The translations under genes were made by a program, and so were the position numbers. A stretch of DNA of 64,000 bases. It comes from a virus (lineage: Duplodnaviria; Caudoviricetes). The stretch spans positions 384,001 to 448,000 of the IMG/VR virus record IMGVR_UViG_3300037067_027616; one strand, 5' to 3'. A model generated the notes under the pieces. That model was given only the letters and a program-made list of their open reading frames with translations, was not told the origin of the DNA and did no database searches. Positions 1 to 64,000 of this stretch are shown here, piece by piece (position 1 is the stretch's first letter; each line of letters opens with the position of its first letter).

Positions 1-1
1 G

Positions 2-1729
2 GTGACCGTAAGGACTAATGCCACAGGCGACCTCCTGTATTTTGGTTTGACACCGAATGTTGGGGATACGACCGTTGATGATTATGCGATCTGCAATGGT
101 GCTAACTACACTGAAAACAGCAACTTTGGACACGATTTGGTCGTGTACCGGACCATGGCAGGGACATCAGTAACTTTTTCTCTCACCGATGGAAAATTGA
201 ATGGTTACTACATCCTCGGTGTGAAGCGCGTGAGAGTAAAATCCGGTAGCACATACGGTAGCCCTGTTTCATTTACGCAAAGCAGAGTGGTTGCCCTAGG
301 TCCACCGTATGTTGTTTCAAGCTACACGGCTGTTCCTGTCGCCACAGCGGGTTCCGATGTAGAGGTAACCTTGATCACAGGCAGTAAACTGCCGGATGAC
401 GCAGGCAGTGTGTACGACCTTGCCGGTAGCATGAAATTCTTTGACTTGAACAGACAAGGGCGCGGAGTAACAGACACGCACGAGATGATTGATGTGGTGG
501 CCACAGAGGATTCTCCTGGTAAGTATACGGTCGACACGACATCTATTGGTAAGCCTATCATCGCTATAGGCACGAAAGTTTATGCTTCAGGCATATACGA
601 AGTGGGGGATCCAATAGCATTCAGGCACGACACGGGTGCGTTTGTTATCGTGTCGACATCGAGCGTGAATGACGCCCTTCCCGTGCTTACCGATTTGGAA
701 TATCAGATTGACTGGCTGCCTACAAGGATAATCCTTGATGCCCCATCTGGACTTTCAAAGATACGCGTGCCCGTGCTTGTACATGCGGCTCCCACGTTGT
801 CCGAGACTCCCTATACGTTCTTCTACAACATGGCTCCTTATCAGGGTATCCTGTCCGGTTCTACCGAATTTATGGGTAAAATAATCGCTGAAGGAACCTC
901 ATTCGTGACAAGCCTTGGGTCGGGGACCATTGACGATTACGTGTACTCCGATGGAAAAGCTGTTTTCCATCAAGGTACGCACAATGTAGAGGGCATTTCC
1001 TTCGGTGGTGTGACGCCGGATTGGGTCCCGTATGCGAAGGCCGGAGATTTCATAGGTCCTTTAGACGGTAAAAAATACCGTATACTGTCGGTTACCGATG
1101 CCACCAATATCATACTTGCGGAGCCTTTTGTAGAGGCAGACACCACGGATTTTTACGATATCGTTCGTATGGACACGCCCACCATGGGCAACCTATCGAA
1201 TATTGTAGACAGACTACCCTCGTACATGGTTACCGATGATTTGGGGACATACCCGACGGACTACACGTGCATGTCCGACCCGCTCGATGCAGGGGTGTTT
1301 GACTCCCCGATGTTAGAAGGCCGGCCTACCATGAAGTCTCAAGATCCTCTCACGGCCGAGCCGAATGACTTCGTGGTGGGATCACAAACGAAGACGAACA
1401 TACGCGGCAGATATAACATGCTCCTTGCTTCGGCGATATCGCCTGCGTACCGTTTGAATCCTGAATATCCGAGGGCGCACATAGTGTATGCCGACCTTGG
1501 CACGGAACAGACTGATGGACGCAGGAAGGCCTACCAAGTGTACCTATTCGCTCGATCTGCTGCAGATGGTTTGGTGGCCGGGTCGGTGGATATGACCGGA
1601 AGAGTGTACATGATGGTTATCAGCGGTGAAACGTGTTCGGGGGTCAAAAACCTCTTGACGACGTTCTCCGCCGTTGACGCTGTTGATTTGTTCGAACTTG
1701 TAGGGCGCCCTGTTATAAAGGCGCCATAA
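2..1729 (+). CDS. Probable virion structural protein, 5'-truncated by the window edge
   Basis: Open frame from the window start; rich in Gly/Thr/Val/Asp and beta-like; no enzyme motifs recognised. Confidence 0.5.
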   Translation: MTVRTNATGDLLYFGLTPNVGDTTVDDYAICNGANYTENSNFGHDLVVYRTMAGTSVTFSLTDGKLNGYYILGVKRVRVKSGSTYGSPVSFTQSRVVALGPPYVVSSYTAVPVATAGSDVEVTLITGSKLPDDAGSVYDLAGSMKFFDLNRQGRGVTDTHEMIDVVATEDSPGKYTVDTTSIGKPIIAIGTKVYASGIYEVGDPIAFRHDTGAFVIVSTSSVNDALPVLTDLEYQIDWLPTRIILDAPSGLSKIRVPVLVHAAPTLSETPYTFFYNMAPYQGILSGSTEFMGKIIAEGTSFVTSLGSGTIDDYVYSDGKAVFHQGTHNVEGISFGGVTPDWVPYAKAGDFIGPLDGKKYRILSVTDATNIILAEPFVEADTTDFYDIVRMDTPTMGNLSNIVDRLPSYMVTDDLGTYPTDYTCMSDPLDAGVFDSPMLEGRPTMKSQDPLTAEPNDFVVGSQTKTNIRGRYNMLLASAISPAYRLNPEYPRAHIVYADLGTEQTDGRRKAYQVYLFARSAADGLVAGSVDMTGRVYMMVISGETCSGVKNLLTTFSAVDAVDLFELVGRPVIKAP

Positions 1730-1739
1730 GGAGTTGGCA

Positions 1740-2903
1740 ATGGTTTCCATATACGGTGTTCTTGAGAAGTGGGCGGCAAAGACGGAAGCTACACCTCTTG
1801 CTGAGGGGGAGGTGGCGCCACGTCCAGACACGGGAAAGGTCGAGACGAAACGTTACTACTTCTACCAAGCCGACACAAAGAATTCCATTGATTTCATGAA
1901 TCTCAACAAGATTCTCAATGATAAGGATGACCAGAACAGGGCGGAGACGGTCAATTTGCTGAAGGGCGGTAACACGAGTTCAGCCACGAAGAGCGCGGAC
2001 TACTTCAAATGGTCGGCGGTCGCCGTCAGGACAAACCGTTACGATCCGGACCGCAAGACGTTCGCCGTCTATGTCTGCCGTCTCAATGCGTTCGGGCAGA
2101 AACAGCCAGGATCTGAACAAGTGCTACCCGACACGGTGCCTGTCAGGAAGGAAACGTTCGAGGAGGATCATACGTTGTTCCATGATGTGCGGGGTAACAC
2201 GGACATCGTGCAACTTGACACCTCGGGAGAGTCTATTTATGTCAACAGCGAGGCTCCATCCGACCTCGGTCAACGTTTGGTCAAAAATGCTGCATGGAGG
2301 GGTCTCAAATACGAGGACTTTGTGAAGGATACGTTTGGCAAGTACCGCATCTGGGTGATGAACGTGAATCAATTGCTCCAGCCGGATCATGAGGAATCAA
2401 AGACGGACATGCTCAAAGGCGGGCGCGGGAATTACGAGGGCGGTAACGAGGCTTTTGAGCGGGAAGTTCCTCCGGATGCCCGTGGGGAGGCTCCGGAAGA
2501 GCAAGAAGCTACCCCCGGTGAGGCACCCGCTGCCAAGCCAAAAGAGGCCCCTGCGCCTGCGTTTAAGCCCGGTACCGAGCCCGTGAAGCCCACGAAGGGT
2601 CAGATGGTAGACGAGGGCGACAGTGCCTTAAAGACGGCCTACGACCTCAAGGAAGCCGCCAGGAGGGTAGTCGCCGCGATCACCTCGGCTACACCTGGGT
2701 CGATGTCTACATCACAGCAAAGGAATCAGAGAACCCCCACCGTGCCGATATCAGCCGACCCAAAGATAAACCAGACATCTGCCAAGATGCTTCAGGATTT
2801 GGCCAATATGCAGAAGAAGATGCAAAACGTACAACAGACAGTTATGAGACAGCAAGGTACATCGACCACTACTTCTACGGGTACGATGGGACCTAAAGCA
2901 TAA
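1740..2903 (+). CDS. Hypothetical protein with Pro/Ala/Glu-rich linker and Gln/Thr-rich tail
   Basis: Long ORF; AAGGAG RBS upstream of ATG 1740. Confidence 0.6.
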   Translation: MVSIYGVLEKWAAKTEATPLAEGEVAPRPDTGKVETKRYYFYQADTKNSIDFMNLNKILNDKDDQNRAETVNLLKGGNTSSATKSADYFKWSAVAVRTNRYDPDRKTFAVYVCRLNAFGQKQPGSEQVLPDTVPVRKETFEEDHTLFHDVRGNTDIVQLDTSGESIYVNSEAPSDLGQRLVKNAAWRGLKYEDFVKDTFGKYRIWVMNVNQLLQPDHEESKTDMLKGGRGNYEGGNEAFEREVPPDARGEAPEEQEATPGEAPAAKPKEAPAPAFKPGTEPVKPTKGQMVDEGDSALKTAYDLKEAARRVVAAITSATPGSMSTSQQRNQRTPTVPISADPKINQTSAKMLQDLANMQKKMQNVQQTVMRQQGTSTTTSTGTMGPKA

Positions 2904-2945
2904 TTACCGTTTTTGAAACGATTTTCAAGGTTTTCAGGTTTTTAG

Positions 2946-2974
2946 TTTACAACAGAGTTGCCAAGTAGTATATT
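2946..2974 (+). promoter_or_regulatory. Sigma70-like promoter TTTACA-N17-TATATT
   Basis: Intergenic, upstream of the replication block; the same -10 hexamer recurs at other operon starts. Confidence 0.6.
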
Positions 2975-3021
2975 CAAGGTAACTGTTTAGGGAACTGGTA
3001 GCAACCAAGTTTTGGGAACTT

Positions 3022-4770
3022 ATGTCTTCATTCGCTTCGAAGCCATCAAACTTCGATTTCCTGAAGAACTTGCGATCGAGCAAGACGGCTTCACTTAAAC
3101 CCTGCCCGTTGATAAAACCTGAAACATCCCTGCGATATTATCAGGTAATCGGTTGCCTCCATCTCATTTGCCTTTCCCGCATGATCCTTGGCGATGCCGT
3201 CGGACTCGGTAAGACTGTACAACTCATAGCCGCCTATGCATACATGCTCTTGAAGGATGCCACGATAAAGCTCCTTGTGATTACCCCGAAATCAGCCATG
3301 TATCAATGGGCATCCGAATTCAAAAAATTCACCACAGGCATATCGGTTCATGTACTGCAGGAGAAATACGCCGTCAGTAAAGACGGCATGACATATGATT
3401 CGGTGGAGAACATGAAGGCGTCCGGCAAGAAGTTCAGGACGCTTTCCAACTTCGAGGCGCGCAAGGCGCAGTATGACCATGTCAAGGCGAATGTTTTCAT
3501 ATCCGGGTATTTCAGTGTACAGGAAGATTACGATTTTCTTATTGCCAACCGCAGTCCTAAATTCGCAGTAGTATACGATGAAGCACAAGCTTTCAAATCG
3601 GACAAAACAAAGACTTTCTTCGGTGCAGAAAAGATAGCACAGTCCGCTATCAGGGTCTACGGCATGAGTGCCACGCTCATAAAAAACAGGCTTGAAGAGG
3701 CCTACAATATATACAAAGTCATCGTACCTGGTCTCTTTGGTAGTAAGAACAAATTCTACCAGCAGTACACTATCCGCAAGAAGAGGTCGATATTCAGGAA
3801 GGGTAAGAAGCGCTATTTCAACGAGATAACAGGGTACATAAACCTCGATGACTTCAGGGATAAAATAGAGCCATACTTCCTCATACGGCGCACTCGAGAG
3901 GTAGCCGCCGAACTCCCCCGCCTCATTTCCAAAAAAGTTGAAATAGACTTGTTCCCGGAACAGGACACCCTTTATAAACAGGCCCTCACCGGGGAATTGT
4001 ACCGCAAAGTCGTAAAGAACAGGTACTTCGAGTTCAAAGAGAAGTTCGATGCCGACTTGGCCCCGTCCGATAAGGACCGGGAGAAGATGGAAAAATTGGA
4101 GAAACAGTACGATGTATCCATGACCTCTGTCGGGATTCAAGACAGCAAGATAGCCGCCCTCACATTCTGCCAACTTGTTTCCAACGGTCCGGCGTGGGTG
4201 CGCGAGGAGGGGGACAGCGCCAAGGAGGCGGAGTTCAAGAGGTTGTTTGATGAAGAATTGCGGGACGACAAGTGCATCGTATTTACCCGGTTTAAATCGG
4301 GCATTGTACGCCTTGAGGGCATCCTGGACGCCCTTGGGTTGAAGCATGTGCGCATAGATGGGGACATGGACGCCAAGGCCCGCCAAGTGGCCCAGAATGA
4401 GTTCCAGGACATGTCCAAGGAAATACCTGTCATGTTCATCACCACGGCGGGGTCGGCGGCCATCAATCTGCAGTCAGCCAATGTTATTGTGTTCTATGAC
4501 ACCCCGTGGTCCTACGGGGATCTATACCAGACCATCGGTCGTGCGCAACGCATAGGCAGCCTATACGACCACATATGCTTGATACACATGGTCTGCCGCG
4601 GGACAATAGATGAGCATGTCATCAAGATCCTTGACGACAAAAAGCACCTCATAAACGATGTCATGGGTGACATCGCCGAGGGTGCCATAGAATTCAAAGA
4701 CGAGGCTCTGTTCAGCGGGAAGGCCTCGGAGGAAGACTTGGATCAACTTTTCCATTCAGTATTTGGTTGA
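3022..4770 (+). CDS. SNF2-family (SF2) helicase/ATPase
   Basis: GDAVGLGKT Walker A, YDEAQ Walker B, SAT motif III, QTIGRAQRIG motif VI. Confidence 0.9.
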   Translation: MSSFASKPSNFDFLKNLRSSKTASLKPCPLIKPETSLRYYQVIGCLHLICLSRMILGDAVGLGKTVQLIAAYAYMLLKDATIKLLVITPKSAMYQWASEFKKFTTGISVHVLQEKYAVSKDGMTYDSVENMKASGKKFRTLSNFEARKAQYDHVKANVFISGYFSVQEDYDFLIANRSPKFAVVYDEAQAFKSDKTKTFFGAEKIAQSAIRVYGMSATLIKNRLEEAYNIYKVIVPGLFGSKNKFYQQYTIRKKRSIFRKGKKRYFNEITGYINLDDFRDKIEPYFLIRRTREVAAELPRLISKKVEIDLFPEQDTLYKQALTGELYRKVVKNRYFEFKEKFDADLAPSDKDREKMEKLEKQYDVSMTSVGIQDSKIAALTFCQLVSNGPAWVREEGDSAKEAEFKRLFDEELRDDKCIVFTRFKSGIVRLEGILDALGLKHVRIDGDMDAKARQVAQNEFQDMSKEIPVMFITTAGSAAINLQSANVIVFYDTPWSYGDLYQTIGRAQRIGSLYDHICLIHMVCRGTIDEHVIKILDDKKHLINDVMGDIAEGAIEFKDEALFSGKASEEDLDQLFHSVFG

Positions 4771-4779
4771 GGAGCTGGA

Positions 4780-5484
4780 ATGTCTACAGAAATAAAAACA
4801 TGTCCGTACTGCGGTGGATCGGGGAAGAGAATTCTACAGCAAAAAGAACTCATTGTAAACGGCCGTCCTTTGTCGAACGAAGTTGCCATACCGTGCATAT
4901 GTTCCTTGAATAAGTACGTGTCGAGCAAATACGACCGACTTTCCGGTGTGGGGGACGTGTCTGGAAAGGACGCGATACAGGTTGCCAAAAAGCTTCCATT
5001 CACGGATGCGGTTGTCCACGGACCTGAAGAATTATTCCTGTATGTGGTGAAGTGTTTCATCGTTATTCATTTCCCGTTCAACCGAAGATTCGCTGTGCTC
5101 ACGGGCGCCGACATCGCCGAGAAGTACGCCATGGCACAGCCCAATGGAGTGATACCCACGGTCGACCTTTTGACCACACATGATCTCATGGCTATCTTGT
5201 GCGTGGCGCGAGTGAACAACAGGGCCATAGGACCCGGTACGCAGGAAGTGCTCGCCAACAGATTCCGTAGTCGCAAGCCTACGTGGGTGTATGCCCCCGG
5301 AAGCACAGCACTCCTTGAGAGTAAAGAATTCGCCCCGGACGAGGGACGTGGTTCTGCGGCATCGCTTGTAGAGGGTTGGCCGGTGTGGCAGTTGTCAGAA
5401 CTTTTTCCCAATCTTGAAGGGTTGGACAGGAGCAATGTAAAAGTTTCTATGAGCAGATCAAAAACGATTGCGGCTGATTTGTAA
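4780..5484 (+). CDS. DnaC/IstB-like helicase-loader homologue with N-terminal Zn finger and degenerate ATPase motifs
   Basis: CPYCGGSG...CIC; DnaC-like C-terminal NRFRSRKPTWV; directly upstream of the DnaB-like gene. Confidence 0.5.
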   Translation: MSTEIKTCPYCGGSGKRILQQKELIVNGRPLSNEVAIPCICSLNKYVSSKYDRLSGVGDVSGKDAIQVAKKLPFTDAVVHGPEELFLYVVKCFIVIHFPFNRRFAVLTGADIAEKYAMAQPNGVIPTVDLLTTHDLMAILCVARVNNRAIGPGTQEVLANRFRSRKPTWVYAPGSTALLESKEFAPDEGRGSAASLVEGWPVWQLSELFPNLEGLDRSNVKVSMSRSKTIAADL

Positions 5485-5495
5485 GGAGATTTGAC

Positions 5496-7031
5496 ATGGT
5501 TGAACTTGAAAGTGTGTTCCGGTCAATATTGAATTTCAGGGATTCCAAGGGTAACTTCACAATACCCCAAGAGGATCTTGTAAAGAATTTCCGGGCGCTT
5601 CAAAAGGTGGTGCCGGAACCCCCGGAGGACAAGGCGTTCAAGGTCCTTTACCATTTCATCTACAACTACGTAAAGGATTGTGAGGCCAGCACACCAGAGT
5701 TGCCTTCGTACGAGTTCATCAAAACACATTTCGAAACCGTGGATGGCAATGAGACAGTCCTTGCCTTACTCGAGCGCATACGGGTGCAACAGCCGTACGT
5801 CGGGCAGGACTACAAGATGCTTTTGAAACAGTACAACGATGATCAAAGGGTCGTTTCCTTGGAGCGTGTACTCTCGAACGTGAACAAGATAGCTTCTACA
5901 GGAATGGAAGTACGCGATGGAAAGATGAAAAGGATTTTGAAAGGGGTAGTGGAAGGCATCAACTACTTCGCGAAAGAAACAAAGGACCTTTTGCGCGATC
6001 TCACCGGCGTGAAGGTCGAGGGCCAAATAGTGAGCGTAGAGGACTCGCGAGAAGTCCAGGAGGAGTACCAGAAAGTGAAAAAGGATCCGACAGAGGCGCT
6101 CGGGATATATACGGGCATCTCACACATAGACAGTCACCTTAAGGGACTCAAGAACACCGAGTTGATGTTGCTGGCGGCGTGGACGGGACACTGTAAGACG
6201 ACTTTCTGTTTGAACATGGCCTACCGTGCCATGTACAGTGGGTGGAACACACTTTTCACGACTCTCGAAATGAGCTATGCGGAAATACGACGGGCGATGT
6301 TTGTCCTGCACAGTTGCAATCAACGGCGCTTCCGGGAGAGATACCCTGAATATGCTGAAATCATTGGAAAGATATCCTACAATGATGTGTGTTACGGGGA
6401 ACTCTCCCCGAAAGAAGAAGAATTTTTCGCTTTGGTGTGCAAGGATTTTGAGGAATCCCCTGATTTCGGTCGGTTCACCATATGGCAGCCACCACAAAGT
6501 TACGTGACGGTTGCCGACCTTGACTTCAAGGCACGGCAGGTACAGCAGGAGTATCAGGCATCGGGACGCGACCTCGAGTTCATGGTGGTCGACTACATCT
6601 CCCTTCTTTCGGTTGAAAAGGAGTTGCGGTCAAGGGATCACAACGAGAACCTTAATGCCATCATAAAGGGCTTGAAGAGAGAGTGCCTAACATTCAATAA
6701 TGGCAAGGGCTTACGAATGTTGTCACCTTTCCAGGTAAACAGAGATGGGTACAAGGAAGCCCGGGCTAATGATGGTCTTTATTTCCCGACTTGCCTGTCG
6801 AACGCCCACGAGGCGGAGAGGTCATCGGACGTGGTGGTCACATCATATATCAGCGATGACGACCGCAAGAATGGACTCATCAAGTTTTGTAACTTGAAGA
6901 ACCGCCGTGACTCACCGTTCGACCCGTTCCAGGCGTGCATCGACTTTGAAACCAAGTACATATACGACTTCAGCGGGGACTCAAGCAGAGACCCCATACA
7001 CAACATGGAGCTTGTGCTAAGTAAGACGTAG
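5496..7031 (+). CDS. DnaB-like (SF4) replicative helicase
   Basis: AAWTGHCKT Walker A, TLEM, VVDYISLL, QVNR, KNR motifs. Confidence 0.85.
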   Translation: MVELESVFRSILNFRDSKGNFTIPQEDLVKNFRALQKVVPEPPEDKAFKVLYHFIYNYVKDCEASTPELPSYEFIKTHFETVDGNETVLALLERIRVQQPYVGQDYKMLLKQYNDDQRVVSLERVLSNVNKIASTGMEVRDGKMKRILKGVVEGINYFAKETKDLLRDLTGVKVEGQIVSVEDSREVQEEYQKVKKDPTEALGIYTGISHIDSHLKGLKNTELMLLAAWTGHCKTTFCLNMAYRAMYSGWNTLFTTLEMSYAEIRRAMFVLHSCNQRRFRERYPEYAEIIGKISYNDVCYGELSPKEEEFFALVCKDFEESPDFGRFTIWQPPQSYVTVADLDFKARQVQQEYQASGRDLEFMVVDYISLLSVEKELRSRDHNENLNAIIKGLKRECLTFNNGKGLRMLSPFQVNRDGYKEARANDGLYFPTCLSNAHEAERSSDVVVTSYISDDDRKNGLIKFCNLKNRRDSPFDPFQACIDFETKYIYDFSGDSSRDPIHNMELVLSKT

Positions 7032-7032
7032 G

Positions 7033-7590
7033 ATGAAAGAGATCATAGCACTAAAGGCCCGGATAGCCGAGCATGTTACGCTCAAAGATTTTCTCGTCAA
7101 CGATGGGAAGATAACCGGGTCGTTGTCTGAAGAGCAGTACTCTTGTACGTTCCACGGAAGGGATTTGAAGAAGAGTGCACGTTACTATCGGGACACAGAT
7201 TCATCCTATTGTTGGGTGTGCAAAAGGAAATGGGACATCTTCTCCTATCTCGAACAGAAAGAGGGCTTGGGGTTTTGGCAGGCCATCAACTACCTTGTAA
7301 AAACGTACAGCATACCAATCAAGGATCTTCCAGATTCTTTGGAGGAGTCCCACAAGAAAAGGATTGAGGCGCCTCGGGTAAAGGTGAGCGATGTAAAGCT
7401 GGCTTTGGAGAAGTTGTCCGGCGCGATACATTTGTTGCGTGATTTGGTGCCGCCAGAGAGATATGAGAAAATGGTGTTTGCCTTCATGCTTCTTAAATAT
7501 GCAACGGATGAAGAGAAGAAGCCGGAAGGATCGGAAACCTTGAGGAAGGCAATCCTCAAAGTCTTAGAGGAGTCTAGAAATGGCAGATGA
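7033..7590 (+). CDS. CHC2 zinc-finger protein (primase Zn-binding domain without TOPRIM)
   Basis: CTFH...CWVC followed by WDIFSYLEQKEGLGFWQAINYL, as in the DnaG N-terminus. Confidence 0.75.
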   Translation: MKEIIALKARIAEHVTLKDFLVNDGKITGSLSEEQYSCTFHGRDLKKSARYYRDTDSSYCWVCKRKWDIFSYLEQKEGLGFWQAINYLVKTYSIPIKDLPDSLEESHKKRIEAPRVKVSDVKLALEKLSGAIHLLRDLVPPERYEKMVFAFMLLKYATDEEKKPEGSETLRKAILKVLEESRNGR

Positions 7591-10180
7591 AACACAGATA
7601 GTCAGTGACATGCTGAGTGATTTCGTGGGTGATAAAGTCAAGGGTTTGATCGAGAAGAAAGAGTGGATGGAGAAATGCACCTTCACCATGGTGAAGACCC
7701 GCGAGGATTTTACTGCGATCATCGATCGCCTTATTGATAAGGGCCTTTGCTCCGTCGACCTCGAAACAACATCCTTGAATACGCGCCCCGACAAATCCGG
7801 TAATTGTGTGGCTCGCATCGTTGGTATATGCCTTGCCGACTCATCTACCAATGGATGGTATGTGCCCGTAAGCCATGAGGACCGGGAATTCAATCTTCCC
7901 TATGATTTTGTGGTGCGGGAACTTGCCAGGCTCATAAAGAATTGTCGGTGCATATTTCACCATTTTAAATATGATGGGCAGGTGCTTTATTACCACGGCA
8001 TTGAAGTCACCGATGAAACGACGATAGAAGACACATACTTGATGGCAGGTGTGGTGGATGCATCGCAGAAGGAGCGGGGGTTGAAACACCTGTCAGACAA
8101 GCTTCTCAACCGCCCGATGATAGACATCAACAAATTACTTCCCCAAACGGGTAAAAAGAAGATTGTAAAGTTCGACCTCGTCCCGCCTCAAATAGCATTG
8201 TACTACGGCGTAAGTGATGCAATGAATACATTTGCACTATATGAACACTTCTCAAAAGAACTTGATGTCCAAGATCCAGACAGGAAGCAGGGGCCGTGGG
8301 CGGTCTACGAGAAGATAGAAAAACGGTGTCTCTTTCCGGTTTTGCAAATGGAACGCAGTTTGTGCAGAATAGACACCAACCATCTCAAGACTCTCAGGGA
8401 GAGGTTGGAGGATAAGCGCCAGAGAGTGTTGAAATCGGTTACTGAATTGGCAGGCAGGGAAATTGACCTCAAGAGTCCAAAGAAGCTGGGTACACTTCTT
8501 TTTGAGGAAATGAAGATACCGTACCCCGAGAGAGAGAAGACAGCTTCCGGGCAGTATTCAACAGTTGAGGGCACGCTTTTGAAAATAGCTGACGTGCCCA
8601 TAGTAAACTTGATATTGGAACACCGGTCAATAGAGAAGGTCATCAATACGTACGTCGACAATTTTCTCAACAATGTCGATGATGATGGGTGTGTGAAATT
8701 CCAATTGAACCAGTTGCAGGCGGATACCGGGAGGTTCTCAGCGAGCGGTGGCGATGGACTTAAAGAGGACGGTTACTGCGGGGTCAACTGCCAGAACATT
8801 CCGAATCCTGACGATGAGAATGAGGAAGCCCCCGACCTTCGAAAAGCGATAGTGGCCCGTCCCGGTTATAAAATGGTATCCATCGATTATAGTGGTGAAG
8901 AACTCAGGATAGCCGCTAACCTTTCGCGTGAGCCTAAATGGCTTGACGCTTTTTTGCACGGTGACGGCGATTTGCACACGATGACGGCGAAGATCATCCA
9001 CGCCAAGAACGATGTAAATAAGAAGGAGCGTAACTTAGGAAAAAGGCTGAATTTTTTGACCCTTTATGGTGGAGGGGCAGGCGGATTTTCTGCACAGGCG
9101 AAAATCCCTTATGAGCAGGCGAAGAAGATGATTATAAACTTCTTCCGTGGATATTCGAGTCTCAAGAAATGGATAGACGTTGAAATACGTATTTGTCGTA
9201 AACGCGGGTATAGCAAAACGGCTTTTGGCAGAAGGCGCCCGCTTACGGAGTTCTATAGTGCCACCGATGAGAAAATCAAGGCAAAAGGTGATCGGTGTGC
9301 AGTGAATTCGTGCGTGCAGGGGAGTGGTGCCGATGTCATTAAGATATCCCTTTATCGTGTGTGGAAATGGATAAAGGAAAATGGATACGGTGACGATGTT
9401 CACATGATCCTGCCTGTGCATGATGAAGTCGTATTTGAAATCAAGGAGGACAAACTTGATTTCTATATACCAGAGATATGTGAGATAATGTGTTTGAAGG
9501 ATCTCACAGACGCCCTTGGGTGGCCTGTTCCGTTCGAAGTCGATGCAGAGTATGGTGACAGCTTCCATGTCGACCACAACTATTGGGAGGAGCGTGGTAA
9601 GTCTCCTGCGGCCAAACCCGTTGTGGCTCCGGAGCAACCAAAAGCAACGGAAACACCGTTTGTGGCAACGGTGACACCTTCCCCGGAGCCTACGGTTGCT
9701 CCTCAAGCATCGGTGCCCGTGGCAGAAGCCCACAATAATCAAGTGCCAAAGGTTGATACAACCACGGCAGTATTGGAAACGCCAACCACTCAAATAGCCC
9801 ATACCACAAGTTCCGGAGAGTTCATTCATTTCACTGTCACCGTCAGGGAGGCGGTGATGGCGGCGGCCGACAAGGCGAAATTGAAATTTGAGGCATCGGA
9901 GTCCGAGTCGTTTGACGAGGCTCTGAAAGATGTGCGCGTTTCGGATAGGATAGACCACCGCGGCGTGCTTGTATACCCCATAGAGCGCCTGGATCACATC
10001 ACCCTCCACCAATTCGATACGGCGATCCGCATCCTTGTTAATTACGGCGAAGCGATATTCATCGGCCCGAAATGTAAGGTTGCCCTCGTTGATAAGACTT
10101 CCGGAGAAGTGTGGTACGAATCCAACAAGAAGGTGTCGGTTGACGCCTTCCTAGCGCTTTGTTTTTGGCTAAAAATTTAG
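7580..10180 (+). CDS. polA: Family A DNA polymerase with 3'-5' exonuclease and C-terminal extension
   Basis: DLETT (ExoI), TGRFS, IDYSGEELRI (motif A), RNLGKRLNFLTLYG (motif B), VHDE (motif C). Confidence 0.95.
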   Translation: MADETQIVSDMLSDFVGDKVKGLIEKKEWMEKCTFTMVKTREDFTAIIDRLIDKGLCSVDLETTSLNTRPDKSGNCVARIVGICLADSSTNGWYVPVSHEDREFNLPYDFVVRELARLIKNCRCIFHHFKYDGQVLYYHGIEVTDETTIEDTYLMAGVVDASQKERGLKHLSDKLLNRPMIDINKLLPQTGKKKIVKFDLVPPQIALYYGVSDAMNTFALYEHFSKELDVQDPDRKQGPWAVYEKIEKRCLFPVLQMERSLCRIDTNHLKTLRERLEDKRQRVLKSVTELAGREIDLKSPKKLGTLLFEEMKIPYPEREKTASGQYSTVEGTLLKIADVPIVNLILEHRSIEKVINTYVDNFLNNVDDDGCVKFQLNQLQADTGRFSASGGDGLKEDGYCGVNCQNIPNPDDENEEAPDLRKAIVARPGYKMVSIDYSGEELRIAANLSREPKWLDAFLHGDGDLHTMTAKIIHAKNDVNKKERNLGKRLNFLTLYGGGAGGFSAQAKIPYEQAKKMIINFFRGYSSLKKWIDVEIRICRKRGYSKTAFGRRRPLTEFYSATDEKIKAKGDRCAVNSCVQGSGADVIKISLYRVWKWIKENGYGDDVHMILPVHDEVVFEIKEDKLDFYIPEICEIMCLKDLTDALGWPVPFEVDAEYGDSFHVDHNYWEERGKSPAAKPVVAPEQPKATETPFVATVTPSPEPTVAPQASVPVAEAHNNQVPKVDTTTAVLETPTTQIAHTTSSGEFIHFTVTVREAVMAAADKAKLKFEASESESFDEALKDVRVSDRIDHRGVLVYPIERLDHITLHQFDTAIRILVNYGEAIFIGPKCKVALVDKTSGEVWYESNKKVSVDAFLALCFWLKI

Positions 10181-10190
10181 GAGGGAGCAA

Positions 10191-11027
10191 ATGGAGTGCG
10201 TCAAGACTGTACGTGACTTTGCGTTGAGGAATTCAGACGACCTCAAGCGCTTCATGGTGTTCAAGACAGGCATCAGGGACAGGGATATCATCATGGACAC
10301 CATACAGGAATTCTACGTCAAGTTGATCGAAACAAAGGCTCTTGAAACATACGACCCTGCCAAAGGGGCGTTCAAGACCTATATCATGAATCTTTTTTGT
10401 TGGCTGTTTCCGGTCCTTGCTAACCGGAACCACAATGTTAAGTACACCTTCCTCAGCTGCACAAAAGATCGGAATCATTCCGGTCAGTGGGATGGCGGGT
10501 ATACCGACATATTCGAGGATGTGGCGGCACCGGGTCGCAGTCCGTATGTCGAACACGTGGTCGATGGATCGTACATCTCATCCCATGTCACAGAGGATGA
10601 AGAACTCGAAACAGAAATAAGCATAAAGGAATTCGTTGAACACATCAAGCGCACACAGACTAAAAAGGCGGCAAGCCGTATCGTCCCGTATATCGAATAC
10701 AGGAATTGCGGATGCAACGGAGCAGATGTGGCCCAGATCCTTGGTGTGTCTAACAACATGGTCAAAATGATAAAAGAACGTACCAAGGTGAGTTTCGAGC
10801 AATGGAGAGGACACAAGATGAATACGGGTAAAAAGACGAAGCAGCTGACGTACGAACAGGTGGTCGATGAGATACGGCACGCCCAAGACATGATCACCAA
10901 ATACAACGCGGGGGACGTTTCCCTCCCGCACGGTTTCTCCTATAGGGACGTTGTCTTGAGGCTTAAGTACCTCAGGAACCGCCAGTCACAGCTTTCGAAG
11001 AAAAGACGTAAGCCAAAGTGTGACTGA
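10191..11027 (+). CDS. Sigma-70-like RNA polymerase sigma factor
   Basis: Region 2-like DTIQEFYVKL..YDPAKGAFKTY and region 4-like HTH ADVAQILGVSNNMVKMI. Confidence 0.7.
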   Translation: MECVKTVRDFALRNSDDLKRFMVFKTGIRDRDIIMDTIQEFYVKLIETKALETYDPAKGAFKTYIMNLFCWLFPVLANRNHNVKYTFLSCTKDRNHSGQWDGGYTDIFEDVAAPGRSPYVEHVVDGSYISSHVTEDEELETEISIKEFVEHIKRTQTKKAASRIVPYIEYRNCGCNGADVAQILGVSNNMVKMIKERTKVSFEQWRGHKMNTGKKTKQLTYEQVVDEIRHAQDMITKYNAGDVSLPHGFSYRDVVLRLKYLRNRQSQLSKKRRKPKCD

Positions 11028-11097
11028 AGTCACAGACGGTTCGGGTATTTTCAGGTACGATAGAGTGGTTGCACAAACCACACAAGGAGCGTGAAAG

Positions 11098-11889
11098 ATG
11101 AAAATCACATTTCTCGGTAGCGGGTCGGCGTTTTGCATGGACAATTGGCAGAGCAATATGTTGTTGGAGATGGATGCTTGCGAAGAATACCCCAAGGGCG
11201 TGAAGATGCTTTTCGACTGTGGCGGGGATATCCGTTGGTCACTACAGGAACACGGCATGAGCGCCACGGATATCGATGCCGTTTATGTATCCCATTTACA
11301 TGCCGATCATATTGGGGGCTTAGAATATTTAGCTTTCGTCAGCTACTTCGCCAAAACCGTGCGCGGGGAGATGAAGCCGAAGCTCATCGGTAACAGCCAA
11401 CTCCTCAGGGATTTGTGGACCAGCAGTCTTCGGGGTGGACTCAACTCGATACAGATGGTCGATGCAGGCATGGATACGTATTTTGACATTGTAGCCGTCC
11501 CAAACAGTGGCTCGTTCAAGGTCGGGGACACCTCCTTCAAAACCGTGCAGACGATCCACGTCATCGCAGATACGTCCTTCGTGAAGTCCTTCGGGTTAAT
11601 GATCACCCTGCCAAAAAATGGCAAGAAAATGTTCATAACGAGCGACACTCAATATGCACCTTCGCAATTGAACGATTTCATCAAAAGCGCCGATGTCGTC
11701 TTCCACGATTGCGAAACGAGCAAATACCCGTCAGGGGTGCACGCCCATTACAACGACCTTAAGGAACTCCCGGAGGAGATCAAAAGAAAGTTGTGGCTGT
11801 ACCACTATAACAACGTGAAAGACCTTCCAGACGCCAAGTCAGAGGGCTTCCAGGGGTTTGTAGAGAAGGGACAGTCATTTGAATTCTAG
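11098..11889 (+). CDS. MBL-fold metallo-hydrolase (RNase Z/phosphodiesterase-like)
   Basis: FLGSGS, DCG, SHLHADH, SDT and later His ligands. Confidence 0.85.
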   Translation: MKITFLGSGSAFCMDNWQSNMLLEMDACEEYPKGVKMLFDCGGDIRWSLQEHGMSATDIDAVYVSHLHADHIGGLEYLAFVSYFAKTVRGEMKPKLIGNSQLLRDLWTSSLRGGLNSIQMVDAGMDTYFDIVAVPNSGSFKVGDTSFKTVQTIHVIADTSFVKSFGLMITLPKNGKKMFITSDTQYAPSQLNDFIKSADVVFHDCETSKYPSGVHAHYNDLKELPEEIKRKLWLYHYNNVKDLPDAKSEGFQGFVEKGQSFEF

Positions 11890-12403
11890 GCCGTTCTACA
11901 CCGGCGTAGGCAGCCGTGACACCCCACCCGAAGTATGCCGGCGTATGGCAGAGATAGCGGGCTTCTTGGAACGCAAAGGTTACATCCTGCGCTCTGGAGG
12001 GGCTGCCGCCGCCGATACGGCATTCGAGTCTGGTGTTTCCGACCCGACCAATAAAGAGATATATCTACCGTGGAAGGGATTCAACATGAACCCCTCCAAG
12101 CTCTACGGGGTCAGCCAAGAGGCGCTTACTATGGCGGAAGGTTTTCACCCTGCCTGGGAAAGGTGCAGTACGGGCGCCCGGGAAATGCATGCCCGCAATT
12201 GCTACCAGGTTCTTGGAAGGGACCTTAAAACACTTTCGAAATTCGTCTTGTGTTGGACAAAAGGTGGCAAGGTTGTTGGGGGTACAGCGCAAGCCATGCG
12301 CATAGCGGCGTTTCACCACATCCCGGTGTTCAATCTTGCTATAGAAGCCCAGGCATCACTCATTGATGAGTGCATGAGAACCGACCAAATTTTTATTGCA
12401 TAA
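11879..12403 (+). CDS. SLOG/DprA-like nucleotide-binding protein
   Basis: YTGVGSR, LRSGGAAAAD, ARN, GGT motifs. Confidence 0.7.
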   Translation: MNSRPFYTGVGSRDTPPEVCRRMAEIAGFLERKGYILRSGGAAAADTAFESGVSDPTNKEIYLPWKGFNMNPSKLYGVSQEALTMAEGFHPAWERCSTGAREMHARNCYQVLGRDLKTLSKFVLCWTKGGKVVGGTAQAMRIAAFHHIPVFNLAIEAQASLIDECMRTDQIFIA

Positions 12404-12409
12404 AGGCCG

Positions 12410-12437
12410 TTAAAATATGGTGGCGAGTTGGTATATT
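12410..12437 (+). promoter_or_regulatory. Putative promoter TTAAAA-N16-TATATT
   Basis: Recurrent TATATT -10 box just upstream of ATG 12446. Confidence 0.45.
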
Positions 12438-12445
12438 AGTCTTGT

Positions 12446-13615
12446 ATGGCATCGGAAAACATAGACATAGACAGCCTTCTTGGGGCAATCCCGAAGGTAA
12501 ATGATACCCCGCAACCTGTGGTAGATACCGGGGTTGATTCATTACTGTCACGTTTATCTGTTTGGTCAGAAGGTTGCCGTGACGTGCCTGTTGATTTACG
12601 ACAACTTTCATTCAAATCTGATGATGGAAGCATGTGGTTAGAACTTCCAGAAGGTCACGTTCTTCGTAGGATTGACTTCAAACGTGACCCTGCCAACCCG
12701 AAGGACCCCAAAATTCTTCATTCACAAAAGCAGCTCTGCAGGGTACTCGGGATACCCCATGGGTTTTTCATGAATAACAGGCCCTCATTGAGGGAATCCA
12801 TGGTACGCACATGGCAGTCTGGCCTTGAAACCGATGACAAACGATCTAAATGCGTGGCACGTATAAGGGAGGGTGGCAACATTGTCATGCTCCGGGCATT
12901 GTTACCTGAAAGAGCCGTCCCGCCTCGTGTCCAAGATATTATAGGCACCGTCAATACTTGTTTTGGTAAATCAGTCCGGGTAGCATTCTCCCACGGCGAT
13001 GACAGAGACGATTTGATGCTCCATGCGAGATTTTTGCTTGGTGACAAAATTGTGACCAAGGACGGAAAAAATCTGTGCATTGGTTTCGACATTGTGTTTT
13101 CTGAACTCGGCGCATGTCCCATGACTGTTGATGCCATATTATGTGACGAAGAACATTCCGTAACGTATGTGGCTTCCTACGGTGGGGAACCATTCTTCTC
13201 CTCCAAGTACGAGGGCCTTCAGCCCAAAGAGGTAGCTGAGATGTTCCCGGGGCTGTTGACGAGGATACGTGCGGAAGTACCTGAGATGTCTGATGCTATA
13301 CAGTCCGCAAACGATGGAGTATATTCGGTGAAGCAGGACTGCGTTTTCATAACACGTGGCAAGGGCATAACAGCCGCCATGAGGAAATCAGTATTTCATG
13401 AGGTGACACAGGCGACTGATATTGTAACAAGGTTGGATCTCGCCAGGCATGTGTCATTGGTGGCAAAGGATTTTGACAGTTTGAAGGGGCTTGCCCTTGA
13501 AAGGGCGGCTGGTCGCTACATAAACCTATGCTTCGCGAGGTCGATGCCTGAAGCACAGAAGGAGAACACGGATGTCGGAAGCGCCGGAAAAACAGAAGAC
13601 CCTGTCGTTGGGTGA
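12446..13615 (+). CDS. Hypothetical protein, possibly DUF932-like
   Basis: QLCRVLGIP...LRALL pattern reminiscent of DUF932-type proteins. Confidence 0.5.
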   Translation: MASENIDIDSLLGAIPKVNDTPQPVVDTGVDSLLSRLSVWSEGCRDVPVDLRQLSFKSDDGSMWLELPEGHVLRRIDFKRDPANPKDPKILHSQKQLCRVLGIPHGFFMNNRPSLRESMVRTWQSGLETDDKRSKCVARIREGGNIVMLRALLPERAVPPRVQDIIGTVNTCFGKSVRVAFSHGDDRDDLMLHARFLLGDKIVTKDGKNLCIGFDIVFSELGACPMTVDAILCDEEHSVTYVASYGGEPFFSSKYEGLQPKEVAEMFPGLLTRIRAEVPEMSDAIQSANDGVYSVKQDCVFITRGKGITAAMRKSVFHEVTQATDIVTRLDLARHVSLVAKDFDSLKGLALERAAGRYINLCFARSMPEAQKENTDVGSAGKTEDPVVG

Positions 13616-14093
13616 GCGGGTAGATAAGCAGAACTTGCAGATCATCGTACAACGCGTGATGGCTGCGCGTAAGGTGATAGACGAGGCAAGGCTGACGGAC
13701 AAGGACGGCGTGAAATACGAGGAATTTACGCACAAGTGTAATGACGTGGAGTACGTGATCCGACCCAGCCACGTCACCATCGATGAGGTGGCCGCATTCG
13801 GAAGCAGCAAATGTAATGTTTGCTGGGGGAAGGGCTACAAGATTGTGAACCTAGCAAAAGTCACACTCAGAAGCCCCCATGACCATGTCATATTATCGAG
13901 CAGGCCTTTCGATGGACTGTCCGATGAGGACAAGGAAAAAGTAATAGATGAAGAGAAGAAGAGCAAAACATGGAGGGTGCTCCTTCCATGCGATTGCGCG
14001 GTGAAGGCTATTAGCAAGAAAGACAAGGATTTTTATGTGTCTAACGACCGGGCCATTATGTTCCGGGTCACATATGAAGAGAAGACAAAATGA
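13572..14093 (+). CDS. Hypothetical Zn-binding protein
   Basis: CNVCWGKG...CDC. Confidence 0.6.
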   Translation: MSEAPEKQKTLSLGERVDKQNLQIIVQRVMAARKVIDEARLTDKDGVKYEEFTHKCNDVEYVIRPSHVTIDEVAAFGSSKCNVCWGKGYKIVNLAKVTLRSPHDHVILSSRPFDGLSDEDKEKVIDEEKKSKTWRVLLPCDCAVKAISKKDKDFYVSNDRAIMFRVTYEEKTK

Positions 14094-14542
14094 CACCCGT
14101 TGATATGTTGGACATCCCAGGGAGTCCCGTAGCCCCAGATGCTGAGGCTATCGGTGATTGCTTCCGGGCTTGTGTCGCCAGCATCTTCGACTTAAAGGCT
14201 GATGATGTTCCTCATTTCTTGAGGATTGACAAAAAAGCCGGGTTTCATTGGACGTACACGCTTGACCAATGGTTGGCACCACAAGGGCTGTGGTATTGTG
14301 ATTTCCCGGCAGAGGACAAGACGTGGTCTGTCTTCGTCCCTAGTGATGGCATCTACGCCATAGCAAGTGGTGTTTCACCGCGTTATAGTAACCGTAGACA
14401 TTCCGTGGTGGTGAGGTTGCACCGATATGAAGGTGTGAAGATGGTACACGATCCACATCCGTCACGTGCAGGGATAGTCGATGGTAAATTTAAATATCTG
14501 GGCATGTTCATGAGCCGAAGATTCATATGCCGGGGAGTATAA
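14090..14542 (+). CDS. Hypothetical protein with possible papain-like Cys/His/Asp triad
   Basis: GDCFRACVASI...HSVV...HDPHP. Confidence 0.5.
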   Translation: MTPVDMLDIPGSPVAPDAEAIGDCFRACVASIFDLKADDVPHFLRIDKKAGFHWTYTLDQWLAPQGLWYCDFPAEDKTWSVFVPSDGIYAIASGVSPRYSNRRHSVVVRLHRYEGVKMVHDPHPSRAGIVDGKFKYLGMFMSRRFICRGV

Positions 14543-14543
14543 G

Positions 14544-16526
14544 ATGCAAGTGTCCGCTGACCTTCAAAACAAAATAGCCCAGCTCGAGAAGTATGATGAC
14601 GCCTACCATAATGGCAAGGCGATTATATCTGATGCTGCCTACGACTTGTTCAAGGACTCGATACTGCGTCAACTACCACCGGACCACGATTTGCTTTCGA
14701 AGGTGGGACACGCGCCAAGCAGTGCTTGGCCAAAGGAGAAGCATACCATCTTCATGGGTTCGCAGAACAAGGCGACCACCGAGGACGAAATAAAAGCATG
14801 GGTAAAGGACGCCCTTGCGCGCGTGGGAGTGAAGGCTGCCAAGTTCATATTGCAACACAAGTTAGATGGTTTCTCATTGGAAATGAAATACACCGCCTCG
14901 AAACTTTCGTCAGCGGTTACCCGCGGAGATGGCTCCATGGGGGAAAACGTCACCCCGAACGCGAGGCTTTTCCGTGGGGTACCTACCGTACTTCCCATCG
15001 CAAATACCCTTGCCGTAAGGGGAGAAGGCGTCATACCGAACAAGATGTATGCCGATTTGCAGAAGAAGGTCGGTGACAAATACGAGAACCCCAGGAACGC
15101 GGCCAGCGGTATAAGCAGAAGGTTGGATGGAAGTCATAGTACCTACATCCACGTAATAGCCTACGATGTCACCGGAAAAGCAAAGACGGAAACCGAGAAG
15201 ATCGAGGCCCTCAAGAAGCTCGGGTTCAACACAGTCCCTACCTATGAGTGTGAAACTGAAGGGGAAATCCTTTCCTGGTATCGCAAATTCAAGGCGGAAC
15301 GTGACAAGTTGCCCTACGCGATAGATGGCCTCGTGTTGAAATTTGACAGCATCGAACTGCAGGAAGTCGCCGGAGTAGAGAAAAACAAGCCCCTTGGTCA
15401 AGTCGCCCTAAAATTTGAGTCAGACCAGGCGCTTACCTCTGTAGCGGGTATAGCTCTTCAAGTCGGGCGCACGGGTAGGATCACACCCGTGGCGGAGTTC
15501 ACCCCGGTCAAACTCATGGGAACCACGGTAGCAAGGGCCTCTCTCCACAACTTCGATTACATTAAAGAAAAGTTTATCGGCATCGGCGCCGAGGTTACTA
15601 TCGAGAAGAGGGGAGACATCATACCCCAAATCGTAGAGGTCGTCAATCCTGGTAAGGGATACGATAAACCGGACACGTGTCCATCTTGCGGATCAAAATT
15701 GTATGACGATGGAGTCAACTTGTGGTGCTTTGGTGCACGGTGCCGTGACAGAGATGTGGCGCGTATTGCCTATTGGCTTGAAACAATCAATGTCAAAGGT
15801 TTTTCCGGAAGGTTCGTTGACACGTTGTATGGCATGGGGAAAGTAAAATCCGTCGCTGACCTTTACACGCTCACGGAGCAGGATCTTGCATCAGTGCAGG
15901 GCCTTGGTCAGAAAACCATTGTGACATTCTTGAAGGCCCTTAAGTCAACATCGGAGATGCACCTTTCCAAGTTCATAACCGCATTGGGGATATCTGGTTG
16001 TGCTACATCGACTGCGGAACTACTCATGGAGAAATTCGGTTCATGGGACGCCGTGTCATCCGCCAAGGAAGATGATTTGGTGAAGATATCGGGCATCGGT
16101 GATGTGTCCGCCGCGACACTCGTGGAGGGCGTGCGTGAAGTTGATGCCATGGCGCGGGACATACTCAAAGCCGTGAAAATCAAAAAGAAGGTGGACGGCC
16201 CATTATCAGGCAAGTCTTTTTGCGTAACGGGGTCGTTGGCATCGATGGATCGAAAGTCATTCCAGGAGTTTGTTATCGAGCGCGGAGGGACTGCAAAGAC
16301 GAGCGTTTCATCGGATCTCGGTTATCTCGTCACGAATGACCCTACCAGTGGCAGTTCGAAGAATGATAAGGCCCGGAAAATGGGTGTCAAGGTGATATCC
16401 GAGGATGAGTTCTTCAAGATAGCAGGCGGGCGCCCAGAAATACCTACGACAGGAAACTCTGAACCAGTGGCAGACAAAGGAGTTCAAATAATTACCGAGA
16501 GCCTTTTTGAGGATCCCGGCAAATGA
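14544..16526 (+). CDS. ligA: NAD-dependent DNA ligase
   Basis: KLDG adenylation motif, TRGDG, NPRNAA, QVGRTG, C4 Zn finger, HhH repeats, C-terminal BRCT (FCVTG). Confidence 0.95.
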   Translation: MQVSADLQNKIAQLEKYDDAYHNGKAIISDAAYDLFKDSILRQLPPDHDLLSKVGHAPSSAWPKEKHTIFMGSQNKATTEDEIKAWVKDALARVGVKAAKFILQHKLDGFSLEMKYTASKLSSAVTRGDGSMGENVTPNARLFRGVPTVLPIANTLAVRGEGVIPNKMYADLQKKVGDKYENPRNAASGISRRLDGSHSTYIHVIAYDVTGKAKTETEKIEALKKLGFNTVPTYECETEGEILSWYRKFKAERDKLPYAIDGLVLKFDSIELQEVAGVEKNKPLGQVALKFESDQALTSVAGIALQVGRTGRITPVAEFTPVKLMGTTVARASLHNFDYIKEKFIGIGAEVTIEKRGDIIPQIVEVVNPGKGYDKPDTCPSCGSKLYDDGVNLWCFGARCRDRDVARIAYWLETINVKGFSGRFVDTLYGMGKVKSVADLYTLTEQDLASVQGLGQKTIVTFLKALKSTSEMHLSKFITALGISGCATSTAELLMEKFGSWDAVSSAKEDDLVKISGIGDVSAATLVEGVREVDAMARDILKAVKIKKKVDGPLSGKSFCVTGSLASMDRKSFQEFVIERGGTAKTSVSSDLGYLVTNDPTSGSSKNDKARKMGVKVISEDEFFKIAGGRPEIPTTGNSEPVADKGVQIITESLFEDPGK

Positions 16527-16539
16527 TTGGGACATTCCC

Positions 16540-16779
16540 ATGTTGACCATCAATTTGAAATCCGGCAGGAGCATGAGTTTCAACCTCAAATCATTCGAAA
16601 GGGAGAAGGCTTTGCATGATGCCTGGTACTCAATGCATGGTGACCCCGTGTACGCCAACAAGAAGTTCCGGGTAATAACCATGGCTGGGGCAAAATTTGA
16701 GGTCGCCGTGGATGATATAACTTCGATGGATTTCCAAGAAGCGGAGTATTACAAAGTGTCCCCCGAGGAGGTAAGATGA
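16540..16779 (+). CDS. Hypothetical protein
   Basis: Fills the gap between ligA and the deaminase; ATGA overlap with the next gene. Confidence 0.55.
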   Translation: MLTINLKSGRSMSFNLKSFEREKALHDAWYSMHGDPVYANKKFRVITMAGAKFEVAVDDITSMDFQEAEYYKVSPEEVR

Positions 16780-17291
16780 GCGCGTTTAATATTCCTGATT
16801 GGGATACCTATTACATGTCCATGGCTTATTTGTGTGCCACGAGGAGCAAGGATCCTGACACACATGTTGGGGCTGTTATAGTAGGTCCGGACAATGAAGT
16901 TCGATCCACAGGGTACAACGGATTGCCACGGGACATGGACGATGACAAGCCGGAAAGGTTCGCCAGACCGGAGAAGTATTTGTGGTTCGAACACGCGGAG
17001 CGCAACGCAATATATAACGCGGCGCGAGTGGGAATACCACTGTTTGGGTGTCGAATATATGTATGTGGACTCCCGTGTTGCGATTGCTCCAGGGCTATTG
17101 TACAGTCTGGAATATCTGTGGTCGTTACCGACCACGATTGGGACGAGGCTGACAATCGACCCGAATGGAAGGTCAGCATCGGTAAATCGTTGGCCATGCT
17201 CAGAGAGGCCGGTGTATCCGTGAAGCATTGGCAGGGAGACATCGTGAAGGTCGTGCGCCTCCAAAGAGGCGTAAATTTAAGGGACACATGA
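16776..17291 (+). CDS. dCMP deaminase
   Basis: RSKDP, VGA, TGYNG, HAE, PCxxC. Confidence 0.9.
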   Translation: MSAFNIPDWDTYYMSMAYLCATRSKDPDTHVGAVIVGPDNEVRSTGYNGLPRDMDDDKPERFARPEKYLWFEHAERNAIYNAARVGIPLFGCRIYVCGLPCCDCSRAIVQSGISVVVTDHDWDEADNRPEWKVSIGKSLAMLREAGVSVKHWQGDIVKVVRLQRGVNLRDT

Positions 17292-17443
17292 AGTTTATCG
17301 TTAAAGTAGCAATGGTGTTTTTTGTGGTAACTTTTTCCGCATTGATGATGGTGGCGGTTTCCCCTGTTATTTTGCTTACCTTGTTCGATGAAACTATGCG
17401 ATTTTTATGCCCGCGCAACTACCAAAAAGGAGAGAAGAGATGA
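17288..17443 (+). CDS. Small membrane protein
   Basis: Hydrophobic stretch; ATGA overlaps at both ends. Confidence 0.5.
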   Translation: MKFIVKVAMVFFVVTFSALMMVAVSPVILLTLFDETMRFLCPRNYQKGEKR

Positions 17444-18324
17444 AGCTCAAGGATCTTGTGATCAGCCCATGCAACGTACGCCAACCACACGATGATGACG
17501 ATGTTGGGTTGCTTGCTGAATCCATCAAGGAGAATCATCTCATCAGCAAGCTTATACTCCGTAAGGGTAAGAAGGACAAGTATGAAGTCGTTGCTGGTCA
17601 ACGTCGTTTCAAGGCCATGATGAAAGCTTTTGGGGAAGATTATGACCTCAAGGATTCTGACTATGTCCTTAACGAGGATATGTCGGATGACAATGCTTTT
17701 TTGATGTCCCTTGAAGAGAACCAGCAGCGTCTTGGGCTTACCCCCATGGAATTGTGCCAAGCGGCGCTCAAGTTGAACCAAATGGGATTGAAGGATAAAG
17801 ACGTAGCCAACAAGCTTAACGTCACCGCGCACCGCCTCAAGAGGATACAAACGCTTCAACAAGATGCACGCAAGATGCCTGAAGCGGCCAGGGCGGAATT
17901 AAACAAGACCGTTGAAGAATCAAAATTTACGGACGCGCATTGGGACAAACTTCGCACCATCGAAAAGCCGGATGTCGTCAAGGATGCCGTCGACTACATC
18001 ATATCGCATGAGGCCCCTGCGAGGGACGTCCCAGGCATCGTGATGGGCGTGGAGAGGAAATACGAGGCTTCAGAAGGTGCCGAGAAGAGTGATACCGGGG
18101 GTAAGGCCTCATCCGCACCCACCCAAGAACCGGATACGGGGACGGCCGTCTACGAGCATAAAGGAGAACTGACGCTCGTGGAAAAAGACGGGAAGATGTC
18201 CTTCATGGTGCAAGGTAAAGGGGAGGATGAAGAAGTCCCCGTGGATCATTATCTTGAGTACCTTCGCAGGCCGGATAAGTTCAGGTGCCAGGTCAGTTTG
18301 AAGTTGAAGTTCTTCCCCTCCTGA
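17440..18324 (+). CDS. ParB/Sulfiredoxin-like N-terminal domain protein
   Basis: NVR...LAESIKE...VVAGQRRF...SLEENQQR. Confidence 0.85.
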   Translation: MKLKDLVISPCNVRQPHDDDDVGLLAESIKENHLISKLILRKGKKDKYEVVAGQRRFKAMMKAFGEDYDLKDSDYVLNEDMSDDNAFLMSLEENQQRLGLTPMELCQAALKLNQMGLKDKDVANKLNVTAHRLKRIQTLQQDARKMPEAARAELNKTVEESKFTDAHWDKLRTIEKPDVVKDAVDYIISHEAPARDVPGIVMGVERKYEASEGAEKSDTGGKASSAPTQEPDTGTAVYEHKGELTLVEKDGKMSFMVQGKGEDEEVPVDHYLEYLRRPDKFRCQVSLKLKFFPS

Positions 18325-18330
18325 TCATCA

Positions 18331-18369
18331 TGCACCGCAAGGCCTTGAAGTATTGGGCCTTGCGGTGTG
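18331..18369 (+). terminator. GC-rich hairpin after the ParB-like gene
   Basis: GCACCGCAAGGCCT / GGGCCTTGCGGTGT inverted repeat. Confidence 0.6.
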
Positions 18370-18447
18370 TCCTTCTGGTTGTAATACTCTACTATTCGAC
18401 AGACATAATCGGTTACATCAATCAACGCCACTGCATGGAGGCCCTGA

Positions 18448-19758
18448 ATGGCCGATTATTCTGATTTCACATCGATGGGTACCACTTACGATTTCAGCAA
18501 AGGTCCCAAGTCCCTGTACTATGCCAATGGGGATGAGGATCTGTTTGGTTTGGTCCTTAACGTCCCGCAACAGGACGATGACGATGAATGGGGCGGCACC
18601 GAGCGTATAGCCCATGAGAGGACCGCAGATGCCATAGGTAGCCTTCAGGAAATAGTTTCGGATCCTGCAGGTGGGGGCACCGGACTTGTGCAAAAGGTGG
18701 CGGCTCTTGAGGCTATAGTTCTCACCACCGTCCCGGAGATTGACCTAGGGAACGTAGTCGTCAGTGGTGACACGGAATCTATCACGATCGGAACTGATGC
18801 ACTCCTTGACGCCGAAACGCTTCAGCTTGGCGGGGCGACCGCATTCAGGATCGATGAGATTAGTGCAAACCGATATGACATCCTGTACAAAACGAACGAT
18901 GCTATACAATTTTTTGATGACCTGACCAACCCTACGGTGACCATCATCGTAGGCGCAAGTAACTACATTTTCAGTCAGACTTCTTTGACGGTGCCTGGGC
19001 TCTCAATGTCCGGTGACCTTACGGTGTCGGGTGATATCTCTGGAACCAACTTGGCTATTAGCGGTGACGCTGAAATTACCGGGGACATATTGCCGGGTGC
19101 TCCGATGGGTAATATAGGTGCGCCAGCCGTTGATGCCCGTTGGGAAAACGTTTATGCCTTGAATGGAAACTTCTCCGGCACTTTTGCAATAAACGGAGTC
19201 ACTACCCTTAATGACGTTTTGAATGTTACAGGTAACGTGAATGTCACAGGGGATATAGAGGTTACGGGGGACGTCCTTCCTGTTGATGCGGTAAGAAACC
19301 TCGGGGCACCCGCAGTCGATGCCAGATGGCAGAATGTGTACGCTCTGAATGGAAGCTTCTCCGGTGCTATGGCTGTATTGGGCGATATTTATTCAGTGGC
19401 TTTCGTAAGCTACACTTCGACTTTGACAGGGTGGACGGTTGCTACAAACACGTTGTATTACAAAAAGATAGGCAAAACGGTGATTGTGCACGTCTACATC
19501 ACAGGAACGTCAAACAGTGCCACGGCAAATTTCACTCTCCCTGTCGCGATGAACACGTCAGTGACACCGTTGTATTTTGCTCAAGCGGTGGCCGTTGAAG
19601 ACGGCACCACGCCCCTAGCTCCCCCGGGGAGTATCATATTGGTCCCGTCTATGTCGAGCACGGTTGCTTACTGCGGAAAAGACATGTCTGGTCCTGGCAA
19701 TTTCACCGCCAGCGGTTCAAAAAGCATCACAGGAACATTGATATACGAAGCGGCATAA
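18448..19758 (+). CDS. Tail fibre/spike-like virion protein with internal duplication
   Basis: Repeated (V/I)(S/T)GD/GN beta motifs; two copies of GAPAVDARWxNVYALNGxFSG; C-terminal YKKIGKTV..ANFTLP fibre-tip pattern. Confidence 0.7.
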   Translation: MADYSDFTSMGTTYDFSKGPKSLYYANGDEDLFGLVLNVPQQDDDDEWGGTERIAHERTADAIGSLQEIVSDPAGGGTGLVQKVAALEAIVLTTVPEIDLGNVVVSGDTESITIGTDALLDAETLQLGGATAFRIDEISANRYDILYKTNDAIQFFDDLTNPTVTIIVGASNYIFSQTSLTVPGLSMSGDLTVSGDISGTNLAISGDAEITGDILPGAPMGNIGAPAVDARWENVYALNGNFSGTFAINGVTTLNDVLNVTGNVNVTGDIEVTGDVLPVDAVRNLGAPAVDARWQNVYALNGSFSGAMAVLGDIYSVAFVSYTSTLTGWTVATNTLYYKKIGKTVIVHVYITGTSNSATANFTLPVAMNTSVTPLYFAQAVAVEDGTTPLAPPGSIILVPSMSSTVAYCGKDMSGPGNFTASGSKSITGTLIYEAA

Positions 19759-19780
19759 ATAAAATGAAAGGAACATCCAC

Positions 19781-20191
19781 ATGGAGATCAAAATCAGAAA
19801 TGGTTTTTTGGTAAAGCCTGAGTTTCTGCAGCTTGTCGAGCGACTCCTACAGACGAGGCCCATGCCGGCGAAGGCATGCCTCGACATAAACGCAGCCATC
19901 GACAAGATGACTTCGCAGATCAACACGATACGCCGCACGCGCAATGACATCATAATGAGATACTGTGTGAAAGATAAAGACGGTATCCCGGTAACCGATG
20001 GAAACAAGTACACGTTCCCGGATGACAAAGCAAAACAGGTGTGCTTCAAGGAAATAGGCGATGTGGAGAAAGAGTTCTTCACCGTGGATATCTTGGAGCA
20101 GATAACTATGTACGATGACGAAACAATCACCCCTGTTGAATTGCGGGTGTTGGGCGACCTCGTAAAGGTCGTTGAAAGGCCGAAAGCATGA
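19781..20191 (+). CDS. Hypothetical protein (possibly tail-associated)
   Basis: ORF with RBS, follows the fibre-like gene. Confidence 0.6.
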   Translation: MEIKIRNGFLVKPEFLQLVERLLQTRPMPAKACLDINAAIDKMTSQINTIRRTRNDIIMRYCVKDKDGIPVTDGNKYTFPDDKAKQVCFKEIGDVEKEFFTVDILEQITMYDDETITPVELRVLGDLVKVVERPKA

Positions 20192-20511
20192 ATTCTCTAA
20201 AGGTTAAGGAAGCAGTGGATCACGCCAAAAAGGTTTCAGAGGCTTATGGTGTCAACATAGTCAAAGAAACCATTGAGTTGTTGAAAGAAGCCTCCGAGAT
20301 GATCGACAAGGATGATGAAAATCTTTCAACCTTGGCGGATGTTTGGTATGATGCGGGTGATAGTATCCTGAGGAGAGCTTTTCTCGGCACCGAGGGACAC
20401 ATGAGTTCCAAACAATCGGTAGTGATGAAGGCGGAGTGCAAGACTCTGGCGGAAGTCCTTTCCGAGGAGTTTGATACGGTTGAGGAGATAGAAAAAACCT
20501 TAGGGGGTTGA
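20188..20511 (+). CDS. Hypothetical protein
   Basis: ATGA-coupled ORF. Confidence 0.6.
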   Translation: MNSLKVKEAVDHAKKVSEAYGVNIVKETIELLKEASEMIDKDDENLSTLADVWYDAGDSILRRAFLGTEGHMSSKQSVVMKAECKTLAEVLSEEFDTVEEIEKTLGG

Positions 20512-20536
20512 CATCCTTCAGGTTTTGGTATATATT
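20508..20536 (+). promoter_or_regulatory. Promoter TTGACA-N17-TATATT
   Basis: Perfect -35 box and 17-bp spacing. Confidence 0.75.
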
Positions 20537-20679
20537 TGCTTCGTCAGCGTTGACAGATACACATCCAGATGCAAAGGCGAACATGCAGCCTTGAACGCAT
20601 GTGCGGGAGAGCCGCCGCAGCCCCGAGATGCTCAAGACAGCAGGCCCTGACAAGCCTGCACCACATAGGGGAGTATCCT

Positions 20680-21687
20680 ATGAACCGCAGTACGTTGTCC
20701 CTCCAAGACCGTGTCCAAAAGGCCGCGGAAGTTCTCAAGTGTGACAGTGACAAGATCAAGCAGGCCCTTGAGGGTCTCGGCATCGAGATCGGCGATGAGT
20801 TTGCCGAAGGCCTCATCGATGCTGAAACCACTACGGAAGCCATGATCCAAAGTAAGTTGCGTGACTTCCTTGGACACGGTCTTGACCCGAAGACGGCACC
20901 CAAATCGGCGCGCTTGGCCGCTGCGACTGCCATCTTGAAAGGTAAGGATCCGTTCAAGAAGGAAGAGGAGAAGCCGACTGATGCTCCGTCCGTGAAGCTC
21001 GACACATCGAGTTCCACAGGTTCGTCAGGGGCCGACCTCGTAGTCAAACACCTCGAATCCTTGCGTCCTATCCCGACGTACAAGGATCGTGAACTGCTCG
21101 AGAAATATGCGAGCGTTCGTGATTATGATATTGAGCGGGAATTGGACTTGCGTAGTCGCGGACAGCCGTTCGTGGTTTTGAAGGACGGTGAGAAGCGGGA
21201 ACCAGGCAAAGAGGTCATCGACATTGACTACAGCATGGATCTTCTGAAAAGGGCACGCAGGGGCAAGGTGAACAGCACGATCGTTCCCTACGGAAATAAG
21301 GTAGCCAACGTCTATCGCATCACCGAACTGAACATGGACGACCGTAAGGTCGAATTGTGTCCGATCTGTGGCGAGACGCTCTACAAAGGCTACTGCGAGA
21401 AGTGCGAACTGAATTTTCAAGCAATTGGAAAGGATGAGCGCTCCTACATGAGGGTCATTATTGACCACTCGATCAGTTTCCAGAGGGGTAGCTTCGCTGA
21501 CCGCAAAGCTCTGCATGCCAGTGCCACTAAAGGATTGGGTGACCTCAGGGCGACATGGCCGAGTGTGAGTGCTCTTTTTGATGACTTGAAGGAGACAGAT
21601 AGTCTTCCGAAGCTTGTGCTCATCGAGAACAGGCCCAGCAGGACCATCGCCGATCCGTTCCACGTCGCAGGTAATCGGTCGTACTAG
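20680..21687 (+). CDS. Hypothetical protein with C4 zinc ribbon
   Basis: CPICG...CEKC; start placed at ATG 20680 after GGGGAG RBS. Confidence 0.7.
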   Translation: MNRSTLSLQDRVQKAAEVLKCDSDKIKQALEGLGIEIGDEFAEGLIDAETTTEAMIQSKLRDFLGHGLDPKTAPKSARLAAATAILKGKDPFKKEEEKPTDAPSVKLDTSSSTGSSGADLVVKHLESLRPIPTYKDRELLEKYASVRDYDIERELDLRSRGQPFVVLKDGEKREPGKEVIDIDYSMDLLKRARRGKVNSTIVPYGNKVANVYRITELNMDDRKVELCPICGETLYKGYCEKCELNFQAIGKDERSYMRVIIDHSISFQRGSFADRKALHASATKGLGDLRATWPSVSALFDDLKETDSLPKLVLIENRPSRTIADPFHVAGNRSY

Positions 21688-21693
21688 CAAAAC

Positions 21694-21733
21694 AGGAAGG
21701 TGACGGGGATTGCTTTCCTCGTCACCTTCCTTT
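21694..21733 (+). terminator. Intrinsic terminator-like hairpin
   Basis: AGGAAGGTGACGGGGA / TTCCTCGTCACCTTCCT. Confidence 0.65.
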
Positions 21734-21751
21734 CACCTTGCCTTGGAGGGC

Positions 21752-22900
21752 ATGAAAATGAAAACAGAAACACTTATGAAATACAAAGGGTTTTTTGCAC
21801 AGATTATGGAGGCTGAAAGGCTCGTTGGTGATCAGACGTTTGGTCTGCCCCCGGGATCCGCTCTCCCCGCCTATTGTTCAAACATCTTCAAAGAATACCC
21901 ACAGAATTGGATGCGCGGACCGGGAGTGTTCGTTATACCCGTTCGTCCGAACAAAGGTTTATGGTTCGATTTCACTCCTAATGATCATGCCAATACGGCC
22001 GTGCTTCCCACAGTAAAAGGATGCAATCCCATCACGGGACTGCAGACGTCAGGATATCATCTTGAACGGTATGATACGAAATGTCCGAAGCACAACAAGG
22101 AGTTTGGCCCCGACAGGTTCTGTGAGGAATGTGGGTACAAATGGCCATTCGGCAACTATGTAGCCCGGCCAAACGTACTTTGGCTGGACGGGTTCCGGGA
22201 TTCCGGAGATGGCACCGTACGCCAGTTCTTCTTCACCGAAGACGAGGTCCGCGACATCGCCACGAAGATGATCGGCAAGGAGAACACTGTTCCTGCATTT
22301 GGATTTGCGTTCTACAGGCCAAAGGTCGAGAGGCCCCGTGAGCAAAGAACTATGCGCGGTGATAGTTTCTTATATAAGACCTTGGTGCCCGATGCTTATC
22401 TGGATGTCAAAGGTGCTAATACATCTTGGACTTTGTCTAATTCTTCAGGGTCAATGACATACAGTGTTCCCGGTGCAAACAAGGTTTGTTTCTGCAACAC
22501 GAGTTATTTGGTGGGTTCTTTGGGCGAGAAGTCCATGCCTTCTGCTGCAGGGATGACTTCAGAATTTGACGATATGAATTTTGTTGATAAGGAACATACA
22601 GCATCCGCCGCACCGTACAAGTCGCCCCCCAAGGATAGGGTGTTACGCAAAAAGGCTGTCCAGGCACGTTTGGGGGAAGACTATCAACCCAAGAAGGAAG
22701 TAGCCATCGGCGCAGGTGCAAAAATAGCGCAAGATCTTATTGAGGATCCCTATCCATTGGACACGTGGAAGGACACCCCGGATAGCGTCATGACCATCTA
22801 TTTCGTCTTCAAGGACGAGGTGGACAGGATGCTCTCCAAGGGTGTTGTTGACACGACTGAAAAGCCCGAAGGCATGTTGGAAGGCATGCCGGTGGGATAA
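21752..22900 (+). CDS. Conserved hypothetical protein (WLDG..GxVRQF family)
   Basis: Start after GGAGG; motifs GVFVIP..LWFDF, WLDGF..GTVRQF, GAGAKIAQDLIEDPY. Confidence 0.65.
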   Translation: MKMKTETLMKYKGFFAQIMEAERLVGDQTFGLPPGSALPAYCSNIFKEYPQNWMRGPGVFVIPVRPNKGLWFDFTPNDHANTAVLPTVKGCNPITGLQTSGYHLERYDTKCPKHNKEFGPDRFCEECGYKWPFGNYVARPNVLWLDGFRDSGDGTVRQFFFTEDEVRDIATKMIGKENTVPAFGFAFYRPKVERPREQRTMRGDSFLYKTLVPDAYLDVKGANTSWTLSNSSGSMTYSVPGANKVCFCNTSYLVGSLGEKSMPSAAGMTSEFDDMNFVDKEHTASAAPYKSPPKDRVLRKKAVQARLGEDYQPKKEVAIGAGAKIAQDLIEDPYPLDTWKDTPDSVMTIYFVFKDEVDRMLSKGVVDTTEKPEGMLEGMPVG

Positions 22901-22933
22901 CCATACATACCTTTAACAGAAGTAGGTATCAGC

Positions 22934-23440
22934 ATGAAATCAAGAGTTTCAAATGAAGAGTCACTCATCTGTAAACGCATGAACGGTCTTGAGAAAATGA
23001 TGGCCTTGTTGTATGACCGGGTCGATGCTGCAATGTCTGATGTGAACAAAAAGACCACACAGTCTCTGGCGGAGTTCGTGGGGGACAGGATTTTGCTCAT
23101 ACTGTTTCAGATAGCATCGGTGGAATACATCCTTACTCCTGAAAATAGGGTGGCTTTAATTTTGAAGGCTGTTGAGAAGGCAATAGAAGATTTCCCTAAA
23201 GACACGGGTCACGAGGATTGTGGCGAGATGGTTAGGATGCAAAAATATTTTGAGAGCGTCTTCAAAGCTACCGTGCCACCGATGGTAGACTCTATCGAGC
23301 CTCCACCACAACCAGAAGTTTCAAGGGAAGTACCACCGTCTGGTGACCGCTTGGATGAGTTGCTGAAGAAGGTGGCTTACTATGATACTTCTCGCAAGCG
23401 TGCCAAATCCCACAAGAAAAACCCCCGGAAAAGAAGGTAG
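22934..23440 (+). CDS. Hypothetical protein
   Basis: ORF with RBS; basic C-terminus. Confidence 0.6.
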   Translation: MKSRVSNEESLICKRMNGLEKMMALLYDRVDAAMSDVNKKTTQSLAEFVGDRILLILFQIASVEYILTPENRVALILKAVEKAIEDFPKDTGHEDCGEMVRMQKYFESVFKATVPPMVDSIEPPPQPEVSREVPPSGDRLDELLKKVAYYDTSRKRAKSHKKNPRKRR

Positions 23441-23441
23441 T

Positions 23442-23732
23442 ATGGTCACCACGAATACATCTTGGGCGCCTTCCTCCACTACGGGAACGTGGCTGCCTGG
23501 TTTTTCTACATCAACCTTGAAACCTGTATGTTGCTCGCAATGTGGCAGGTCCTTGGAAGGCCAGACAACGACTACATATATCAATGGCCAACCGTGGTGT
23601 GCTTGGTGCCAACAGGCTTGTTTCGGGGAATGGGCGCGTAATCCGAGTCTTTTTATGTGGATCTCAAGCCACATATCAGATATTGCCGAATATGGACGCA
23701 ATCACCCCGAAATGTTTCGACAGTCTGGTTGA
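23442..23732 (+). CDS. Hypothetical small Zn-finger protein
   Basis: CSQC...CAWC. Confidence 0.45.
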   Translation: MVTTNTSWAPSSTTGTWLPGFSTSTLKPVCCSQCGRSLEGQTTTTYINGQPWCAWCQQACFGEWARNPSLFMWISSHISDIAEYGRNHPEMFRQSG

Positions 23733-23762
23733 CACCCGCAATTTGCGATAATCGATTCATTG

Positions 23763-23791
23763 AGGTCGTCCTTGTACAGGACGACCTTTTT
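23763..23791 (+). terminator. Intrinsic terminator
   Basis: AGGTCGTCCT-TGTAC-AGGACGACCT followed by a T-run. Confidence 0.65.
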
Positions 23792-23812
23792 GTTGTCCCG
23801 CGTGGAGGTTTC

Positions 23813-24088
23813 ATGCGCGTGCGTGCTTTATATATACTCCAGGAACAAATGCGGGAGATGGAGATTTACCGATGGATTCGTTCCGAGGAGGCAAAATATG
23901 ACCTTGGCGAGACCGCATACTACGGGTGGGTCGAGGAATACGCCGCGTCCTTCAGGAAGTGGTCTGACAGCATCCCCGCTGAATGTGTGGGATGCGGGGC
24001 ATGTATGACAGGCGAAACGGGTATGGAGTGTCCGAACCCTTTCAATGTACAACGTAAGGAACGTATCAAGTCAATGGGGATTCTATGA
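23813..24088 (+). CDS. Small protein with DUF4032-like helix bundle and Cys cluster
   Basis: EIYRWIRSEEAKYDLG..W..YA..FR; CxxCxxC..C; GGAGG RBS. Confidence 0.55.
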   Translation: MRVRALYILQEQMREMEIYRWIRSEEAKYDLGETAYYGWVEEYAASFRKWSDSIPAECVGCGACMTGETGMECPNPFNVQRKERIKSMGIL

Positions 24089-24333
24089 AAATATATGTAG
24101 TTACCATGTATAGGTGGGGTGACCGTGAGAACCATTCGTATGTCGTTGGCGCATTTGCAGATGACGAGGAAAGGGCCGTCAGGCTGGGGAAGGAGATGCA
24201 CGAATACCGCGGGGGTAAATACGACCCTGAAGTGGTGTGCTTCGACCACTCCACAAACCCTCCGACCATGACCGTTGTGTACCCTGTTGAAAAGTTTGAT
24301 TCGAAGGTATTCAAGGGGTTGTCGGAAGGTTAA
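24085..24333 (+). CDS. Hypothetical phage protein
   Basis: ATGA-coupled; YVVTMYRWGDRENHSYVVG. Confidence 0.6.
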   Translation: MKIYVVTMYRWGDRENHSYVVGAFADDEERAVRLGKEMHEYRGGKYDPEVVCFDHSTNPPTMTVVYPVEKFDSKVFKGLSEG

Positions 24334-24384
24334 TAATACTTCTTTTATAAGAATTCTTAAGCAAATTCAGCACAGGAGTCCCTA

Positions 24385-25266
24385 ATGTTTGACATCGTTT
24401 CTTACGCACAGAAGTACCTCGAAGAGCCTGTTTCTTCAGAGGTTGACGCTAAATTGTCCGATTTGTTCAAGAAGAAGGCCCCGACACCCGCTCCGGCACC
24501 AGAGCCTGAACCCCTTGTGAAGGGTGAGGTGCAACCGCAACTTACCGATGAATCTGTTGATAAATCAATAAGGGGTATGAAGGGTTTGTCTAATTTTTTG
24601 TTTAGCATAGGTGTAAAACCTCATACTTGGGCTATGTTGTCTCCGGCAGAAAAGAAAAATGTTTCAGAAACTTTGTTTCCTAAGCCTGTTGGTCGTGGTA
24701 GTTTTGATTTGACTGGAGGGGTAATATATCTTGACTATCCGCGATATGGTATTGAGGGGCAAAAAAGATTAGAATCCTTCGTCAATAAACTTTTGTCAAA
24801 GTTGTCCGGTTTTCCTGAATTTAAGTCTGATGTAGAGGAATATATGTCGAAGTTTTTGAAAGACCCCAACAAAACTAAACCAGAAAATAAACCCGGAGAA
24901 TTAGGGTATCATACTTCTGTACGGGATTACCCACCTACAGGAAAAGAAATGCCAAAACTCGCCTCTGAAGAACTTATCGCCTCCGATGTGGCCCTCATAG
25001 AGATGTCCCTGCAGGAAGTAGAAGCGGCCGACCGTGAAATCAATGCGGCGTGGGAAACCATCGAGGCTGCCCGGAAGCGCAAGAAGAAATGGGTACAAAA
25101 CATAAATTTGAAAAAGGGTCGGTTAACAAAATACAAAAGGCCCGGAGAGTCCATGGAGGACGCGGCGAATCGTGCTCTTAATAGCGATGACCCCTCTGTC
25201 CGCGGAATGGGCTCATTTTTTATGGCCGCCCATAAGTTCAAGCACAAGAAGGGTAAAGGCGCGTAG
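24385..25266 (+). CDS. Hypothetical protein
   Basis: AGGAG RBS; long ORF with an AT-richer central segment. Confidence 0.65.
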   Translation: MFDIVSYAQKYLEEPVSSEVDAKLSDLFKKKAPTPAPAPEPEPLVKGEVQPQLTDESVDKSIRGMKGLSNFLFSIGVKPHTWAMLSPAEKKNVSETLFPKPVGRGSFDLTGGVIYLDYPRYGIEGQKRLESFVNKLLSKLSGFPEFKSDVEEYMSKFLKDPNKTKPENKPGELGYHTSVRDYPPTGKEMPKLASEELIASDVALIEMSLQEVEAADREINAAWETIEAARKRKKKWVQNINLKKGRLTKYKRPGESMEDAANRALNSDDPSVRGMGSFFMAAHKFKHKKGKGA

Positions 25267-25277
25267 GGGGTAAATTT

Positions 25278-25649
25278 ATGAACCCACATTGTTGCCGTTG
25301 TGGTACTACAGACCCCTCACCGATGCGCGACAGCGATGGTGACCTCATCTATTGGTTCAGGGTGGAGGAGGATGAGGACGGTGAGGACAGGCTGTGCGCC
25401 GGGGAGAAGGAACCAGATGATGACGAGGACACCGTGGCCTTCACGGGCATCACCAAAAAGAATTTTGAGTTCGATGACTCCTATAAAATAATGTGTCCTG
25501 AATGTGCCTCTGAAGAATGCGAGTACATCAAAGGGGACATTGTTGACAGCATTGTGGGATTGGACGATGACGGTTGGATGGAGGATGGGTTCGACCCGTT
25601 TTCAAGCGATGATGTAACGGATGAAGATCCCGATGACGATGACGATTAG
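25278..25649 (+). CDS. Highly acidic Zn-ribbon protein
   Basis: CCRC...CPEC; very Asp/Glu-rich. Confidence 0.6.
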   Translation: MNPHCCRCGTTDPSPMRDSDGDLIYWFRVEEDEDGEDRLCAGEKEPDDDEDTVAFTGITKKNFEFDDSYKIMCPECASEECEYIKGDIVDSIVGLDDDGWMEDGFDPFSSDDVTDEDPDDDDD

Positions 25650-26047
25650 CGCCTAGCCGACCTTTTTGCTTTATTTTTGCTTTCAGAGGGCTTCTTTGGT
25701 TTGGAAGCCCTTTGCTTATAGTTCTCGGGGACCATCTTCTTTTTGACTTCCTCGTATGCCCCGCGTATGCCACTGCTGATGATGTCCATCTGCGTGTGTG
25801 TCATTAAGAACATATCCTGCTCATCAGGGAAATCGCGCGTAAAGGTGCACCCGGTCATGTAGCTGGCGCCCTCGAACAGTTCATGGTGCAGGGTGTTGAG
25901 GAAGTCTTCAAGGTCGAATTTGTCATCTATGGTTATGAGGCGTGCCACGGCATCGCACTCGCCGCCATCGTCTCCAGGCACCGGGCCACGCACGCATTTC
26001 CATTTTTGTCCAAACCATTGGAACTCGCACGAGTGCACCATGGACAT
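25646..26047 (-). CDS. Zincin-like protein with HExxE variant motif; only convincing minus-strand gene
   Basis: ITIDD...TLHHELFEG; convergent with the 25278 gene; AGGAG near the start. Confidence 0.6.
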   Translation of the reverse strand: MSMVHSCEFQWFGQKWKCVRGPVPGDDGGECDAVARLITIDDKFDLEDFLNTLHHELFEGASYMTGCTFTRDFPDEQDMFLMTHTQMDIISSGIRGAYEEVKKKMVPENYKQRASKPKKPSESKNKAKRSARR

Positions 26048-26175
26048 CTCCTATATGGGTATCGTATGAAAGGACGCCTCAATGAGAAGGTTATTAGGGT
26101 GAAAAATCTTGACTTGTAATAATGCGTTCATAGACTGTCAAGTATGGACACCACCCACGTCCATTATCAAAAATG

Positions 26176-26204
26176 TTAAAAACAACCTGTCAAGACACTA
26201 TATT
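26176..26204 (+). promoter_or_regulatory. Putative promoter TTAAAA-N17-TATATT
   Basis: Recurrent motif in intergenic DNA. Confidence 0.5.
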
Positions 26205-26254
26205 GCATAAAAGGGGCGTTTCAGGCTCCTGTATGCCATAGAAAGGACTTTGTC

Positions 26255-27478
26255 ATGGCCAAAAAGGATTTAACGAAGAAACTCAGGTTGGTACGTTCAG
26301 GACAGGTTGGTGCAGGAGCCACGGCCTCCGCTGATGCCGAACAAAATGTGGATCAATACGGTTTGTCGATGCAGGAGGGTATCACCCGCCTCGAGGACGA
26401 GAACCGTAAGTTGCGCACGGAGCTTAAAACGGCACAACGCGACTCGACGGTGTTCAAGATGCTTGCGGCGGTCATCGAGCAACAACCGCCGTTCTCCACG
26501 TTCACGCCATACAGTTCCATCATAGATCGTAAAACACGCATTACCGAATCGGCCATGCTTGTGTTCTCCGACAGCCATGCCGACCAGGAGATAATCGCCA
26601 ACCGCGTCAGGGGCCTAGAGGAGTACGGGTTCGATATTGCTTGTCAGCGTGCGGAAAGAATAGTAGACACGACGATAAGTCACCTCATCGACAACATGAA
26701 GAACTACAGGTTTGAAACGCTTTACATTGCAGGTCTCGGTGATTACGTGAACGGCGAGATACACGGGGCCTCCGAACACAGCAAATGGCACAACGCCTTG
26801 AAGAATTCCATGGGAATGGGCGAACTGTTTGCCATGATGATAACCGATCTTTCAAGGTACTTCAAAAAGATTGTCGTGTGCAGCGTGTCCGGCAACCACG
26901 GTCGCAGATCAGCCAAGAAGGACTACCGAGGTGCACACGACAATTGGGATTACCTTGTAATTTCCCATGCCGCCACAAGGTTGAAGGGACTCATCGAGCA
27001 AGGCCGGGTGGAGATAGTTGCTCCGGACGCGTGGTCGATGATTGTGAATATATACGGATGGAATTTTGTTCTCAATCACGGTGACGACATCAGATCTTGG
27101 AATAGTCTCCCATGGTATGGGATCGAGAGGAAGACCCGCCGGCTCAATGCCATCGGGACTGTGACCGGGCAGATGCCAAATTATTATCTGTTTGGTCATT
27201 TTCATAATATGGGTTCACAACAGCATACGACGGGGGAGACGATCGTAAATGGAAATTGGTGTGCCACAGACGAATATGCTTTGGAAAGTCTCGGGGCCTA
27301 TTCGGAGCCTTATCAATGGCTCATGGGAATTCACCCCACCTATGGTCTTACATGGCGCCTTCCAATAAAACTCAGGAAGAAGGATTGGCGTGAGTCTCTC
27401 GGTAAGGCTTCCAGGTACACTATTACACAACTTGAGGGTAATTCGTTGGTGGGGGTTGACAAAGTTACTGAAGCGTAG
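26255..27478 (+). CDS. Calcineurin-like metallophosphoesterase with N-terminal coiled coil
   Basis: SDSH, LGD, GNHG, HGD, GHFH. Confidence 0.85.
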   Translation: MAKKDLTKKLRLVRSGQVGAGATASADAEQNVDQYGLSMQEGITRLEDENRKLRTELKTAQRDSTVFKMLAAVIEQQPPFSTFTPYSSIIDRKTRITESAMLVFSDSHADQEIIANRVRGLEEYGFDIACQRAERIVDTTISHLIDNMKNYRFETLYIAGLGDYVNGEIHGASEHSKWHNALKNSMGMGELFAMMITDLSRYFKKIVVCSVSGNHGRRSAKKDYRGAHDNWDYLVISHAATRLKGLIEQGRVEIVAPDAWSMIVNIYGWNFVLNHGDDIRSWNSLPWYGIERKTRRLNAIGTVTGQMPNYYLFGHFHNMGSQQHTTGETIVNGNWCATDEYALESLGAYSEPYQWLMGIHPTYGLTWRLPIKLRKKDWRESLGKASRYTITQLEGNSLVGVDKVTEA

Positions 27479-27484
27479 TATATT
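27456..27484 (+). promoter_or_regulatory. Promoter TTGACA-N17-TATATT driving the ncRNA array
   Basis: Perfect -35 box, 17-bp spacer; predicted start site (~27491) coincides with the 5' end of RNA unit 1. Confidence 0.8.
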
Positions 27485-27490
27485 ATGTCC

Positions 27491-27657
27491 GTTGTGGTTC
27501 TTTCTCATTCCGGTCAGCACTCCATGCGAGGGCGTACATGTATAGCTCAATTGGATAGAGCGCAAGACTATTAATCTTGAGGTTGCGGGATCATATCCTG
27601 CTACAAATGTTACACACGCACTAGCGACTTGTGCTGATTGGAATGAGGAAGAACAAC
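27491..27657 (+). ncRNA. Y RNA-like unit 1 containing a degenerate tRNA-like domain (27536-27610, anticodon loop CTATTAA)
   Basis: 24-bp closing stem GTTCTTTCTCATTCCGGTCAGCAC/GTGCTGATTGGAATGAGGAAGAAC; TCCAT..GGCGTACAT / ACGCA..GACTT motif; D, anticodon and T arms present. Confidence 0.75.
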
Positions 27658-27660
27658 TCT

Positions 27661-27797
27661 TTGAAAGTAAGTCTGCTCTCCACACCGGGGGCCTACATTC
27701 GATGGATAGTCGATGCTACGTACCGGGTTCTCCATAAGCCGTAAGTGCTTATGGTGGCTCGGTAAAGCAACCGGAACTCGAGCAGGTTTACCTTCAA
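27661..27797 (+). ncRNA. Y RNA-like unit 2 (hairpin insert, no tRNA domain)
   Basis: Closing stem TTGAAAGTAAGTCTGCTC/GAGCAGGTTTACCTTCAA; variant motif TCCAC..GGCCTACAT / AAGCA..AACTC. Confidence 0.6.
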
Positions 27798-27800
27798 TTT

Positions 27801-27960
27801 GCTCTTTCACATTCTGGCCAGCACTCCATGTTGGGGCGTACATTGCGATTAGCTCAATGGTAGAGCGCATTCCTTAAGAGAATGATGTCGCGGGCTCGAA
27901 ACCCGTATTGCAAACCAAAACACGCATTAACGACTTGTGCCGGCTAGAATGAGGAAGAGC
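27801..27960 (+). ncRNA. Y RNA-like unit 3 enclosing a full tRNA cloverleaf
   Basis: Closing stem GCTCTTTCACATTCTGGCCAGCAC/GTGCCGGCTAGAATGAGGAAGAGC, with compensatory changes relative to unit 1. Confidence 0.75.
27843..27917 (+). tRNA. tRNA-like element, anticodon TAA (nominally Leu), atypical
   Basis: Acceptor TTGCGAT/ATTGCAA + A + CCA; D arm GCTC/GAGC; anticodon stem CATTC/GAATG; T arm GCGGG-CTCGAAA-CCCGT; short variable loop. Confidence 0.55.
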
Positions 27961-27965
27961 GATGC

Positions 27966-28072
27966 TCTTTGACACAGACTCTCGTCCTCTATGCTCAGGG
28001 CGTACATTCGATACTACCATTAAGGTTTTGAATTAACGCACGAGTGACTTGAACGGGAGCCTGTGACAAAGA
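27966..28072 (+). ncRNA. Y RNA-like unit 4 (minimal insert)
   Basis: Closing stem TCTTTGACACAGACTCTCGTCC/GAACGGGAGCCTGTGACAAAGA; TCTAT..GGCGTACAT / ACGCA..GACTT. Confidence 0.7.
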
Positions 28073-28076
28073 CCAT

Positions 28077-28112
28077 AGAAGCCGGGGACTTCAAGTTCTC
28101 GGTTTTTTCTTT
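28077..28112 (+). terminator. Intrinsic terminator ending the ncRNA array
   Basis: GCCGGGGAC-TTCAA-GTTCTCGGT followed by TTTTTCTTT. Confidence 0.75.
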
Positions 28113-28158
28113 GTCCCTGTTGTTTAAAAGTGTCTATTAATGTGTGTGAAAATTTATC

Positions 28159-28187
28159 GTTACAAATGAGGTTTCAAAAAGTATATT
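28159..28187 (+). promoter_or_regulatory. Putative promoter GTTACA-N17-TATATT
   Basis: Recurrent motif upstream of the Ubl-like gene. Confidence 0.55.
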
Positions 28188-28217
28188 CGATAGGTCGCCA
28201 ATAAAAAGGAGGGTGAG

Positions 28218-28472
28218 ATGGTACACGTTAAGTATGAGGGTCGTTCCGAGGACATCGAGTTTGACGCATTGTTCGCGCAGGATCGCCTGGCTTCTATAGG
28301 TATCCCTGCGGGTGTGGTGCCTACGCCGCAGTCGGTGACGCAACAGCAGATCAAGGTCGCCTTGGCGCAGCATTTCGATCGTGGTTTGACCGAGTTCGAT
28401 GAGATGTATGTCGAGGTCAACCCGAATGGAAACATCACGGTGCGTCCGGAGGCAGTGTTCGGTACCCGGTAA
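28218..28472 (+). CDS. Small ubiquitin-like (beta-grasp) protein candidate
   Basis: 84 aa with strand-strand-helix-strand pattern, ending VRPEAVFG-TR; strong AGGAGG RBS; E1 and JAB genes nearby. Confidence 0.6.
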   Translation: MVHVKYEGRSEDIEFDALFAQDRLASIGIPAGVVPTPQSVTQQQIKVALAQHFDRGLTEFDEMYVEVNPNGNITVRPEAVFGTR

Positions 28473-28548
28473 TAACAGGTCACAAGGTGAGGGGGTAACA
28501 AACATAACCCTTGTGACCTCTTGTCATAGTCTTGAACAAGGAGTCTGT

Positions 28549-28767
28549 ATGGTTCTTCTGTGGGACGTCATCGAGATAATTTTGGTGCTTGCTATTTTGA
28601 TGTTCATGGTTACCCAGGTATTCCTCCCGATTATACGGGGTACTCCGATGTACCCTTTTTTCAAGTCGAAGGAGCCAAAATTGTCAAAAGATTTGAAGGA
28701 GGCCCGGCAGAAGGTTGTTGAAAGTAACTTGAAAAAAGAGGTTGATGACACTAAGAACATTAAGTAG
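28549..28767 (+). CDS. Small single-pass membrane protein
   Basis: N-terminal hydrophobic helix and basic tail; precedes the Band-7 gene. Confidence 0.65.
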   Translation: MVLLWDVIEIILVLAILMFMVTQVFLPIIRGTPMYPFFKSKEPKLSKDLKEARQKVVESNLKKEVDDTKNIK

Positions 28768-28813
28768 TTCCCGGTAACAGTCAAATAACATACAAATCAA
28801 AAAGGAGATTCAG

Positions 28814-30010
28814 ATGCAGACGAGAAATGATCAGTTGTCCGCCCGTATCCCGCTTTCAGTCAACCGTAGCCTGCACCTTTTCGTGTGGGTCGGGATCTTC
28901 TTCCTTTTTATCCTGGCTTCCTTCAACCTTTGGGAGATGCTTGATTCCGACAAAATCATGGTGATCCAAAGCCCGTTCAAGGGGACATTGAATTGGCACA
29001 CCAACGCAGGCATCAAGTGGCAAGGAATCGGAAAGGTATCAAAGTACCAAAAAAGGGACATCTACGAGTTTGAGATACCCGTGCGTTTCAACGATGGCGG
29101 ACACGGGACCATCGTGGGATCCATACAGTATGACATGCCCATTGATGCAGAGAATTTGACAGAGTTGCACACGAAATTTGGCAGCCAGAAGGCGGTGGAG
29201 TCGGCCCTCATTCAGACGGTGACCAACAAGGCGATTTACATGACGGGCCCCCTTATGTCATCTAAAGAGTCCTATGCGGAACGCAGGAATTATCTCATAC
29301 GGTACGTAGAGGATCAAATCGAGAACGGCGTGTACAAGACCGTAAGCCGTGAGCAGAAGGTCATAGATCAGATGACCGGGCAGGAGAAAACGGCCACCGT
29401 TGTCGAGATCGTGTTGAAGGATGGTATTCCGGAAAGGCAGGAGAATGCCGTGTTGCAGGAGTTCGGGATACGGACATTCAACTTCTCCATCTTGAAGTTG
29501 CCGTATGACGATGCGGTGGAAGGCCAGATTAAGGCCCAGCAACAGTTGGCGATGGACGTCCAAACCAGCATAGCCGAAGCCAAGAAAGCAGAGCAACGTG
29601 CCATCACGGTCGCCAAGAACGGCGAGGCGGAAGCCATGAAGGCAAAATGGGAGCAGGAAGTGGTTAAAGCAAAGGCCGTGACCCTTGCAGAGCAGAGTAA
29701 GGAAGTGGCAAAGCTCGAAAGGGACGCCTCTGAGTTCACTAAACAGAAGAACATCCTTGATGGAGAGGGAGAGGCCGCCAAGAAACGCCTTGTAATGCAG
29801 GCCGATGGCGCCCTTACGCAGAAGCTTGAAGCATGGGTGCAGGCGCAACAGTACTACGCCGCCGCCCTGCAGAATTTCAAAGGTAACCTCGTTCCAAGTG
29901 TCATCATGGGGGAATCCGGAAAAGGTTCGAGTAGCATGGATCTCATAAACCTTCTTACGGCGAAGACAGCGAAGGATCTTGCGTTGGACATGGAGATGAA
30001 GGGAAATTAA
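28814..30010 (+). CDS. Band-7/SPFH-domain membrane protein
   Basis: N-terminal TM helix, VRFNDGG core, Ala/Glu/Lys-rich coiled coil, VPSVIMG tail. Confidence 0.8.
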   Translation: MQTRNDQLSARIPLSVNRSLHLFVWVGIFFLFILASFNLWEMLDSDKIMVIQSPFKGTLNWHTNAGIKWQGIGKVSKYQKRDIYEFEIPVRFNDGGHGTIVGSIQYDMPIDAENLTELHTKFGSQKAVESALIQTVTNKAIYMTGPLMSSKESYAERRNYLIRYVEDQIENGVYKTVSREQKVIDQMTGQEKTATVVEIVLKDGIPERQENAVLQEFGIRTFNFSILKLPYDDAVEGQIKAQQQLAMDVQTSIAEAKKAEQRAITVAKNGEAEAMKAKWEQEVVKAKAVTLAEQSKEVAKLERDASEFTKQKNILDGEGEAAKKRLVMQADGALTQKLEAWVQAQQYYAAALQNFKGNLVPSVIMGESGKGSSSMDLINLLTAKTAKDLALDMEMKGN

Positions 30011-30082
30011 CAGATGAGGGACGGAGTGGTGGTCGCCGTCCCTCGGCGACCACCGCGGCCACCACATAAAATGGAGGAACAG

Positions 30083-31672
30083 ATGAACAGGCGTGTTGCA
30101 GCTCCCGCACCTCAGGCAGTGGAATCCCAGGACAAGCGCCTTGCGCTTCTCAACGCTTTCATGACGTGTCCGCACAGGGACACCGATCGCATCAAGCAGA
30201 TCCATGACGAGGTGAGGAAGCAGGATCCTGTTTTCTACGCGCACCTTGCTTGTTGGTACGACCGTACCGGGGACATAAGGGATCACAAGGAAGTTTTCGC
30301 TTCCATGTTGACCGTTGACCCCTTCATGGACAACCGTGAGGTCGGCCTCGCCTTGTTCAGGGACATGCCCATTTTCCTCAAGAAGAGGGTCGTGGGATTC
30401 ATCAAGGGCAAGAAGGTGAAGATCCGCACCAAGACCGGTGAGAAGATGACCGTCGAAAAGGGCAAGGCGAAGGGGAAGGTCATCGAGAAGGTCCGGGTCG
30501 AAGAGCGCAAGGTCGGACTCGATGCGAACGTGCCGCACGGACTCAAGACCGAGGTGAAGAACTATCTCCGGTGGCTCGAATCCAATGACAAGCGGTGGGA
30601 CGAGGCGGCCATACGTTCGTTCTGGGATCTCAAGTATCTGTACAAGTCCGGTGGACTGCAGATCAAGCCGAGTCCCAGGGCGCAGGAGATCCTGTTCGAG
30701 GGTAAGGTACCCGAGGGAAGCAAGCTGAACGTCCTTGAGGAGTTCCGCAAGGCCAAGACCCCCGAGGAGGCTGCCAAGCTCATCGTCGAGAACAAGATCC
30801 CGTACACGGTGGCGGTCGGACTCACGGACAAGGTAACGCCAAGCATACTCGTCGCCCTTATCGAGCGGATGTCACCGCAGGAACTTTTGAACAACATCGC
30901 CTCCCTTGAGGAGAAGGGGGCCATGGCTGTTCCGGAGGTCAAGGCCATCATCGACAAGAAGTTGGTGAAGGCCAAGACGGCCAAGGGTGTATCCGCGCTC
31001 AAGTCAAAGACGGCGAAGGCCACGGGGAGGATCAAGGACGAGTCGACCGCGAAGAAGCTGGACGAAATCGCCGACACCCAGATCAAGAGCAAGGGTGTCA
31101 TCAGCCTTTCCACGGCTATTCTTATCGACCGCTCCGGGAGTATGACGGAGGCCATCGAGGTGGGTAAGAGGCTGGCTACGGTTGTTTCCGGAGCCACCGT
31201 TGCCAACCTTCAGGTTGTGGCGTTTGATTCCTCGGCCGCAGAAGTCGTATCCAAGGGCAAGACGTTGAGTGATTGGGAAGATGCGTTCAAGGGCATCAAC
31301 CCTGGCGGACAGACGTCCATCGGGTCGGCTTTGTACTACCTTCTGCGCAAGAAGGTGGTGGTCGAGCAGATCGTGGTCGTGACTGACGAGGGGGAGAACG
31401 CGCTTCCGTGGTTCACCGATATATACGAGAAGTATTGCACGGAGATGAAGGTGAAGCCCCATGTCGTGGTCATGCACGTGGGCGGAGCCGACAAGACGTT
31501 CTCTACGAACCTCACCCGGGCAAAAATCGAATTTGATACGTACACCCCGGAGGGGAGTGACTACTACGGGATGCCTGGTATCATACAGCTTTTGGCTCGT
31601 AAGTCGAAGCTCGACCTCGTCTACGAAATCATGGACGAACCCCTCCGCAAGAGGGTGCCGTTCAAGGGGTAA
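30083..31672 (+). CDS. Ro60/TROVE-like helical-repeat protein with C-terminal VWA domain
   Basis: MIDAS DRSGSM, GGQTS, VTDEGEN; N-terminal DPVFYAHLA and MSPQELLNNIASL segments reminiscent of TROVE; start after GGAGG. Confidence 0.65.
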   Translation: MNRRVAAPAPQAVESQDKRLALLNAFMTCPHRDTDRIKQIHDEVRKQDPVFYAHLACWYDRTGDIRDHKEVFASMLTVDPFMDNREVGLALFRDMPIFLKKRVVGFIKGKKVKIRTKTGEKMTVEKGKAKGKVIEKVRVEERKVGLDANVPHGLKTEVKNYLRWLESNDKRWDEAAIRSFWDLKYLYKSGGLQIKPSPRAQEILFEGKVPEGSKLNVLEEFRKAKTPEEAAKLIVENKIPYTVAVGLTDKVTPSILVALIERMSPQELLNNIASLEEKGAMAVPEVKAIIDKKLVKAKTAKGVSALKSKTAKATGRIKDESTAKKLDEIADTQIKSKGVISLSTAILIDRSGSMTEAIEVGKRLATVVSGATVANLQVVAFDSSAAEVVSKGKTLSDWEDAFKGINPGGQTSIGSALYYLLRKKVVVEQIVVVTDEGENALPWFTDIYEKYCTEMKVKPHVVVMHVGGADKTFSTNLTRAKIEFDTYTPEGSDYYGMPGIIQLLARKSKLDLVYEIMDEPLRKRVPFKG

Positions 31673-31677
31673 AGATC

Positions 31678-31920
31678 GTGTTCGACTTTGAAAACCTGGA
31701 AGCCGACCTCAAGGATCTCCTCTCGCGTTCGCGGGAGGATGGTTCTTCTTTTGGGTCGTATGTGGAATCGTTCGCGAGTAAATGGCTGGTGAAAACCGAG
31801 CCTATGAAGCATGACATAGTCACACGTTTCTTGAGCGAGAACAAGAGTCCCGCGAGGATACGTCCGCTTGATATGCGCGGCGTACCCCCCGATGGGATGG
31901 GGAAGGCTGATAGTGCGTGA
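31678..31920 (+). CDS. Hypothetical protein
   Basis: Fills the gap; GTGA overlap with the next gene. Confidence 0.5.
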   Translation: MFDFENLEADLKDLLSRSREDGSSFGSYVESFASKWLVKTEPMKHDIVTRFLSENKSPARIRPLDMRGVPPDGMGKADSA

Positions 31921-32789
31921 ACGACATCCTGTCTGTCATATCCAAGATGGCCTCCGCGGAGTCAACTCTCCTCGGTAGCACCTTCGTGGCACCCGTAGCC
32001 GGTAACGATGTCGTCGCGGCCTGCGTGTGCGGTATGTCCTACACGTTCTCCATACCAAAAGTGGAAAAGCCCGGGTGGTACGAATTCAAGCCCAGGGACT
32101 CGAAAAAGGCCTCTGTGGTAGGTCCTGCCGACCTGGCAGAGACCGAAGGATACCTTAAGAGGTTGCCATCCGTGCGCGTGGTGCTTTCCCACAAGATCAA
32201 GGGTATATACCACGGTGTTCCGCTCAAGTCAAATTCGGCGGGACTTCCTTGTACGGGTCTTGTACCGATTCTTCTCGTGGATGACATGGCTGACGATTTT
32301 GACAAGGTGGTGTGCCGTTACGATGGCATGAACCTGTGGTACGATCGTGTCGATGCATCCAACGACCAATCCAAGGGCGAGTACCTCAGGGAGAGGTACG
32401 CCAAGCTCTCCATCCCGGCATCGTTGAAGTTCAAGGGACTGACGTTCGAGGAGAAGGCCGCTTATTCAATACGCATCACTATGGATAAAAAGGCCATAGA
32501 GGAACACAGGACGAAGTCCGTTAAGATTGATGTGGAGCATGCCGGCGGTGTCTTCAAGGGCCTCAAGGAGAAGCGTGAGCATTATGAAGTTACCTACGAG
32601 GTAGATGGGCAGAGGTACATGAGTGTCATTTCCAAGGATCCCGCGCGCAGTGTCATCAGTGCCGGTATATGTTTGTCAGGTGGCGATAGGGCATTTGATT
32701 TGAAGAGTCTTATCACAGTCATGCGCGAAGGTCAGCACCGAGGCAGGATAGTACGAGGCCACGGTGATTTTGGTCATTGGGAGCATTGA
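31917..32789 (+). CDS. Conserved hypothetical protein, candidate divergent E2-like enzyme
   Basis: C-terminal beta-meander followed by SAGICLSGGD; E2 role inferred from motif and context only. Confidence 0.5.
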   Translation: MNDILSVISKMASAESTLLGSTFVAPVAGNDVVAACVCGMSYTFSIPKVEKPGWYEFKPRDSKKASVVGPADLAETEGYLKRLPSVRVVLSHKIKGIYHGVPLKSNSAGLPCTGLVPILLVDDMADDFDKVVCRYDGMNLWYDRVDASNDQSKGEYLRERYAKLSIPASLKFKGLTFEEKAAYSIRITMDKKAIEEHRTKSVKIDVEHAGGVFKGLKEKREHYEVTYEVDGQRYMSVISKDPARSVISAGICLSGGDRAFDLKSLITVMREGQHRGRIVRGHGDFGHWEH

Positions 32790-32790
32790 T

Positions 32791-33018
32791 ATGAGCACAC
32801 CGTTGACGTTCAAGGAACTGCCGGACGGCGCGAAGTTTATAAGCTTCCCGGTAGAAGGGGACGACATGGGCCATGGGGGGTACCGCAGCGGGTTCAACTT
32901 GTTCACCAAGTTGGCTATATACGATTATGAAAAACACTATACGAACAACGCCGTGAGGAACGACACCGGGACACTATCACACATGCCACCCGATATGCAG
33001 GTTATTCTTATTCTTTGA
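32791..33018 (+). CDS. Hypothetical protein
   Basis: ORF with GGAG RBS. Confidence 0.55.
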   Translation: MSTPLTFKELPDGAKFISFPVEGDDMGHGGYRSGFNLFTKLAIYDYEKHYTNNAVRNDTGTLSHMPPDMQVILIL

Positions 33019-33025
33019 GGTTATT

Positions 33026-34690
33026 ATGTCAACCACATCCCTCGTGCAGGCTATCAAGGAATTCAAGGACAAGCAGGCGAAAGTTTCGTCTCCGTCCGAT
33101 GTGGTGCTTCAAACTGTTTCGTGGGATCTCGACACGGCGTTCGTGGGACGACGTATCAACGCATCGACTGTCGGCCGTTTGAGCGCGTATGTCGATCGCA
33201 GGCTCGAGGAATACTCGGCGATTCACAACAGTATGCCCGCCGTCCGCACACCCGTCCGTACCCCCGATATTGCGGTTGATCTAGGGGTCGTTCCAGATGA
33301 AAAACCGATAGGACACGTAATACGTATTAACCCCATGCCAGATGACGATCACGTTGCACATGACACCAACACGGATATTTTTAATCGTCCCAACCCCTTC
33401 GCGGATGAAGAATCGGAGATACCACCACAAAGATTAAACACTGAAGAATCTCAAGACGAAGCCATGCGTGAGTGTGTCAACGAGGCTCGTGCGGGAGGCG
33501 TGCCGGCAGGTGCTATCTACAATGACGGCCAAATTGACTATCCTAAAGGGCAAGAAGATGAGGGTGAACGAGATGTGAACAGGTTTTATCAAGACGACAC
33601 GGAGATCGCCTTGCCTCGAAGGGAGTGCGCCGGGATTAGTGTGAGGAGGCTTCCTGACAGCACTGTTGAGGGTTTCAGATTGAAGACACAGGATCCAAAC
33701 GCTAGAATCCCTTTATATCACCCTCTTCCAGAGGACGGGGTAGGTGGTTTTGATGGTGCCATTTTTCACCACAGTGACAACAAACAAGCGAATAGTAGCA
33801 GAGTTGGTTTCGCTGACGCCAGTGCATATGAGCAATCGTGGCAGATGGGCGGGAATCTTGATACGTTGGTCAATTCACAAGGGTTGCTCCCCGAAGTTAC
33901 AAATAGGGTGCGAGACACATTCTTGCGCGAGCCCCCTGAAGTAGCCGACACCCAACCTCGTGAGGGTGTTCTGCGAACTCAAGATGGTCAGGAAATCGGC
34001 GCTCAAGATTTACGCCCCATATCCAATAGCATCTTGCGCACGCAAGATCTACGAGAAATCAATAACGATCCGATGCGGCCCATCAAAATAAAACCCACTC
34101 ATGTGGGATTGAACCCTTTCAGAACTCCCTGGCCGTGGCCTCGTAATAATACGACCGACACCACTTCGTACGTCACTTCCTACGATATTGACCACCATAC
34201 CCTCAAAATAACCGCACGGGTTTTAACGGTGCCTTCCTTAATGAAGGTCAACAGTGAGTTGTGGTTTAATATATGTTCCGAGTCCGAACCCAAGGACTTG
34301 AAGGAAGTCATCCGCAGGACCGTGAAGGCCAACCTCCTCATATGCTTGAAGAAATGCCGCAGCGAAGGGTGGCATACGGACGAAGAAGGTACAGAGGAAT
34401 TGGCTTTGTGCACACTACGCGAGATGATATCCGAAAAAGATTTCAAGAAATACCTCAAATATGGATTCGTGGCGATCAAGGGTAAAAGCGGAGACGTCTA
34501 TCAAGTGTTCCGCAACAAGCATCACACGAAAGTGTGGCGGGGCAACAGAGTTGTGGAAGAAATATGTATTCGGTTGTGTTCAAAGGTTAAGGTACCTCCG
34601 ACAGACAACGTGATCGCCTTCATGACGATGATATCGGCCGATGAGGAAGCATTCAAGAAAGCCGGCAACAGATACAAGGGGGTGTTATGA
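33026..34690 (+). CDS. Hypothetical protein with long disordered centre and globular C-terminal domain
   Basis: Internal LxTQD repeats; C-terminal YLKYGF..ICI..PPTDNVIA..DEEAF. Confidence 0.65.
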   Translation: MSTTSLVQAIKEFKDKQAKVSSPSDVVLQTVSWDLDTAFVGRRINASTVGRLSAYVDRRLEEYSAIHNSMPAVRTPVRTPDIAVDLGVVPDEKPIGHVIRINPMPDDDHVAHDTNTDIFNRPNPFADEESEIPPQRLNTEESQDEAMRECVNEARAGGVPAGAIYNDGQIDYPKGQEDEGERDVNRFYQDDTEIALPRRECAGISVRRLPDSTVEGFRLKTQDPNARIPLYHPLPEDGVGGFDGAIFHHSDNKQANSSRVGFADASAYEQSWQMGGNLDTLVNSQGLLPEVTNRVRDTFLREPPEVADTQPREGVLRTQDGQEIGAQDLRPISNSILRTQDLREINNDPMRPIKIKPTHVGLNPFRTPWPWPRNNTTDTTSYVTSYDIDHHTLKITARVLTVPSLMKVNSELWFNICSESEPKDLKEVIRRTVKANLLICLKKCRSEGWHTDEEGTEELALCTLREMISEKDFKKYLKYGFVAIKGKSGDVYQVFRNKHHTKVWRGNRVVEEICIRLCSKVKVPPTDNVIAFMTMISADEEAFKKAGNRYKGVL

Positions 34691-35064
34691 GTGACCTGGA
34701 TAAGGCATTTCAAGTGTTAGAGATGTATGGCGTTCCAAAATCGAGGGCGCGCACGGTCGCAAACGGTATTCAAGTTTTGATGGATAGACTTCACCGTGCC
34801 GAACTATCTGCCGATATTGTTCCATGTAGTAATTGGGTTGAGGGCAACGGGTGTTCCATTGGGTTTGGTGACAAGTGTTCTGCCAGGCGGTGTATGCTTA
34901 CACGTAATCAAGATACCATACTAAAACGCATGCAAGATGACGCTTGCCCTTTTTGCGTAGGACGAACAGGTATGGTGAGTGCAACGTGTGAGGAATGTTT
35001 CGGGTCAGGTAAACGACTTCAAACAGAGATAAAAGATAATGCGATCAGTGCCACCAACGAGTAG
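34687..35064 (+). CDS. Cys-rich hypothetical protein
   Basis: CPFC...CEECFGSG. Confidence 0.55.
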   Translation: MSDLDKAFQVLEMYGVPKSRARTVANGIQVLMDRLHRAELSADIVPCSNWVEGNGCSIGFGDKCSARRCMLTRNQDTILKRMQDDACPFCVGRTGMVSATCEECFGSGKRLQTEIKDNAISATNE

Positions 35065-35100
35065 TCAAATACACTTAAACCATACGGGAAGGGGTTTATT

Positions 35101-35283
35101 ATGGAGTTCTACATCGTCGTAGCGGCGTTCGCGATCGTGATTGCCATTCTTTTGGGTAAGAGAATCGGTATCAACCTCAAATTGGTTGGCTTTGCGGCCA
35201 TCATCGGGCTTGTGTTGACTTTTATTTCGACGGCCATCGTGTCCGTTTACACGGCAATATGGTTGTTCAAATTTTTGAGATAG
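35101..35283 (+). CDS. Small two-helix membrane protein
   Basis: Two hydrophobic segments. Confidence 0.55.
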   Translation: MEFYIVVAAFAIVIAILLGKRIGINLKLVGFAAIIGLVLTFISTAIVSVYTAIWLFKFLR

Positions 35284-35498
35284 CAGGAACAGGCGCTAAC
35301 CTTATCAGTCATGGTGCGTACTGTGCGAGGCCGTGATCGCTGGAAACAGCTTACCTGTGCGTCCCCGATAAGGGGGACTGAATAGGGACATAGGTCACCC
35401 GCCCAAAAAAATATCGCGGGTACATCAAGAGGATGTCCATAGTCTTCGGTGGTGTTCCCATTAATGAGAGCACCGCGCCTTTTTAAAAAGGAATTGAC

Positions 35499-35858
35499 AT
35501 GAAGTACAAAATTGGTGACATAGCCGAGTGTATCGAATCGGACATCAGTGCCATCGTGGTAACCCCCACCAAATGTATAAGAGACGGCTTTTTTCTTTTT
35601 TGCGACATAGACCGTGACCGCGGGACCATCTACCAAGGAACATACACAGACGAAGGTTTGTTTCCCGACCAACCAGCCGTTAATGTGCGCGTTGAAAAAA
35701 TAGTATACGTTGGCGCGTTCAAAGGTGACGTTGATACTGTCAAAGATTTGGAAAAATTTGTAGTGAACAACGTACCATTGGTAATTCTTGAGGAGTTGGC
35801 TAAACATGCACGACCGGATGTAAAAAGCCTCGCCAAGAAGCGCTTGAAAAAGAAATGA
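35499..35858 (+). CDS. Hypothetical protein
   Basis: KYKIGD start; AAGGA RBS. Confidence 0.6.
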   Translation: MKYKIGDIAECIESDISAIVVTPTKCIRDGFFLFCDIDRDRGTIYQGTYTDEGLFPDQPAVNVRVEKIVYVGAFKGDVDTVKDLEKFVVNNVPLVILEELAKHARPDVKSLAKKRLKKK

Positions 35859-36238
35859 GGTGGTTCATGGCTTTTCTGCATTGTCACTCGTGCGATTGGT
35901 CCCAAGACGACTATTGGGATTTCAGCATCCGACGCGGCTATGGCCACTTCAAGGTGCTCGGGATTGAGTGGCAGTACAACCCGGTGTCCTGCTTCTTGTC
36001 CTACGTGTTCGGCAGACACGGCTATTGGTGGCCGCGCCGGATAGACTTCGATGACAACACTGCCAAGGAATGCGGCTGGAAGCGCAGAGACCCACACTCA
36101 TGGTTCCTCATTGTGCGGGAGTTCAAAAGGATGATCCGCAAGTTCAAGAACCAGCGCTGGTGGACGCACGAGAAGTTTTTGGCGGACGTGGACGCCGTGT
36201 GTCCCAATTGTGGGAAAAGGAATTTCGATGAGGATTGA
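35855..36238 (+). CDS. Zn-ribbon hypothetical protein
   Basis: CHSC...CPNC; ATGA overlap. Confidence 0.6.
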   Translation: MRWFMAFLHCHSCDWSQDDYWDFSIRRGYGHFKVLGIEWQYNPVSCFLSYVFGRHGYWWPRRIDFDDNTAKECGWKRRDPHSWFLIVREFKRMIRKFKNQRWWTHEKFLADVDAVCPNCGKRNFDED

Positions 36239-36260
36239 AATTTAACAAGGAGCCGTAGTC

Positions 36261-36581
36261 ATGTTTAAAAAGATTGTGTCGTGTGTGCTGATTGTTTGTG
36301 TGCTTTCGGTAGTTGTTGGTTGTGGATCCGACAGGACCGTATGCCTTCCTGGCGCCGATGAGAAACAGGTGTGTAAAACATATGGACAGTATGGAATGTT
36401 CAACGGTTACGACATGAAAAACCAACACGTTCAGTATCGAGTTATCGTCGGAAATGTCGTGTGGGCAATCATATTGGTAGAAACAATTTTCACCCCTATC
36501 ATTATTTTTGGGTGGTACTTGTATGAACCCATAGGACCTCGAGCGGTTATACCTAATGACATTGGGGTGGTCAATAATTAA
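36261..36581 (+). CDS. Putative lipoprotein/membrane protein
   Basis: Signal-like N-terminus ending VVGC; second TM segment. Confidence 0.6.
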   Translation: MFKKIVSCVLIVCVLSVVVGCGSDRTVCLPGADEKQVCKTYGQYGMFNGYDMKNQHVQYRVIVGNVVWAIILVETIFTPIIIFGWYLYEPIGPRAVIPNDIGVVNN

Positions 36582-36623
36582 AAGACCCAACAAAGGTCAT
36601 GAACCCCAAACAGGGGGTGTTGA

Positions 36624-36803
36624 ATGGGTGACGAAGTGCAGGGTATGTCCACAGAGGATCTTATCTCCAATTTGGTTACTTGTGACTACCGTGGCCAAGC
36701 TTTCAAAAGGTGCTGTTTGGATGAACTCCTTTTGAGAAAAACCCGTGATGAGATTAAAAACGTTCAAGAGGTAGGGGTAGAGAAGCCAATAGCCCAAGGA
36801 TAG
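36624..36803 (+). CDS. Small hypothetical protein (59 aa; not in ORF track)
   Basis: Manual translation MGDEVQGMSTEDLISNLVTCDYRG...; GGGGGT RBS; fills the intergenic gap. Confidence 0.5.
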   Translation: MGDEVQGMSTEDLISNLVTCDYRGQAFKRCCLDELLLRKTRDEIKNVQEVGVEKPIAQG

Positions 36804-36832
36804 GGAAGGAAATAATCCGAGTAAAATTTGTT

Positions 36833-36861
36833 TGGACAAAACAATTTTGAAAAAGTATATT
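36833..36861 (+). promoter_or_regulatory. Promoter TGGACA-N17-TATATT
   Basis: Recurrent motif upstream of the JAB gene. Confidence 0.6.
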
Positions 36862-36908
36862 TATAAAGACACAGAAGCTACGAGTAGTTTAAAGAACAGG
36901 ATATACTG

Positions 36909-37286
36909 ATGGCTTTCTCTGAAGAATGCTGGGCGTTGCGTGGGTTGAACCTCGATCCCGTTTTGTGGATCTGGAGGGAGCAGTACATATCAAAGGGTAG
37001 CGGGGCAAGTGTCAATTTCGATTGGGAGAAGGCTTGGGACGACAAGTCAATTATCGGTTGGAGGCACACCCACCCAGGAACGAATTTTGATTTTCCGAGC
37101 AGTGTTGACGACAGAACCATGAAATCCTGGGTGAAGGCAACGGGGAAGTCAATGATATGTGGAGTGACTTGCGGGACGTCCACAAAATATTATCTTTACG
37201 GAGCCAATATCGGCGGGGATATGGATTCTGAATTGCGATACATCCGTATACCTGTTTTAGGGGTGGTGCTGGCCAATCAAAATTAA
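36909..37286 (+). CDS. JAB/MPN+ (JAMM) metallopeptidase
   Basis: N-terminal Glu (EECW) and GWRHTHP...PSSVD Zn-binding motif. Confidence 0.8.
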   Translation: MAFSEECWALRGLNLDPVLWIWREQYISKGSGASVNFDWEKAWDDKSIIGWRHTHPGTNFDFPSSVDDRTMKSWVKATGKSMICGVTCGTSTKYYLYGANIGGDMDSELRYIRIPVLGVVLANQN

Positions 37287-37305
37287 GTTCGAGGGAGAAT
37301 CTCCC

Positions 37306-37503
37306 GTGGGTGATAAGAAGGAAACAAAAGAGCGAGCCGACCCCACATCCTGTCCGTTAGCGGGGTGTGCTCACAGGGAGGGATGCGCTATAATCGATAT
37401 CACAGGCAAAGCTCCGAAGCCGGGTGGGAAGTGTTCATATTACGAGAAGGAACACACGGGTCGTAAGAAGGTCAACAAAAACGAAGGTTCTAACGAGTTG
37501 TAA
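37306..37503 (+). CDS. Small Cys-containing protein
   Basis: C-x4-C-x5-C...C; GGAG RBS. Confidence 0.5.
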   Translation: MGDKKETKERADPTSCPLAGCAHREGCAIIDITGKAPKPGGKCSYYEKEHTGRKKVNKNEGSNEL

Positions 37504-37523
37504 ACACAATCATGGGGGTAAAT

Positions 37524-38030
37524 ATGAAGGAACGTACGGCGTCCATACCGAAGTTTGAGTTCACCGGGAGTCCTTTGGATCCGGAAAAGACCATGATGCT
37601 GATGGGACTCATAGTGGCTACCAAATCACCCGACAACCCGGAAGTTCCTATGGAGAAGGACGGGAACCTCATGGACATGTTTTTGGCCAAAGTGGCTGAG
37701 GCGAGGATACGTGTGTACCCGCTCCCGTTCAACATCACGAATTTTTTCTTCGCCGCCTCGATGATTACCTTCATGAACACCCCGGGCATGGTCATGGGTA
37801 TGCTTTGGCTGGCCAAATGCTACGCCGAGAAGACAGGCAAAAAGGTGCTGACGGTGGGTGATTGGTGCGAGATGTTCCCGGTTGGTACACCGACCCCGGA
37901 GGAATGCGAGAGGTGGTGGGACGCGCAGAAGGTCACCTGGGAGAGGAAGTCGTTGGAAAGCGACAATATGGTCGACTACCCCGAATTGTGGGGGTGTGTT
38001 GATAAGTCCATAGAGAACGCGACTGTTTAA
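37524..38030 (+). CDS. Hypothetical protein
   Basis: ORF with RBS; FPVGTP..WWDAQK..DNMVD. Confidence 0.6.
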   Translation: MKERTASIPKFEFTGSPLDPEKTMMLMGLIVATKSPDNPEVPMEKDGNLMDMFLAKVAEARIRVYPLPFNITNFFFAASMITFMNTPGMVMGMLWLAKCYAEKTGKKVLTVGDWCEMFPVGTPTPEECERWWDAQKVTWERKSLESDNMVDYPELWGCVDKSIENATV

Positions 38031-38048
38031 CCAACGAAGGAAAAACCC

Positions 38049-38258
38049 ATGCCGATCGAACACACAAAGAAATTTGGCATCTACCATTGGGATACGTTTG
38101 ACAATGAAACATATATGGTGGATGAAGCCGATACATTGGCAAAAGCTGAAAGCGTAGTCAAGAAAACGTACGGCGAAAGAATCAGGGACACCGGGGCGGA
38201 TCAAGTGGACATCGTAGATAGCAAAGGAAACGTTGTCAAGTCTTACAAAATCGGGTGA
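38049..38258 (+). CDS. Hypothetical protein
   Basis: ORF with AAGGA RBS. Confidence 0.55.
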   Translation: MPIEHTKKFGIYHWDTFDNETYMVDEADTLAKAESVVKKTYGERIRDTGADQVDIVDSKGNVVKSYKIG

Positions 38259-38270
38259 ACGGAGATAGAC

Positions 38271-38912
38271 GTGGCAGACGTATTGGTGCATGAAAGGGTA
38301 TACCGCGGAGAGGCGGTCATGGCCAAAATGGCCGCACTGCAGATAACCGTCTGCGGCGCCGGGGCTGTTGGCTCGAACCTCATCGACAACATTTCCCGGC
38401 AGGGCTTCAAAAAGATAACGGTCATCGATGACGACCGTGTCGAGGCCCACAACATCCCTACACAGGTATGGTCAAGGCGCGAAGTCGGGCAATTCAAGGC
38501 CGCCATGCTCAAGAACCTGGTGTTCAATTCGTCCGGTGCAACGGTGGAGGCCGTCACGCGCAGGCTCGATGACGGTAATGTGAAGAAGTACCTGTCGACC
38601 GCCGGCCTTGTCGTGGACGGCTTTGACAATTCCGCGAGCCGTGCGTTGGTCGCCAAATACTGCAGGGAGGCCAAAAAGGACTGTTTGCACGTGGGTTTGG
38701 CGAAGGATTACGCCGAAGTCGTCTGGAACGAGCGGTACCGGGTGCCAAAGGACGTGGTGGGTCAGGACGTGTGTGAGTACCCCATGGCCAGGAACACCAT
38801 CCTGTTGGCCGTTTCCGTGGCTTCAGAGGTCATTGTGAGGTATGTGGCCACCGGAGAGAAAAAAGACTACGTAATTACCCTTGGGGATTTCAAGGTTGAT
38901 GGTGTTTTGTAA
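38271..38912 (+). CDS. ThiF/E1-like adenylyltransferase
   Basis: CGAGAVGS, IDDDRVEAHN, K, VVDGFDN; downstream Cys in DVCEYP. Confidence 0.9.
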   Translation: MADVLVHERVYRGEAVMAKMAALQITVCGAGAVGSNLIDNISRQGFKKITVIDDDRVEAHNIPTQVWSRREVGQFKAAMLKNLVFNSSGATVEAVTRRLDDGNVKKYLSTAGLVVDGFDNSASRALVAKYCREAKKDCLHVGLAKDYAEVVWNERYRVPKDVVGQDVCEYPMARNTILLAVSVASEVIVRYVATGEKKDYVITLGDFKVDGVL

Positions 38913-38972
38913 TAATCAGGTATTTGTTCCGCCGCTTTTAGTATATTGATGGTGTGACGTTCTTTGACAATT

Positions 38973-39321
38973 GGGGGTGTTCCGGTTTCGACGTGATGAC
39001 TGAATTGCTGGTAGCATGCCGAGGTTCATCGGTTGGCCTCGTTAAAAGCCGATGACGTTATAACTGCCGAAGATTACAGCTATGCCATGGCAGAAGCTGC
39101 CTAATTAATAGGTAGCGAAAGTGTACGTTGACGCCTCTATTCGTACACTTAGCAGAGGCTGGGTTCGTGGTGTGACGGACTACGGGTCGAGATTCGTCTT
39201 GGGTTGCCTTAAGTGGTTTCTGGTTCAGGGAGGGCAACTGACGTTGTTGAACCAGATAAGCATGTAGAAGCCATCATGGATGGCGTTGCGGACAGGAGTT
39301 CGACTCTCCTCACCTCCACCA
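38973..39321 (+). ncRNA. ssrA: tmRNA; tag (A)AEDYSYAMAEAA* at 39066-39104
   Basis: GGGGGTG/CACCTCC-ACCA acceptor with G3-U70; GGTTTCGAC; T arm AGGAG-TTCGACT-CTCCT; ATAACT upstream of resume codon; tag ends AA-stop. Confidence 0.95.
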
Positions 39322-39476
39322 GTATGCCGGGCATAAAGGACATCGAAAATGATGTGCCGTAGGTACTTGGCTCCGATACTAACGGCGTCCAAGTCAACAT
39401 CTGTATCAATAAAACCTACAGGTTGTGTCCCATGTCCGGCTCCTTGATTTGGGTTGCGTAGGAGCAGCCCTCGGCG

Positions 39477-39510
39477 AAGGGTGTCACGGGGTAACACCCG
39501 TGGCACCTTT
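39477..39510 (+). terminator. Intrinsic terminator-like hairpin
   Basis: GGTGTCACGGG/CCCGTGGCACC plus TTT. Confidence 0.6.
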
Positions 39511-39528
39511 CATACATGCACAATTAAA

Positions 39529-39810
39529 ATGAGATACAAGCCATCAATAGCTTCAGTGATGTTCAGTGACGGTACAAAAGTCACGAGTGCCTCTCATAAA
39601 GGTGCCGAGATAGACTTCATAGAAAACAACGGCACAATACTCATTGTTACTATGGAATCAAAAAAAGAAGGCAAGGGTTTTGCCCAAGAAGCCCTTTCAC
39701 TTTTGATGAAACGATATAAAAAAAGAAAATTCACCGCTACTGTCCCTCTCCATCCGGCCGCCAAACACATCTTTGATAAGATGGGCATCGAGTACCCCGA
39801 GGGCGAGTGA
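39529..39810 (+). CDS. GNAT-like acetyltransferase
   Basis: KEGKGFAQ (motif A) and PAAKHIFDKMG (motif B-like). Confidence 0.55.
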   Translation: MRYKPSIASVMFSDGTKVTSASHKGAEIDFIENNGTILIVTMESKKEGKGFAQEALSLLMKRYKKRKFTATVPLHPAAKHIFDKMGIEYPEGE

Positions 39811-40718
39811 TGAAATATTATATCGCTTACCCGGTGTCCTTTGACTGCGATTTGCATTGCTTTTATTGTTTCCATTCCTATAGGCACACCAAAAACTATG
39901 GCGGCACGGAAGGTGAGGAAGGGGAACCAACCACACAACGACGAATGACGTTCGCCGATTGGGACAAGTTCAGGGACACACATTTGGCGGGAGCAGAAGA
40001 TATCATAGTCCACTTCCACGGTGGCGAGACCTTCCTGCCAACAAACGCGAATACCATCCGGGCCTTCATGAAGCATACGAAGGTCGAGCGTGCCGATCTA
40101 CTTACCAACGGTCTTCAGTCCCCGGAATCGTACCACACAATCGCGGACTACGCCGATCGTGTATATCGCATAGGTATGACTTTCCATCGTAAAATCATTG
40201 AGGGCGTCCCCGAACTCGTTAAAAAATTTGAGGATAACGCCGCGCTCATCAAAGAAATCGTAGGTGACCGCCTCTACATCAAGGAACTCCTTTTTGCAGG
40301 CACCAGGGAAACACTTTTGTCTGCTAAAAAGTCATGGGGAATACTTGGGTATCAGTACAAAATACAAGATTTTAAAGGCAATGAACGTGGTAGAGATTTC
40401 GAAGAATGGCGGCGCTACAGCGCCGAGGATATGCTCGCCATCGACAGTGAGTACAAACGCGGGGGTACGGAGTGCGCTTGCATGCGCGGTTATACCAACA
40501 TCCTTATAAGGGGTGGGTGGCATGATGGTGATGTTTTGGCGTGTTTTGAAGACCCCGTTGTTGTTGGGAGTATCCAAAAAAACGAGTACCTTCCGGGGTA
40601 CAGGATTGTAAAAGACTTCAAAGCCGGCAGGATAGACATACAAGGTGTGCCAAAGAATTACAAGGGCAGTTGGGAAAGGGATTTATACAAGCCGCAACAG
40701 GCATGTGGTACAGAATAG
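39807..40718 (+). CDS. Radical SAM enzyme
   Basis: CDLHCFYC (CxxxCxxC), HGGE, TNG; C-terminal Cys cluster. Confidence 0.85.
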   Translation: MMKYYIAYPVSFDCDLHCFYCFHSYRHTKNYGGTEGEEGEPTTQRRMTFADWDKFRDTHLAGAEDIIVHFHGGETFLPTNANTIRAFMKHTKVERADLLTNGLQSPESYHTIADYADRVYRIGMTFHRKIIEGVPELVKKFEDNAALIKEIVGDRLYIKELLFAGTRETLLSAKKSWGILGYQYKIQDFKGNERGRDFEEWRRYSAEDMLAIDSEYKRGGTECACMRGYTNILIRGGWHDGDVLACFEDPVVVGSIQKNEYLPGYRIVKDFKAGRIDIQGVPKNYKGSWERDLYKPQQACGTE

Positions 40719-40721
40719 AAA

Positions 40722-41012
40722 GTGAGGAACGGCGTGAAAATTGTCGCAGTATTGTATGACGGTAAGGAACTATCCAGTAAAACCAGACAGTTCCTTGAGG
40801 AGAATGTTTGGTACAACGAGGACGAAGGCCATTATTGGCTGACCAAAAAAGAGGTACTCGACAACCTCAATAAGGATGATGAGGAGATGTACACGGATAT
40901 TCCTGTGGGGTGGTGGGTGGACGCCGGTTTTAGTTCCGATCAAAGAAAGGAACTTGAGAAACTGTGGTCTATGGGCAACAGTGACATTGAGGCCCGTTGG
41001 GAGAAATTGTGA
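40722..41012 (+). CDS. Hypothetical acidic protein
   Basis: Fills the gap; coupled to the next ORF. Confidence 0.5.
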   Translation: MRNGVKIVAVLYDGKELSSKTRQFLEENVWYNEDEGHYWLTKKEVLDNLNKDDEEMYTDIPVGWWVDAGFSSDQRKELEKLWSMGNSDIEARWEKL

Positions 41013-41425
41013 GAAACCCCGCCCGGTTGGAAAGGACCCTGGAGGTCACAGGCATCAAGGTGCCTTCCGATTTAACCCCATGGGGGTATAATTGGAGATC
41101 CTATCTCTACGCTAATCTCCTCAAGAGTGAAGTCATGACCATGGAGGAGAAGGCGGTTATGATTGATTTGTACAAGACACTTATGGGGTTTCATACGTTA
41201 CCGTGGTCACGCAAGAGGCTCGTGCCTTTAGACAAATCCAAAGTGTTTGATCTGCAGTCTGTAATCCTGCATGTCATATACTCCACCGATTCGGCGGATG
41301 TCTTGCGCGCGGCTCTTTGGCAGAGGCAGGCTGTTTTAGACGGAAATTTTTACACCGATGACCATGTTATGTCTTTGATACCCGACTTGGGCGGATACGT
41401 CAGAAGGGCGAGGAATCGTGTCTGA
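41009..41425 (+). CDS. Hypothetical protein
   Basis: GTGA overlap. Confidence 0.55.
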   Translation: MRNPARLERTLEVTGIKVPSDLTPWGYNWRSYLYANLLKSEVMTMEEKAVMIDLYKTLMGFHTLPWSRKRLVPLDKSKVFDLQSVILHVIYSTDSADVLRAALWQRQAVLDGNFYTDDHVMSLIPDLGGYVRRARNRV

Positions 41426-42167
41426 AGAATACAAATTTGACCCGAAGTTCGATTGGTGGACCAAAGATCACACGGACAATTACGAGTGGATCAAGAACTA
41501 TTTCAAAAAAACGGCCATCATAGGTAAGCCTCTTGAGTTCCTCGAGGTTGGTGTATTCGAGGGAAAATCCACGATATGGTTCGTGGATAACATATTGGGT
41601 ATGAAAGCCGAGGGGCCTGAAGGCACCCCGTATTTTGGTGGTTCGGTATATCGTTGCATAGAACCTGACCCTGCTCCAAATTTCGAGCACAACATCGGAA
41701 TTCTTCGTCAGAGGTATCCTTATGTCCGCATCACGCACAATAAAGAATACTCCGAGCATTTTCTTCCAAAATTGATAAGCAGCCCCCTCGATGACCCGGC
41801 TGACTACGCTTCAGCAAATTTAGCATACATCGATGGCGACCACAATGCGCAAGGAGTCCTGCGGGATGCTGTGATGGCGTGGGAGTGCCTCAAGGTCGGC
41901 GGTATCCTACTTTTTGATGACTACGAGATGGAGGCCACCGACCCGTGGCACTACATCAGTCACAAGGAGTTCAAGGAACACGACCGGGCGAAATTCCGGC
42001 ATCCGAGTATCGCTATTGATGCGTTCCTCAACGTGTATCGGGGACTCTATGAGAAGGTCATCGACAATTTCCAAGTCGGGGTCATCAAGCGTGTCGAACT
42101 TGGCGCCAAGAACCTTGCACACGGTGACAACAGCCAGGGTGGGTTCGAGTACCATGCCAGCAAATGA
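41418..42167 (+). CDS. Class I SAM-dependent methyltransferase (Methyltransf_24-like)
   Basis: LEVGVFEGKS, YIDGDH, LKVGGILLFDDY. Confidence 0.85.
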   Translation: MSEEYKFDPKFDWWTKDHTDNYEWIKNYFKKTAIIGKPLEFLEVGVFEGKSTIWFVDNILGMKAEGPEGTPYFGGSVYRCIEPDPAPNFEHNIGILRQRYPYVRITHNKEYSEHFLPKLISSPLDDPADYASANLAYIDGDHNAQGVLRDAVMAWECLKVGGILLFDDYEMEATDPWHYISHKEFKEHDRAKFRHPSIAIDAFLNVYRGLYEKVIDNFQVGVIKRVELGAKNLAHGDNSQGGFEYHASK

Positions 42168-42447
42168 ACCTATAGCCGTATCAAAGAAGATGGCAGCCTA
42201 CATTCGAGATAGGATGGGCAAGGACGTCCCTCTCTATCGGGAAATAGTTATGTGGGACGATGACACTTTCCAAGTGAAGGTGGTACATACTTTTGATGCG
42301 AAGAAAAATAAAAAGCGCGTCTGTTTGATGTACACCTCTAAAAATAAAGAGTACGTGGCCATCGAAGGCATGTTGGATGTTCGTGCCGCTGAACCGTGGA
42401 ATGATATCATTATCCAAACAGTACCAAATAGGGATGTGGAGAAATAA
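42154..42447 (+). CDS. Hypothetical protein
   Basis: Start trimmed to ATG 42154; fills the gap. Confidence 0.5.
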   Translation: MPANEPIAVSKKMAAYIRDRMGKDVPLYREIVMWDDDTFQVKVVHTFDAKKNKKRVCLMYTSKNKEYVAIEGMLDVRAAEPWNDIIIQTVPNRDVEK

Positions 42448-42448
42448 T

Positions 42449-42817
42449 ATGTTCAAAAAGGGGACGATGAAACAAGAGGGGATCGACATCACGATTCGCA
42501 ATAACCCGGAACACGTCTTGGCTCCGGATGATTGGACGAAGGTGACAGGGGTGAGGTTCGGGAGAATAACCCCGGGAGAATACACGGAATACTATAAAGG
42601 CCTTCTCAAGAAACGGTGGGAAACCCGCAAGCAGGAAATAATGGATCTCGCCAAAGAAGGCATGCTCAAAGACGTGCGCCTCAAATGCTATTGTCCTCAT
42701 TCGGCTAAATACTGCCATGCTCACACGGCCGCCAGGTTCCTAAACGGGATAGTGGACAAGATGTTGAAGCAGGAATCCGGTACGCATCTGGTAGGGGATG
42801 TTGCCAAAGACACTTGA
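42449..42817 (+). CDS. DUF488/DUF4326-like protein
   Basis: LAP...EYTEYY...LKCYC..YCHA. Confidence 0.55.
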   Translation: MFKKGTMKQEGIDITIRNNPEHVLAPDDWTKVTGVRFGRITPGEYTEYYKGLLKKRWETRKQEIMDLAKEGMLKDVRLKCYCPHSAKYCHAHTAARFLNGIVDKMLKQESGTHLVGDVAKDT

Positions 42818-42829
42818 TAATAGTATATT
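42801..42829 (+). promoter_or_regulatory. Promoter TTGCCA-N17-TATATT
   Basis: Recurrent motif; ATG 42836 lies at the predicted +1. Confidence 0.6.
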
Positions 42830-42835
42830 GTTACC

Positions 42836-43117
42836 ATGGACACTTTGGCATGCAGCATATGTGGCAGGATCGCACCGGATGCCTCGTGTATGGAGAGGCA
42901 CCATCTTGTCCCCCAAGGGAGGGCAGGAAAGGATACCATACCCGTGTGTGTGGACTGTGGCAACCAAATTCATATGTTGTTTTCCAACAATGATTTGCGA
43001 TATAAATACAACACGTTGGAGGCTCTACTGTCTGATGAGCGCGTGCAGAAATGGGTCAGGTGGATAAGGAAGCGTCCGTATTTTGGGGTTTGTGCCAAGG
43101 AGAAGAAGAGGCGGTGA
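42836..43117 (+). CDS. Small HNH-fold nuclease
   Basis: CSICG...HHLVP...CVDCGNQIH. Confidence 0.75.
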   Translation: MDTLACSICGRIAPDASCMERHHLVPQGRAGKDTIPVCVDCGNQIHMLFSNNDLRYKYNTLEALLSDERVQKWVRWIRKRPYFGVCAKEKKRR

Positions 43118-43121
43118 CGGT

Positions 43122-43655
43122 ATGCAGGAGTATAAACACAAAAAGAATGGGTACTCGCTCAACGCTGTGAGGCTCATATATGGCTCACGGAGTCCGCATG
43201 CCGAGCAGTTCTCCATGTATTCCATGCCGCCGCATGACAGTCATCGCGTACAGTATCACGAGTTGGAGAATGCCCGGGAGCCGTCCCTCGGACCGGGAAT
43301 CAACACGTGTACGAGGATGGTGAGTTTTGGTGACGGCAGGAGTTTGACTTCCACCATCACACAAGGCACAGGCATCAACACGGCCATAGTGTACCGTGAG
43401 TTACTCATAGATCCTGGCGAGTATTCAAAGCAGTTTACAGATTCCTTGTTTTCCCAGCCGGAGTACGAGTACTTTGAGCGCCATTGGGACGATCAAGTGC
43501 AGTACAAAGTGAACATCCTTGCAAAGTTGATACAAGCTTTGGACACGGGGGACGACACTATCTACCCGATACTCGTGGCTGACTTCCCGGAGATATCGAG
43601 GTACCTCTTGTCCAAGCCGAGCATCATCACCCAAAGGTCGCCGATATGGCCATGA
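43122..43655 (+). CDS. Hypothetical protein
   Basis: ORF with RBS. Confidence 0.55.
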   Translation: MQEYKHKKNGYSLNAVRLIYGSRSPHAEQFSMYSMPPHDSHRVQYHELENAREPSLGPGINTCTRMVSFGDGRSLTSTITQGTGINTAIVYRELLIDPGEYSKQFTDSLFSQPEYEYFERHWDDQVQYKVNILAKLIQALDTGDDTIYPILVADFPEISRYLLSKPSIITQRSPIWP

Positions 43656-44725
43656 AATTCGATGTGCAAGCCTTCATCAACCACCCCCATGTGCTCACGA
43701 AGCGCAAGGACGGATTGGTAATTTTCAATTACGACCACGGGTGCACTTATGATAAGGCTTGGGACGATATCACCATGCAGGCTCGGGGACTCATACTTGA
43801 GGAGGCTACAGGAAAAATTATTGCCCGTTGTATGAAAAAATTCTTTAATATTAACGAGACGACCGAAACCAAATTTGAAAATCTTCCAAATATTTCTTTT
43901 ACCGCCACGGAGAAGCAAGACGGTTATTTGGGTTTGTATTATCGGTGGCGTGGTGAGGAACACATAGCTACCCGGGGTTCGTTCGAGTCGGAAATGGCCG
44001 TGTGGGGTACGGATTGGTTCCGGCGTAACGTCCGCACATCTGTGCTTGATGATGATTGGACGTATCATTTTGAGATCATTTACAGCCGTAAAATTGTGAT
44101 AGCATATGACTTCGAGGGTCTTGTACTTCTCACTGCCATCAACAAAGAAACTGGTGAGGAGATGCCGTACGGCCGCCTCTGCGATGAAGCCAAAGCCATG
44201 GGGGTTAGGGTAACTCCGCTTATGCCTGCATTCGGCAGCCTTTTGGAGCTGGCTGAATATACAAAATCGTTACCCGGAAACAAGGAGGGGTGTGTCGTCA
44301 CCTTCTCCAACGGGTTGAAGGTAAAGATAAAAGGGGATGAGTACTGCCGGATACACAAGATAATCAGCAATATGACTCCGCTTGCCTTCTGGGAGGCCTA
44401 TGACATCAATAAAGAGGCCATCCCGGTCGAGTACCTCCAAAGCATACCCGAGGAGTTCCGCGAGGTTTCAGACGGTATTAAGGAAGCCATAGAGGGTCGC
44501 ATAAATGCAACTGTTTCCGAAATGGAAAGGGTATGCAAGGAGGTTGAGGCATCGTTTCCTCCGGATGTAAGTGACAAGGACTTTGTGGCCAAGGTGAAAA
44601 GCCTGCACCCGAAGGATTTTGGTTGGATCATGTACTGCCACAAGGGCAATCGAAAAAAGCTTGTAACCGCCATCCACAGGAACAGTCGTCCTACAAACAA
44701 CGTCCTTGTGGATGACGCGGGGTAA
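43646..44725 (+). CDS. T4 Rnl1-like RNA ligase
   Basis: ARGLI, KFFN, EKQDG (motif I), TRGSF, FEII, EGCVV, KVKIK. Confidence 0.85.
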   Translation: MAMKFDVQAFINHPHVLTKRKDGLVIFNYDHGCTYDKAWDDITMQARGLILEEATGKIIARCMKKFFNINETTETKFENLPNISFTATEKQDGYLGLYYRWRGEEHIATRGSFESEMAVWGTDWFRRNVRTSVLDDDWTYHFEIIYSRKIVIAYDFEGLVLLTAINKETGEEMPYGRLCDEAKAMGVRVTPLMPAFGSLLELAEYTKSLPGNKEGCVVTFSNGLKVKIKGDEYCRIHKIISNMTPLAFWEAYDINKEAIPVEYLQSIPEEFREVSDGIKEAIEGRINATVSEMERVCKEVEASFPPDVSDKDFVAKVKSLHPKDFGWIMYCHKGNRKKLVTAIHRNSRPTNNVLVDDAG

Positions 44726-44728
44726 ATT

Positions 44729-44944
44729 ATGAACCAAGTAGTACTCCGTGCAGGTTTTGATCATACGTTTTCAATCTCTGGATCACGTACTGGTTTTAGT
44801 TCAGTATCGAAGTCACAATGGGTTGCTTGGCAAAATTTATGGTCGTGGTCGAATTCTATGTCGGAATCTGGACTAAAATGGAGTTCGTGTTCTATTTCAC
44901 ATTCCGGCCCTAAATTTCAATCGAAGTCATGGAAGAAACCGTGA
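44729..44944 (+). CDS. Ser-X repeat peptide 1 (divergent; MNQVVLRAGF)
   Basis: Array member. Confidence 0.65.
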   Translation: MNQVVLRAGFDHTFSISGSRTGFSSVSKSQWVAWQNLWSWSNSMSESGLKWSSCSISHSGPKFQSKSWKKP

Positions 44945-45159
44945 ACCAAGCAATCTTGCAAACAGGATTTTATATAGTGTTGGGATCGGCGTCACTGTCA
45001 TTGTCGGGGTCACAGTCGGTGCCCCTATCACGATCCTTATCACGGTTGGAGTCACGGTCGGAGTCCCTGTCACGGTCGAGGTCACAGTACTTGGTACGGT
45101 CATGGTCGATGTCCCGGTCGAAGCCCCGAACTCTGTCACGGTCGGAGCATAAGCCATGA
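44941..45159 (+). CDS. Ser-X repeat peptide 2 (GTG start)
   Basis: GTGA overlap with copy 1. Confidence 0.7.
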   Translation: MNQAILQTGFYIVLGSASLSLSGSQSVPLSRSLSRLESRSESLSRSRSQYLVRSWSMSRSKPRTLSRSEHKP

Positions 45160-45392
45160 ACCAAGCAATCCTCTGCGCAGGATTTTATAAGGTATTCATG
45201 TCGGGGTCACGGCCGATGTCCTTTTCTCGATCACAGTCGATGTCGCGGTCGGGATCGGTGTCCCGGTCACGGTCGGGATTGTGGTCAGGTTCGATGCCCG
45301 TGTTACGGTCACGGTCGGGGTCACGGTCGGGGTTCCTGTCACGGTTACGGTCGGGATCCTTGTCGGGATCCCTATCGGGTAATAAACCATGA
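45156..45392 (+). CDS. Ser-X repeat peptide 3
   Basis: ATGA overlap. Confidence 0.7.
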   Translation: MNQAILCAGFYKVFMSGSRPMSFSRSQSMSRSGSVSRSRSGLWSGSMPVLRSRSGSRSGFLSRLRSGSLSGSLSGNKP

Positions 45393-45619
45393 ACCAAGCA
45401 ATCCTCTATGCAGTACTTTATAAAGGGTCCAAATCGGGATCCCTGTCATGGTCGGGGTCCTGGTCGGTTTCCCTGTCACGGTCAGGGTCGGGGTCCCGAT
45501 CAAGGTCACGGTCGGCGTCTCGGGTAGGGTTCCGATCGGTGTCCTTGTCAGGGTCTCTGTCGTGGTCACAGTCGATGTCCTTGTCACAGTACCGATCTGA
45601 ATCCCGGTCGGGGGCATAA
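45389..45619 (+). CDS. Ser-X repeat peptide 4
   Basis: ATGA overlap. Confidence 0.7.
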   Translation: MNQAILYAVLYKGSKSGSLSWSGSWSVSLSRSGSGSRSRSRSASRVGFRSVSLSGSLSWSQSMSLSQYRSESRSGA

Positions 45620-45622
45620 ACC

Positions 45623-45835
45623 ATGAACCAAGCAATCCTCTATGCAGGGTTTTGTCAGGGATCCTCATCAGAATCCAAGTTGGGATCACGGTCGGGGTCC
45701 CAATCGAGGTCACGGTCGGGGTCCCAATCGAGGTCACGGTCATGGTTACTGTCGGTTTCCATGTCACAGTCAGGGTTACGGTTGGTGTCCCGGTCGTTGT
45801 CGTGGTCACTGTCCCGGTCGTGGTATAAAACATGA
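45623..45835 (+). CDS. Ser-X repeat peptide 5
   Basis: Starts 3 nt after the previous stop. Confidence 0.7.
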   Translation: MNQAILYAGFCQGSSSESKLGSRSGSQSRSRSGSQSRSRSWLLSVSMSQSGLRLVSRSLSWSLSRSWYKT

Positions 45836-46098
45836 ACCAAGCGATCCTCTATGCAGGATTCTACATAAGTTCCATATCGGCGTCATGGTCGATGTCACGG
45901 TCCGGGTCACGATACGGGTCATGGTCGGGATCCTTGTCGGGGTCACGGTCAGTGTCGGGGTCACTATCCGGATCCTCGTTTAGGTCACGATCCGAGTCCT
46001 TGTCACTGTCCAAGTCACGGTTGGAGTCCTTGTCGGGATCCATGTTGGGGTCACGGTCGGGGTCACAGTCCCTGTCACGGTCGGGGCCTAAACTATGA
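45832..46098 (+). CDS. Ser-X repeat peptide 6
   Basis: ATGA overlap. Confidence 0.7.
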   Translation: MNQAILYAGFYISSISASWSMSRSGSRYGSWSGSLSGSRSVSGSLSGSSFRSRSESLSLSKSRLESLSGSMLGSRSGSQSLSRSGPKL

Positions 46099-46304
46099 AC
46101 CAAGCAATTCTTCATATAGGTTTTGAGGGGTCTTTGTTTGAAGCCAAATCAGAATCCATAACCGGAACAAAATCGTTGTCGTGGTCAAATGCACGTTCAA
46201 CGTCACTGTCGGGATCTCGGTCGGGGGTTTTTTCACGATCTCTTTCAAAATCGCATTCGGAGTCACGGGTAAAATCCAGGTCGAGGTCACGATCACTATC
46301 TTGA
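46095..46304 (+). CDS. Ser-X repeat peptide 7 (divergent)
   Basis: ATGA overlap. Confidence 0.65.
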   Translation: MNQAILHIGFEGSLFEAKSESITGTKSLSWSNARSTSLSGSRSGVFSRSLSKSHSESRVKSRSRSRSLS

Positions 46305-46376
46305 CGAATACCGAATATCTCGTTAATATTTATACTCATATGTAGCAAGAGCACATAAATCCATAATGGCAGTGAA

Positions 46377-46595
46377 ATGACATTCGGATCAAAACTACAA
46401 AAGCTGCTTTTGATAGCCTCGATTACATTAGCAGGTATCGCTACCATGTATGCTTTGGCGATATCAATCCTGTGTGCAGTATATTTTAACAATTGGAAAA
46501 TATTGATCGCATGGGTTGCCATCATCGCAATTGTGATACCTGTGTGGTTTAAAATTTTAAAAACTACATGGAAGCTCGTAAACGAAACACCCTGA
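46377..46595 (+). CDS. Small two-TM membrane protein (holin-like size/topology)
   Basis: Two hydrophobic helices and a basic C-terminus. Confidence 0.5.
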   Translation: MTFGSKLQKLLLIASITLAGIATMYALAISILCAVYFNNWKILIAWVAIIAIVIPVWFKILKTTWKLVNETP

Positions 46596-46613
46596 AAACA
46601 ATGGAGGTAACAC

Positions 46614-46979
46614 ATGTGGTGGGAGTTTGCAATTTACATCCTCGTGGCTCTCGTGGCCTTGTATCTAATCATCTGGCAGAAGCCGTTCGTAAAGAAATAT
46701 TGGAAGTACCTCTTGGCGGCGATACCCCTGATCATCGTCATCGTGCGTATCATCGCATGGCTTGTGGGTAGAAGGCAGGACGGAAACGGTCCCGCCAACG
46801 AATTGCATACGGCCATAAACTCGGTGCGCGACAGCATCCAGGAAGCCAACATGGAGGCGGCAGTCAATGTGGCCGCCGCGCGTGCCAAAGACCAAGCCAA
46901 ATTGGATGAACTCAAAAGGGTCATGGCAATCAAGGACAGAGCCGAACGTATGAAAAGGCTCGCGAAGCTCGTGGGGTGA
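46614..46979 (+). CDS. Membrane protein with C-terminal coiled coil (i-spanin-like architecture)
   Basis: TM helices followed by an Ala/Lys-rich helix; GGAGG RBS. Confidence 0.55.
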   Translation: MWWEFAIYILVALVALYLIIWQKPFVKKYWKYLLAAIPLIIVIVRIIAWLVGRRQDGNGPANELHTAINSVRDSIQEANMEAAVNVAAARAKDQAKLDELKRVMAIKDRAERMKRLAKLVG

Positions 46980-46992
46980 CAAGGAGAAATTT

Positions 46993-47508
46993 ATGAGAAA
47001 ATCTTTCATTATGCTTATTCTTACGGTCACCGTGTTGCAAGCGCAGGATAGCATACCACCGCTCATCTACAGTTTCATGCCAAAATGCATGGACATTGAT
47101 AGTGTCGTCCGTATCATACCCGGGGACACCTCGGATGTGGTCAGTGCCACCACCAATGATTATGAATCCATAGCCATTCCCGATTCGGGGGTATTTGTTT
47201 CATATTCCGGGGATACCTTGATTCTTCCCCCTGGGGTGCTCTTTAGCGAGCGTAAGACCGCCTTGCATGTGTTCTACAGGAGTGCGTGGGAGAGACAGGC
47301 ACGGGAGTTGTATTACATGAAGTACCTTGTGGGTACATACTGCCAGAAGTCCAAAGAGGCGGAGATTCTATACCAAAGCGAAATAGAGCGTCTTCGCAGG
47401 CAGGCCAAAAGGAATTGGCTTGAGCGCAACGCCGGCTACATCGGGTTCGGCGCCGCTTTGGTTGTCATGGCCGTACGCGATTACGCGGTGGCTGAAATAA
47501 TGAAATAG
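46993..47508 (+). CDS. Secreted/membrane-anchored protein
   Basis: Signal-peptide-like N-terminus, coiled coil, C-terminal TM. Confidence 0.55.
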   Translation: MRKSFIMLILTVTVLQAQDSIPPLIYSFMPKCMDIDSVVRIIPGDTSDVVSATTNDYESIAIPDSGVFVSYSGDTLILPPGVLFSERKTALHVFYRSAWERQARELYYMKYLVGTYCQKSKEAEILYQSEIERLRRQAKRNWLERNAGYIGFGAALVVMAVRDYAVAEIMK

Positions 47509-47518
47509 GAGACTACAC

Positions 47519-47725
47519 ATGCCGTATGGAAAAAGAAGCAAGAAGAAGCCTTTGATGGTCAAAGACGATACCTGTCCGCGCCAACCACCCCCCGTGGAAG
47601 GTAACGACAAGCTTGAAAAATTGTACGCTCGAGGCATCGCCGAACTCCAAGGCGACAACCCGCCAAAGCCGTCCAGATACGGCTCCTCTGGATACGGTCG
47701 GAAGTCTTCAGGATACGGTTCTTGA
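47519..47725 (+). CDS. Small basic protein with SSGYG repeats
   Basis: GGAG RBS. Confidence 0.5.
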   Translation: MPYGKRSKKKPLMVKDDTCPRQPPPVEGNDKLEKLYARGIAELQGDNPPKPSRYGSSGYGRKSSGYGS

Positions 47726-47740
47726 AAGATCATTTACCCC

Positions 47741-47769
47741 TTTAATTTCAGGCCCCCAAAAAGTATATT
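47741..47769 (+). promoter_or_regulatory. Putative promoter TTTAAT-N17-TATATT
   Basis: Recurrent motif. Confidence 0.45.
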
Positions 47770-47815
47770 AAATAAGCGGCGTCAATACAGACGTCTGTCA
47801 TTCAGGATATAATAC

Positions 47816-49522
47816 ATGGCAATAGTCAGTTTCACGTCAAAAGAAGAAGGAAGTTCTTGTCCTGAACCCGTGGCGATGACAAAGCTTGACCGTAATTTCA
47901 AAGGCTTCGCCAAGTATCTTATCGCCGTATATGGAAATTCACCGAAGTTCATCATAGAGATTGCCGAGAGCGCGGCGAAGTTCGCACGCAGGCTCAACAT
48001 CGGTAACAAGCGATTCAAAACCGCCCTCGATGTCGTCCAGTACGGCGTCCCTGCGGTGACACTCACCAGTGATTTGTTTTCGAAGATTATGTTTTTCGAC
48101 AAGATCACCAAGGAACAGCCGAACGTATACGGGGAGCGTGAAGTTAAGATACGCAGGCTCCTTGGTTTGAAGGACTCCGACTCGAACAGGACAATCGTGG
48201 GAGGTACTTTTGAGGTTGGCAAGGACGTATGCCAATGGATATCTCGCCGTCCCAACACAAAAAGTTTCATAGTAGAAGGGTTTTACAAGTATGACGACCT
48301 TAATGTCGCCAAGGATCTGTGGGAAGTCGAGCGCGGTGATGTGTTCATTGTCATAAATTTCGAGGAGCGAAAATTCGTTTGGCAGTTGAACTATTTGCAA
48401 TATGAGGACAAACTTACCGTCAACGACTCGTATATATATTTCTTGTCTAAAATTTCGGAAACACCAAGCCCCTTGTTAAAAAAACACTTCTCAACCGCCA
48501 AAAAATATCACCCAATGGTTGTTGAAGAAGAATGTGCTGGTATAGAGGGGGTCCTGTCCCGTCTCAAGAATTCAGTTTTCCAAGACTTCCTCGAACATTT
48601 TGATGTCACCCGCAATGTCATATGCCTCAACAAGGGTTTGACCTCGAGGAGTAGGGTCATCTTTGATGAGAGGGTAAACCAATATGACATCGAAAGGTTC
48701 TCGGCAGAGATACGCAAAGTTCTTAAAAGGGGCCGCAAGAGGGGATACGCCTTCGTGGGCATACCCGGCACCGGCAAGTCCACCATCATCCGCAAGTTGG
48801 AGGACACCCTTCGGGACTACCCCATAGTTTATATAAGCCCGGACAACCTCTCCTACACGCACGAGATTGTAGAAACATTCAGGACTATCAAATACATGCA
48901 ACCGTGCATCGTCATCATGGAGGATCTCGACTCGTACAAGTTCGAGGAGAAGAATGAACGCCTTGGGGTGTTCTTGGACTCCATAGACGATGTGAACCGC
49001 AATTTGAATGTCGTGTTCATAGCAACCATCAACGACACGAAGCTCGTACACTACACGCTCATAAACCGCCCCGGCAGGCTTGACGAGGTCATACTCGTGG
49101 AACCCCCCAAGACCGCGCAGGAGGCTTACGAGGTTATGGTGGCACGGTTTGCTAAAATAGCCAGCACCGATGAGGCCGTGGACAAGAATTTCCCAAAGAT
49201 GGAGGACTTTGACCCGGCCGTGTTCCGGGACATCATCGAACACCGGATGACCCAGGCGGATGTTTGTGAACTCATTGAGAAGGCGGTGCTCCTCAAAGAC
49301 GTGGTCAACAACGAGAGTCTCCGTGAGGCGATAAACGCATTGCTTACCTCGAAGGAAGCCATCAAGATATGCAACTTCGGTGGAAACAGCCCCTATGAAA
49401 CAGATGATAACGGCACTTTAGAATTAACTCCCGGGACAGCTACAGAAGAGGTAGACTTCATATTGAATCCTAATAAAAGACCTGGTCAACGTTACCATAT
49501 GGACGAGGATATAATAGGTTAA
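47816..49522 (+). CDS. AAA+ ATPase
   Basis: GIPGTGKS, IMEDLD, ATIN, NRPGRLDE. Confidence 0.9.
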   Translation: MAIVSFTSKEEGSSCPEPVAMTKLDRNFKGFAKYLIAVYGNSPKFIIEIAESAAKFARRLNIGNKRFKTALDVVQYGVPAVTLTSDLFSKIMFFDKITKEQPNVYGEREVKIRRLLGLKDSDSNRTIVGGTFEVGKDVCQWISRRPNTKSFIVEGFYKYDDLNVAKDLWEVERGDVFIVINFEERKFVWQLNYLQYEDKLTVNDSYIYFLSKISETPSPLLKKHFSTAKKYHPMVVEEECAGIEGVLSRLKNSVFQDFLEHFDVTRNVICLNKGLTSRSRVIFDERVNQYDIERFSAEIRKVLKRGRKRGYAFVGIPGTGKSTIIRKLEDTLRDYPIVYISPDNLSYTHEIVETFRTIKYMQPCIVIMEDLDSYKFEEKNERLGVFLDSIDDVNRNLNVVFIATINDTKLVHYTLINRPGRLDEVILVEPPKTAQEAYEVMVARFAKIASTDEAVDKNFPKMEDFDPAVFRDIIEHRMTQADVCELIEKAVLLKDVVNNESLREAINALLTSKEAIKICNFGGNSPYETDDNGTLELTPGTATEEVDFILNPNKRPGQRYHMDEDIIG

Positions 49523-49528
49523 ATATCC

Positions 49529-50149
49529 ATGAGCGATTTTAGGGCCATGACTTTGAAATGCCAGTGTACGGACAAATCTTGTCCGGCATTGGGTAAGTGT
49601 GCCATGTTGCCTACTGAAATGTATCCCGACAAGGACGGGTGTGTACAATTGCTGTTCGTGGGACAAGGCGGCGGAAGGCAGGAGCGTGTAAAAGGCCGAC
49701 CGTTCGTGGGATCTGCAGGCAGAAGGATACGCCAGCAGATAGTGGCCGTAAGAAAGCAACTCGGGAAGTATGTAGGGGTGGCGTTTTCGAACACCATACG
49801 TGACTGCCCAGAAGGCAACCGTGTCCCGACCGATGAGGAACTCAAGCATTGTTTAAGCCACCTTTTTGTTGACATCAAAGTCTTGAAGGCGCTCGGTATG
49901 CGGTGCGTGGTTCTTCTCGGTAATGCCGCGAAGAGGTCACTTATAAAAGACAGCAAGATAGCCCTTGGTGCTGACCGCGGCAGTTTGTATGTAATTTCAA
50001 GCGAAAGCACAGGCATGATCCCCATGATAGCAACATACCACCCATCGGGTCTTTTGCGCCAAGGGGTCATCTTCAGCGAGAAGAACATGCACGAGAAGGA
50101 CAAGACGGTGATAGCGGACATTATAAAGGCGTACAGCCACACGGCGTGA
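49529..50149 (+). CDS. Uracil-DNA glycosylase, family 4-like
   Basis: VGQGGG, GRPFVGSAG, N-terminal Cys cluster, TYHPS. Confidence 0.85.
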   Translation: MSDFRAMTLKCQCTDKSCPALGKCAMLPTEMYPDKDGCVQLLFVGQGGGRQERVKGRPFVGSAGRRIRQQIVAVRKQLGKYVGVAFSNTIRDCPEGNRVPTDEELKHCLSHLFVDIKVLKALGMRCVVLLGNAAKRSLIKDSKIALGADRGSLYVISSESTGMIPMIATYHPSGLLRQGVIFSEKNMHEKDKTVIADIIKAYSHTA

Positions 50150-50162
50150 AAGGGAGTCGAAC

Positions 50163-50426
50163 ATGAAAATCACACAGCATATTCCTGGTTGCGTTGATAC
50201 GGGTGAAAAACCGAAAGTGGCCCACTTCAATAACACGCACGAACTCCTTTGCGTGCCGTGGGTAAAACATTGGTCTAAAGATCCTAGCTTCTTCCGCTAC
50301 AGCATGTCTGATGAAAGCCTCATGGCGGAATTCAAGAATGGTAAGGAATGGTGGGTGATTGGGGATATCAACCTTCCCGAAGGCGTGAAACTTCCGAAAT
50401 GGGTTCCTGTGAAAGGAAAAATATAA
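50163..50426 (+). CDS. Hypothetical protein
   Basis: GGGAG RBS. Confidence 0.55.
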   Translation: MKITQHIPGCVDTGEKPKVAHFNNTHELLCVPWVKHWSKDPSFFRYSMSDESLMAEFKNGKEWWVIGDINLPEGVKLPKWVPVKGKI

Positions 50427-51211
50427 TGCCTGGTAAATCTCTCGGAGACAGGATGAAGGAATACGAGGCGGTCACGACATCCGCCACGTTGACCAGGAGA
50501 GTCCCCACTATTCTAAGACTCGACGGACGTGCTTTCCACTCAATCAGCAGAAAGCTTGCATCCCCATACGATGAAGTTTTCCACGAGTGCATGTGCATAG
50601 CAACGGCCAACTTGTGCAAGTCGGTGCAGGGTTCGAGGTTCGCCTACCACTTCTCCGATGAGATTTCCATACTTCTCATCGACTATGAAAAAGTGGAAAC
50701 GGAGCCATACTTCGGTTACTCCCTGCAGAAGATCGTTTCAGTAACAGCATCGGCGTGTACATCTTTTTTTGCATCGGCTTGTGTTGATAAAGGTGTGTCA
50801 TGGTGCACGCCGTTTCCCATGTTTGACTGCAGGGCCTTCAACATTCCTCAAGATGATGTCGTAAATTATTTCCTGTGGAGACAACAAGATTGCACGAGGA
50901 ACTCCATCCAGACGCTTGCCAGGACGATGTACAGTCACAAGCAGTTGTTCAACGCCGACACGTCCAAGATGCAGGACATGATGATGGAGAAGGGCGTGAA
51001 TTGGAACAAATCCCCGACGAGATTCAAGCGCGGCATAGGCATGTTCAATGGGGTGGCGGGTACAGGCAAGGGGTGGGTCGCCGACTATGAAACACCTATG
51101 TTTTCCAAAGACCGCGTGTACATTGACCGTTGGGTCAATTGGGAAAGATTGGATCCGTTGTTGGACACTCGAGAAAATGCAGAAGGATATGATGTCAAAG
51201 TGATTGTTTAA
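50426..51211 (+). CDS. Thg1-like tRNA(His) guanylyltransferase / 3'-5' polymerase
   Basis: RMKEYE, RLDGRAFH, SDEIS, FDCR, WRQQDCTRNS. Confidence 0.9.
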   Translation: MPGKSLGDRMKEYEAVTTSATLTRRVPTILRLDGRAFHSISRKLASPYDEVFHECMCIATANLCKSVQGSRFAYHFSDEISILLIDYEKVETEPYFGYSLQKIVSVTASACTSFFASACVDKGVSWCTPFPMFDCRAFNIPQDDVVNYFLWRQQDCTRNSIQTLARTMYSHKQLFNADTSKMQDMMMEKGVNWNKSPTRFKRGIGMFNGVAGTGKGWVADYETPMFSKDRVYIDRWVNWERLDPLLDTRENAEGYDVKVIV

Positions 51212-51233
51212 CCTAAAGAAAGGTGGTAGAAAC

Positions 51234-51356
51234 ATGAAGGGCTGGAAGAAGAGCATCTCGTTTGTCATCATCGCTTCAGTAATCGCGTACTTGATGTATA
51301 TGTGCGCTAGGTGGTTCGGGCTTGTTGGTCCCAAGGAGGGTGACAACGGCGAATGA
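51234..51356 (+). CDS. 40-aa membrane peptide (not in ORF track)
   Basis: MKGWKKSISFVIIASVIAYLMY...; AGGTGG RBS; ATGA overlap with the next gene. Confidence 0.5.
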   Translation: MKGWKKSISFVIIASVIAYLMYMCARWFGLVGPKEGDNGE

Positions 51357-51997
51357 TAGGTTTCCTCGGTGACATACACGGTAGGTTCGAGGTCATCCCT
51401 CGGGCGTTGTCCATGCCCGGGGTTGATGCTTGGTTGCAGGTAGGCGACCTTGGGGGTGACCTTATTTCATATCCTGACTTGCCACAGGGGTTCTGGTTCA
51501 TCAAAGGCAACCACGAGAATTGGAAGGAATTGGAGTTAATCAAGACCGCTCCAGAAGGGCCATACCTGCGCAACGGGAAGGTGTATGACATACCGATGAC
51601 GTACACAAAAAGTGTGGTGCGCGTGGCGGTCATGGGCGGTAACTACTCCCCGAAGTATTCTATGTGGGAGAAGGACAAAGTACCTCCGAGCAGGGCTAGG
51701 CATTTTCTCCAAGAGGACAGGGATAGGTTGCTTGCTGAAAATGGTGACGTGGACATACTCATAACACACGAAGCACCTTCGCCGTATATGAGGGGATCGC
51801 AGGACATCGGACAGCCGTGGATAACCGAACTATCGGTACACTTGAAACCGAAGATCCATGTGTTCGGACACCACCACCGTTACGGCGCGTACGAATGTGG
51901 CGGGGTGAAGACTTTAGGGTTGGAGTACGGGTGGAGCCATTGTGTATTGTGGGATGAAAAGACCGGGGAACACCGATGGGAAAGTATCCCTGGGTGA
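51353..51997 (+). CDS. Calcineurin-like metallophosphoesterase
   Basis: GDIHG, GDLG, GNHE, THE, FGHHH. Confidence 0.9.
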   Translation: MIGFLGDIHGRFEVIPRALSMPGVDAWLQVGDLGGDLISYPDLPQGFWFIKGNHENWKELELIKTAPEGPYLRNGKVYDIPMTYTKSVVRVAVMGGNYSPKYSMWEKDKVPPSRARHFLQEDRDRLLAENGDVDILITHEAPSPYMRGSQDIGQPWITELSVHLKPKIHVFGHHHRYGAYECGGVKTLGLEYGWSHCVLWDEKTGEHRWESIPG

Positions 51998-52018
51998 GCA
52001 TACTACGAGGTTATAAAT

Positions 52019-52564
52019 ATGAATGACCACAAAGGGCAGCTCCTTATACCTGTTGAGTATTGGGACGGTAGGGATTCACTTGAATTGGAGTACCCGTGGA
52101 TCGTGCCAGAGGCCATTCAGACGTTACATTATTTTGTAAAACCCCACCATGAAGTATTGGAATATGGTTCGGGTGGTTCGACACTGTTCTTCGCCAGAAG
52201 GGCAAAGCACGTCACATCGATAGAAAACTCCCCCGAATGGGCCACTCAAGTAATGGCAGCGGCGGACCGCAAGGGCCTCAGTAACATCACAATGCATGTG
52301 GCACCTATGACACAAGACTGTCCGGATTTGACCGGCAGGCTGTTCGATGTGGCCCTTATAGACTGTTGCGAGATTGACAGGAGAGTTGCTTTGAAGGTTG
52401 CTTTGGGACTCATGCGCCCGGGGTCAATCGTGGTGATCGACAACTACGATGCAGTGTATTGTTTGGGTATTGACGAGATTCTAGCACGCTACACGAACAA
52501 ACACGACTTCGATGATCTGCATTGGTGGCCAGCAGGTAAAGGGACACGGGTGGTTTACACATGA
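52019..52564 (+). CDS. Class I SAM-dependent methyltransferase
   Basis: LEYGSGGST, FDVALID, PGSIVVIDN. Confidence 0.8.
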   Translation: MNDHKGQLLIPVEYWDGRDSLELEYPWIVPEAIQTLHYFVKPHHEVLEYGSGGSTLFFARRAKHVTSIENSPEWATQVMAAADRKGLSNITMHVAPMTQDCPDLTGRLFDVALIDCCEIDRRVALKVALGLMRPGSIVVIDNYDAVYCLGIDEILARYTNKHDFDDLHWWPAGKGTRVVYT

Positions 52565-53136
52565 CACCGTTTGAACCCGATAACCTCCCGCATGTTCACC
52601 GCATAGGAAAGTATGCGAGTGGACTTATGGATCTTTGTGATTGGGCCTCGGTTCATACAAAAGGATCATTGGCCGTTGAGGTCGGGTCATATTTGGGTGA
52701 ATCAGCTCAAATAATTTCTAGGTATTACAGGACTCTTTGGTGCGTGGATCCGTGGGGTAATAACCATCAAGGCACTCCTGCTGAAGATATTTTTTTGAAG
52801 CGATTCCCCGGCGCCAATACTCCTCAAGGATGCGTAACAAGCTGGGGATCTTGGGTTTATATGCTTAAGATGGAAAGCCCAAGAGCTTCCTTCCATTTCG
52901 AAGATCCGTTAGATTTTTTGTACATAGATGGTAACCATGACTATGCACCGTGCAAAGCAGATATCGAGGCATGGGTGCCAAAGGTAAAACAAGGAGTAGT
53001 TGCGGGCCACGATTACGACCCGATACTACAACCAGGGGTTGTCAAAGCGGTTGATGAGGTTCTTGGCAAACCGGAAAACGTGTTCATTGATACAAGTTGG
53101 GCTTTCGTGGTTGGCGAGGTGTCAAAATATGCATAA
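52561..53136 (+). CDS. Class I SAM-dependent methyltransferase (Methyltransf_24-like)
   Basis: VEVGSYLGES, YIDGNH, AGHDY. Confidence 0.85.
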   Translation: MTPFEPDNLPHVHRIGKYASGLMDLCDWASVHTKGSLAVEVGSYLGESAQIISRYYRTLWCVDPWGNNHQGTPAEDIFLKRFPGANTPQGCVTSWGSWVYMLKMESPRASFHFEDPLDFLYIDGNHDYAPCKADIEAWVPKVKQGVVAGHDYDPILQPGVVKAVDEVLGKPENVFIDTSWAFVVGEVSKYA

Positions 53137-53686
53137 CGAAATACGTGAATGGATGAAGCGTGTGAAAGGACTTTTTCCAAACCATTTTTCTCATGGAAGG
53201 GCACTCGATGTTGGCAGTCAAGACATAAACGGAAATAATCGATATTTGTTCTCTGGTGAAGCCAAATATGAGGGCATCGACATAGTCGCAGGATCTAATG
53301 TGGATCATGTCGGATATATGCACGAGTGGTCACGTGACAAACCGGATGGATTGTATGACACCATCATCAGCACCGATTGCCTTGAACACGACAAATACTG
53401 GAGGGAAACACTCGCGGCCATGATCCGCCTCTTAAAACCGGAGGGTATCATGGTATGGACTTGTGCTGGGGAAGGGCGGGCGGAACACGGAACCGAAAAT
53501 ACTAATCCTGATGCAAGCCCGGGCACACATGATTATTACGGTAACATCACGCCAGAAATGGTGAGAAATGAAGTCTATAAGCCAAAAGAAATCTTCAGTG
53601 CGTGGGACTTCGATTGTTGTACCAACACCATGGGGCCGGGTCTGGACACGCGTTTTTGGGGTTTGAAAAAAAGGGTCAATACATGA
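53129..53686 (+). CDS. Class I SAM-dependent methyltransferase
   Basis: LDVGS, CLEHD, LKPEG. Confidence 0.8.
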   Translation: MHNEIREWMKRVKGLFPNHFSHGRALDVGSQDINGNNRYLFSGEAKYEGIDIVAGSNVDHVGYMHEWSRDKPDGLYDTIISTDCLEHDKYWRETLAAMIRLLKPEGIMVWTCAGEGRAEHGTENTNPDASPGTHDYYGNITPEMVRNEVYKPKEIFSAWDFDCCTNTMGPGLDTRFWGLKKRVNT

Positions 53687-54423
53687 AGCCAATAAAGATA
53701 TTCATAACAACGTGGCACCGTGTAGATATGCTTGATCGGTGTCTCCGGGAGATCAAAGGCCGCACGACCACGCCGAATGAGGTGATCGTTTTTGACAACG
53801 GAAGTGATGATGAGGAAGTGAAACACATAAAAGATCTTCACTCTATTCACTTGTGTGACAGCATCATCTTGTGGCCCCATAACACCGGGCCATATTTCCC
53901 GAAGGCGGTTTTCTATAGTCTTACGACCCCGGAAGACACCTACTATGTGTCCAACGATGCAGATACGTACCCGCCGTATCTTGACCCTGATTGGCTTTCC
54001 CGAATGATAACCGAAATGGAAGTTTACCCGGACATAGGTGTTATGACTCCGCAGTTACCACCCCAAGTTTTACTTGGGCCAAAATACGAGCGGGGAAATC
54101 ATGTCGTGTGTACTGCCATCGGTAACCAACTTTCTTTGGTACGGAGGGCCGCGTGGCCAATAAAATTGTGGCCCCAAGAATCAGGAAAATTTGGCGATGA
54201 TTTACTCCGATCGGTTCGCATGGAAGCCAGCGGTTTCATTACAGCCTACATGAAGGATGTATGGTGCATGCACGGGGGGCAGTGTGACAAATGGGGGTAT
54301 ACCGATAGTCAATTGGCAGAAGATCCAAGGAAAGTAAAATATGCCCCGCCGTACACCTACGTGTATGACATCCAGACGTATAAACCTGTTGACCCCATCC
54401 TGCAGGATTGGAAAAAACAATGA
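53683..54423 (+). CDS. GT-A fold (GT2-like) glycosyltransferase
   Basis: ITTWHR, DNGS, DAD motif. Confidence 0.8.
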   Translation: MKPIKIFITTWHRVDMLDRCLREIKGRTTTPNEVIVFDNGSDDEEVKHIKDLHSIHLCDSIILWPHNTGPYFPKAVFYSLTTPEDTYYVSNDADTYPPYLDPDWLSRMITEMEVYPDIGVMTPQLPPQVLLGPKYERGNHVVCTAIGNQLSLVRRAAWPIKLWPQESGKFGDDLLRSVRMEASGFITAYMKDVWCMHGGQCDKWGYTDSQLAEDPRKVKYAPPYTYVYDIQTYKPVDPILQDWKKQ

Positions 54424-55043
54424 CCGCCAGTCAGGAAAGAATGGATGCACATGCGGTTAGGTTGCCTAAAGGGTATGTACCAAACCCGGACATGCACTTG
54501 GGTAATATCCGTGATGCGACCCATTTCATGAAGGCATCTAAATGGTTGAAGTCCATAGGGGCAAAGACTGTGCTGGATGTGGGGTGCTACGATGGGTGGC
54601 TGGACTTTTTGCTCATTCGGGAGGGGTACTCGTTGACGGGGGTCGAGATGATCCCGGAACTCGCCGATGCCGCTTTGAGGTATGCGGAACGTAACTTTCT
54701 GTCTTACACGGTATACACCAGTCACGTATTGGACGCATGTCCGTTCTTTATGGCAGATGACCAACAGATTCAATACGATGCGGTCGTGTGCTTTGAGACG
54801 TTAGAACATATGACTCTTGAGGAGGCCGCGAAAGCCGCGAGCCTTCTGTCACAATGGTCACGCAAAGGAGTGCTGGTATCCCTGCCCGACCAGGACCATC
54901 GCCAGAACGCACAGCATTTGTGGACACCTACGGAAGAGGTCATCAAAGGTATATGGGGTGACAAGCCCGGGTATTCGTTGGAGTACGTACCATATCAAGG
55001 TACGACCATACCATCCAATTGGTTTGTGAGTCACGGAGTGTAA
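54420..55043 (+). CDS. Class I SAM-dependent methyltransferase
   Basis: VLDVGCYDG, FETLEH. Confidence 0.85.
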   Translation: MTASQERMDAHAVRLPKGYVPNPDMHLGNIRDATHFMKASKWLKSIGAKTVLDVGCYDGWLDFLLIREGYSLTGVEMIPELADAALRYAERNFLSYTVYTSHVLDACPFFMADDQQIQYDAVVCFETLEHMTLEEAAKAASLLSQWSRKGVLVSLPDQDHRQNAQHLWTPTEEVIKGIWGDKPGYSLEYVPYQGTTIPSNWFVSHGV

Positions 55044-55047
55044 ATAT

Positions 55048-55278
55048 ATGAAATCTCTTACTATTTTGATAGAAGAATTGGTTGGACGGGCAACGTCTCA
55101 ATCGATCATGTCTGCGGATGGCAGGGGTTTAGAGCGCATGCGCAAGCAAGAAGGATACACTAAAATACCGGACAGATACAAACCCGGAAGGATGATCATG
55201 GGGTTATCGGAAGAGGAACGTGAAACACTCAAGAGAGCAAAACCAAAAGACTTTTATCACAGGCTGTTTGGTAAATAA
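55048..55278 (+). CDS. Hypothetical protein
   Basis: Fills the gap. Confidence 0.5.
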   Translation: MKSLTILIEELVGRATSQSIMSADGRGLERMRKQEGYTKIPDRYKPGRMIMGLSEEERETLKRAKPKDFYHRLFGK

Positions 55279-55295
55279 CCTAAAAGGAGAAACAC

Positions 55296-55892
55296 ATGGA
55301 AGTAACTTTGAAGATTGAAGCGAGTCAGTTAGGCGAGACCGTTGTCGATCTGTTCAAGACACTCACGGACGATCAGAAGAGGGACATTGCCAAGGAAGTT
55401 GTGACGAAGTGGTTCACCGAGGATCCGGCTGCGGAACGAGAAGCCTTCTCGGATAAGGTCGTTCGAGAACTACGGGGCAGGCATATCCGTATGGGATATG
55501 GATACAACAGCGAAAAATACACGGATGATCCAAAGGTCACCAACCAGGAAGTTTATGCCATATCAGAATATCGGGAAGCCATGCACGGTTTCAAAACATC
55601 CCGAGAGCAATTGGTGACAGCGGCTGTGGGCGCTGCAATTGAACAATACAAGGATAGCGTCAAAATTCTTGTGCTAAACGATGCGGGATTGACCGCCGCG
55701 TTTGAAACCGCAAAGAAAAAAATAGAAGAGAGTTTTCCACATATGGTTGAGCAAGCCATAATCGGTTGGTTCAAAGCCAGCATGAGTAACGCCGTGGTGG
55801 AAATACCTGGGAGTATCTACATCATGCGGGACGAGATTGACGCTATGAAGCAGACGCTGAATGAAATCGCCTTGAAGCAGAATGGATGCTGA
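55296..55892 (+). CDS. Hypothetical helical protein
   Basis: AAGGAG RBS. Confidence 0.65.
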   Translation: MEVTLKIEASQLGETVVDLFKTLTDDQKRDIAKEVVTKWFTEDPAAEREAFSDKVVRELRGRHIRMGYGYNSEKYTDDPKVTNQEVYAISEYREAMHGFKTSREQLVTAAVGAAIEQYKDSVKILVLNDAGLTAAFETAKKKIEESFPHMVEQAIIGWFKASMSNAVVEIPGSIYIMRDEIDAMKQTLNEIALKQNGC

Positions 55893-55910
55893 AAGACTGT
55901 AGGAAATAAA

Positions 55911-56669
55911 ATGGGAGTGACCCCCATCTATATCACCTCGTTCCACCGCAAGGACTTCACAGAGCGGTGTGTCCGCGAGATCCACGAACGCACGGCGCCG
56001 GGGACGTACGAGATACACTTGTACGACAATGACTCTATGTCTGACAAAGGTGACAGGGACTTCGCCTATGGGCTTCTTGAGAAGAATCTTATAACGTCCC
56101 TTCATCTGGATGCCCGGAACACCGGATGCCTTTACAACAAGATGGTCTTCCATGCAATGACTACAGCCGATACCCCATTCTATGTGGTTACAGATAATGA
56201 TGTCTTCCCGCCGAAATTGGAGCCAGATTGGTTGTCACGCATGCTTGCCATCATGAACGGTAACCCCTCGTTGGCGCTCCTTGCCATGCAACTGCCGCCG
56301 CAGATATTCCAAAGGCCCTCCGGTGAAAGGGCGCTTGGGGTGTGGTACTGCAGGGCTGTAGGAAATACGTTCAAGGTTGTTCGCACGGAGGCACTGTCCG
56401 CCGCGATGTCACAGGGACTTTTGAAGCAGGCTCTCATGAAATTCGGAGATGACGGTGCGGTGTCTACGGCTTTGATTGCAATGAAGTATCGTGTCGGGTT
56501 CTGCCAAGACATATACTGTTACCATGCAGGGCAGTGTGACAAATGGGGGTACCGTCAAGAAGAGTTGGCGAAGGATCCTCGTAAAATTGGGTATGGCAAA
56601 CCTTTCACGTACGCGTTCGAGGACGAGGAGAAGTACCTTCCTGAAAAGAAATGGAGATTGGGCCCATGA
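55911..56669 (+). CDS. GT2-like glycosyltransferase, paralogue of the 53683 gene
   Basis: ITSFHR, DND; shares PDWLSRM, QLPPQ, KFGDD, HxGQCDKWGY, DPRK with the 53683 ORF. Confidence 0.8.
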   Translation: MGVTPIYITSFHRKDFTERCVREIHERTAPGTYEIHLYDNDSMSDKGDRDFAYGLLEKNLITSLHLDARNTGCLYNKMVFHAMTTADTPFYVVTDNDVFPPKLEPDWLSRMLAIMNGNPSLALLAMQLPPQIFQRPSGERALGVWYCRAVGNTFKVVRTEALSAAMSQGLLKQALMKFGDDGAVSTALIAMKYRVGFCQDIYCYHAGQCDKWGYRQEELAKDPRKIGYGKPFTYAFEDEEKYLPEKKWRLGP

Positions 56670-56992
56670 ACATGGTTAGAAAAAAGCTAATCCCGGGCCG
56701 TGATTATCTAAAGGAAAATTCAATCGTTACGGATAAGCCTTCTCTCAAGGTTCTTTTGTCTGGAAAATTGCAGAAGGTTACCATGGAGTTTCTCTTTGAT
56801 GATGGTTCGAAATTGGTGCGCACATTGGAAGGGCCGCAGGCAAACGCATGGAATATGAAAATCGAGGACGTTTGCGTCTTTGCACATGTACATGGTTCTA
56901 ACGCGAATTGGGATTTATTCCCGTGGGTCGAGAGGATAGTAAAAAAGGCCACCAAAAGTAAACGGGGGAAACATGGTAAAACCCCTTTATAA
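56666..56992 (+). CDS. Hypothetical protein
   Basis: ATGA overlap. Confidence 0.55.
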   Translation: MNMVRKKLIPGRDYLKENSIVTDKPSLKVLLSGKLQKVTMEFLFDDGSKLVRTLEGPQANAWNMKIEDVCVFAHVHGSNANWDLFPWVERIVKKATKSKRGKHGKTPL

Positions 56993-57200
56993 AAAAGGCC
57001 AAACGGTTAAGTTGCGTTGGACACGGGCCATTTCTTTACCTCTATCCGAGGAACATTTTGAACTTGCGGAGGGGGTCATAGGCACCGTGGAGTTGTCTTT
57101 AGGGGGATCTTATTTAGTAAAATTCCCTGTCACATCCGGATTATCGGTAACCTTGAAAATATCCGAGGTGGATTTGATGGATCCCGGGCAGGTTAAATAA
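56973..57200 (+). CDS. Small SH3/KOW-like hypothetical protein
   Basis: YKKGQTV...GTV...YLVKF. Confidence 0.5.
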   Translation: MVKPLYKKGQTVKLRWTRAISLPLSEEHFELAEGVIGTVELSLGGSYLVKFPVTSGLSVTLKISEVDLMDPGQVK

Positions 57201-57287
57201 GTATCTCAAAAAATAAAAACTGTCATTTTTAAAACGCCATATAGTAAATTTTGAAGGTGGCCAATAAACTAGTGCAAGGGGAAATAG

Positions 57288-57644
57288 ATGGCAAGAAAAC
57301 TGCCCGTGTTTGCAGCCACTGAAAGCGTCAACAGGAGGCCTGGCATGGAGAACGGAAGGCACCCCACGGGCAAAGGGTTCGTGTACATAAGGAACGGGAT
57401 GAAGCACCGGGAAAAAGGTCCTGCGGAGATAAACAATGATGGGTACCAAGCTTGGTACTCCCTTGGGTTGAAGCACCGGGTGGGGGGGCCTGCGGTCACC
57501 TATCCAGACGGCCGTATGGAGTGGTGGGAGAAGGGTAAGCTTTTAAAGGCCACTAACCAAACGATGCTCGCACCAGGTACGAAGGTGGACATGCGCGCGG
57601 TAAGGAAAGACAAAAAGCTTTCTAAAATCGTGAGAGGAAGGTAG
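57288..57644 (+). CDS. HRxxGPA-repeat protein
   Basis: KHREKGPA and KHRVGGPA repeats. Confidence 0.65.
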   Translation: MARKLPVFAATESVNRRPGMENGRHPTGKGFVYIRNGMKHREKGPAEINNDGYQAWYSLGLKHRVGGPAVTYPDGRMEWWEKGKLLKATNQTMLAPGTKVDMRAVRKDKKLSKIVRGR

Positions 57645-57650
57645 GTATCC

Positions 57651-58253
57651 ATGTTTGTTTGTTTTGAGGGACCGGACCGGTCGGGGAAGACAACACTTTC
57701 GGTGAAGTTCCAAATGTGGCTCAACGATGAGTACCGTGACAAGGACGGGTCTCTCCTTGCCGATCCTCACCTCGGTGACTTCATATGGACCAAGGAGCCG
57801 ACGTTCAGCAGTGAGGAAGCTGACATTTTGAACTCCGAGGAGTCCCCGTTGAATGAGTACCAAAGGGAGCGTGTATTCTTTGAGTCTAGGATGCGCCACC
57901 AAGAAACCTTGTCTTGCAACAACATCGTGTGTGACAGGTATGTGTGGTCTGGCATTGCCTACGCCAAGGTGTTTTCCCCGCACTGTTTCGAGTTAACCAA
58001 AGAACTGTACCTTTCCGAGAACCTTTTCGTTCTGCCCGATTTGTACGTGTTCGTGGACACACCTCCCGAGGTGTGCTATGACAGGGATCCAAGCCTTAAC
58101 CTCGACAGGCTGAAGACGATACGGGAAGCGTACCTTGCCACCCGGGAGTTCATAAAATCCCCGATCTTGACGGTGCAGGGCCTCGGAGGAGAGGAAAGAA
58201 CGTTGCAAAGGCTTGTCGCGTTGTTCAAGGATCTGGAGAATTGGAAAAGTTAA
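57651..58253 (+). CDS. tmk: Thymidylate (dTMP) kinase
   Basis: FEGPDRSGKTT, KEP, DRY, PDL. Confidence 0.9.
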   Translation: MFVCFEGPDRSGKTTLSVKFQMWLNDEYRDKDGSLLADPHLGDFIWTKEPTFSSEEADILNSEESPLNEYQRERVFFESRMRHQETLSCNNIVCDRYVWSGIAYAKVFSPHCFELTKELYLSENLFVLPDLYVFVDTPPEVCYDRDPSLNLDRLKTIREAYLATREFIKSPILTVQGLGGEERTLQRLVALFKDLENWKS

Positions 58254-60292
58254 TGAAGGTATTTGAGGTATCCAGCCAAGAGCGTGTATATTGTGAAGAC
58301 CGTTGTTCGGGGGTCGTTCCACTCACTAGCCATATTCTTTTCAAATTGCCATGCAACATGCCTGGTTTAGTGTCCTTGTTAAAACTTCGTGTAGCCGACA
58401 TGTATGGCATATGCGATGGAATAGTTTCCGTGTTGCTGACATCGGATCTCGGAACATCAAGGAAATACATTTTGGGAATAGTGCAGGACATTCTTCCAAA
58501 CAAAACTATAAAAATTTCTATAGATGGTGGGATCCCCGTCGATAAGTTTTTTACCGTTCAACTTCAAGCAGAATACAATGACAAAGGGGTGTTGTGTTTG
58601 TTGGCTGGACCGTCAGGGTGGTCTGGTATGGTATTAAGCGATGTTAGAGTCACATACGATTTGAAGAGCCTTCCCAACATAGCTGTAGTGATGCCTGTCC
58701 ACGGCGTGGATGAAGAAACATTTTGCAGTGCATTAGACTCCGTAGTTGCTCAATCGTATCCACATTGGGTGTTATGCGCTTTTATCAGTGATGACGAACC
58801 CTTGGGAATAAAAGAGGTGCTTGAAGAATTCGAGAAGGAAAACCCGGAAAAAACCCGTATAGCGAGAAGCACGAGCAATGTAGGCATATCGGCTTCAACA
58901 AATGCCGCAATTAGTGTGGCACCCAACGGAACAAAAATATACTCATTCTTCGATTGCGATGATGAATTGCATCCGGACGCGTTGATAAACGTTGCCAAAG
59001 TTTTCTCTGACAGGAACGATGTTTCTGTTGTCTACACGGATGAGGACAAGATAGAAAGTGATGGCAGGTTGGTAGAGGCACATTACAAACCAGGCTTTTC
59101 AAGGGAGATGCTACTCTCCCAAAACTATATGTGCCATCTCGTGTCGGTATCGGACAAGGTCATTGCAAAATGTGGTCAGGAGCCACTCGATGGAAGATAT
59201 GACGGTGCGCAAGATCACGAGTTCCTTCTCCGGTGTACCTTTGATCCAAACACGGTGGTAGTGCACATACCAAAAGTGTTGTACCATTGGAGGAAATCAG
59301 GGGGTTCATCCGCCAAGGACTCCTCCGCAAAACTATGGGCATTCGATGCCGGACTCAAAGCTGTAATGAGTCAATGTGATACCGGGGCATTGGTTTATCG
59401 TGGGCCGTATTTGGGAACATACCGAGTTCGAAAGCCTGTGGATGATTGGCCCGATGTGCATATCATCATCCCCACACACGACAATATAAAAATGTTTGGC
59501 TCGTGCTTGCAATCTCTGGGGGGCATAGAGTACCGTGGAAAATTGTTCGTGCACGTCCTAGCACACATGTGTTCTGACAGCACCTTTGATATTTTGATTG
59601 GAATGAAGGACAAAGAGTTGTTGAGTACCCTTCAGAGGTATGAAGGCGAATTCAATTGGTCTGCGATAAACAACTCTGCGGTGGACTCCGTATTCTATGC
59701 CAAAGAAGGTTGCCCGGAGTTGCACAAAAGCGCCGTAGTGTTCATGAACGATGACATTGAGGCGGTTGACCCTTATTGGTTGGACGAGATGATACGGGAA
59801 TTGTGGCAGCCGGGGGTGGGGATCGTAGGCGCCAAGTTGCTATACCCGGACATGCGGATACAGCATGCGGGCGTGGTCATAGGCATGGGAGGGATAGCAG
59901 GTCACGGACACAAACGCCTGGCTGATTCAAACTCTGGATACTTCTGCAGACACCACCTCGTGCAGCAAATGTCCGCCGTAACCGGCGCTTGTATGGCGGT
60001 GAAGGTGGAGGTATTCTTGGGTGTCGGCGGGTTCGAGGAGAAACTGCCGAAGGCCTTCAACGATGTGGACTTCTGCCTGCGAGTACGCGAAGCAGGCTAC
60101 AAGGTGGTATACACCCCGTGGGCTCGCCTCGTGCACCATGAGTCCTTTTCGAGGGGTGTTGACGCCGGCGATGACCCTGTGTTCCAGGCGGCCATAAAGT
60201 ACATGGAGGAGAAGTGGCACTGCCGCACGTATCAAGACCCTTTCTTCAACCCGAACCTTGACATCACGAGCGAAATATTTAGGGGGAAATAA
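58253..60292 (+). CDS. Two-domain GT2 glycosyltransferase with N-terminal extension
   Basis: VVMPV..DCDD..GAQD..YHWR and IIIPT..NDD..AVTGAC..NDVDFCL..HHES. Confidence 0.9.
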   Translation: MKVFEVSSQERVYCEDRCSGVVPLTSHILFKLPCNMPGLVSLLKLRVADMYGICDGIVSVLLTSDLGTSRKYILGIVQDILPNKTIKISIDGGIPVDKFFTVQLQAEYNDKGVLCLLAGPSGWSGMVLSDVRVTYDLKSLPNIAVVMPVHGVDEETFCSALDSVVAQSYPHWVLCAFISDDEPLGIKEVLEEFEKENPEKTRIARSTSNVGISASTNAAISVAPNGTKIYSFFDCDDELHPDALINVAKVFSDRNDVSVVYTDEDKIESDGRLVEAHYKPGFSREMLLSQNYMCHLVSVSDKVIAKCGQEPLDGRYDGAQDHEFLLRCTFDPNTVVVHIPKVLYHWRKSGGSSAKDSSAKLWAFDAGLKAVMSQCDTGALVYRGPYLGTYRVRKPVDDWPDVHIIIPTHDNIKMFGSCLQSLGGIEYRGKLFVHVLAHMCSDSTFDILIGMKDKELLSTLQRYEGEFNWSAINNSAVDSVFYAKEGCPELHKSAVVFMNDDIEAVDPYWLDEMIRELWQPGVGIVGAKLLYPDMRIQHAGVVIGMGGIAGHGHKRLADSNSGYFCRHHLVQQMSAVTGACMAVKVEVFLGVGGFEEKLPKAFNDVDFCLRVREAGYKVVYTPWARLVHHESFSRGVDAGDDPVFQAAIKYMEEKWHCRTYQDPFFNPNLDITSEIFRGK

Positions 60293-60756
60293 TGATAGTC
60301 GAAAACATATCCTTAAAACGTAAATTCTGCTTCAGAACATGGTTCAACAGGCTTAAGTATAAATTACAGCACCCATTGAAGACGATAAGGTGGGAGTTAC
60401 GTTCGGTATGGTTTGGGGTTCGCCGCTGGTGGAGTTTCATGCGGTACGGGATACGCGTAGGAGAAAACGGAAGTATGTTGCCGTGTTTGGGACGAGGGAA
60501 GTATGTGGACGTAGTTCGCCGGGGAGATTGTATCGAGATGTATGACCACAGCAACAAAGAAAACCCATTCACAATACGTCTCATACCATACCAACCTAAC
60601 CACGGTGTAATGGTAGAGTACATTAGCGCTGATGGCCAAATCGGATGGAGGTCACATTGCGATTCCCGAAAGTTTCTTGGGATGGGATTTGGGGTGCAGG
60701 AGACCAACACAGTCCTAAATGACGCTCCTAAAAACATAGAAGGAACCAACCTGTGA
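60292..60756 (+). CDS. Hypothetical protein
   Basis: TAATG overlap. Confidence 0.55.
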   Translation: MIVENISLKRKFCFRTWFNRLKYKLQHPLKTIRWELRSVWFGVRRWWSFMRYGIRVGENGSMLPCLGRGKYVDVVRRGDCIEMYDHSNKENPFTIRLIPYQPNHGVMVEYISADGQIGWRSHCDSRKFLGMGFGVQETNTVLNDAPKNIEGTNL

Positions 60757-61538
60757 GCGGACCTGTCATTGGCTTGTTCATACCCGTGTACCACCGTGAT
60801 GAAAAAGTAATCAATTGTTTCAACGCACTTAAAGATACTGTGATACCGGATGGCTGGCGAGTACATACTTTTGTGGGGTTCAACGGAGGATCCCCGGAAT
60901 TGAAGAATTACCTTGTATCTTGGGAGGGGAAATTACGGTTTTTTGATACTATCAATCCCGCTTTCTATCAAGTGTTAGATTACGGAGAAAACCTTGGAAA
61001 GCCTGCGATAGTCAATCGGATGGTCGATAGCATGGCCGATAGTGTCCCTTTCAACTATGTTTTGAGTTACGATTCAGATCTTGTTGCACAAGACCCGGAA
61101 TGGCTGTGGAAGTTCGTGGAGGCCTTTGAATTCTTTCCAAAATGGAAAGACCTCGGGGCATTATCGGCACAACAGACGGGTCACTGCTGTCATGTCTTGA
61201 AAAACTCAACAAGTTATTCCGGATCAAACTATTCCGAATCAAGGTATGCCGGGTATACCTATCAATCCGTGCCGCGCAATGAAGGTATCGCAGGCGGGGC
61301 CATTCTCACACCTTACCATGTGTGGCGCACCATCGGGGGGTATCTTGCTAATCGTATATATGGCGCCGATGACGCGCATTACGCGTTGGCGTTGCATCAA
61401 CATAACCTTTTGATGTGCGTGGTAGATCAAGTGTCCTTGTACCACCCCCCCGGGGACGACCCGGCCTACAGTGAATGGAAGCAGAAAGCCTGCAGGGACG
61501 GACTATCGGGGGACGAACTCAAAGGGTTTTACCATTGA
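60753..61538 (+). CDS. GT2-like glycosyltransferase
   Basis: IPVYHR, DSD, GG..YGADD. Confidence 0.8.
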   Translation: MSGPVIGLFIPVYHRDEKVINCFNALKDTVIPDGWRVHTFVGFNGGSPELKNYLVSWEGKLRFFDTINPAFYQVLDYGENLGKPAIVNRMVDSMADSVPFNYVLSYDSDLVAQDPEWLWKFVEAFEFFPKWKDLGALSAQQTGHCCHVLKNSTSYSGSNYSESRYAGYTYQSVPRNEGIAGGAILTPYHVWRTIGGYLANRIYGADDAHYALALHQHNLLMCVVDQVSLYHPPGDDPAYSEWKQKACRDGLSGDELKGFYH

Positions 61539-61550
61539 GGTAACCCCCAT

Positions 61551-62096
61551 ATGAATGACCTTATAAAAATCAGCAAATTCCTTTCTCTCGTGTTGAGGCA
61601 CAAGCCTGACGCCATACGTATAAAGCTCGATGGCGCAGGATGGGTGGATGTTGACACTCTGTTGGAGGCCTTGAAAATTTATGGTAAAGCCATAGACAAA
61701 GCCACGTTGGATGAGGTTGTCGCCACGAACAATAAAAAACGTTTTGAGTACAGTCCGGACGGATCCAAGATACGAGCTTGCCAAGGGCATTCGGTCAAGG
61801 ACGTGGACTTGGGCCTTGAGCCAAAAGCGCCCCCGGATATCCTGTACCACGGTACTGCTGATAGATTTGTTAACTCCATCATAAATGAAGGTATCAATCC
61901 TGGTAGCCGTCAGTACGTACACTTGTCCCTTGACACGGAAACGGCGGTCAAAGTGGGACAGCGGCACGGAAAACCCATCGTCTTGAAGGTGATATCCAAA
62001 GAAATGCACCAAGACGGACACGCGTTCTTTCTGTCCCACAACAACGTGTGGCTCACAAAGTTCGTCCCCCCAGAATATGTGAGTGTGTCCGCTTAA
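61551..62096 (+). CDS. kptA: RNA 2'-phosphotransferase (Tpt1/KptA)
   Basis: SKFLSLVLRH, KKRF, IRACQGHS, LYHGT, RQYVHLS. Confidence 0.95.
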   Translation: MNDLIKISKFLSLVLRHKPDAIRIKLDGAGWVDVDTLLEALKIYGKAIDKATLDEVVATNNKKRFEYSPDGSKIRACQGHSVKDVDLGLEPKAPPDILYHGTADRFVNSIINEGINPGSRQYVHLSLDTETAVKVGQRHGKPIVLKVISKEMHQDGHAFFLSHNNVWLTKFVPPEYVSVSA

Positions 62097-62153
62097 TATT
62101 CTCCTATTACGTCTGTCCTTCTGTAAGATGTGTCGCCTGTACAAGGTGGGCAG

Positions 62154-64000
62154 ATGTTATTCATTGGTTCACAAAGACTTATGGAGGTCGTTGGCAGATT
62201 CTTGAAGTCTGCCGGCGACCGTATTCATACAGAGGAGCCTTTTAAAACACGAGAGGCTATTCTCCGTAATTGGGAGTACACCGTCCCGGAAGATTTAAGC
62301 CAGCAGGTAATCGACTTCTACGCACTGTCATTGTTACACCCCAAGACTATCGAAGAATCAGGCGGCGAATCCTCTGAAGATGTGGCTGTGGCAATCGAGG
62401 ACGCCAAGAAAACAAGTGTGGATGCGATGTGGAGGTTGTGTTTTGAGGCCCTATACCGTGCATGTGCTTGTGAGATTTTTCATTTTCAGGCGTTCTATAA
62501 TGAGTACATTGAGAATAAATTCATTGATAGTGAACCGTCTTGGAAAAACGTGTTCTATGACCTTAAGAAAAATATGCAGAATACGTACGTCCGTAGTGAT
62601 TTACCTGGTTATGAGGAACGTTATGCTCTTCTCCGTGATAAAGAACCTGGGGTGTTTTTTGATTTTTGTTCTGTGGCCTTTGCACAAAGTGAAGTCTATT
62701 GGCATGCGTCCTATGGCGGTGCCGCTTGGAAAAATATAGCGTCTGCCGGGCGTATGCTCCTTGCGGCCTCATCGCAAGGTGACCGTATGGTGGCGGTCGA
62801 CCACGCGTTGGATCTTGAACACAACAATGGGTCTATTTTCACAAAGTGGAAAGGTAAAAAACTCCCCAAGGAAGTTTTGGATTGGAAGCGCGTAGCTAAA
62901 CCAGACGAGTATTTAAGTGCTGTGTCCCCGGGTTTGCAGGATGCCTTCGCCGCCGCTACAAGAAAACAGGAAGGGGTCGGCTCTCCAGGTTCTCAAGAAC
63001 GAAAAGATAATTTTTTCAAAGACCTTGAGGTACGTTTGGAGGAAGATCCTAACAAAACAAAAGTTGATAAAAAAACCATGGCTTTATTGGTAAAACACAT
63101 GGGAAATCGTTTTGGTGAGCTCCTAAAAAAGCAACCGAGAATTATAAATAAGTTGGATAAAAATCTAACGCTAGAGGTTTCGGGGAAATTTGCAGAAGAG
63201 TTGTGGGAAATTTCTTTGGCTAACCCAGAAAATAATAATCTTATGCTTCTCCTCCCGAAATTTAAAGAACAAAAATTCAAAGAGAATCCTGTCAAGGTTC
63301 TTTTAAATTATGAGGGTTCCTATTTTAACGATGCAGAGAAATCTATGTACCGCGATATTTTAGGTAGCGTGGAAAATATAGTGGAAGTCATTAAAAATTT
63401 GGACGATAAAGAGTCAAATTTTGTAGCAGATACCGTGACACGTATAAAACCTGGGTATATTTACAAAAAAGATTTACTTGAATATCTGTCCGAAGAGGGG
63501 CTCTTGTGGAATTTTAGACACAACGAGTACAACCTAATAGATGCCCTTTCAAATGCAAACGACTTCTCCCCGGAATTTAAGAAAAAGATATCGAACCTTC
63601 TTAACCACGATAAAACCGGCGCGGAAGTTTTTTCCATTTTGTATAGAGTTTCAAAGGTGCTGAATGGTTTTTTGAAAGAAGTACCGTGGATTAATAGTGT
63701 TATAAAAATATTGCTCACGGAAAAAGGCAGTAAATTTTTAAGAGAGTTACCGCCAAACTATGTAATTGAGTTGATGAAGCTCTCCAATGATATCACAAAA
63801 AAAGTTTTCAACGAATTTCCGACTGTTCTTTATGAGGTGTCAAGGTTTGATAGTGGTTTTAACAATATTGTTTTGCAAAATATAGATGTTGCCGTAAAAG
63901 GTTCTATAAAAGTGGAAGCTTATTGGGTCTTATTTAATAGCCCGGAAATAACTCAAGCCTCTGTTAAAAATTATCCGGGATATGTAATTGATGCTGTCGG
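62154..64000 (+). CDS. Large hypothetical protein, 3'-truncated (not in ORF track)
   Basis: Manual translation is open from ATG 62154 (AAGGTGG RBS) to the window end; motif W..SYGGAAW..VDHALDLEHNNGSIF. Confidence 0.75.
   Translation, partial: MLFIGSQRLMEVVGRFLKSAGDRIHTEEPFKTREAILRNWEYTVPEDLSQQVIDFYALSLLHPKTIEESGGESSEDVAVAIEDAKKTSVDAMWRLCFEALYRACACEIFHFQAFYNEYIENKFIDSEPSWKNVFYDLKKNMQNTYVRSDLPGYEERYALLRDKEPGVFFDFCSVAFAQSEVYWHASYGGAAWKNIASAGRMLLAASSQGDRMVAVDHALDLEHNNGSIFTKWKGKKLPKEVLDWKRVAKPDEYLSAVSPGLQDAFAAATRKQEGVGSPGSQERKDNFFKDLEVRLEEDPNKTKVDKKTMALLVKHMGNRFGELLKKQPRIINKLDKNLTLEVSGKFAEELWEISLANPENNNLMLLLPKFKEQKFKENPVKVLLNYEGSYFNDAEKSMYRDILGSVENIVEVIKNLDDKESNFVADTVTRIKPGYIYKKDLLEYLSEEGLLWNFRHNEYNLIDALSNANDFSPEFKKKISNLLNHDKTGAEVFSILYRVSKVLNGFLKEVPWINSVIKILLTEKGSKFLRELPPNYVIELMKLSNDITKKVFNEFPTVLYEVSRFDSGFNNIVLQNIDVAVKGSIKVEAYWVLFNSPEITQASVKNYPGYVIDAV

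What the first reader, a model, noticed from the sequence alone, without database searches (positions are those of the whole stretch)
28218..38912. Candidate phage ubiquitin-like conjugation system (Ubl + E2? + JAB + E1) linked to a Ro60-like RNP and Band-7
Seen: an 84-aa protein ending VRPEAVFG-TR immediately after the RNA array; a small TM protein and Band-7; a TROVE-like/VWA protein; a protein with a GICL motif (31917-32789); a JAMM peptidase (36909); and a ThiF/E1 enzyme (38271) with a Cys after the adenylation core. No thiamine, Moco or tRNA-thiolation enzymes are recognisable in the window, which argues against a simple sulfur-carrier role. Known: E1/E2/JAB/Ubl sets form conjugation cascades in bacteria, mostly described as anti-phage systems. 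Inference: a phage-encoded ligation cascade coupled to a Ro/Y-RNA particle may tag proteins, or possibly RNA, during infection. Whether this gene association is already described needs a literature check.
Basis: partly seen in the sequence, partly recalled or inferred. Interest (0 to 1): 0.88.

Follow-up and report, generated by a model that had tools for sequence, protein, structure and literature searches.

The report
Ubiquitin-like module coupled to Ro60 RNP
This huge phage carries a conserved gene set, also found in hundreds of bacterial species, that joins a small ubiquitin-like protein, its activating enzyme and its trimming protease to a Ro60-type RNA-binding protein, an unknown cysteine-bearing protein and tRNA-shaped RNAs; I found no paper that describes this link between protein tagging and RNA surveillance.

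Summary
Five form a cassette:
- an 84-aa beta-grasp-like protein ending in an invariant Gly plus a TR tail
- a divergent Ro60 (TROVE-vWA) protein
- a 290-aa tandem-OB protein with an invariant Cys
- a JAMM peptidase
- a minimal 213-aa E1

The cassette keeps the same order in 14 huge-phage contigs and in at least 569 loci of bacterial species genomes (Planctomycetota, Cyanobacteria, Chloroflexota and others). It usually lies beside tRNA-like RNAs or tRNA arrays.

A complex model puts the Ubl tail in the E1 adenylation site (score 0.88; best control 0.00).

The idea that the 290-aa protein is an E2 is not supported. No UBC fold or E2 family was found, but its C-terminal Cys domain could not be tested alone. 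Band-7 is an occasional passenger (3 of 14 phage contigs).

The cassette is a widespread bacterial operon that also sits in two separate huge-phage lineages, not a phage invention.

Best reading: a Ubl activation/conjugation module without a recognisable E2, working on or through a Ro60-RNA particle. Sulfur-carrier chemistry is the main rival. I found no paper on the coupling.

This scan met the same cassette before on other DNA (at least 10 genomes), with similar conclusions. One of those reports later lost a part on checking.

The parts
27456..28107 (+). Non-coding RNA array upstream of the Ubl gene. It has a promoter-like site (27456-27484), two tRNA-like modules (27535-27610 with anticodon AUU; 27843-27917 with UAA), repeated GGCGTACAT motifs and a terminator-like hairpin (28077-28107). 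These are candidate Y-RNA-like partners of the Ro60 protein.
   Evidence: ARAGORN and Rfam tRNA hits. Promoter scores 11 of 12, and a terminator is present. nhmmer finds similar sequence next to the Ubl gene in L001, L003-L006, L008, L011 and L014; in L002 the matches are on the opposite strand. Binding to Ro60 was not tested.
28218..28472 (+). Ubiquitin-like protein (84 aa). It is beta-grasp-like, with an invariant Gly82 followed by a 2-residue TR tail.
28549..28767 (+). Small hydrophobic (TM) protein. It is an accessory that travels with the Band-7 gene.
   Evidence: Sequence. Homologues lie next to Band-7 in L006 and L010, there between JAB and E1.
28814..30010 (+). SPFH/Band-7-like protein (398 aa). 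It is an accessory, not part of the core cassette.
   Evidence: Pfam Band_7 at 23.1 bits against a 23.6 cut-off. phrog_11908 at 1e-38. Present in the cassette in only 3 of 14 phage contigs and in none of the 80 bacterial loci.
30014..31672 (+). Divergent Ro60 homologue: a TROVE helical region plus a vWA domain with a complete MIDAS motif. The likely start is the ATG at 30071 (533 aa).
   Evidence: Family profile A8 against PDB: human Ro60 9nen_A 4e-15; Thermus phage phiRo60 9l5y_A 1.1e-12 over profile positions 25-395 against chain residues 61-431; Xenopus Ro60 3e-10; Rsr 6e-7. vWA_Ro60 PF25045 at 33.4 bits in relative P0394. ESM features point to TROVE/DUF2828 at 0.90. D353, S355, S357, T415 and D439 are invariant. 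Pfam TROVE itself does not hit.
31678..31920 (+). 80-aa protein of unknown function between the Ro60 gene and the 290-aa gene. It is not conserved across the family.
   Evidence: Only L005 has a weak match (31% identity).
31917..32789 (+). 290-aa protein ('P290'). It has an N-terminal helix, two OB/cold-shock-like barrels, a long helix, and a 4-stranded sheet followed by the invariant Cys252 loop (SAGICLSG-x-D-xx-FDL) and a helix. It is a candidate RNA-binding Cys carrier or acceptor.
32764..36735 (+). Variable insert between P290 and JAB, holding about ten small ORFs and one of 554 aa. It is not part of the conserved cassette; P290, JAB and E1 are contiguous in L002, L003 and many bacteria.
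   Evidence: No family hits. Absent or different in other loci.
36909..37286 (+). JAMM/JAB metallopeptidase (125 aa). Probable Ubl tail-trimming and deconjugating enzyme.
   Evidence: Prok-JAB E 6e-4. PADLOC JAB models. E...HxH...S..D is invariant in 7 phage orthologues. The bacterial orthologue is nearest to desampylase, 5.7e-8.
38271..38912 (+). Minimal E1-like adenylating enzyme (213 aa). It is the only ThiF-family gene in the genome.
   Evidence: PF00899 E 5e-26. GxGxxG, D-x-D-R...N..TQ, K76, D116-x-F-D119, R124, C138 and C168 are invariant. It is below every NCBIfam family cut-off. Single copy. In the complex model with the Ubl, the tail touches residues 29, 31-34, 117-121 and 124.
38973..39321 (+). 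Phage tmRNA gene directly after the E1 gene (neighbour, context).
   Evidence: Rfam 162 bits and ARAGORN. A tmRNA sits in the same place in L005 and L010.
43646..44725 (+). T4 Rnl1-type RNA ligase (context: RNA repair close by).
   Evidence: PF09511 E 9e-20. Homologues lie downstream of the cassette in L010, L011 and L018.

Best explanation
The region holds a phage copy of a conserved bacterial operon. The operon couples a minimal ubiquitin-like activation module to a Ro60-RNA particle.

Proposed mechanism:
1. The JAB peptidase removes the Thr-Arg tail and exposes Gly82 of the 84-aa Ubl.
2. The E1 binds the Ubl as MoeB binds MoaD. It adenylates Gly82 and probably takes it onto its invariant Cys168.
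3. The activated Ubl passes to the invariant Cys252 of the 290-aa OB-fold protein. That protein takes the place of an E2, either as a carrier or as the end acceptor. From there the Ubl goes to amino groups of proteins held at the particle.
4. The Ro60 ring, the tRNA-shaped RNAs and the OB barrels give RNA-based targeting. The tagging therefore acts on or through an RNA-surveillance particle that sits among tRNA, tmRNA and RNA-ligase genes.
5. The JAB can also reverse the tagging.

Shown here: the genes, their motifs, the conserved linkage, the Ro60 homology, the beta-grasp-like model and a modelled E1-Ubl fit.

Inferred: every chemical step, the role of Cys252, the targets, and the purpose during infection. 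The purpose is probably care or protection of the phage's tRNA pool, or marking of RNA-handling enzymes.
For: Linkage:
- The five genes keep the order Ubl, Ro60, P290, JAB, E1 in 14 huge-phage contigs at 28-68% identity. They form compact ~4-kb operons in L002 and L003.
- An E1-anchored search of 185,579 species genomes gave at least 569 loci. Among the best 80, P290 is present in 67, Ro60 in 56, Ubl in 47 and JAB in 36, same strand and order. Many of these loci are cut short by contig ends.
- Flanks in three bacterial loci on contigs of 4.3-8.3 Mb (L033, L060, L095) are housekeeping genes, so it is a self-contained operon.

Ubl:
- The terminal Gly is invariant, with 0-2 variable residues after it in phages and none in 47 bacterial copies.

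E1 and JAB:
- The E1 has a complete adenylation site and an invariant Cys168.
- E1 dimer plus Ubl model: score 0.88, best of 3 controls 0.00. That mark was reached by 58 of 80 solved complexes and 2 of 110 mismatched pairs. Runs agree in at least 96% of contacts and partner pLDDT is at least 91. Ubl residues 76-82 touch the GxGxxG loop, the DGFDN site and R124.
- The JAB motif is complete.

Ro60 and P290:
- Ro60 homology by family profile, 4e-15 to 6e-7.
- P290 has OB barrels and a Cys invariant across phages and bacteria. In Obscuribacterales loci, Ubl-P290-JAB-E1 stay together while Ro60 sits several kb (1.3-8 kb) downstream or is not detected.

RNA context:
- Same-strand tRNA or tRNA-like genes abut the Ubl gene in 15 of 47 bacterial loci. 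That is 0.13 tRNA calls per kb, several times what I recall for typical bacterial genomes, and the same holds in most phage loci.

Against sulfur relay: the genome has no rhodanese and no clear PP-loop thiolase. The Ubl ends aromatic-Gly, not Gly-Gly.
Against: - No E2 was found. P290 gives no UBC match by Foldseek, VIA, Atlas, PDB profile or Pfam, and its Cys domain could not be folded alone.
- No conjugate, thioester or target is known.
- The beta-grasp match has low Z (4.4), below the level at which a fold match is safe on its own.
- The E1-Ubl model resembles solved MoeB-MoaD and ThiF-ThiS complexes, so the pass may be from memory of those. My own alignments were used, and the job (two copies of one chain) is unlike the calibration.
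- The nearest structural match of the Ubl is MoaD, a sulfur carrier. The E1 profile scores best against TcdA, an E1-like enzyme that acts on tRNA (6.7e-16), only slightly above true Ubl E1s.
- JAB is missing from many bacterial operons, for example the cyanobacterial ones, so trimming or deconjugation is not essential to the system.
- JAB plus E1 plus a capped Ubl also occurs in sulfur-carrier pathways (CysO/Mec+, QbsE/QbsD; from my own knowledge).
Confidence: 0.5

Rival explanations
1. Sulfur-carrier system. The E1 adenylates the Ubl, which becomes a C-terminal thiocarboxylate. It then donates sulfur to a base of the tRNA-like RNAs or of tRNAs, as in TtuB/TtuC or Urm1/Uba4. P290 acts as the RNA-binding sulfur acceptor through Cys252, and the JAB only trims the tail.
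Against: The Ubl ends [FW/Y]-Gly, not the Gly-Gly that I recall in sulfur carriers. The E1 has no rhodanese domain and no CxxC zinc motif. The phage genome has no rhodanese and no credible PP-loop thiolase. P290 has no PP-loop motif. All E1 family scores are below the curated cut-offs.
Confidence: 0.2
2. Classical cascade. The C-terminal domain of P290 is a true, very divergent UBC-fold E2, so the set is an E1-E2-JAB-Ubl system of the Bil/Bub/CBASS type fused to RNA-binding domains.
For: The predicted order of elements in residues 177-274 is helix, four strands, Cys loop, helix, which is the order of a minimal UBC core. The Cys is invariant. P290 is the gene most tightly linked to E1 and Ubl.
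Against: There are no UBC/E2 hits in any fold or sequence search, and no HPN motif. The His at 208 is lost in divergent members. No Prok-E2_A, Prok-E2_B or UQ_con match exists anywhere in the genome. The OB domain filled the fold-search lists, so the Cys domain was never tested on its own.
Confidence: 0.12
3. The E1-like enzyme acts directly on RNA, as TcdA does on t6A37. It activates a carboxylate on a modified base of the tRNA-like RNAs. The small protein is a cofactor or chaperone rather than a substrate.
For: TcdA is the top PDB match of the E1 profile (6.7e-16). tRNA-like RNAs are always nearby.
Against: TcdA's lead over SUMO, ubiquitin and Uba4 E1s is about 3 bits and covers only the Rossmann core. 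An invariant C-terminal Gly with variable tails and a JAMM peptidase are hallmarks of an E1 substrate. The complex model places that Gly in the adenylation site.
Confidence: 0.05
4. Two unrelated modules, a Ro60-RNA particle and a Ubl triad, merely lie side by side in a variable region of huge-phage genomes.
For: In this window 4 kb of unrelated small genes separate P290 from JAB. In Obscuribacterales loci Ro60 is several kb (1.3-8 kb) from the rest or not detected.
Against: The same order and strand are kept in 14 phage contigs and in most of 80 bacterial loci from several phyla with unrelated flanks. Genes overlap or abut in the compact forms.
Confidence: 0.05

Closest known systems
Ro60 (Rsr)-Y RNA particles: Deinococcus Rsr-Y RNA-PNPase, Salmonella rsr-yrlBA-rtcBA, Thermus phage phiLo phiRo60-Yrl1/Yrl2 (PDB 9KOP, 9L5Y; PMC12135203; PMC4201824)
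   Same: A TROVE plus vWA protein with a complete MIDAS motif, homologous by profile. Adjacent small RNAs have tRNA-like modules, as YrlA has. RNA ligase genes lie nearby. A phage-encoded example is already characterised.
   Different: Very divergent: Pfam TROVE does not detect it. It is fixed in an operon with a Ubl, an E1, a JAMM peptidase and an OB/Cys protein. None of these is mentioned in the phiRo60 paper, and no paper joining them to Ro60/TROVE turned up in my full-text searches. RNA binding and a PNPase link are untested here.
E2-less prokaryotic Ubl systems: archaeal SAMP/UbaA/HvJAMM1 and Thermus TtuB/TtuC with a JAMM peptidase (PMC4443979, PMC4895103; otherwise from my own knowledge)
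   Same: A small beta-grasp protein with a C-terminal Gly, a MoeB-like E1 and a JAMM isopeptidase, with no recognisable E2. The bacterial JAB is nearest to desampylase. Both have a link to tRNA biology.
   Different: The Ubl ends aromatic-Gly, not Gly-Gly. The E1 is shorter (213 aa), without a rhodanese domain or zinc motif. The module is dedicated to Ro60 and an OB/Cys protein. No sulfur-transfer partners were found.
Bacterial E1-E2-JAB(-Ubl) systems: Bil, Bub, CBASS Cap2/Cap3, 6A-6E classes (PMC11601596; PADLOC E1-E2 and JAB models)
   Same: An E1 adenylation core (PADLOC E1-E2 models, 1e-15; NCBIfam 6A-MBL cap2_3, 1e-17) and a JAB peptidase. A Ubl with a C-terminal Gly.
   Different: There is no E2 domain, fused or separate. 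No system-specific model is matched. Partners are RNA-binding proteins and RNAs. The cassette is carried by phages as well as by bacteria.
Atg8/Atg12-type C-termini (from my own knowledge)
   Same: An aromatic residue before the reactive Gly (FG, WG, YG), and in phage copies a short tail that must be cut off, as Atg4 does for Atg8.
   Different: There is no sequence relationship, no Atg7/Atg3/Atg10 relatives and a JAMM rather than a Cys peptidase. A lipid target is pure speculation. Band-7 and a TM protein join the cassette in only 3 phage contigs.
TcdA/CsdL, E1-like tRNA t6A dehydratase
   Same: It is the best-scoring solved relative of the E1 profile, and it is an E1-like enzyme working on tRNA.
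   Different: Similarity is limited to the Rossmann core and is barely above other E1s. As far as I recall, TcdA has no Ubl substrate and no JAB partner.

Membership tests
Ro60/TROVE family | TROVE helical (HEAT-like) region homologous to Ro60 | tested here: met
   Family profile A8 against PDB: phiRo60 9l5y_A 1.1e-12 over profile positions 25-395 against chain residues 61-431; human Ro60 4e-15. ESM features point to TROVE/DUF2828 at 0.90. Pfam PF05731 itself gives no hit.
Ro60/TROVE family | C-terminal vWA domain with a MIDAS motif | tested here: met
   VWA_2 at 1.6e-5. vWA_Ro60 PF25045 in 9 of 28 members, and 33.4 bits (above cut-off) in P0394. D353, S355, S357, T415 and D439 are invariant in 52 sequences.
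Ro60/TROVE family | Closed ring (toroid) structure | not tested
Ro60/TROVE family | Bound Y RNA partner encoded nearby | tested here: inconclusive
   A structured RNA array with tRNA-like modules lies next to the operon here and in most relatives. No Rfam Y RNA family is matched. Binding cannot be tested with these tools.
E1-like (ThiF/MoeB/Uba) superfamily | Rossmann adenylation core: GxGxxG, Arg finger, Mg-binding Asp | tested here: met
   PF00899 at 91.6 bits. G29/G31/G34, D53, D55-R56, N61, K76, D116/D119 and R124 are invariant.
E1-like (ThiF/MoeB/Uba) superfamily | Catalytic Cys after the core (needed for thioester-forming E1s) | tested here: inconclusive
   C168 in D-[VI]-C-[ED]-Y-P-L-A-R-N and C138 are invariant. 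Neighbours of C168 (residues 170, 172) touch the Ubl in the model. Catalysis was not tested.
E1-like (ThiF/MoeB/Uba) superfamily | Binds its Ubl with the C-terminal tail in the adenylation site | tested here: met
   Complex model score 0.88, best of 3 controls 0.00. The mark was reached by 58 of 80 solved complexes and 2 of 110 mismatched pairs. Runs agree in at least 96% of contacts and partner pLDDT is at least 91. Ubl residues 76-82 touch residues 29, 31-34, 117-121 and 124. This is a model only, and it may reflect likeness to solved MoeB-MoaD complexes.
Beta-grasp Ubl / sulfur-carrier superfamily | Beta-grasp fold | tested here: met
Beta-grasp Ubl / sulfur-carrier superfamily | Conserved C-terminal Gly available for adenylation | tested here: met
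   G82 is invariant in 19 phage-type and 47 bacterial sequences. Tails are 0-2 residues in phages and absent in bacteria.
Sulfur carriers (ThiS, MoaD, TtuB, Urm1) | C-terminal Gly-Gly | tested here: not met
   The penultimate residue is always F, W or Y.
Sulfur carriers (ThiS, MoaD, TtuB, Urm1) | Sulfur-relay partners (rhodanese, PP-loop thiolase, synthase subunit) in the operon or genome | tested here: inconclusive
   There is no rhodanese and only a 13.8-bit PP-loop match 170 kb away. Host enzymes could serve.
JAMM/MPN+ peptidases | E...HxH...S..D metal site | tested here: met
   Prok-JAB 6e-4. The motif is invariant in 7 phage orthologues. The bacterial orthologue matches desampylase at 5.7e-8, below cut-off.
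UBC-fold E2 enzymes (for the 290-aa protein) | UBC fold | tested here: inconclusive
   No UBC match in Foldseek, VIA wide or Atlas. The OB domain filled the lists and the Cys domain (172-290) was not folded alone. Its element order (helix, 4 strands, Cys loop, helix) is compatible with UBC.
UBC-fold E2 enzymes (for the 290-aa protein) | HPN motif before the catalytic Cys | tested here: not met
   No HPN is present. The residues before Cys252 are S-A-G-I, and His208 is not kept in divergent members.
UBC-fold E2 enzymes (for the 290-aa protein) | Match to an E2 sequence family | tested here: inconclusive
   No Pfam family at E up to 10 in 30 members. No PDB profile hit. Prok-E2_A, Prok-E2_B and UQ_con are absent from the genome.
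SPFH/Band-7 | Band_7 domain | tested here: inconclusive
   23.1 bits against a cut-off of 23.6, E 8.7e-5.
Bil / Bub / CBASS-type conjugation systems | E1 plus E2 plus JAB, each matching system-specific models | tested here: inconclusive
   PADLOC matches only the generic E1 core and weak JAB. No E2 was found. The NCBIfam 6A-MBL model is far below its cut-off.

The most novel reading that the evidence does not exclude
The operon is an RNA-guided tagging machine. The Ro60 ring, the tRNA-shaped RNAs and the OB barrels of P290 act as bait for enzymes that handle or attack tRNAs, such as anticodon nucleases, PNPase or modification enzymes. The Ubl, activated by the E1 and carried on Cys252, is then attached to whatever is caught. 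A more radical version has the activated Gly carboxylate esterified to the CCA end or an amine of the tRNA-like RNA itself. That would be a protein-RNA conjugate made by aminoacylation-like chemistry. Either version would be a kind of ubiquitin-like signalling not known in any organism, present in hundreds of bacterial species and in huge phages.
Probability: 0.2. Interest if true: 0.92.

Novelty: new variant of a known kind. Interest (0 to 1): 0.8.

Why it matters
Ro60 and ubiquitin-like modifiers are two eukaryote-style systems whose bacterial roles are still poorly understood. Here they are welded into one operon together with a protein family that has no Pfam or NCBIfam model. That family keeps one invariant cysteine across bacteria and phages.

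The operon is common: at least 569 loci among 185,579 species genomes, concentrated among the best matches in Planctomycetota, Cyanobacteria and Chloroflexota. It also sits in two separate huge-phage lineages, which suggests it pays off during infection.

It offers a compact, testable system of five proteins and a few RNAs, small enough to try in E. coli. With it one can ask what bacterial Ro60 particles do, how a Ubl can be transferred without a recognisable E2, and whether RNA can direct protein tagging. It also gives a functional context for the odd tRNA-like genes and tRNA arrays of huge phages.

Tried and rejected
Searches that found nothing:
- Megablast of the region against GenBank phages gave no match.
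- The search for related loci with the single E1 protein in IMG/VR gave nothing. It worked only with an alignment.
- Pfam TROVE (PF05731) found nothing in the protein, in 28 relatives or in the whole genome. Ro60 homology appeared only with a broad family profile. The narrower profile gave E 0.38.
- Foldseek on the Ubl model gave nothing significant.
- The 290-aa protein gave only a repeat artefact in the PDB profile search, no usable ESM feature hit for residues 172-290, no consistent Pfam family at E up to 10, and no NCBIfam or PADLOC hit.
- E2 families Prok-E2_A, Prok-E2_B and UQ_con have no match in the genome.
- Rfam has no Y RNA family hit in the window or in 8 bacterial loci.

Ideas rejected:
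- Band-7 as a core part: it is absent from most relatives.
- PRTRC system membership: the E1 scores 51 bits against a cut-off of 145, and the other PRTRC models are not matched.
- The cassette as a prophage remnant in bacteria: the flanks are housekeeping genes.

Tools and sources not reached:
- Burroughs and Aravind 2016 (NAR 44:8525), the paper most likely to mention TROVE gene neighbourhoods, is not held.
- Complex prediction was unreachable seven times before it ran.

Full report
**What is in the window.** The window is bases 384,001-448,000 of a 466,729-bp virus record estimated 98% complete. Homologues of its genes sit on contigs of 170-595 kb, so it is a huge phage. Almost all genes are on the + strand. 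In order, the region holds:
- a promoter-like site (27456-27484, 11 of 12), an RNA array with two tRNA-like modules (27535-27610 and 27843-27917) and a terminator-like hairpin
- an 84-aa ORF ending VRPEAVFG-TR (28218-28472)
- a small hydrophobic protein and a Band-7-like protein (23.1 bits against a cut-off of 23.6; phrog_11908 at 1e-38)
- a 552/533-aa vWA protein (30014-31672)
- an 80-aa ORF and a 290-aa protein with SAGICLSG (31917-32789)
- about 4 kb of small unassignable genes
- a JAB peptidase (36909-37286; Prok-JAB 6e-4)
- three small ORFs and a 213-aa ThiF/E1 (38271-38912; 5e-26)
- a tmRNA gene 60 nt after the E1 stop
- a T4 Rnl1-type RNA ligase 5 kb further on

**The genes belong together.** The only GenBank phage with close relatives is LR756511.1, a 595-kb uncultured phage. 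It has the small protein, the vWA protein, the 290-aa protein, the JAB and the E1 in the same order on one strand, at 28-49% identity.
- Contigs fetched through homologues of the 290-aa protein show the same five genes in the same order. In L002 and L003 they form compact ~4-kb operons with abutting or overlapping genes.
- An independent search anchored on the E1 in IMG/VR gave 8 loci. All have the vWA and 290-aa genes upstream, 7 have the JAB and 6 have the small protein; one locus is cut off before it.
- That makes 14 phage contigs in all.
- Band-7 and its TM partner are in the cassette in only three of them, and in two they lie between JAB and E1 rather than after the Ubl. They are passengers.

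- The best 80 come from Planctomycetota, Cyanobacteria, Chloroflexota, Obscuribacterales, Desulfobacterota, Acidobacteriota and others. They include contigs and chromosomes of 4-8 Mb.
- tblastn with the phage proteins finds the 290-aa gene in 67, the vWA gene in 56, the small protein in 47 and the JAB in 36. All are in the same order and strand, and many loci are truncated.
- Flanks in three loci on Mb-scale contigs (L033, L060, L095) are housekeeping genes: dihydrodipicolinate synthase, adenylosuccinate lyase, a histidine kinase and a PLD-type enzyme. The operon there is not a prophage fragment.
- A quick P290+E1 tree (FastTree, midpoint root, supports not inspected) puts the phage copies in two places. 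One deep clade includes this window. A second clade (LR756511 and four IMG/VR contigs) is nested among bacterial sequences. This suggests more than one exchange.
- Some 'bacterial' contigs are probably mis-binned phages. L018 shares seven further genes with this window.

**The small protein.** Its model is confident (pLDDT 89.5) with a beta-beta-alpha-beta-beta order.
- Foldseek gave nothing significant.
- In 19 phage-type sequences T74, R76 and G82 are invariant. The Gly is followed by nothing or by T, K, S, L, V, TR, GH, VN, EN, SK or KS.
- All 47 bacterial copies are about 66-90 aa and end ...RPEAV[FY]G-stop.
- A conserved terminal Gly with short, unconserved tails is the signature of an E1 substrate made as a precursor.

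**E1 and JAB.** The E1 keeps the whole adenylation site and two invariant cysteines, C138 and C168. C168 lies in D-[VI]-C-[ED]-Y-P-L-A-R-N, where crossover-loop cysteines lie in other E1s.
- It is below the curated cut-off of every named family and is the only ThiF gene in the genome.
- Its profile does not discriminate among solved E1s. TcdA scores 6.7e-16, and SUMO, ubiquitin, Uba4, MccB, MoeB and ThiF E1s follow within a few bits to 20 bits.
- A model of two E1 chains with the Ubl cut at Gly82 scored 0.88, against 0.00 for the best of 3 controls. That mark was reached by 58 of 80 solved complexes and 2 of 110 mismatched pairs. Runs agree in at least 96% of contacts and partner pLDDT is at least 91.
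- In that model Ubl residues 76-82 touch the GxGxxG loop (29, 31-34), the DGFDN site (117-121) and R124. This supports binding but does not show it. It may owe much to solved MoeB-MoaD-type complexes.
- The JAB has an invariant E...HxH...S..D. Its bacterial orthologue is nearest to desampylase.

**The vWA protein is Ro60.** Pfam sees only the vWA domain, and a narrow profile gave E 0.38 against a TROVE protein.
- An exhaustive profile search with the N-terminal 335 residues found 643 cluster representatives.
- A profile of 52 diverse full-length members then hit human Ro60 (4e-15), the Thermus phage phiLo Ro60 (1.1e-12, covering TROVE and vWA), Xenopus Ro60 (3e-10) and Deinococcus Rsr (6e-7).
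- One relative passes the Pfam vWA_Ro60 cut-off, and ESM features agree. The MIDAS residues are invariant.
- PhiRo60 binds two phage Y-RNA-like RNAs and host PNPase (PMC12135203). That paper does not mention ubiquitin, ThiF or JAB.

- The overall arrangement is like the CSD/S1 domains of RNase II/R.
- After the barrels come a 32-residue helix, four strands, the invariant Cys252 loop and a helix. That order is compatible with a minimal UBC core.
- No UBC match appeared anywhere. There is no HPN motif, no Pfam, NCBIfam or PDB sequence match, and no E2 family in the genome.
- Across 30 phage and bacterial members the invariant residues include E15, P26, R134, G137, Y183, G250, C252, L253, D257, D261 and L262.
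- In Obscuribacterales the order is Ubl-P290-JAB-E1, with Ro60 several kb (1.3-8 kb) downstream or not detected. P290 is therefore tied to the Ubl chemistry at least as tightly as to Ro60.

**RNA context.**
- Sequence similar to the window's RNA array lies next to the Ubl gene in most phage loci.
- ARAGORN calls tRNA-like genes with odd anticodons there.
- In 15 of 47 bacterial loci same-strand tRNA or tRNA-like genes abut the Ubl gene or lie between it and Ro60. Three of these loci hold arrays of 10-26 tRNAs. The overall density is 0.13 calls per kb.
- tmRNA follows the E1 in three phage contigs. Large tRNA arrays flank the cassette in LR756511, L012, L013 and L014.
- The operon is embedded in the translation-RNA part of these genomes, with RNA ligases close by.

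**How it most likely works.** I favour a Ubl activation and transfer module that serves the Ro60-RNA particle. The JAB exposes Gly82, the E1 adenylates it and possibly forms a Cys168 thioester, and the Ubl moves to Cys252 of the OB protein and on to proteins held at the particle. The JAB reverses the tagging.
- The genes, motifs, linkage, homologies and the modelled E1-Ubl fit are shown. All the chemistry and the targets are inferred.
- The main rival is sulfur-carrier chemistry on the tRNA-like RNAs. It is favoured by the MoaD-like match and the dispensable JAB. It is disfavoured by the aromatic-Gly end, the lack of rhodanese, zinc motif and PP-loop partner, and the absence of any thiolase-like motif in P290.
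- A true UBC E2, a TcdA-like action of the E1 on RNA, and chance neighbourhood are less likely.

**Comparison with what is known, and novelty.** The halves are known kinds: Ro60-Y RNA particles, and E2-less Ubl/E1/JAMM triads such as SAMP/UbaA/HvJAMM1. Their fixed union with a new Cys protein is not.
- Full-text searches joining TROVE or Ro60 with Ubl, ThiF, JAB or JAMM found nothing relevant.
- The jumbo-phage survey of Iyer et al. notes ROT/TROVE proteins with a tRNA-like partner but no Ubl machinery (PMC7824862).
- An Asgard-virus preprint lists a Ro60 and three ThiF genes without linking them.
- NCBIfam (June 2026) and PADLOC have no models for the Ubl, the Ro60-like protein or P290.
- I could not read Burroughs and Aravind 2016, so a prior mention there cannot be excluded.
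- After reaching these conclusions I found that this scan has reported the same cassette from at least 10 other genomes, with similar readings. One of those reports carries the mark 'part of it fell' on later checking, without saying which part. The claims 'undescribed' and 'no E2' should therefore be held with some reserve.

**Verdict.** This is a real, widespread and apparently undescribed operon that couples a ubiquitin-like module to a Ro60 RNP. The phage copy here carries extra passengers: Band-7, a TM protein and a 4-kb insert.

Noticed in passing
window 38973-39321; L005 20072-20423; L010 11100-11500: A phage tmRNA gene lies directly after the E1 gene in three related huge-phage contigs. 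The tag peptides differ (AEDYSYAMAEAA here).
   Followed up: partly
window 33026-34690; L004 433-930, 2610-2897, 3344-3685: The C-terminal ~100-170 residues of the 554-aa protein form a domain that is present in three separate genes of contig L004 (43-65% identity). It has no family match.
   Followed up: no
window 37306-37503; L003 19035-19172 (- strand); L005 19023-19154; L011 17413-17514: A 65-aa Cys-rich protein has relatives in other huge-phage contigs. In L005 it sits between JAB and E1 as it does here; in L003 and L011 it lies about 7 kb downstream.
   Followed up: no
L003 1149-2539 and 12219-14100: Next to the compact cassette of this 424-kb phage contig lie an Rnl2-type RNA ligase, a protein matching Pfam BubE (PF20137), an AAA_33 kinase and a WGR-PARP protein.
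   Followed up: no
L007 (KX853510.1, Virus Rctr197k) 4757-5380 and 12235-14226, - strand: A 197-kb virus from a methane-oxidising enrichment has a distant ThiF (27% identity). About 7 kb upstream is a vWA-like stretch annotated only as a misc_feature, possibly a decayed Ro60-like gene. Both are embedded in arrays of more than 40 tRNA genes.
   Followed up: partly
L018 (WJJK01000193.1); L022 (JAWLHY010000004.1, 509,855 bp): Contigs filed under an Altiarchaeales MAG and an Armatimonadota MAG look like huge-phage DNA. L018 shares seven more genes with this window beyond the cassette. L022 is a 510-kb contig with a tRNA array inside the cassette.
   Followed up: partly
alignments A2, A9, A10 (C-termini of P290 relatives): Many P290 relatives end in an acidic tail with a final aromatic residue (for example DEDDDY or DDDDDY). 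This recalls the C-terminal tips of SSB proteins. The window's own copy ends ...GHGDFGHWEH.
   Followed up: no
L095 10667-11614: In the cyanobacterial locus a DUF6208 protein (E 1e-124) follows the E1 directly. The cyanobacterial operons have no JAB gene.
   Followed up: no
L022 3765-4954; L077 3642-5467; L084 2692-5619: Arrays of 10-26 ordinary-looking tRNA genes lie directly beside or inside the cassette. L084 is a 5-Mb Phycisphaerales contig; L022 may be phage DNA. tRNA arrays of this size are unusual in bacteria.
   Followed up: partly
window 35291-35480: A gene-free gap of about 190 nt, which another first-reader note calls a structured RNA. Rfam at gathering threshold finds nothing there.
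   Followed up: no
window 41418-42167 and 39807-40718: A Methyltransf_24 protein and a 303-aa protein travel with the cassette's downstream side in L005, L006, L010, L011 and L018. The 303-aa protein's relatives carry a weak radical-SAM mark in precomputed Pfam hits.
   Followed up: no
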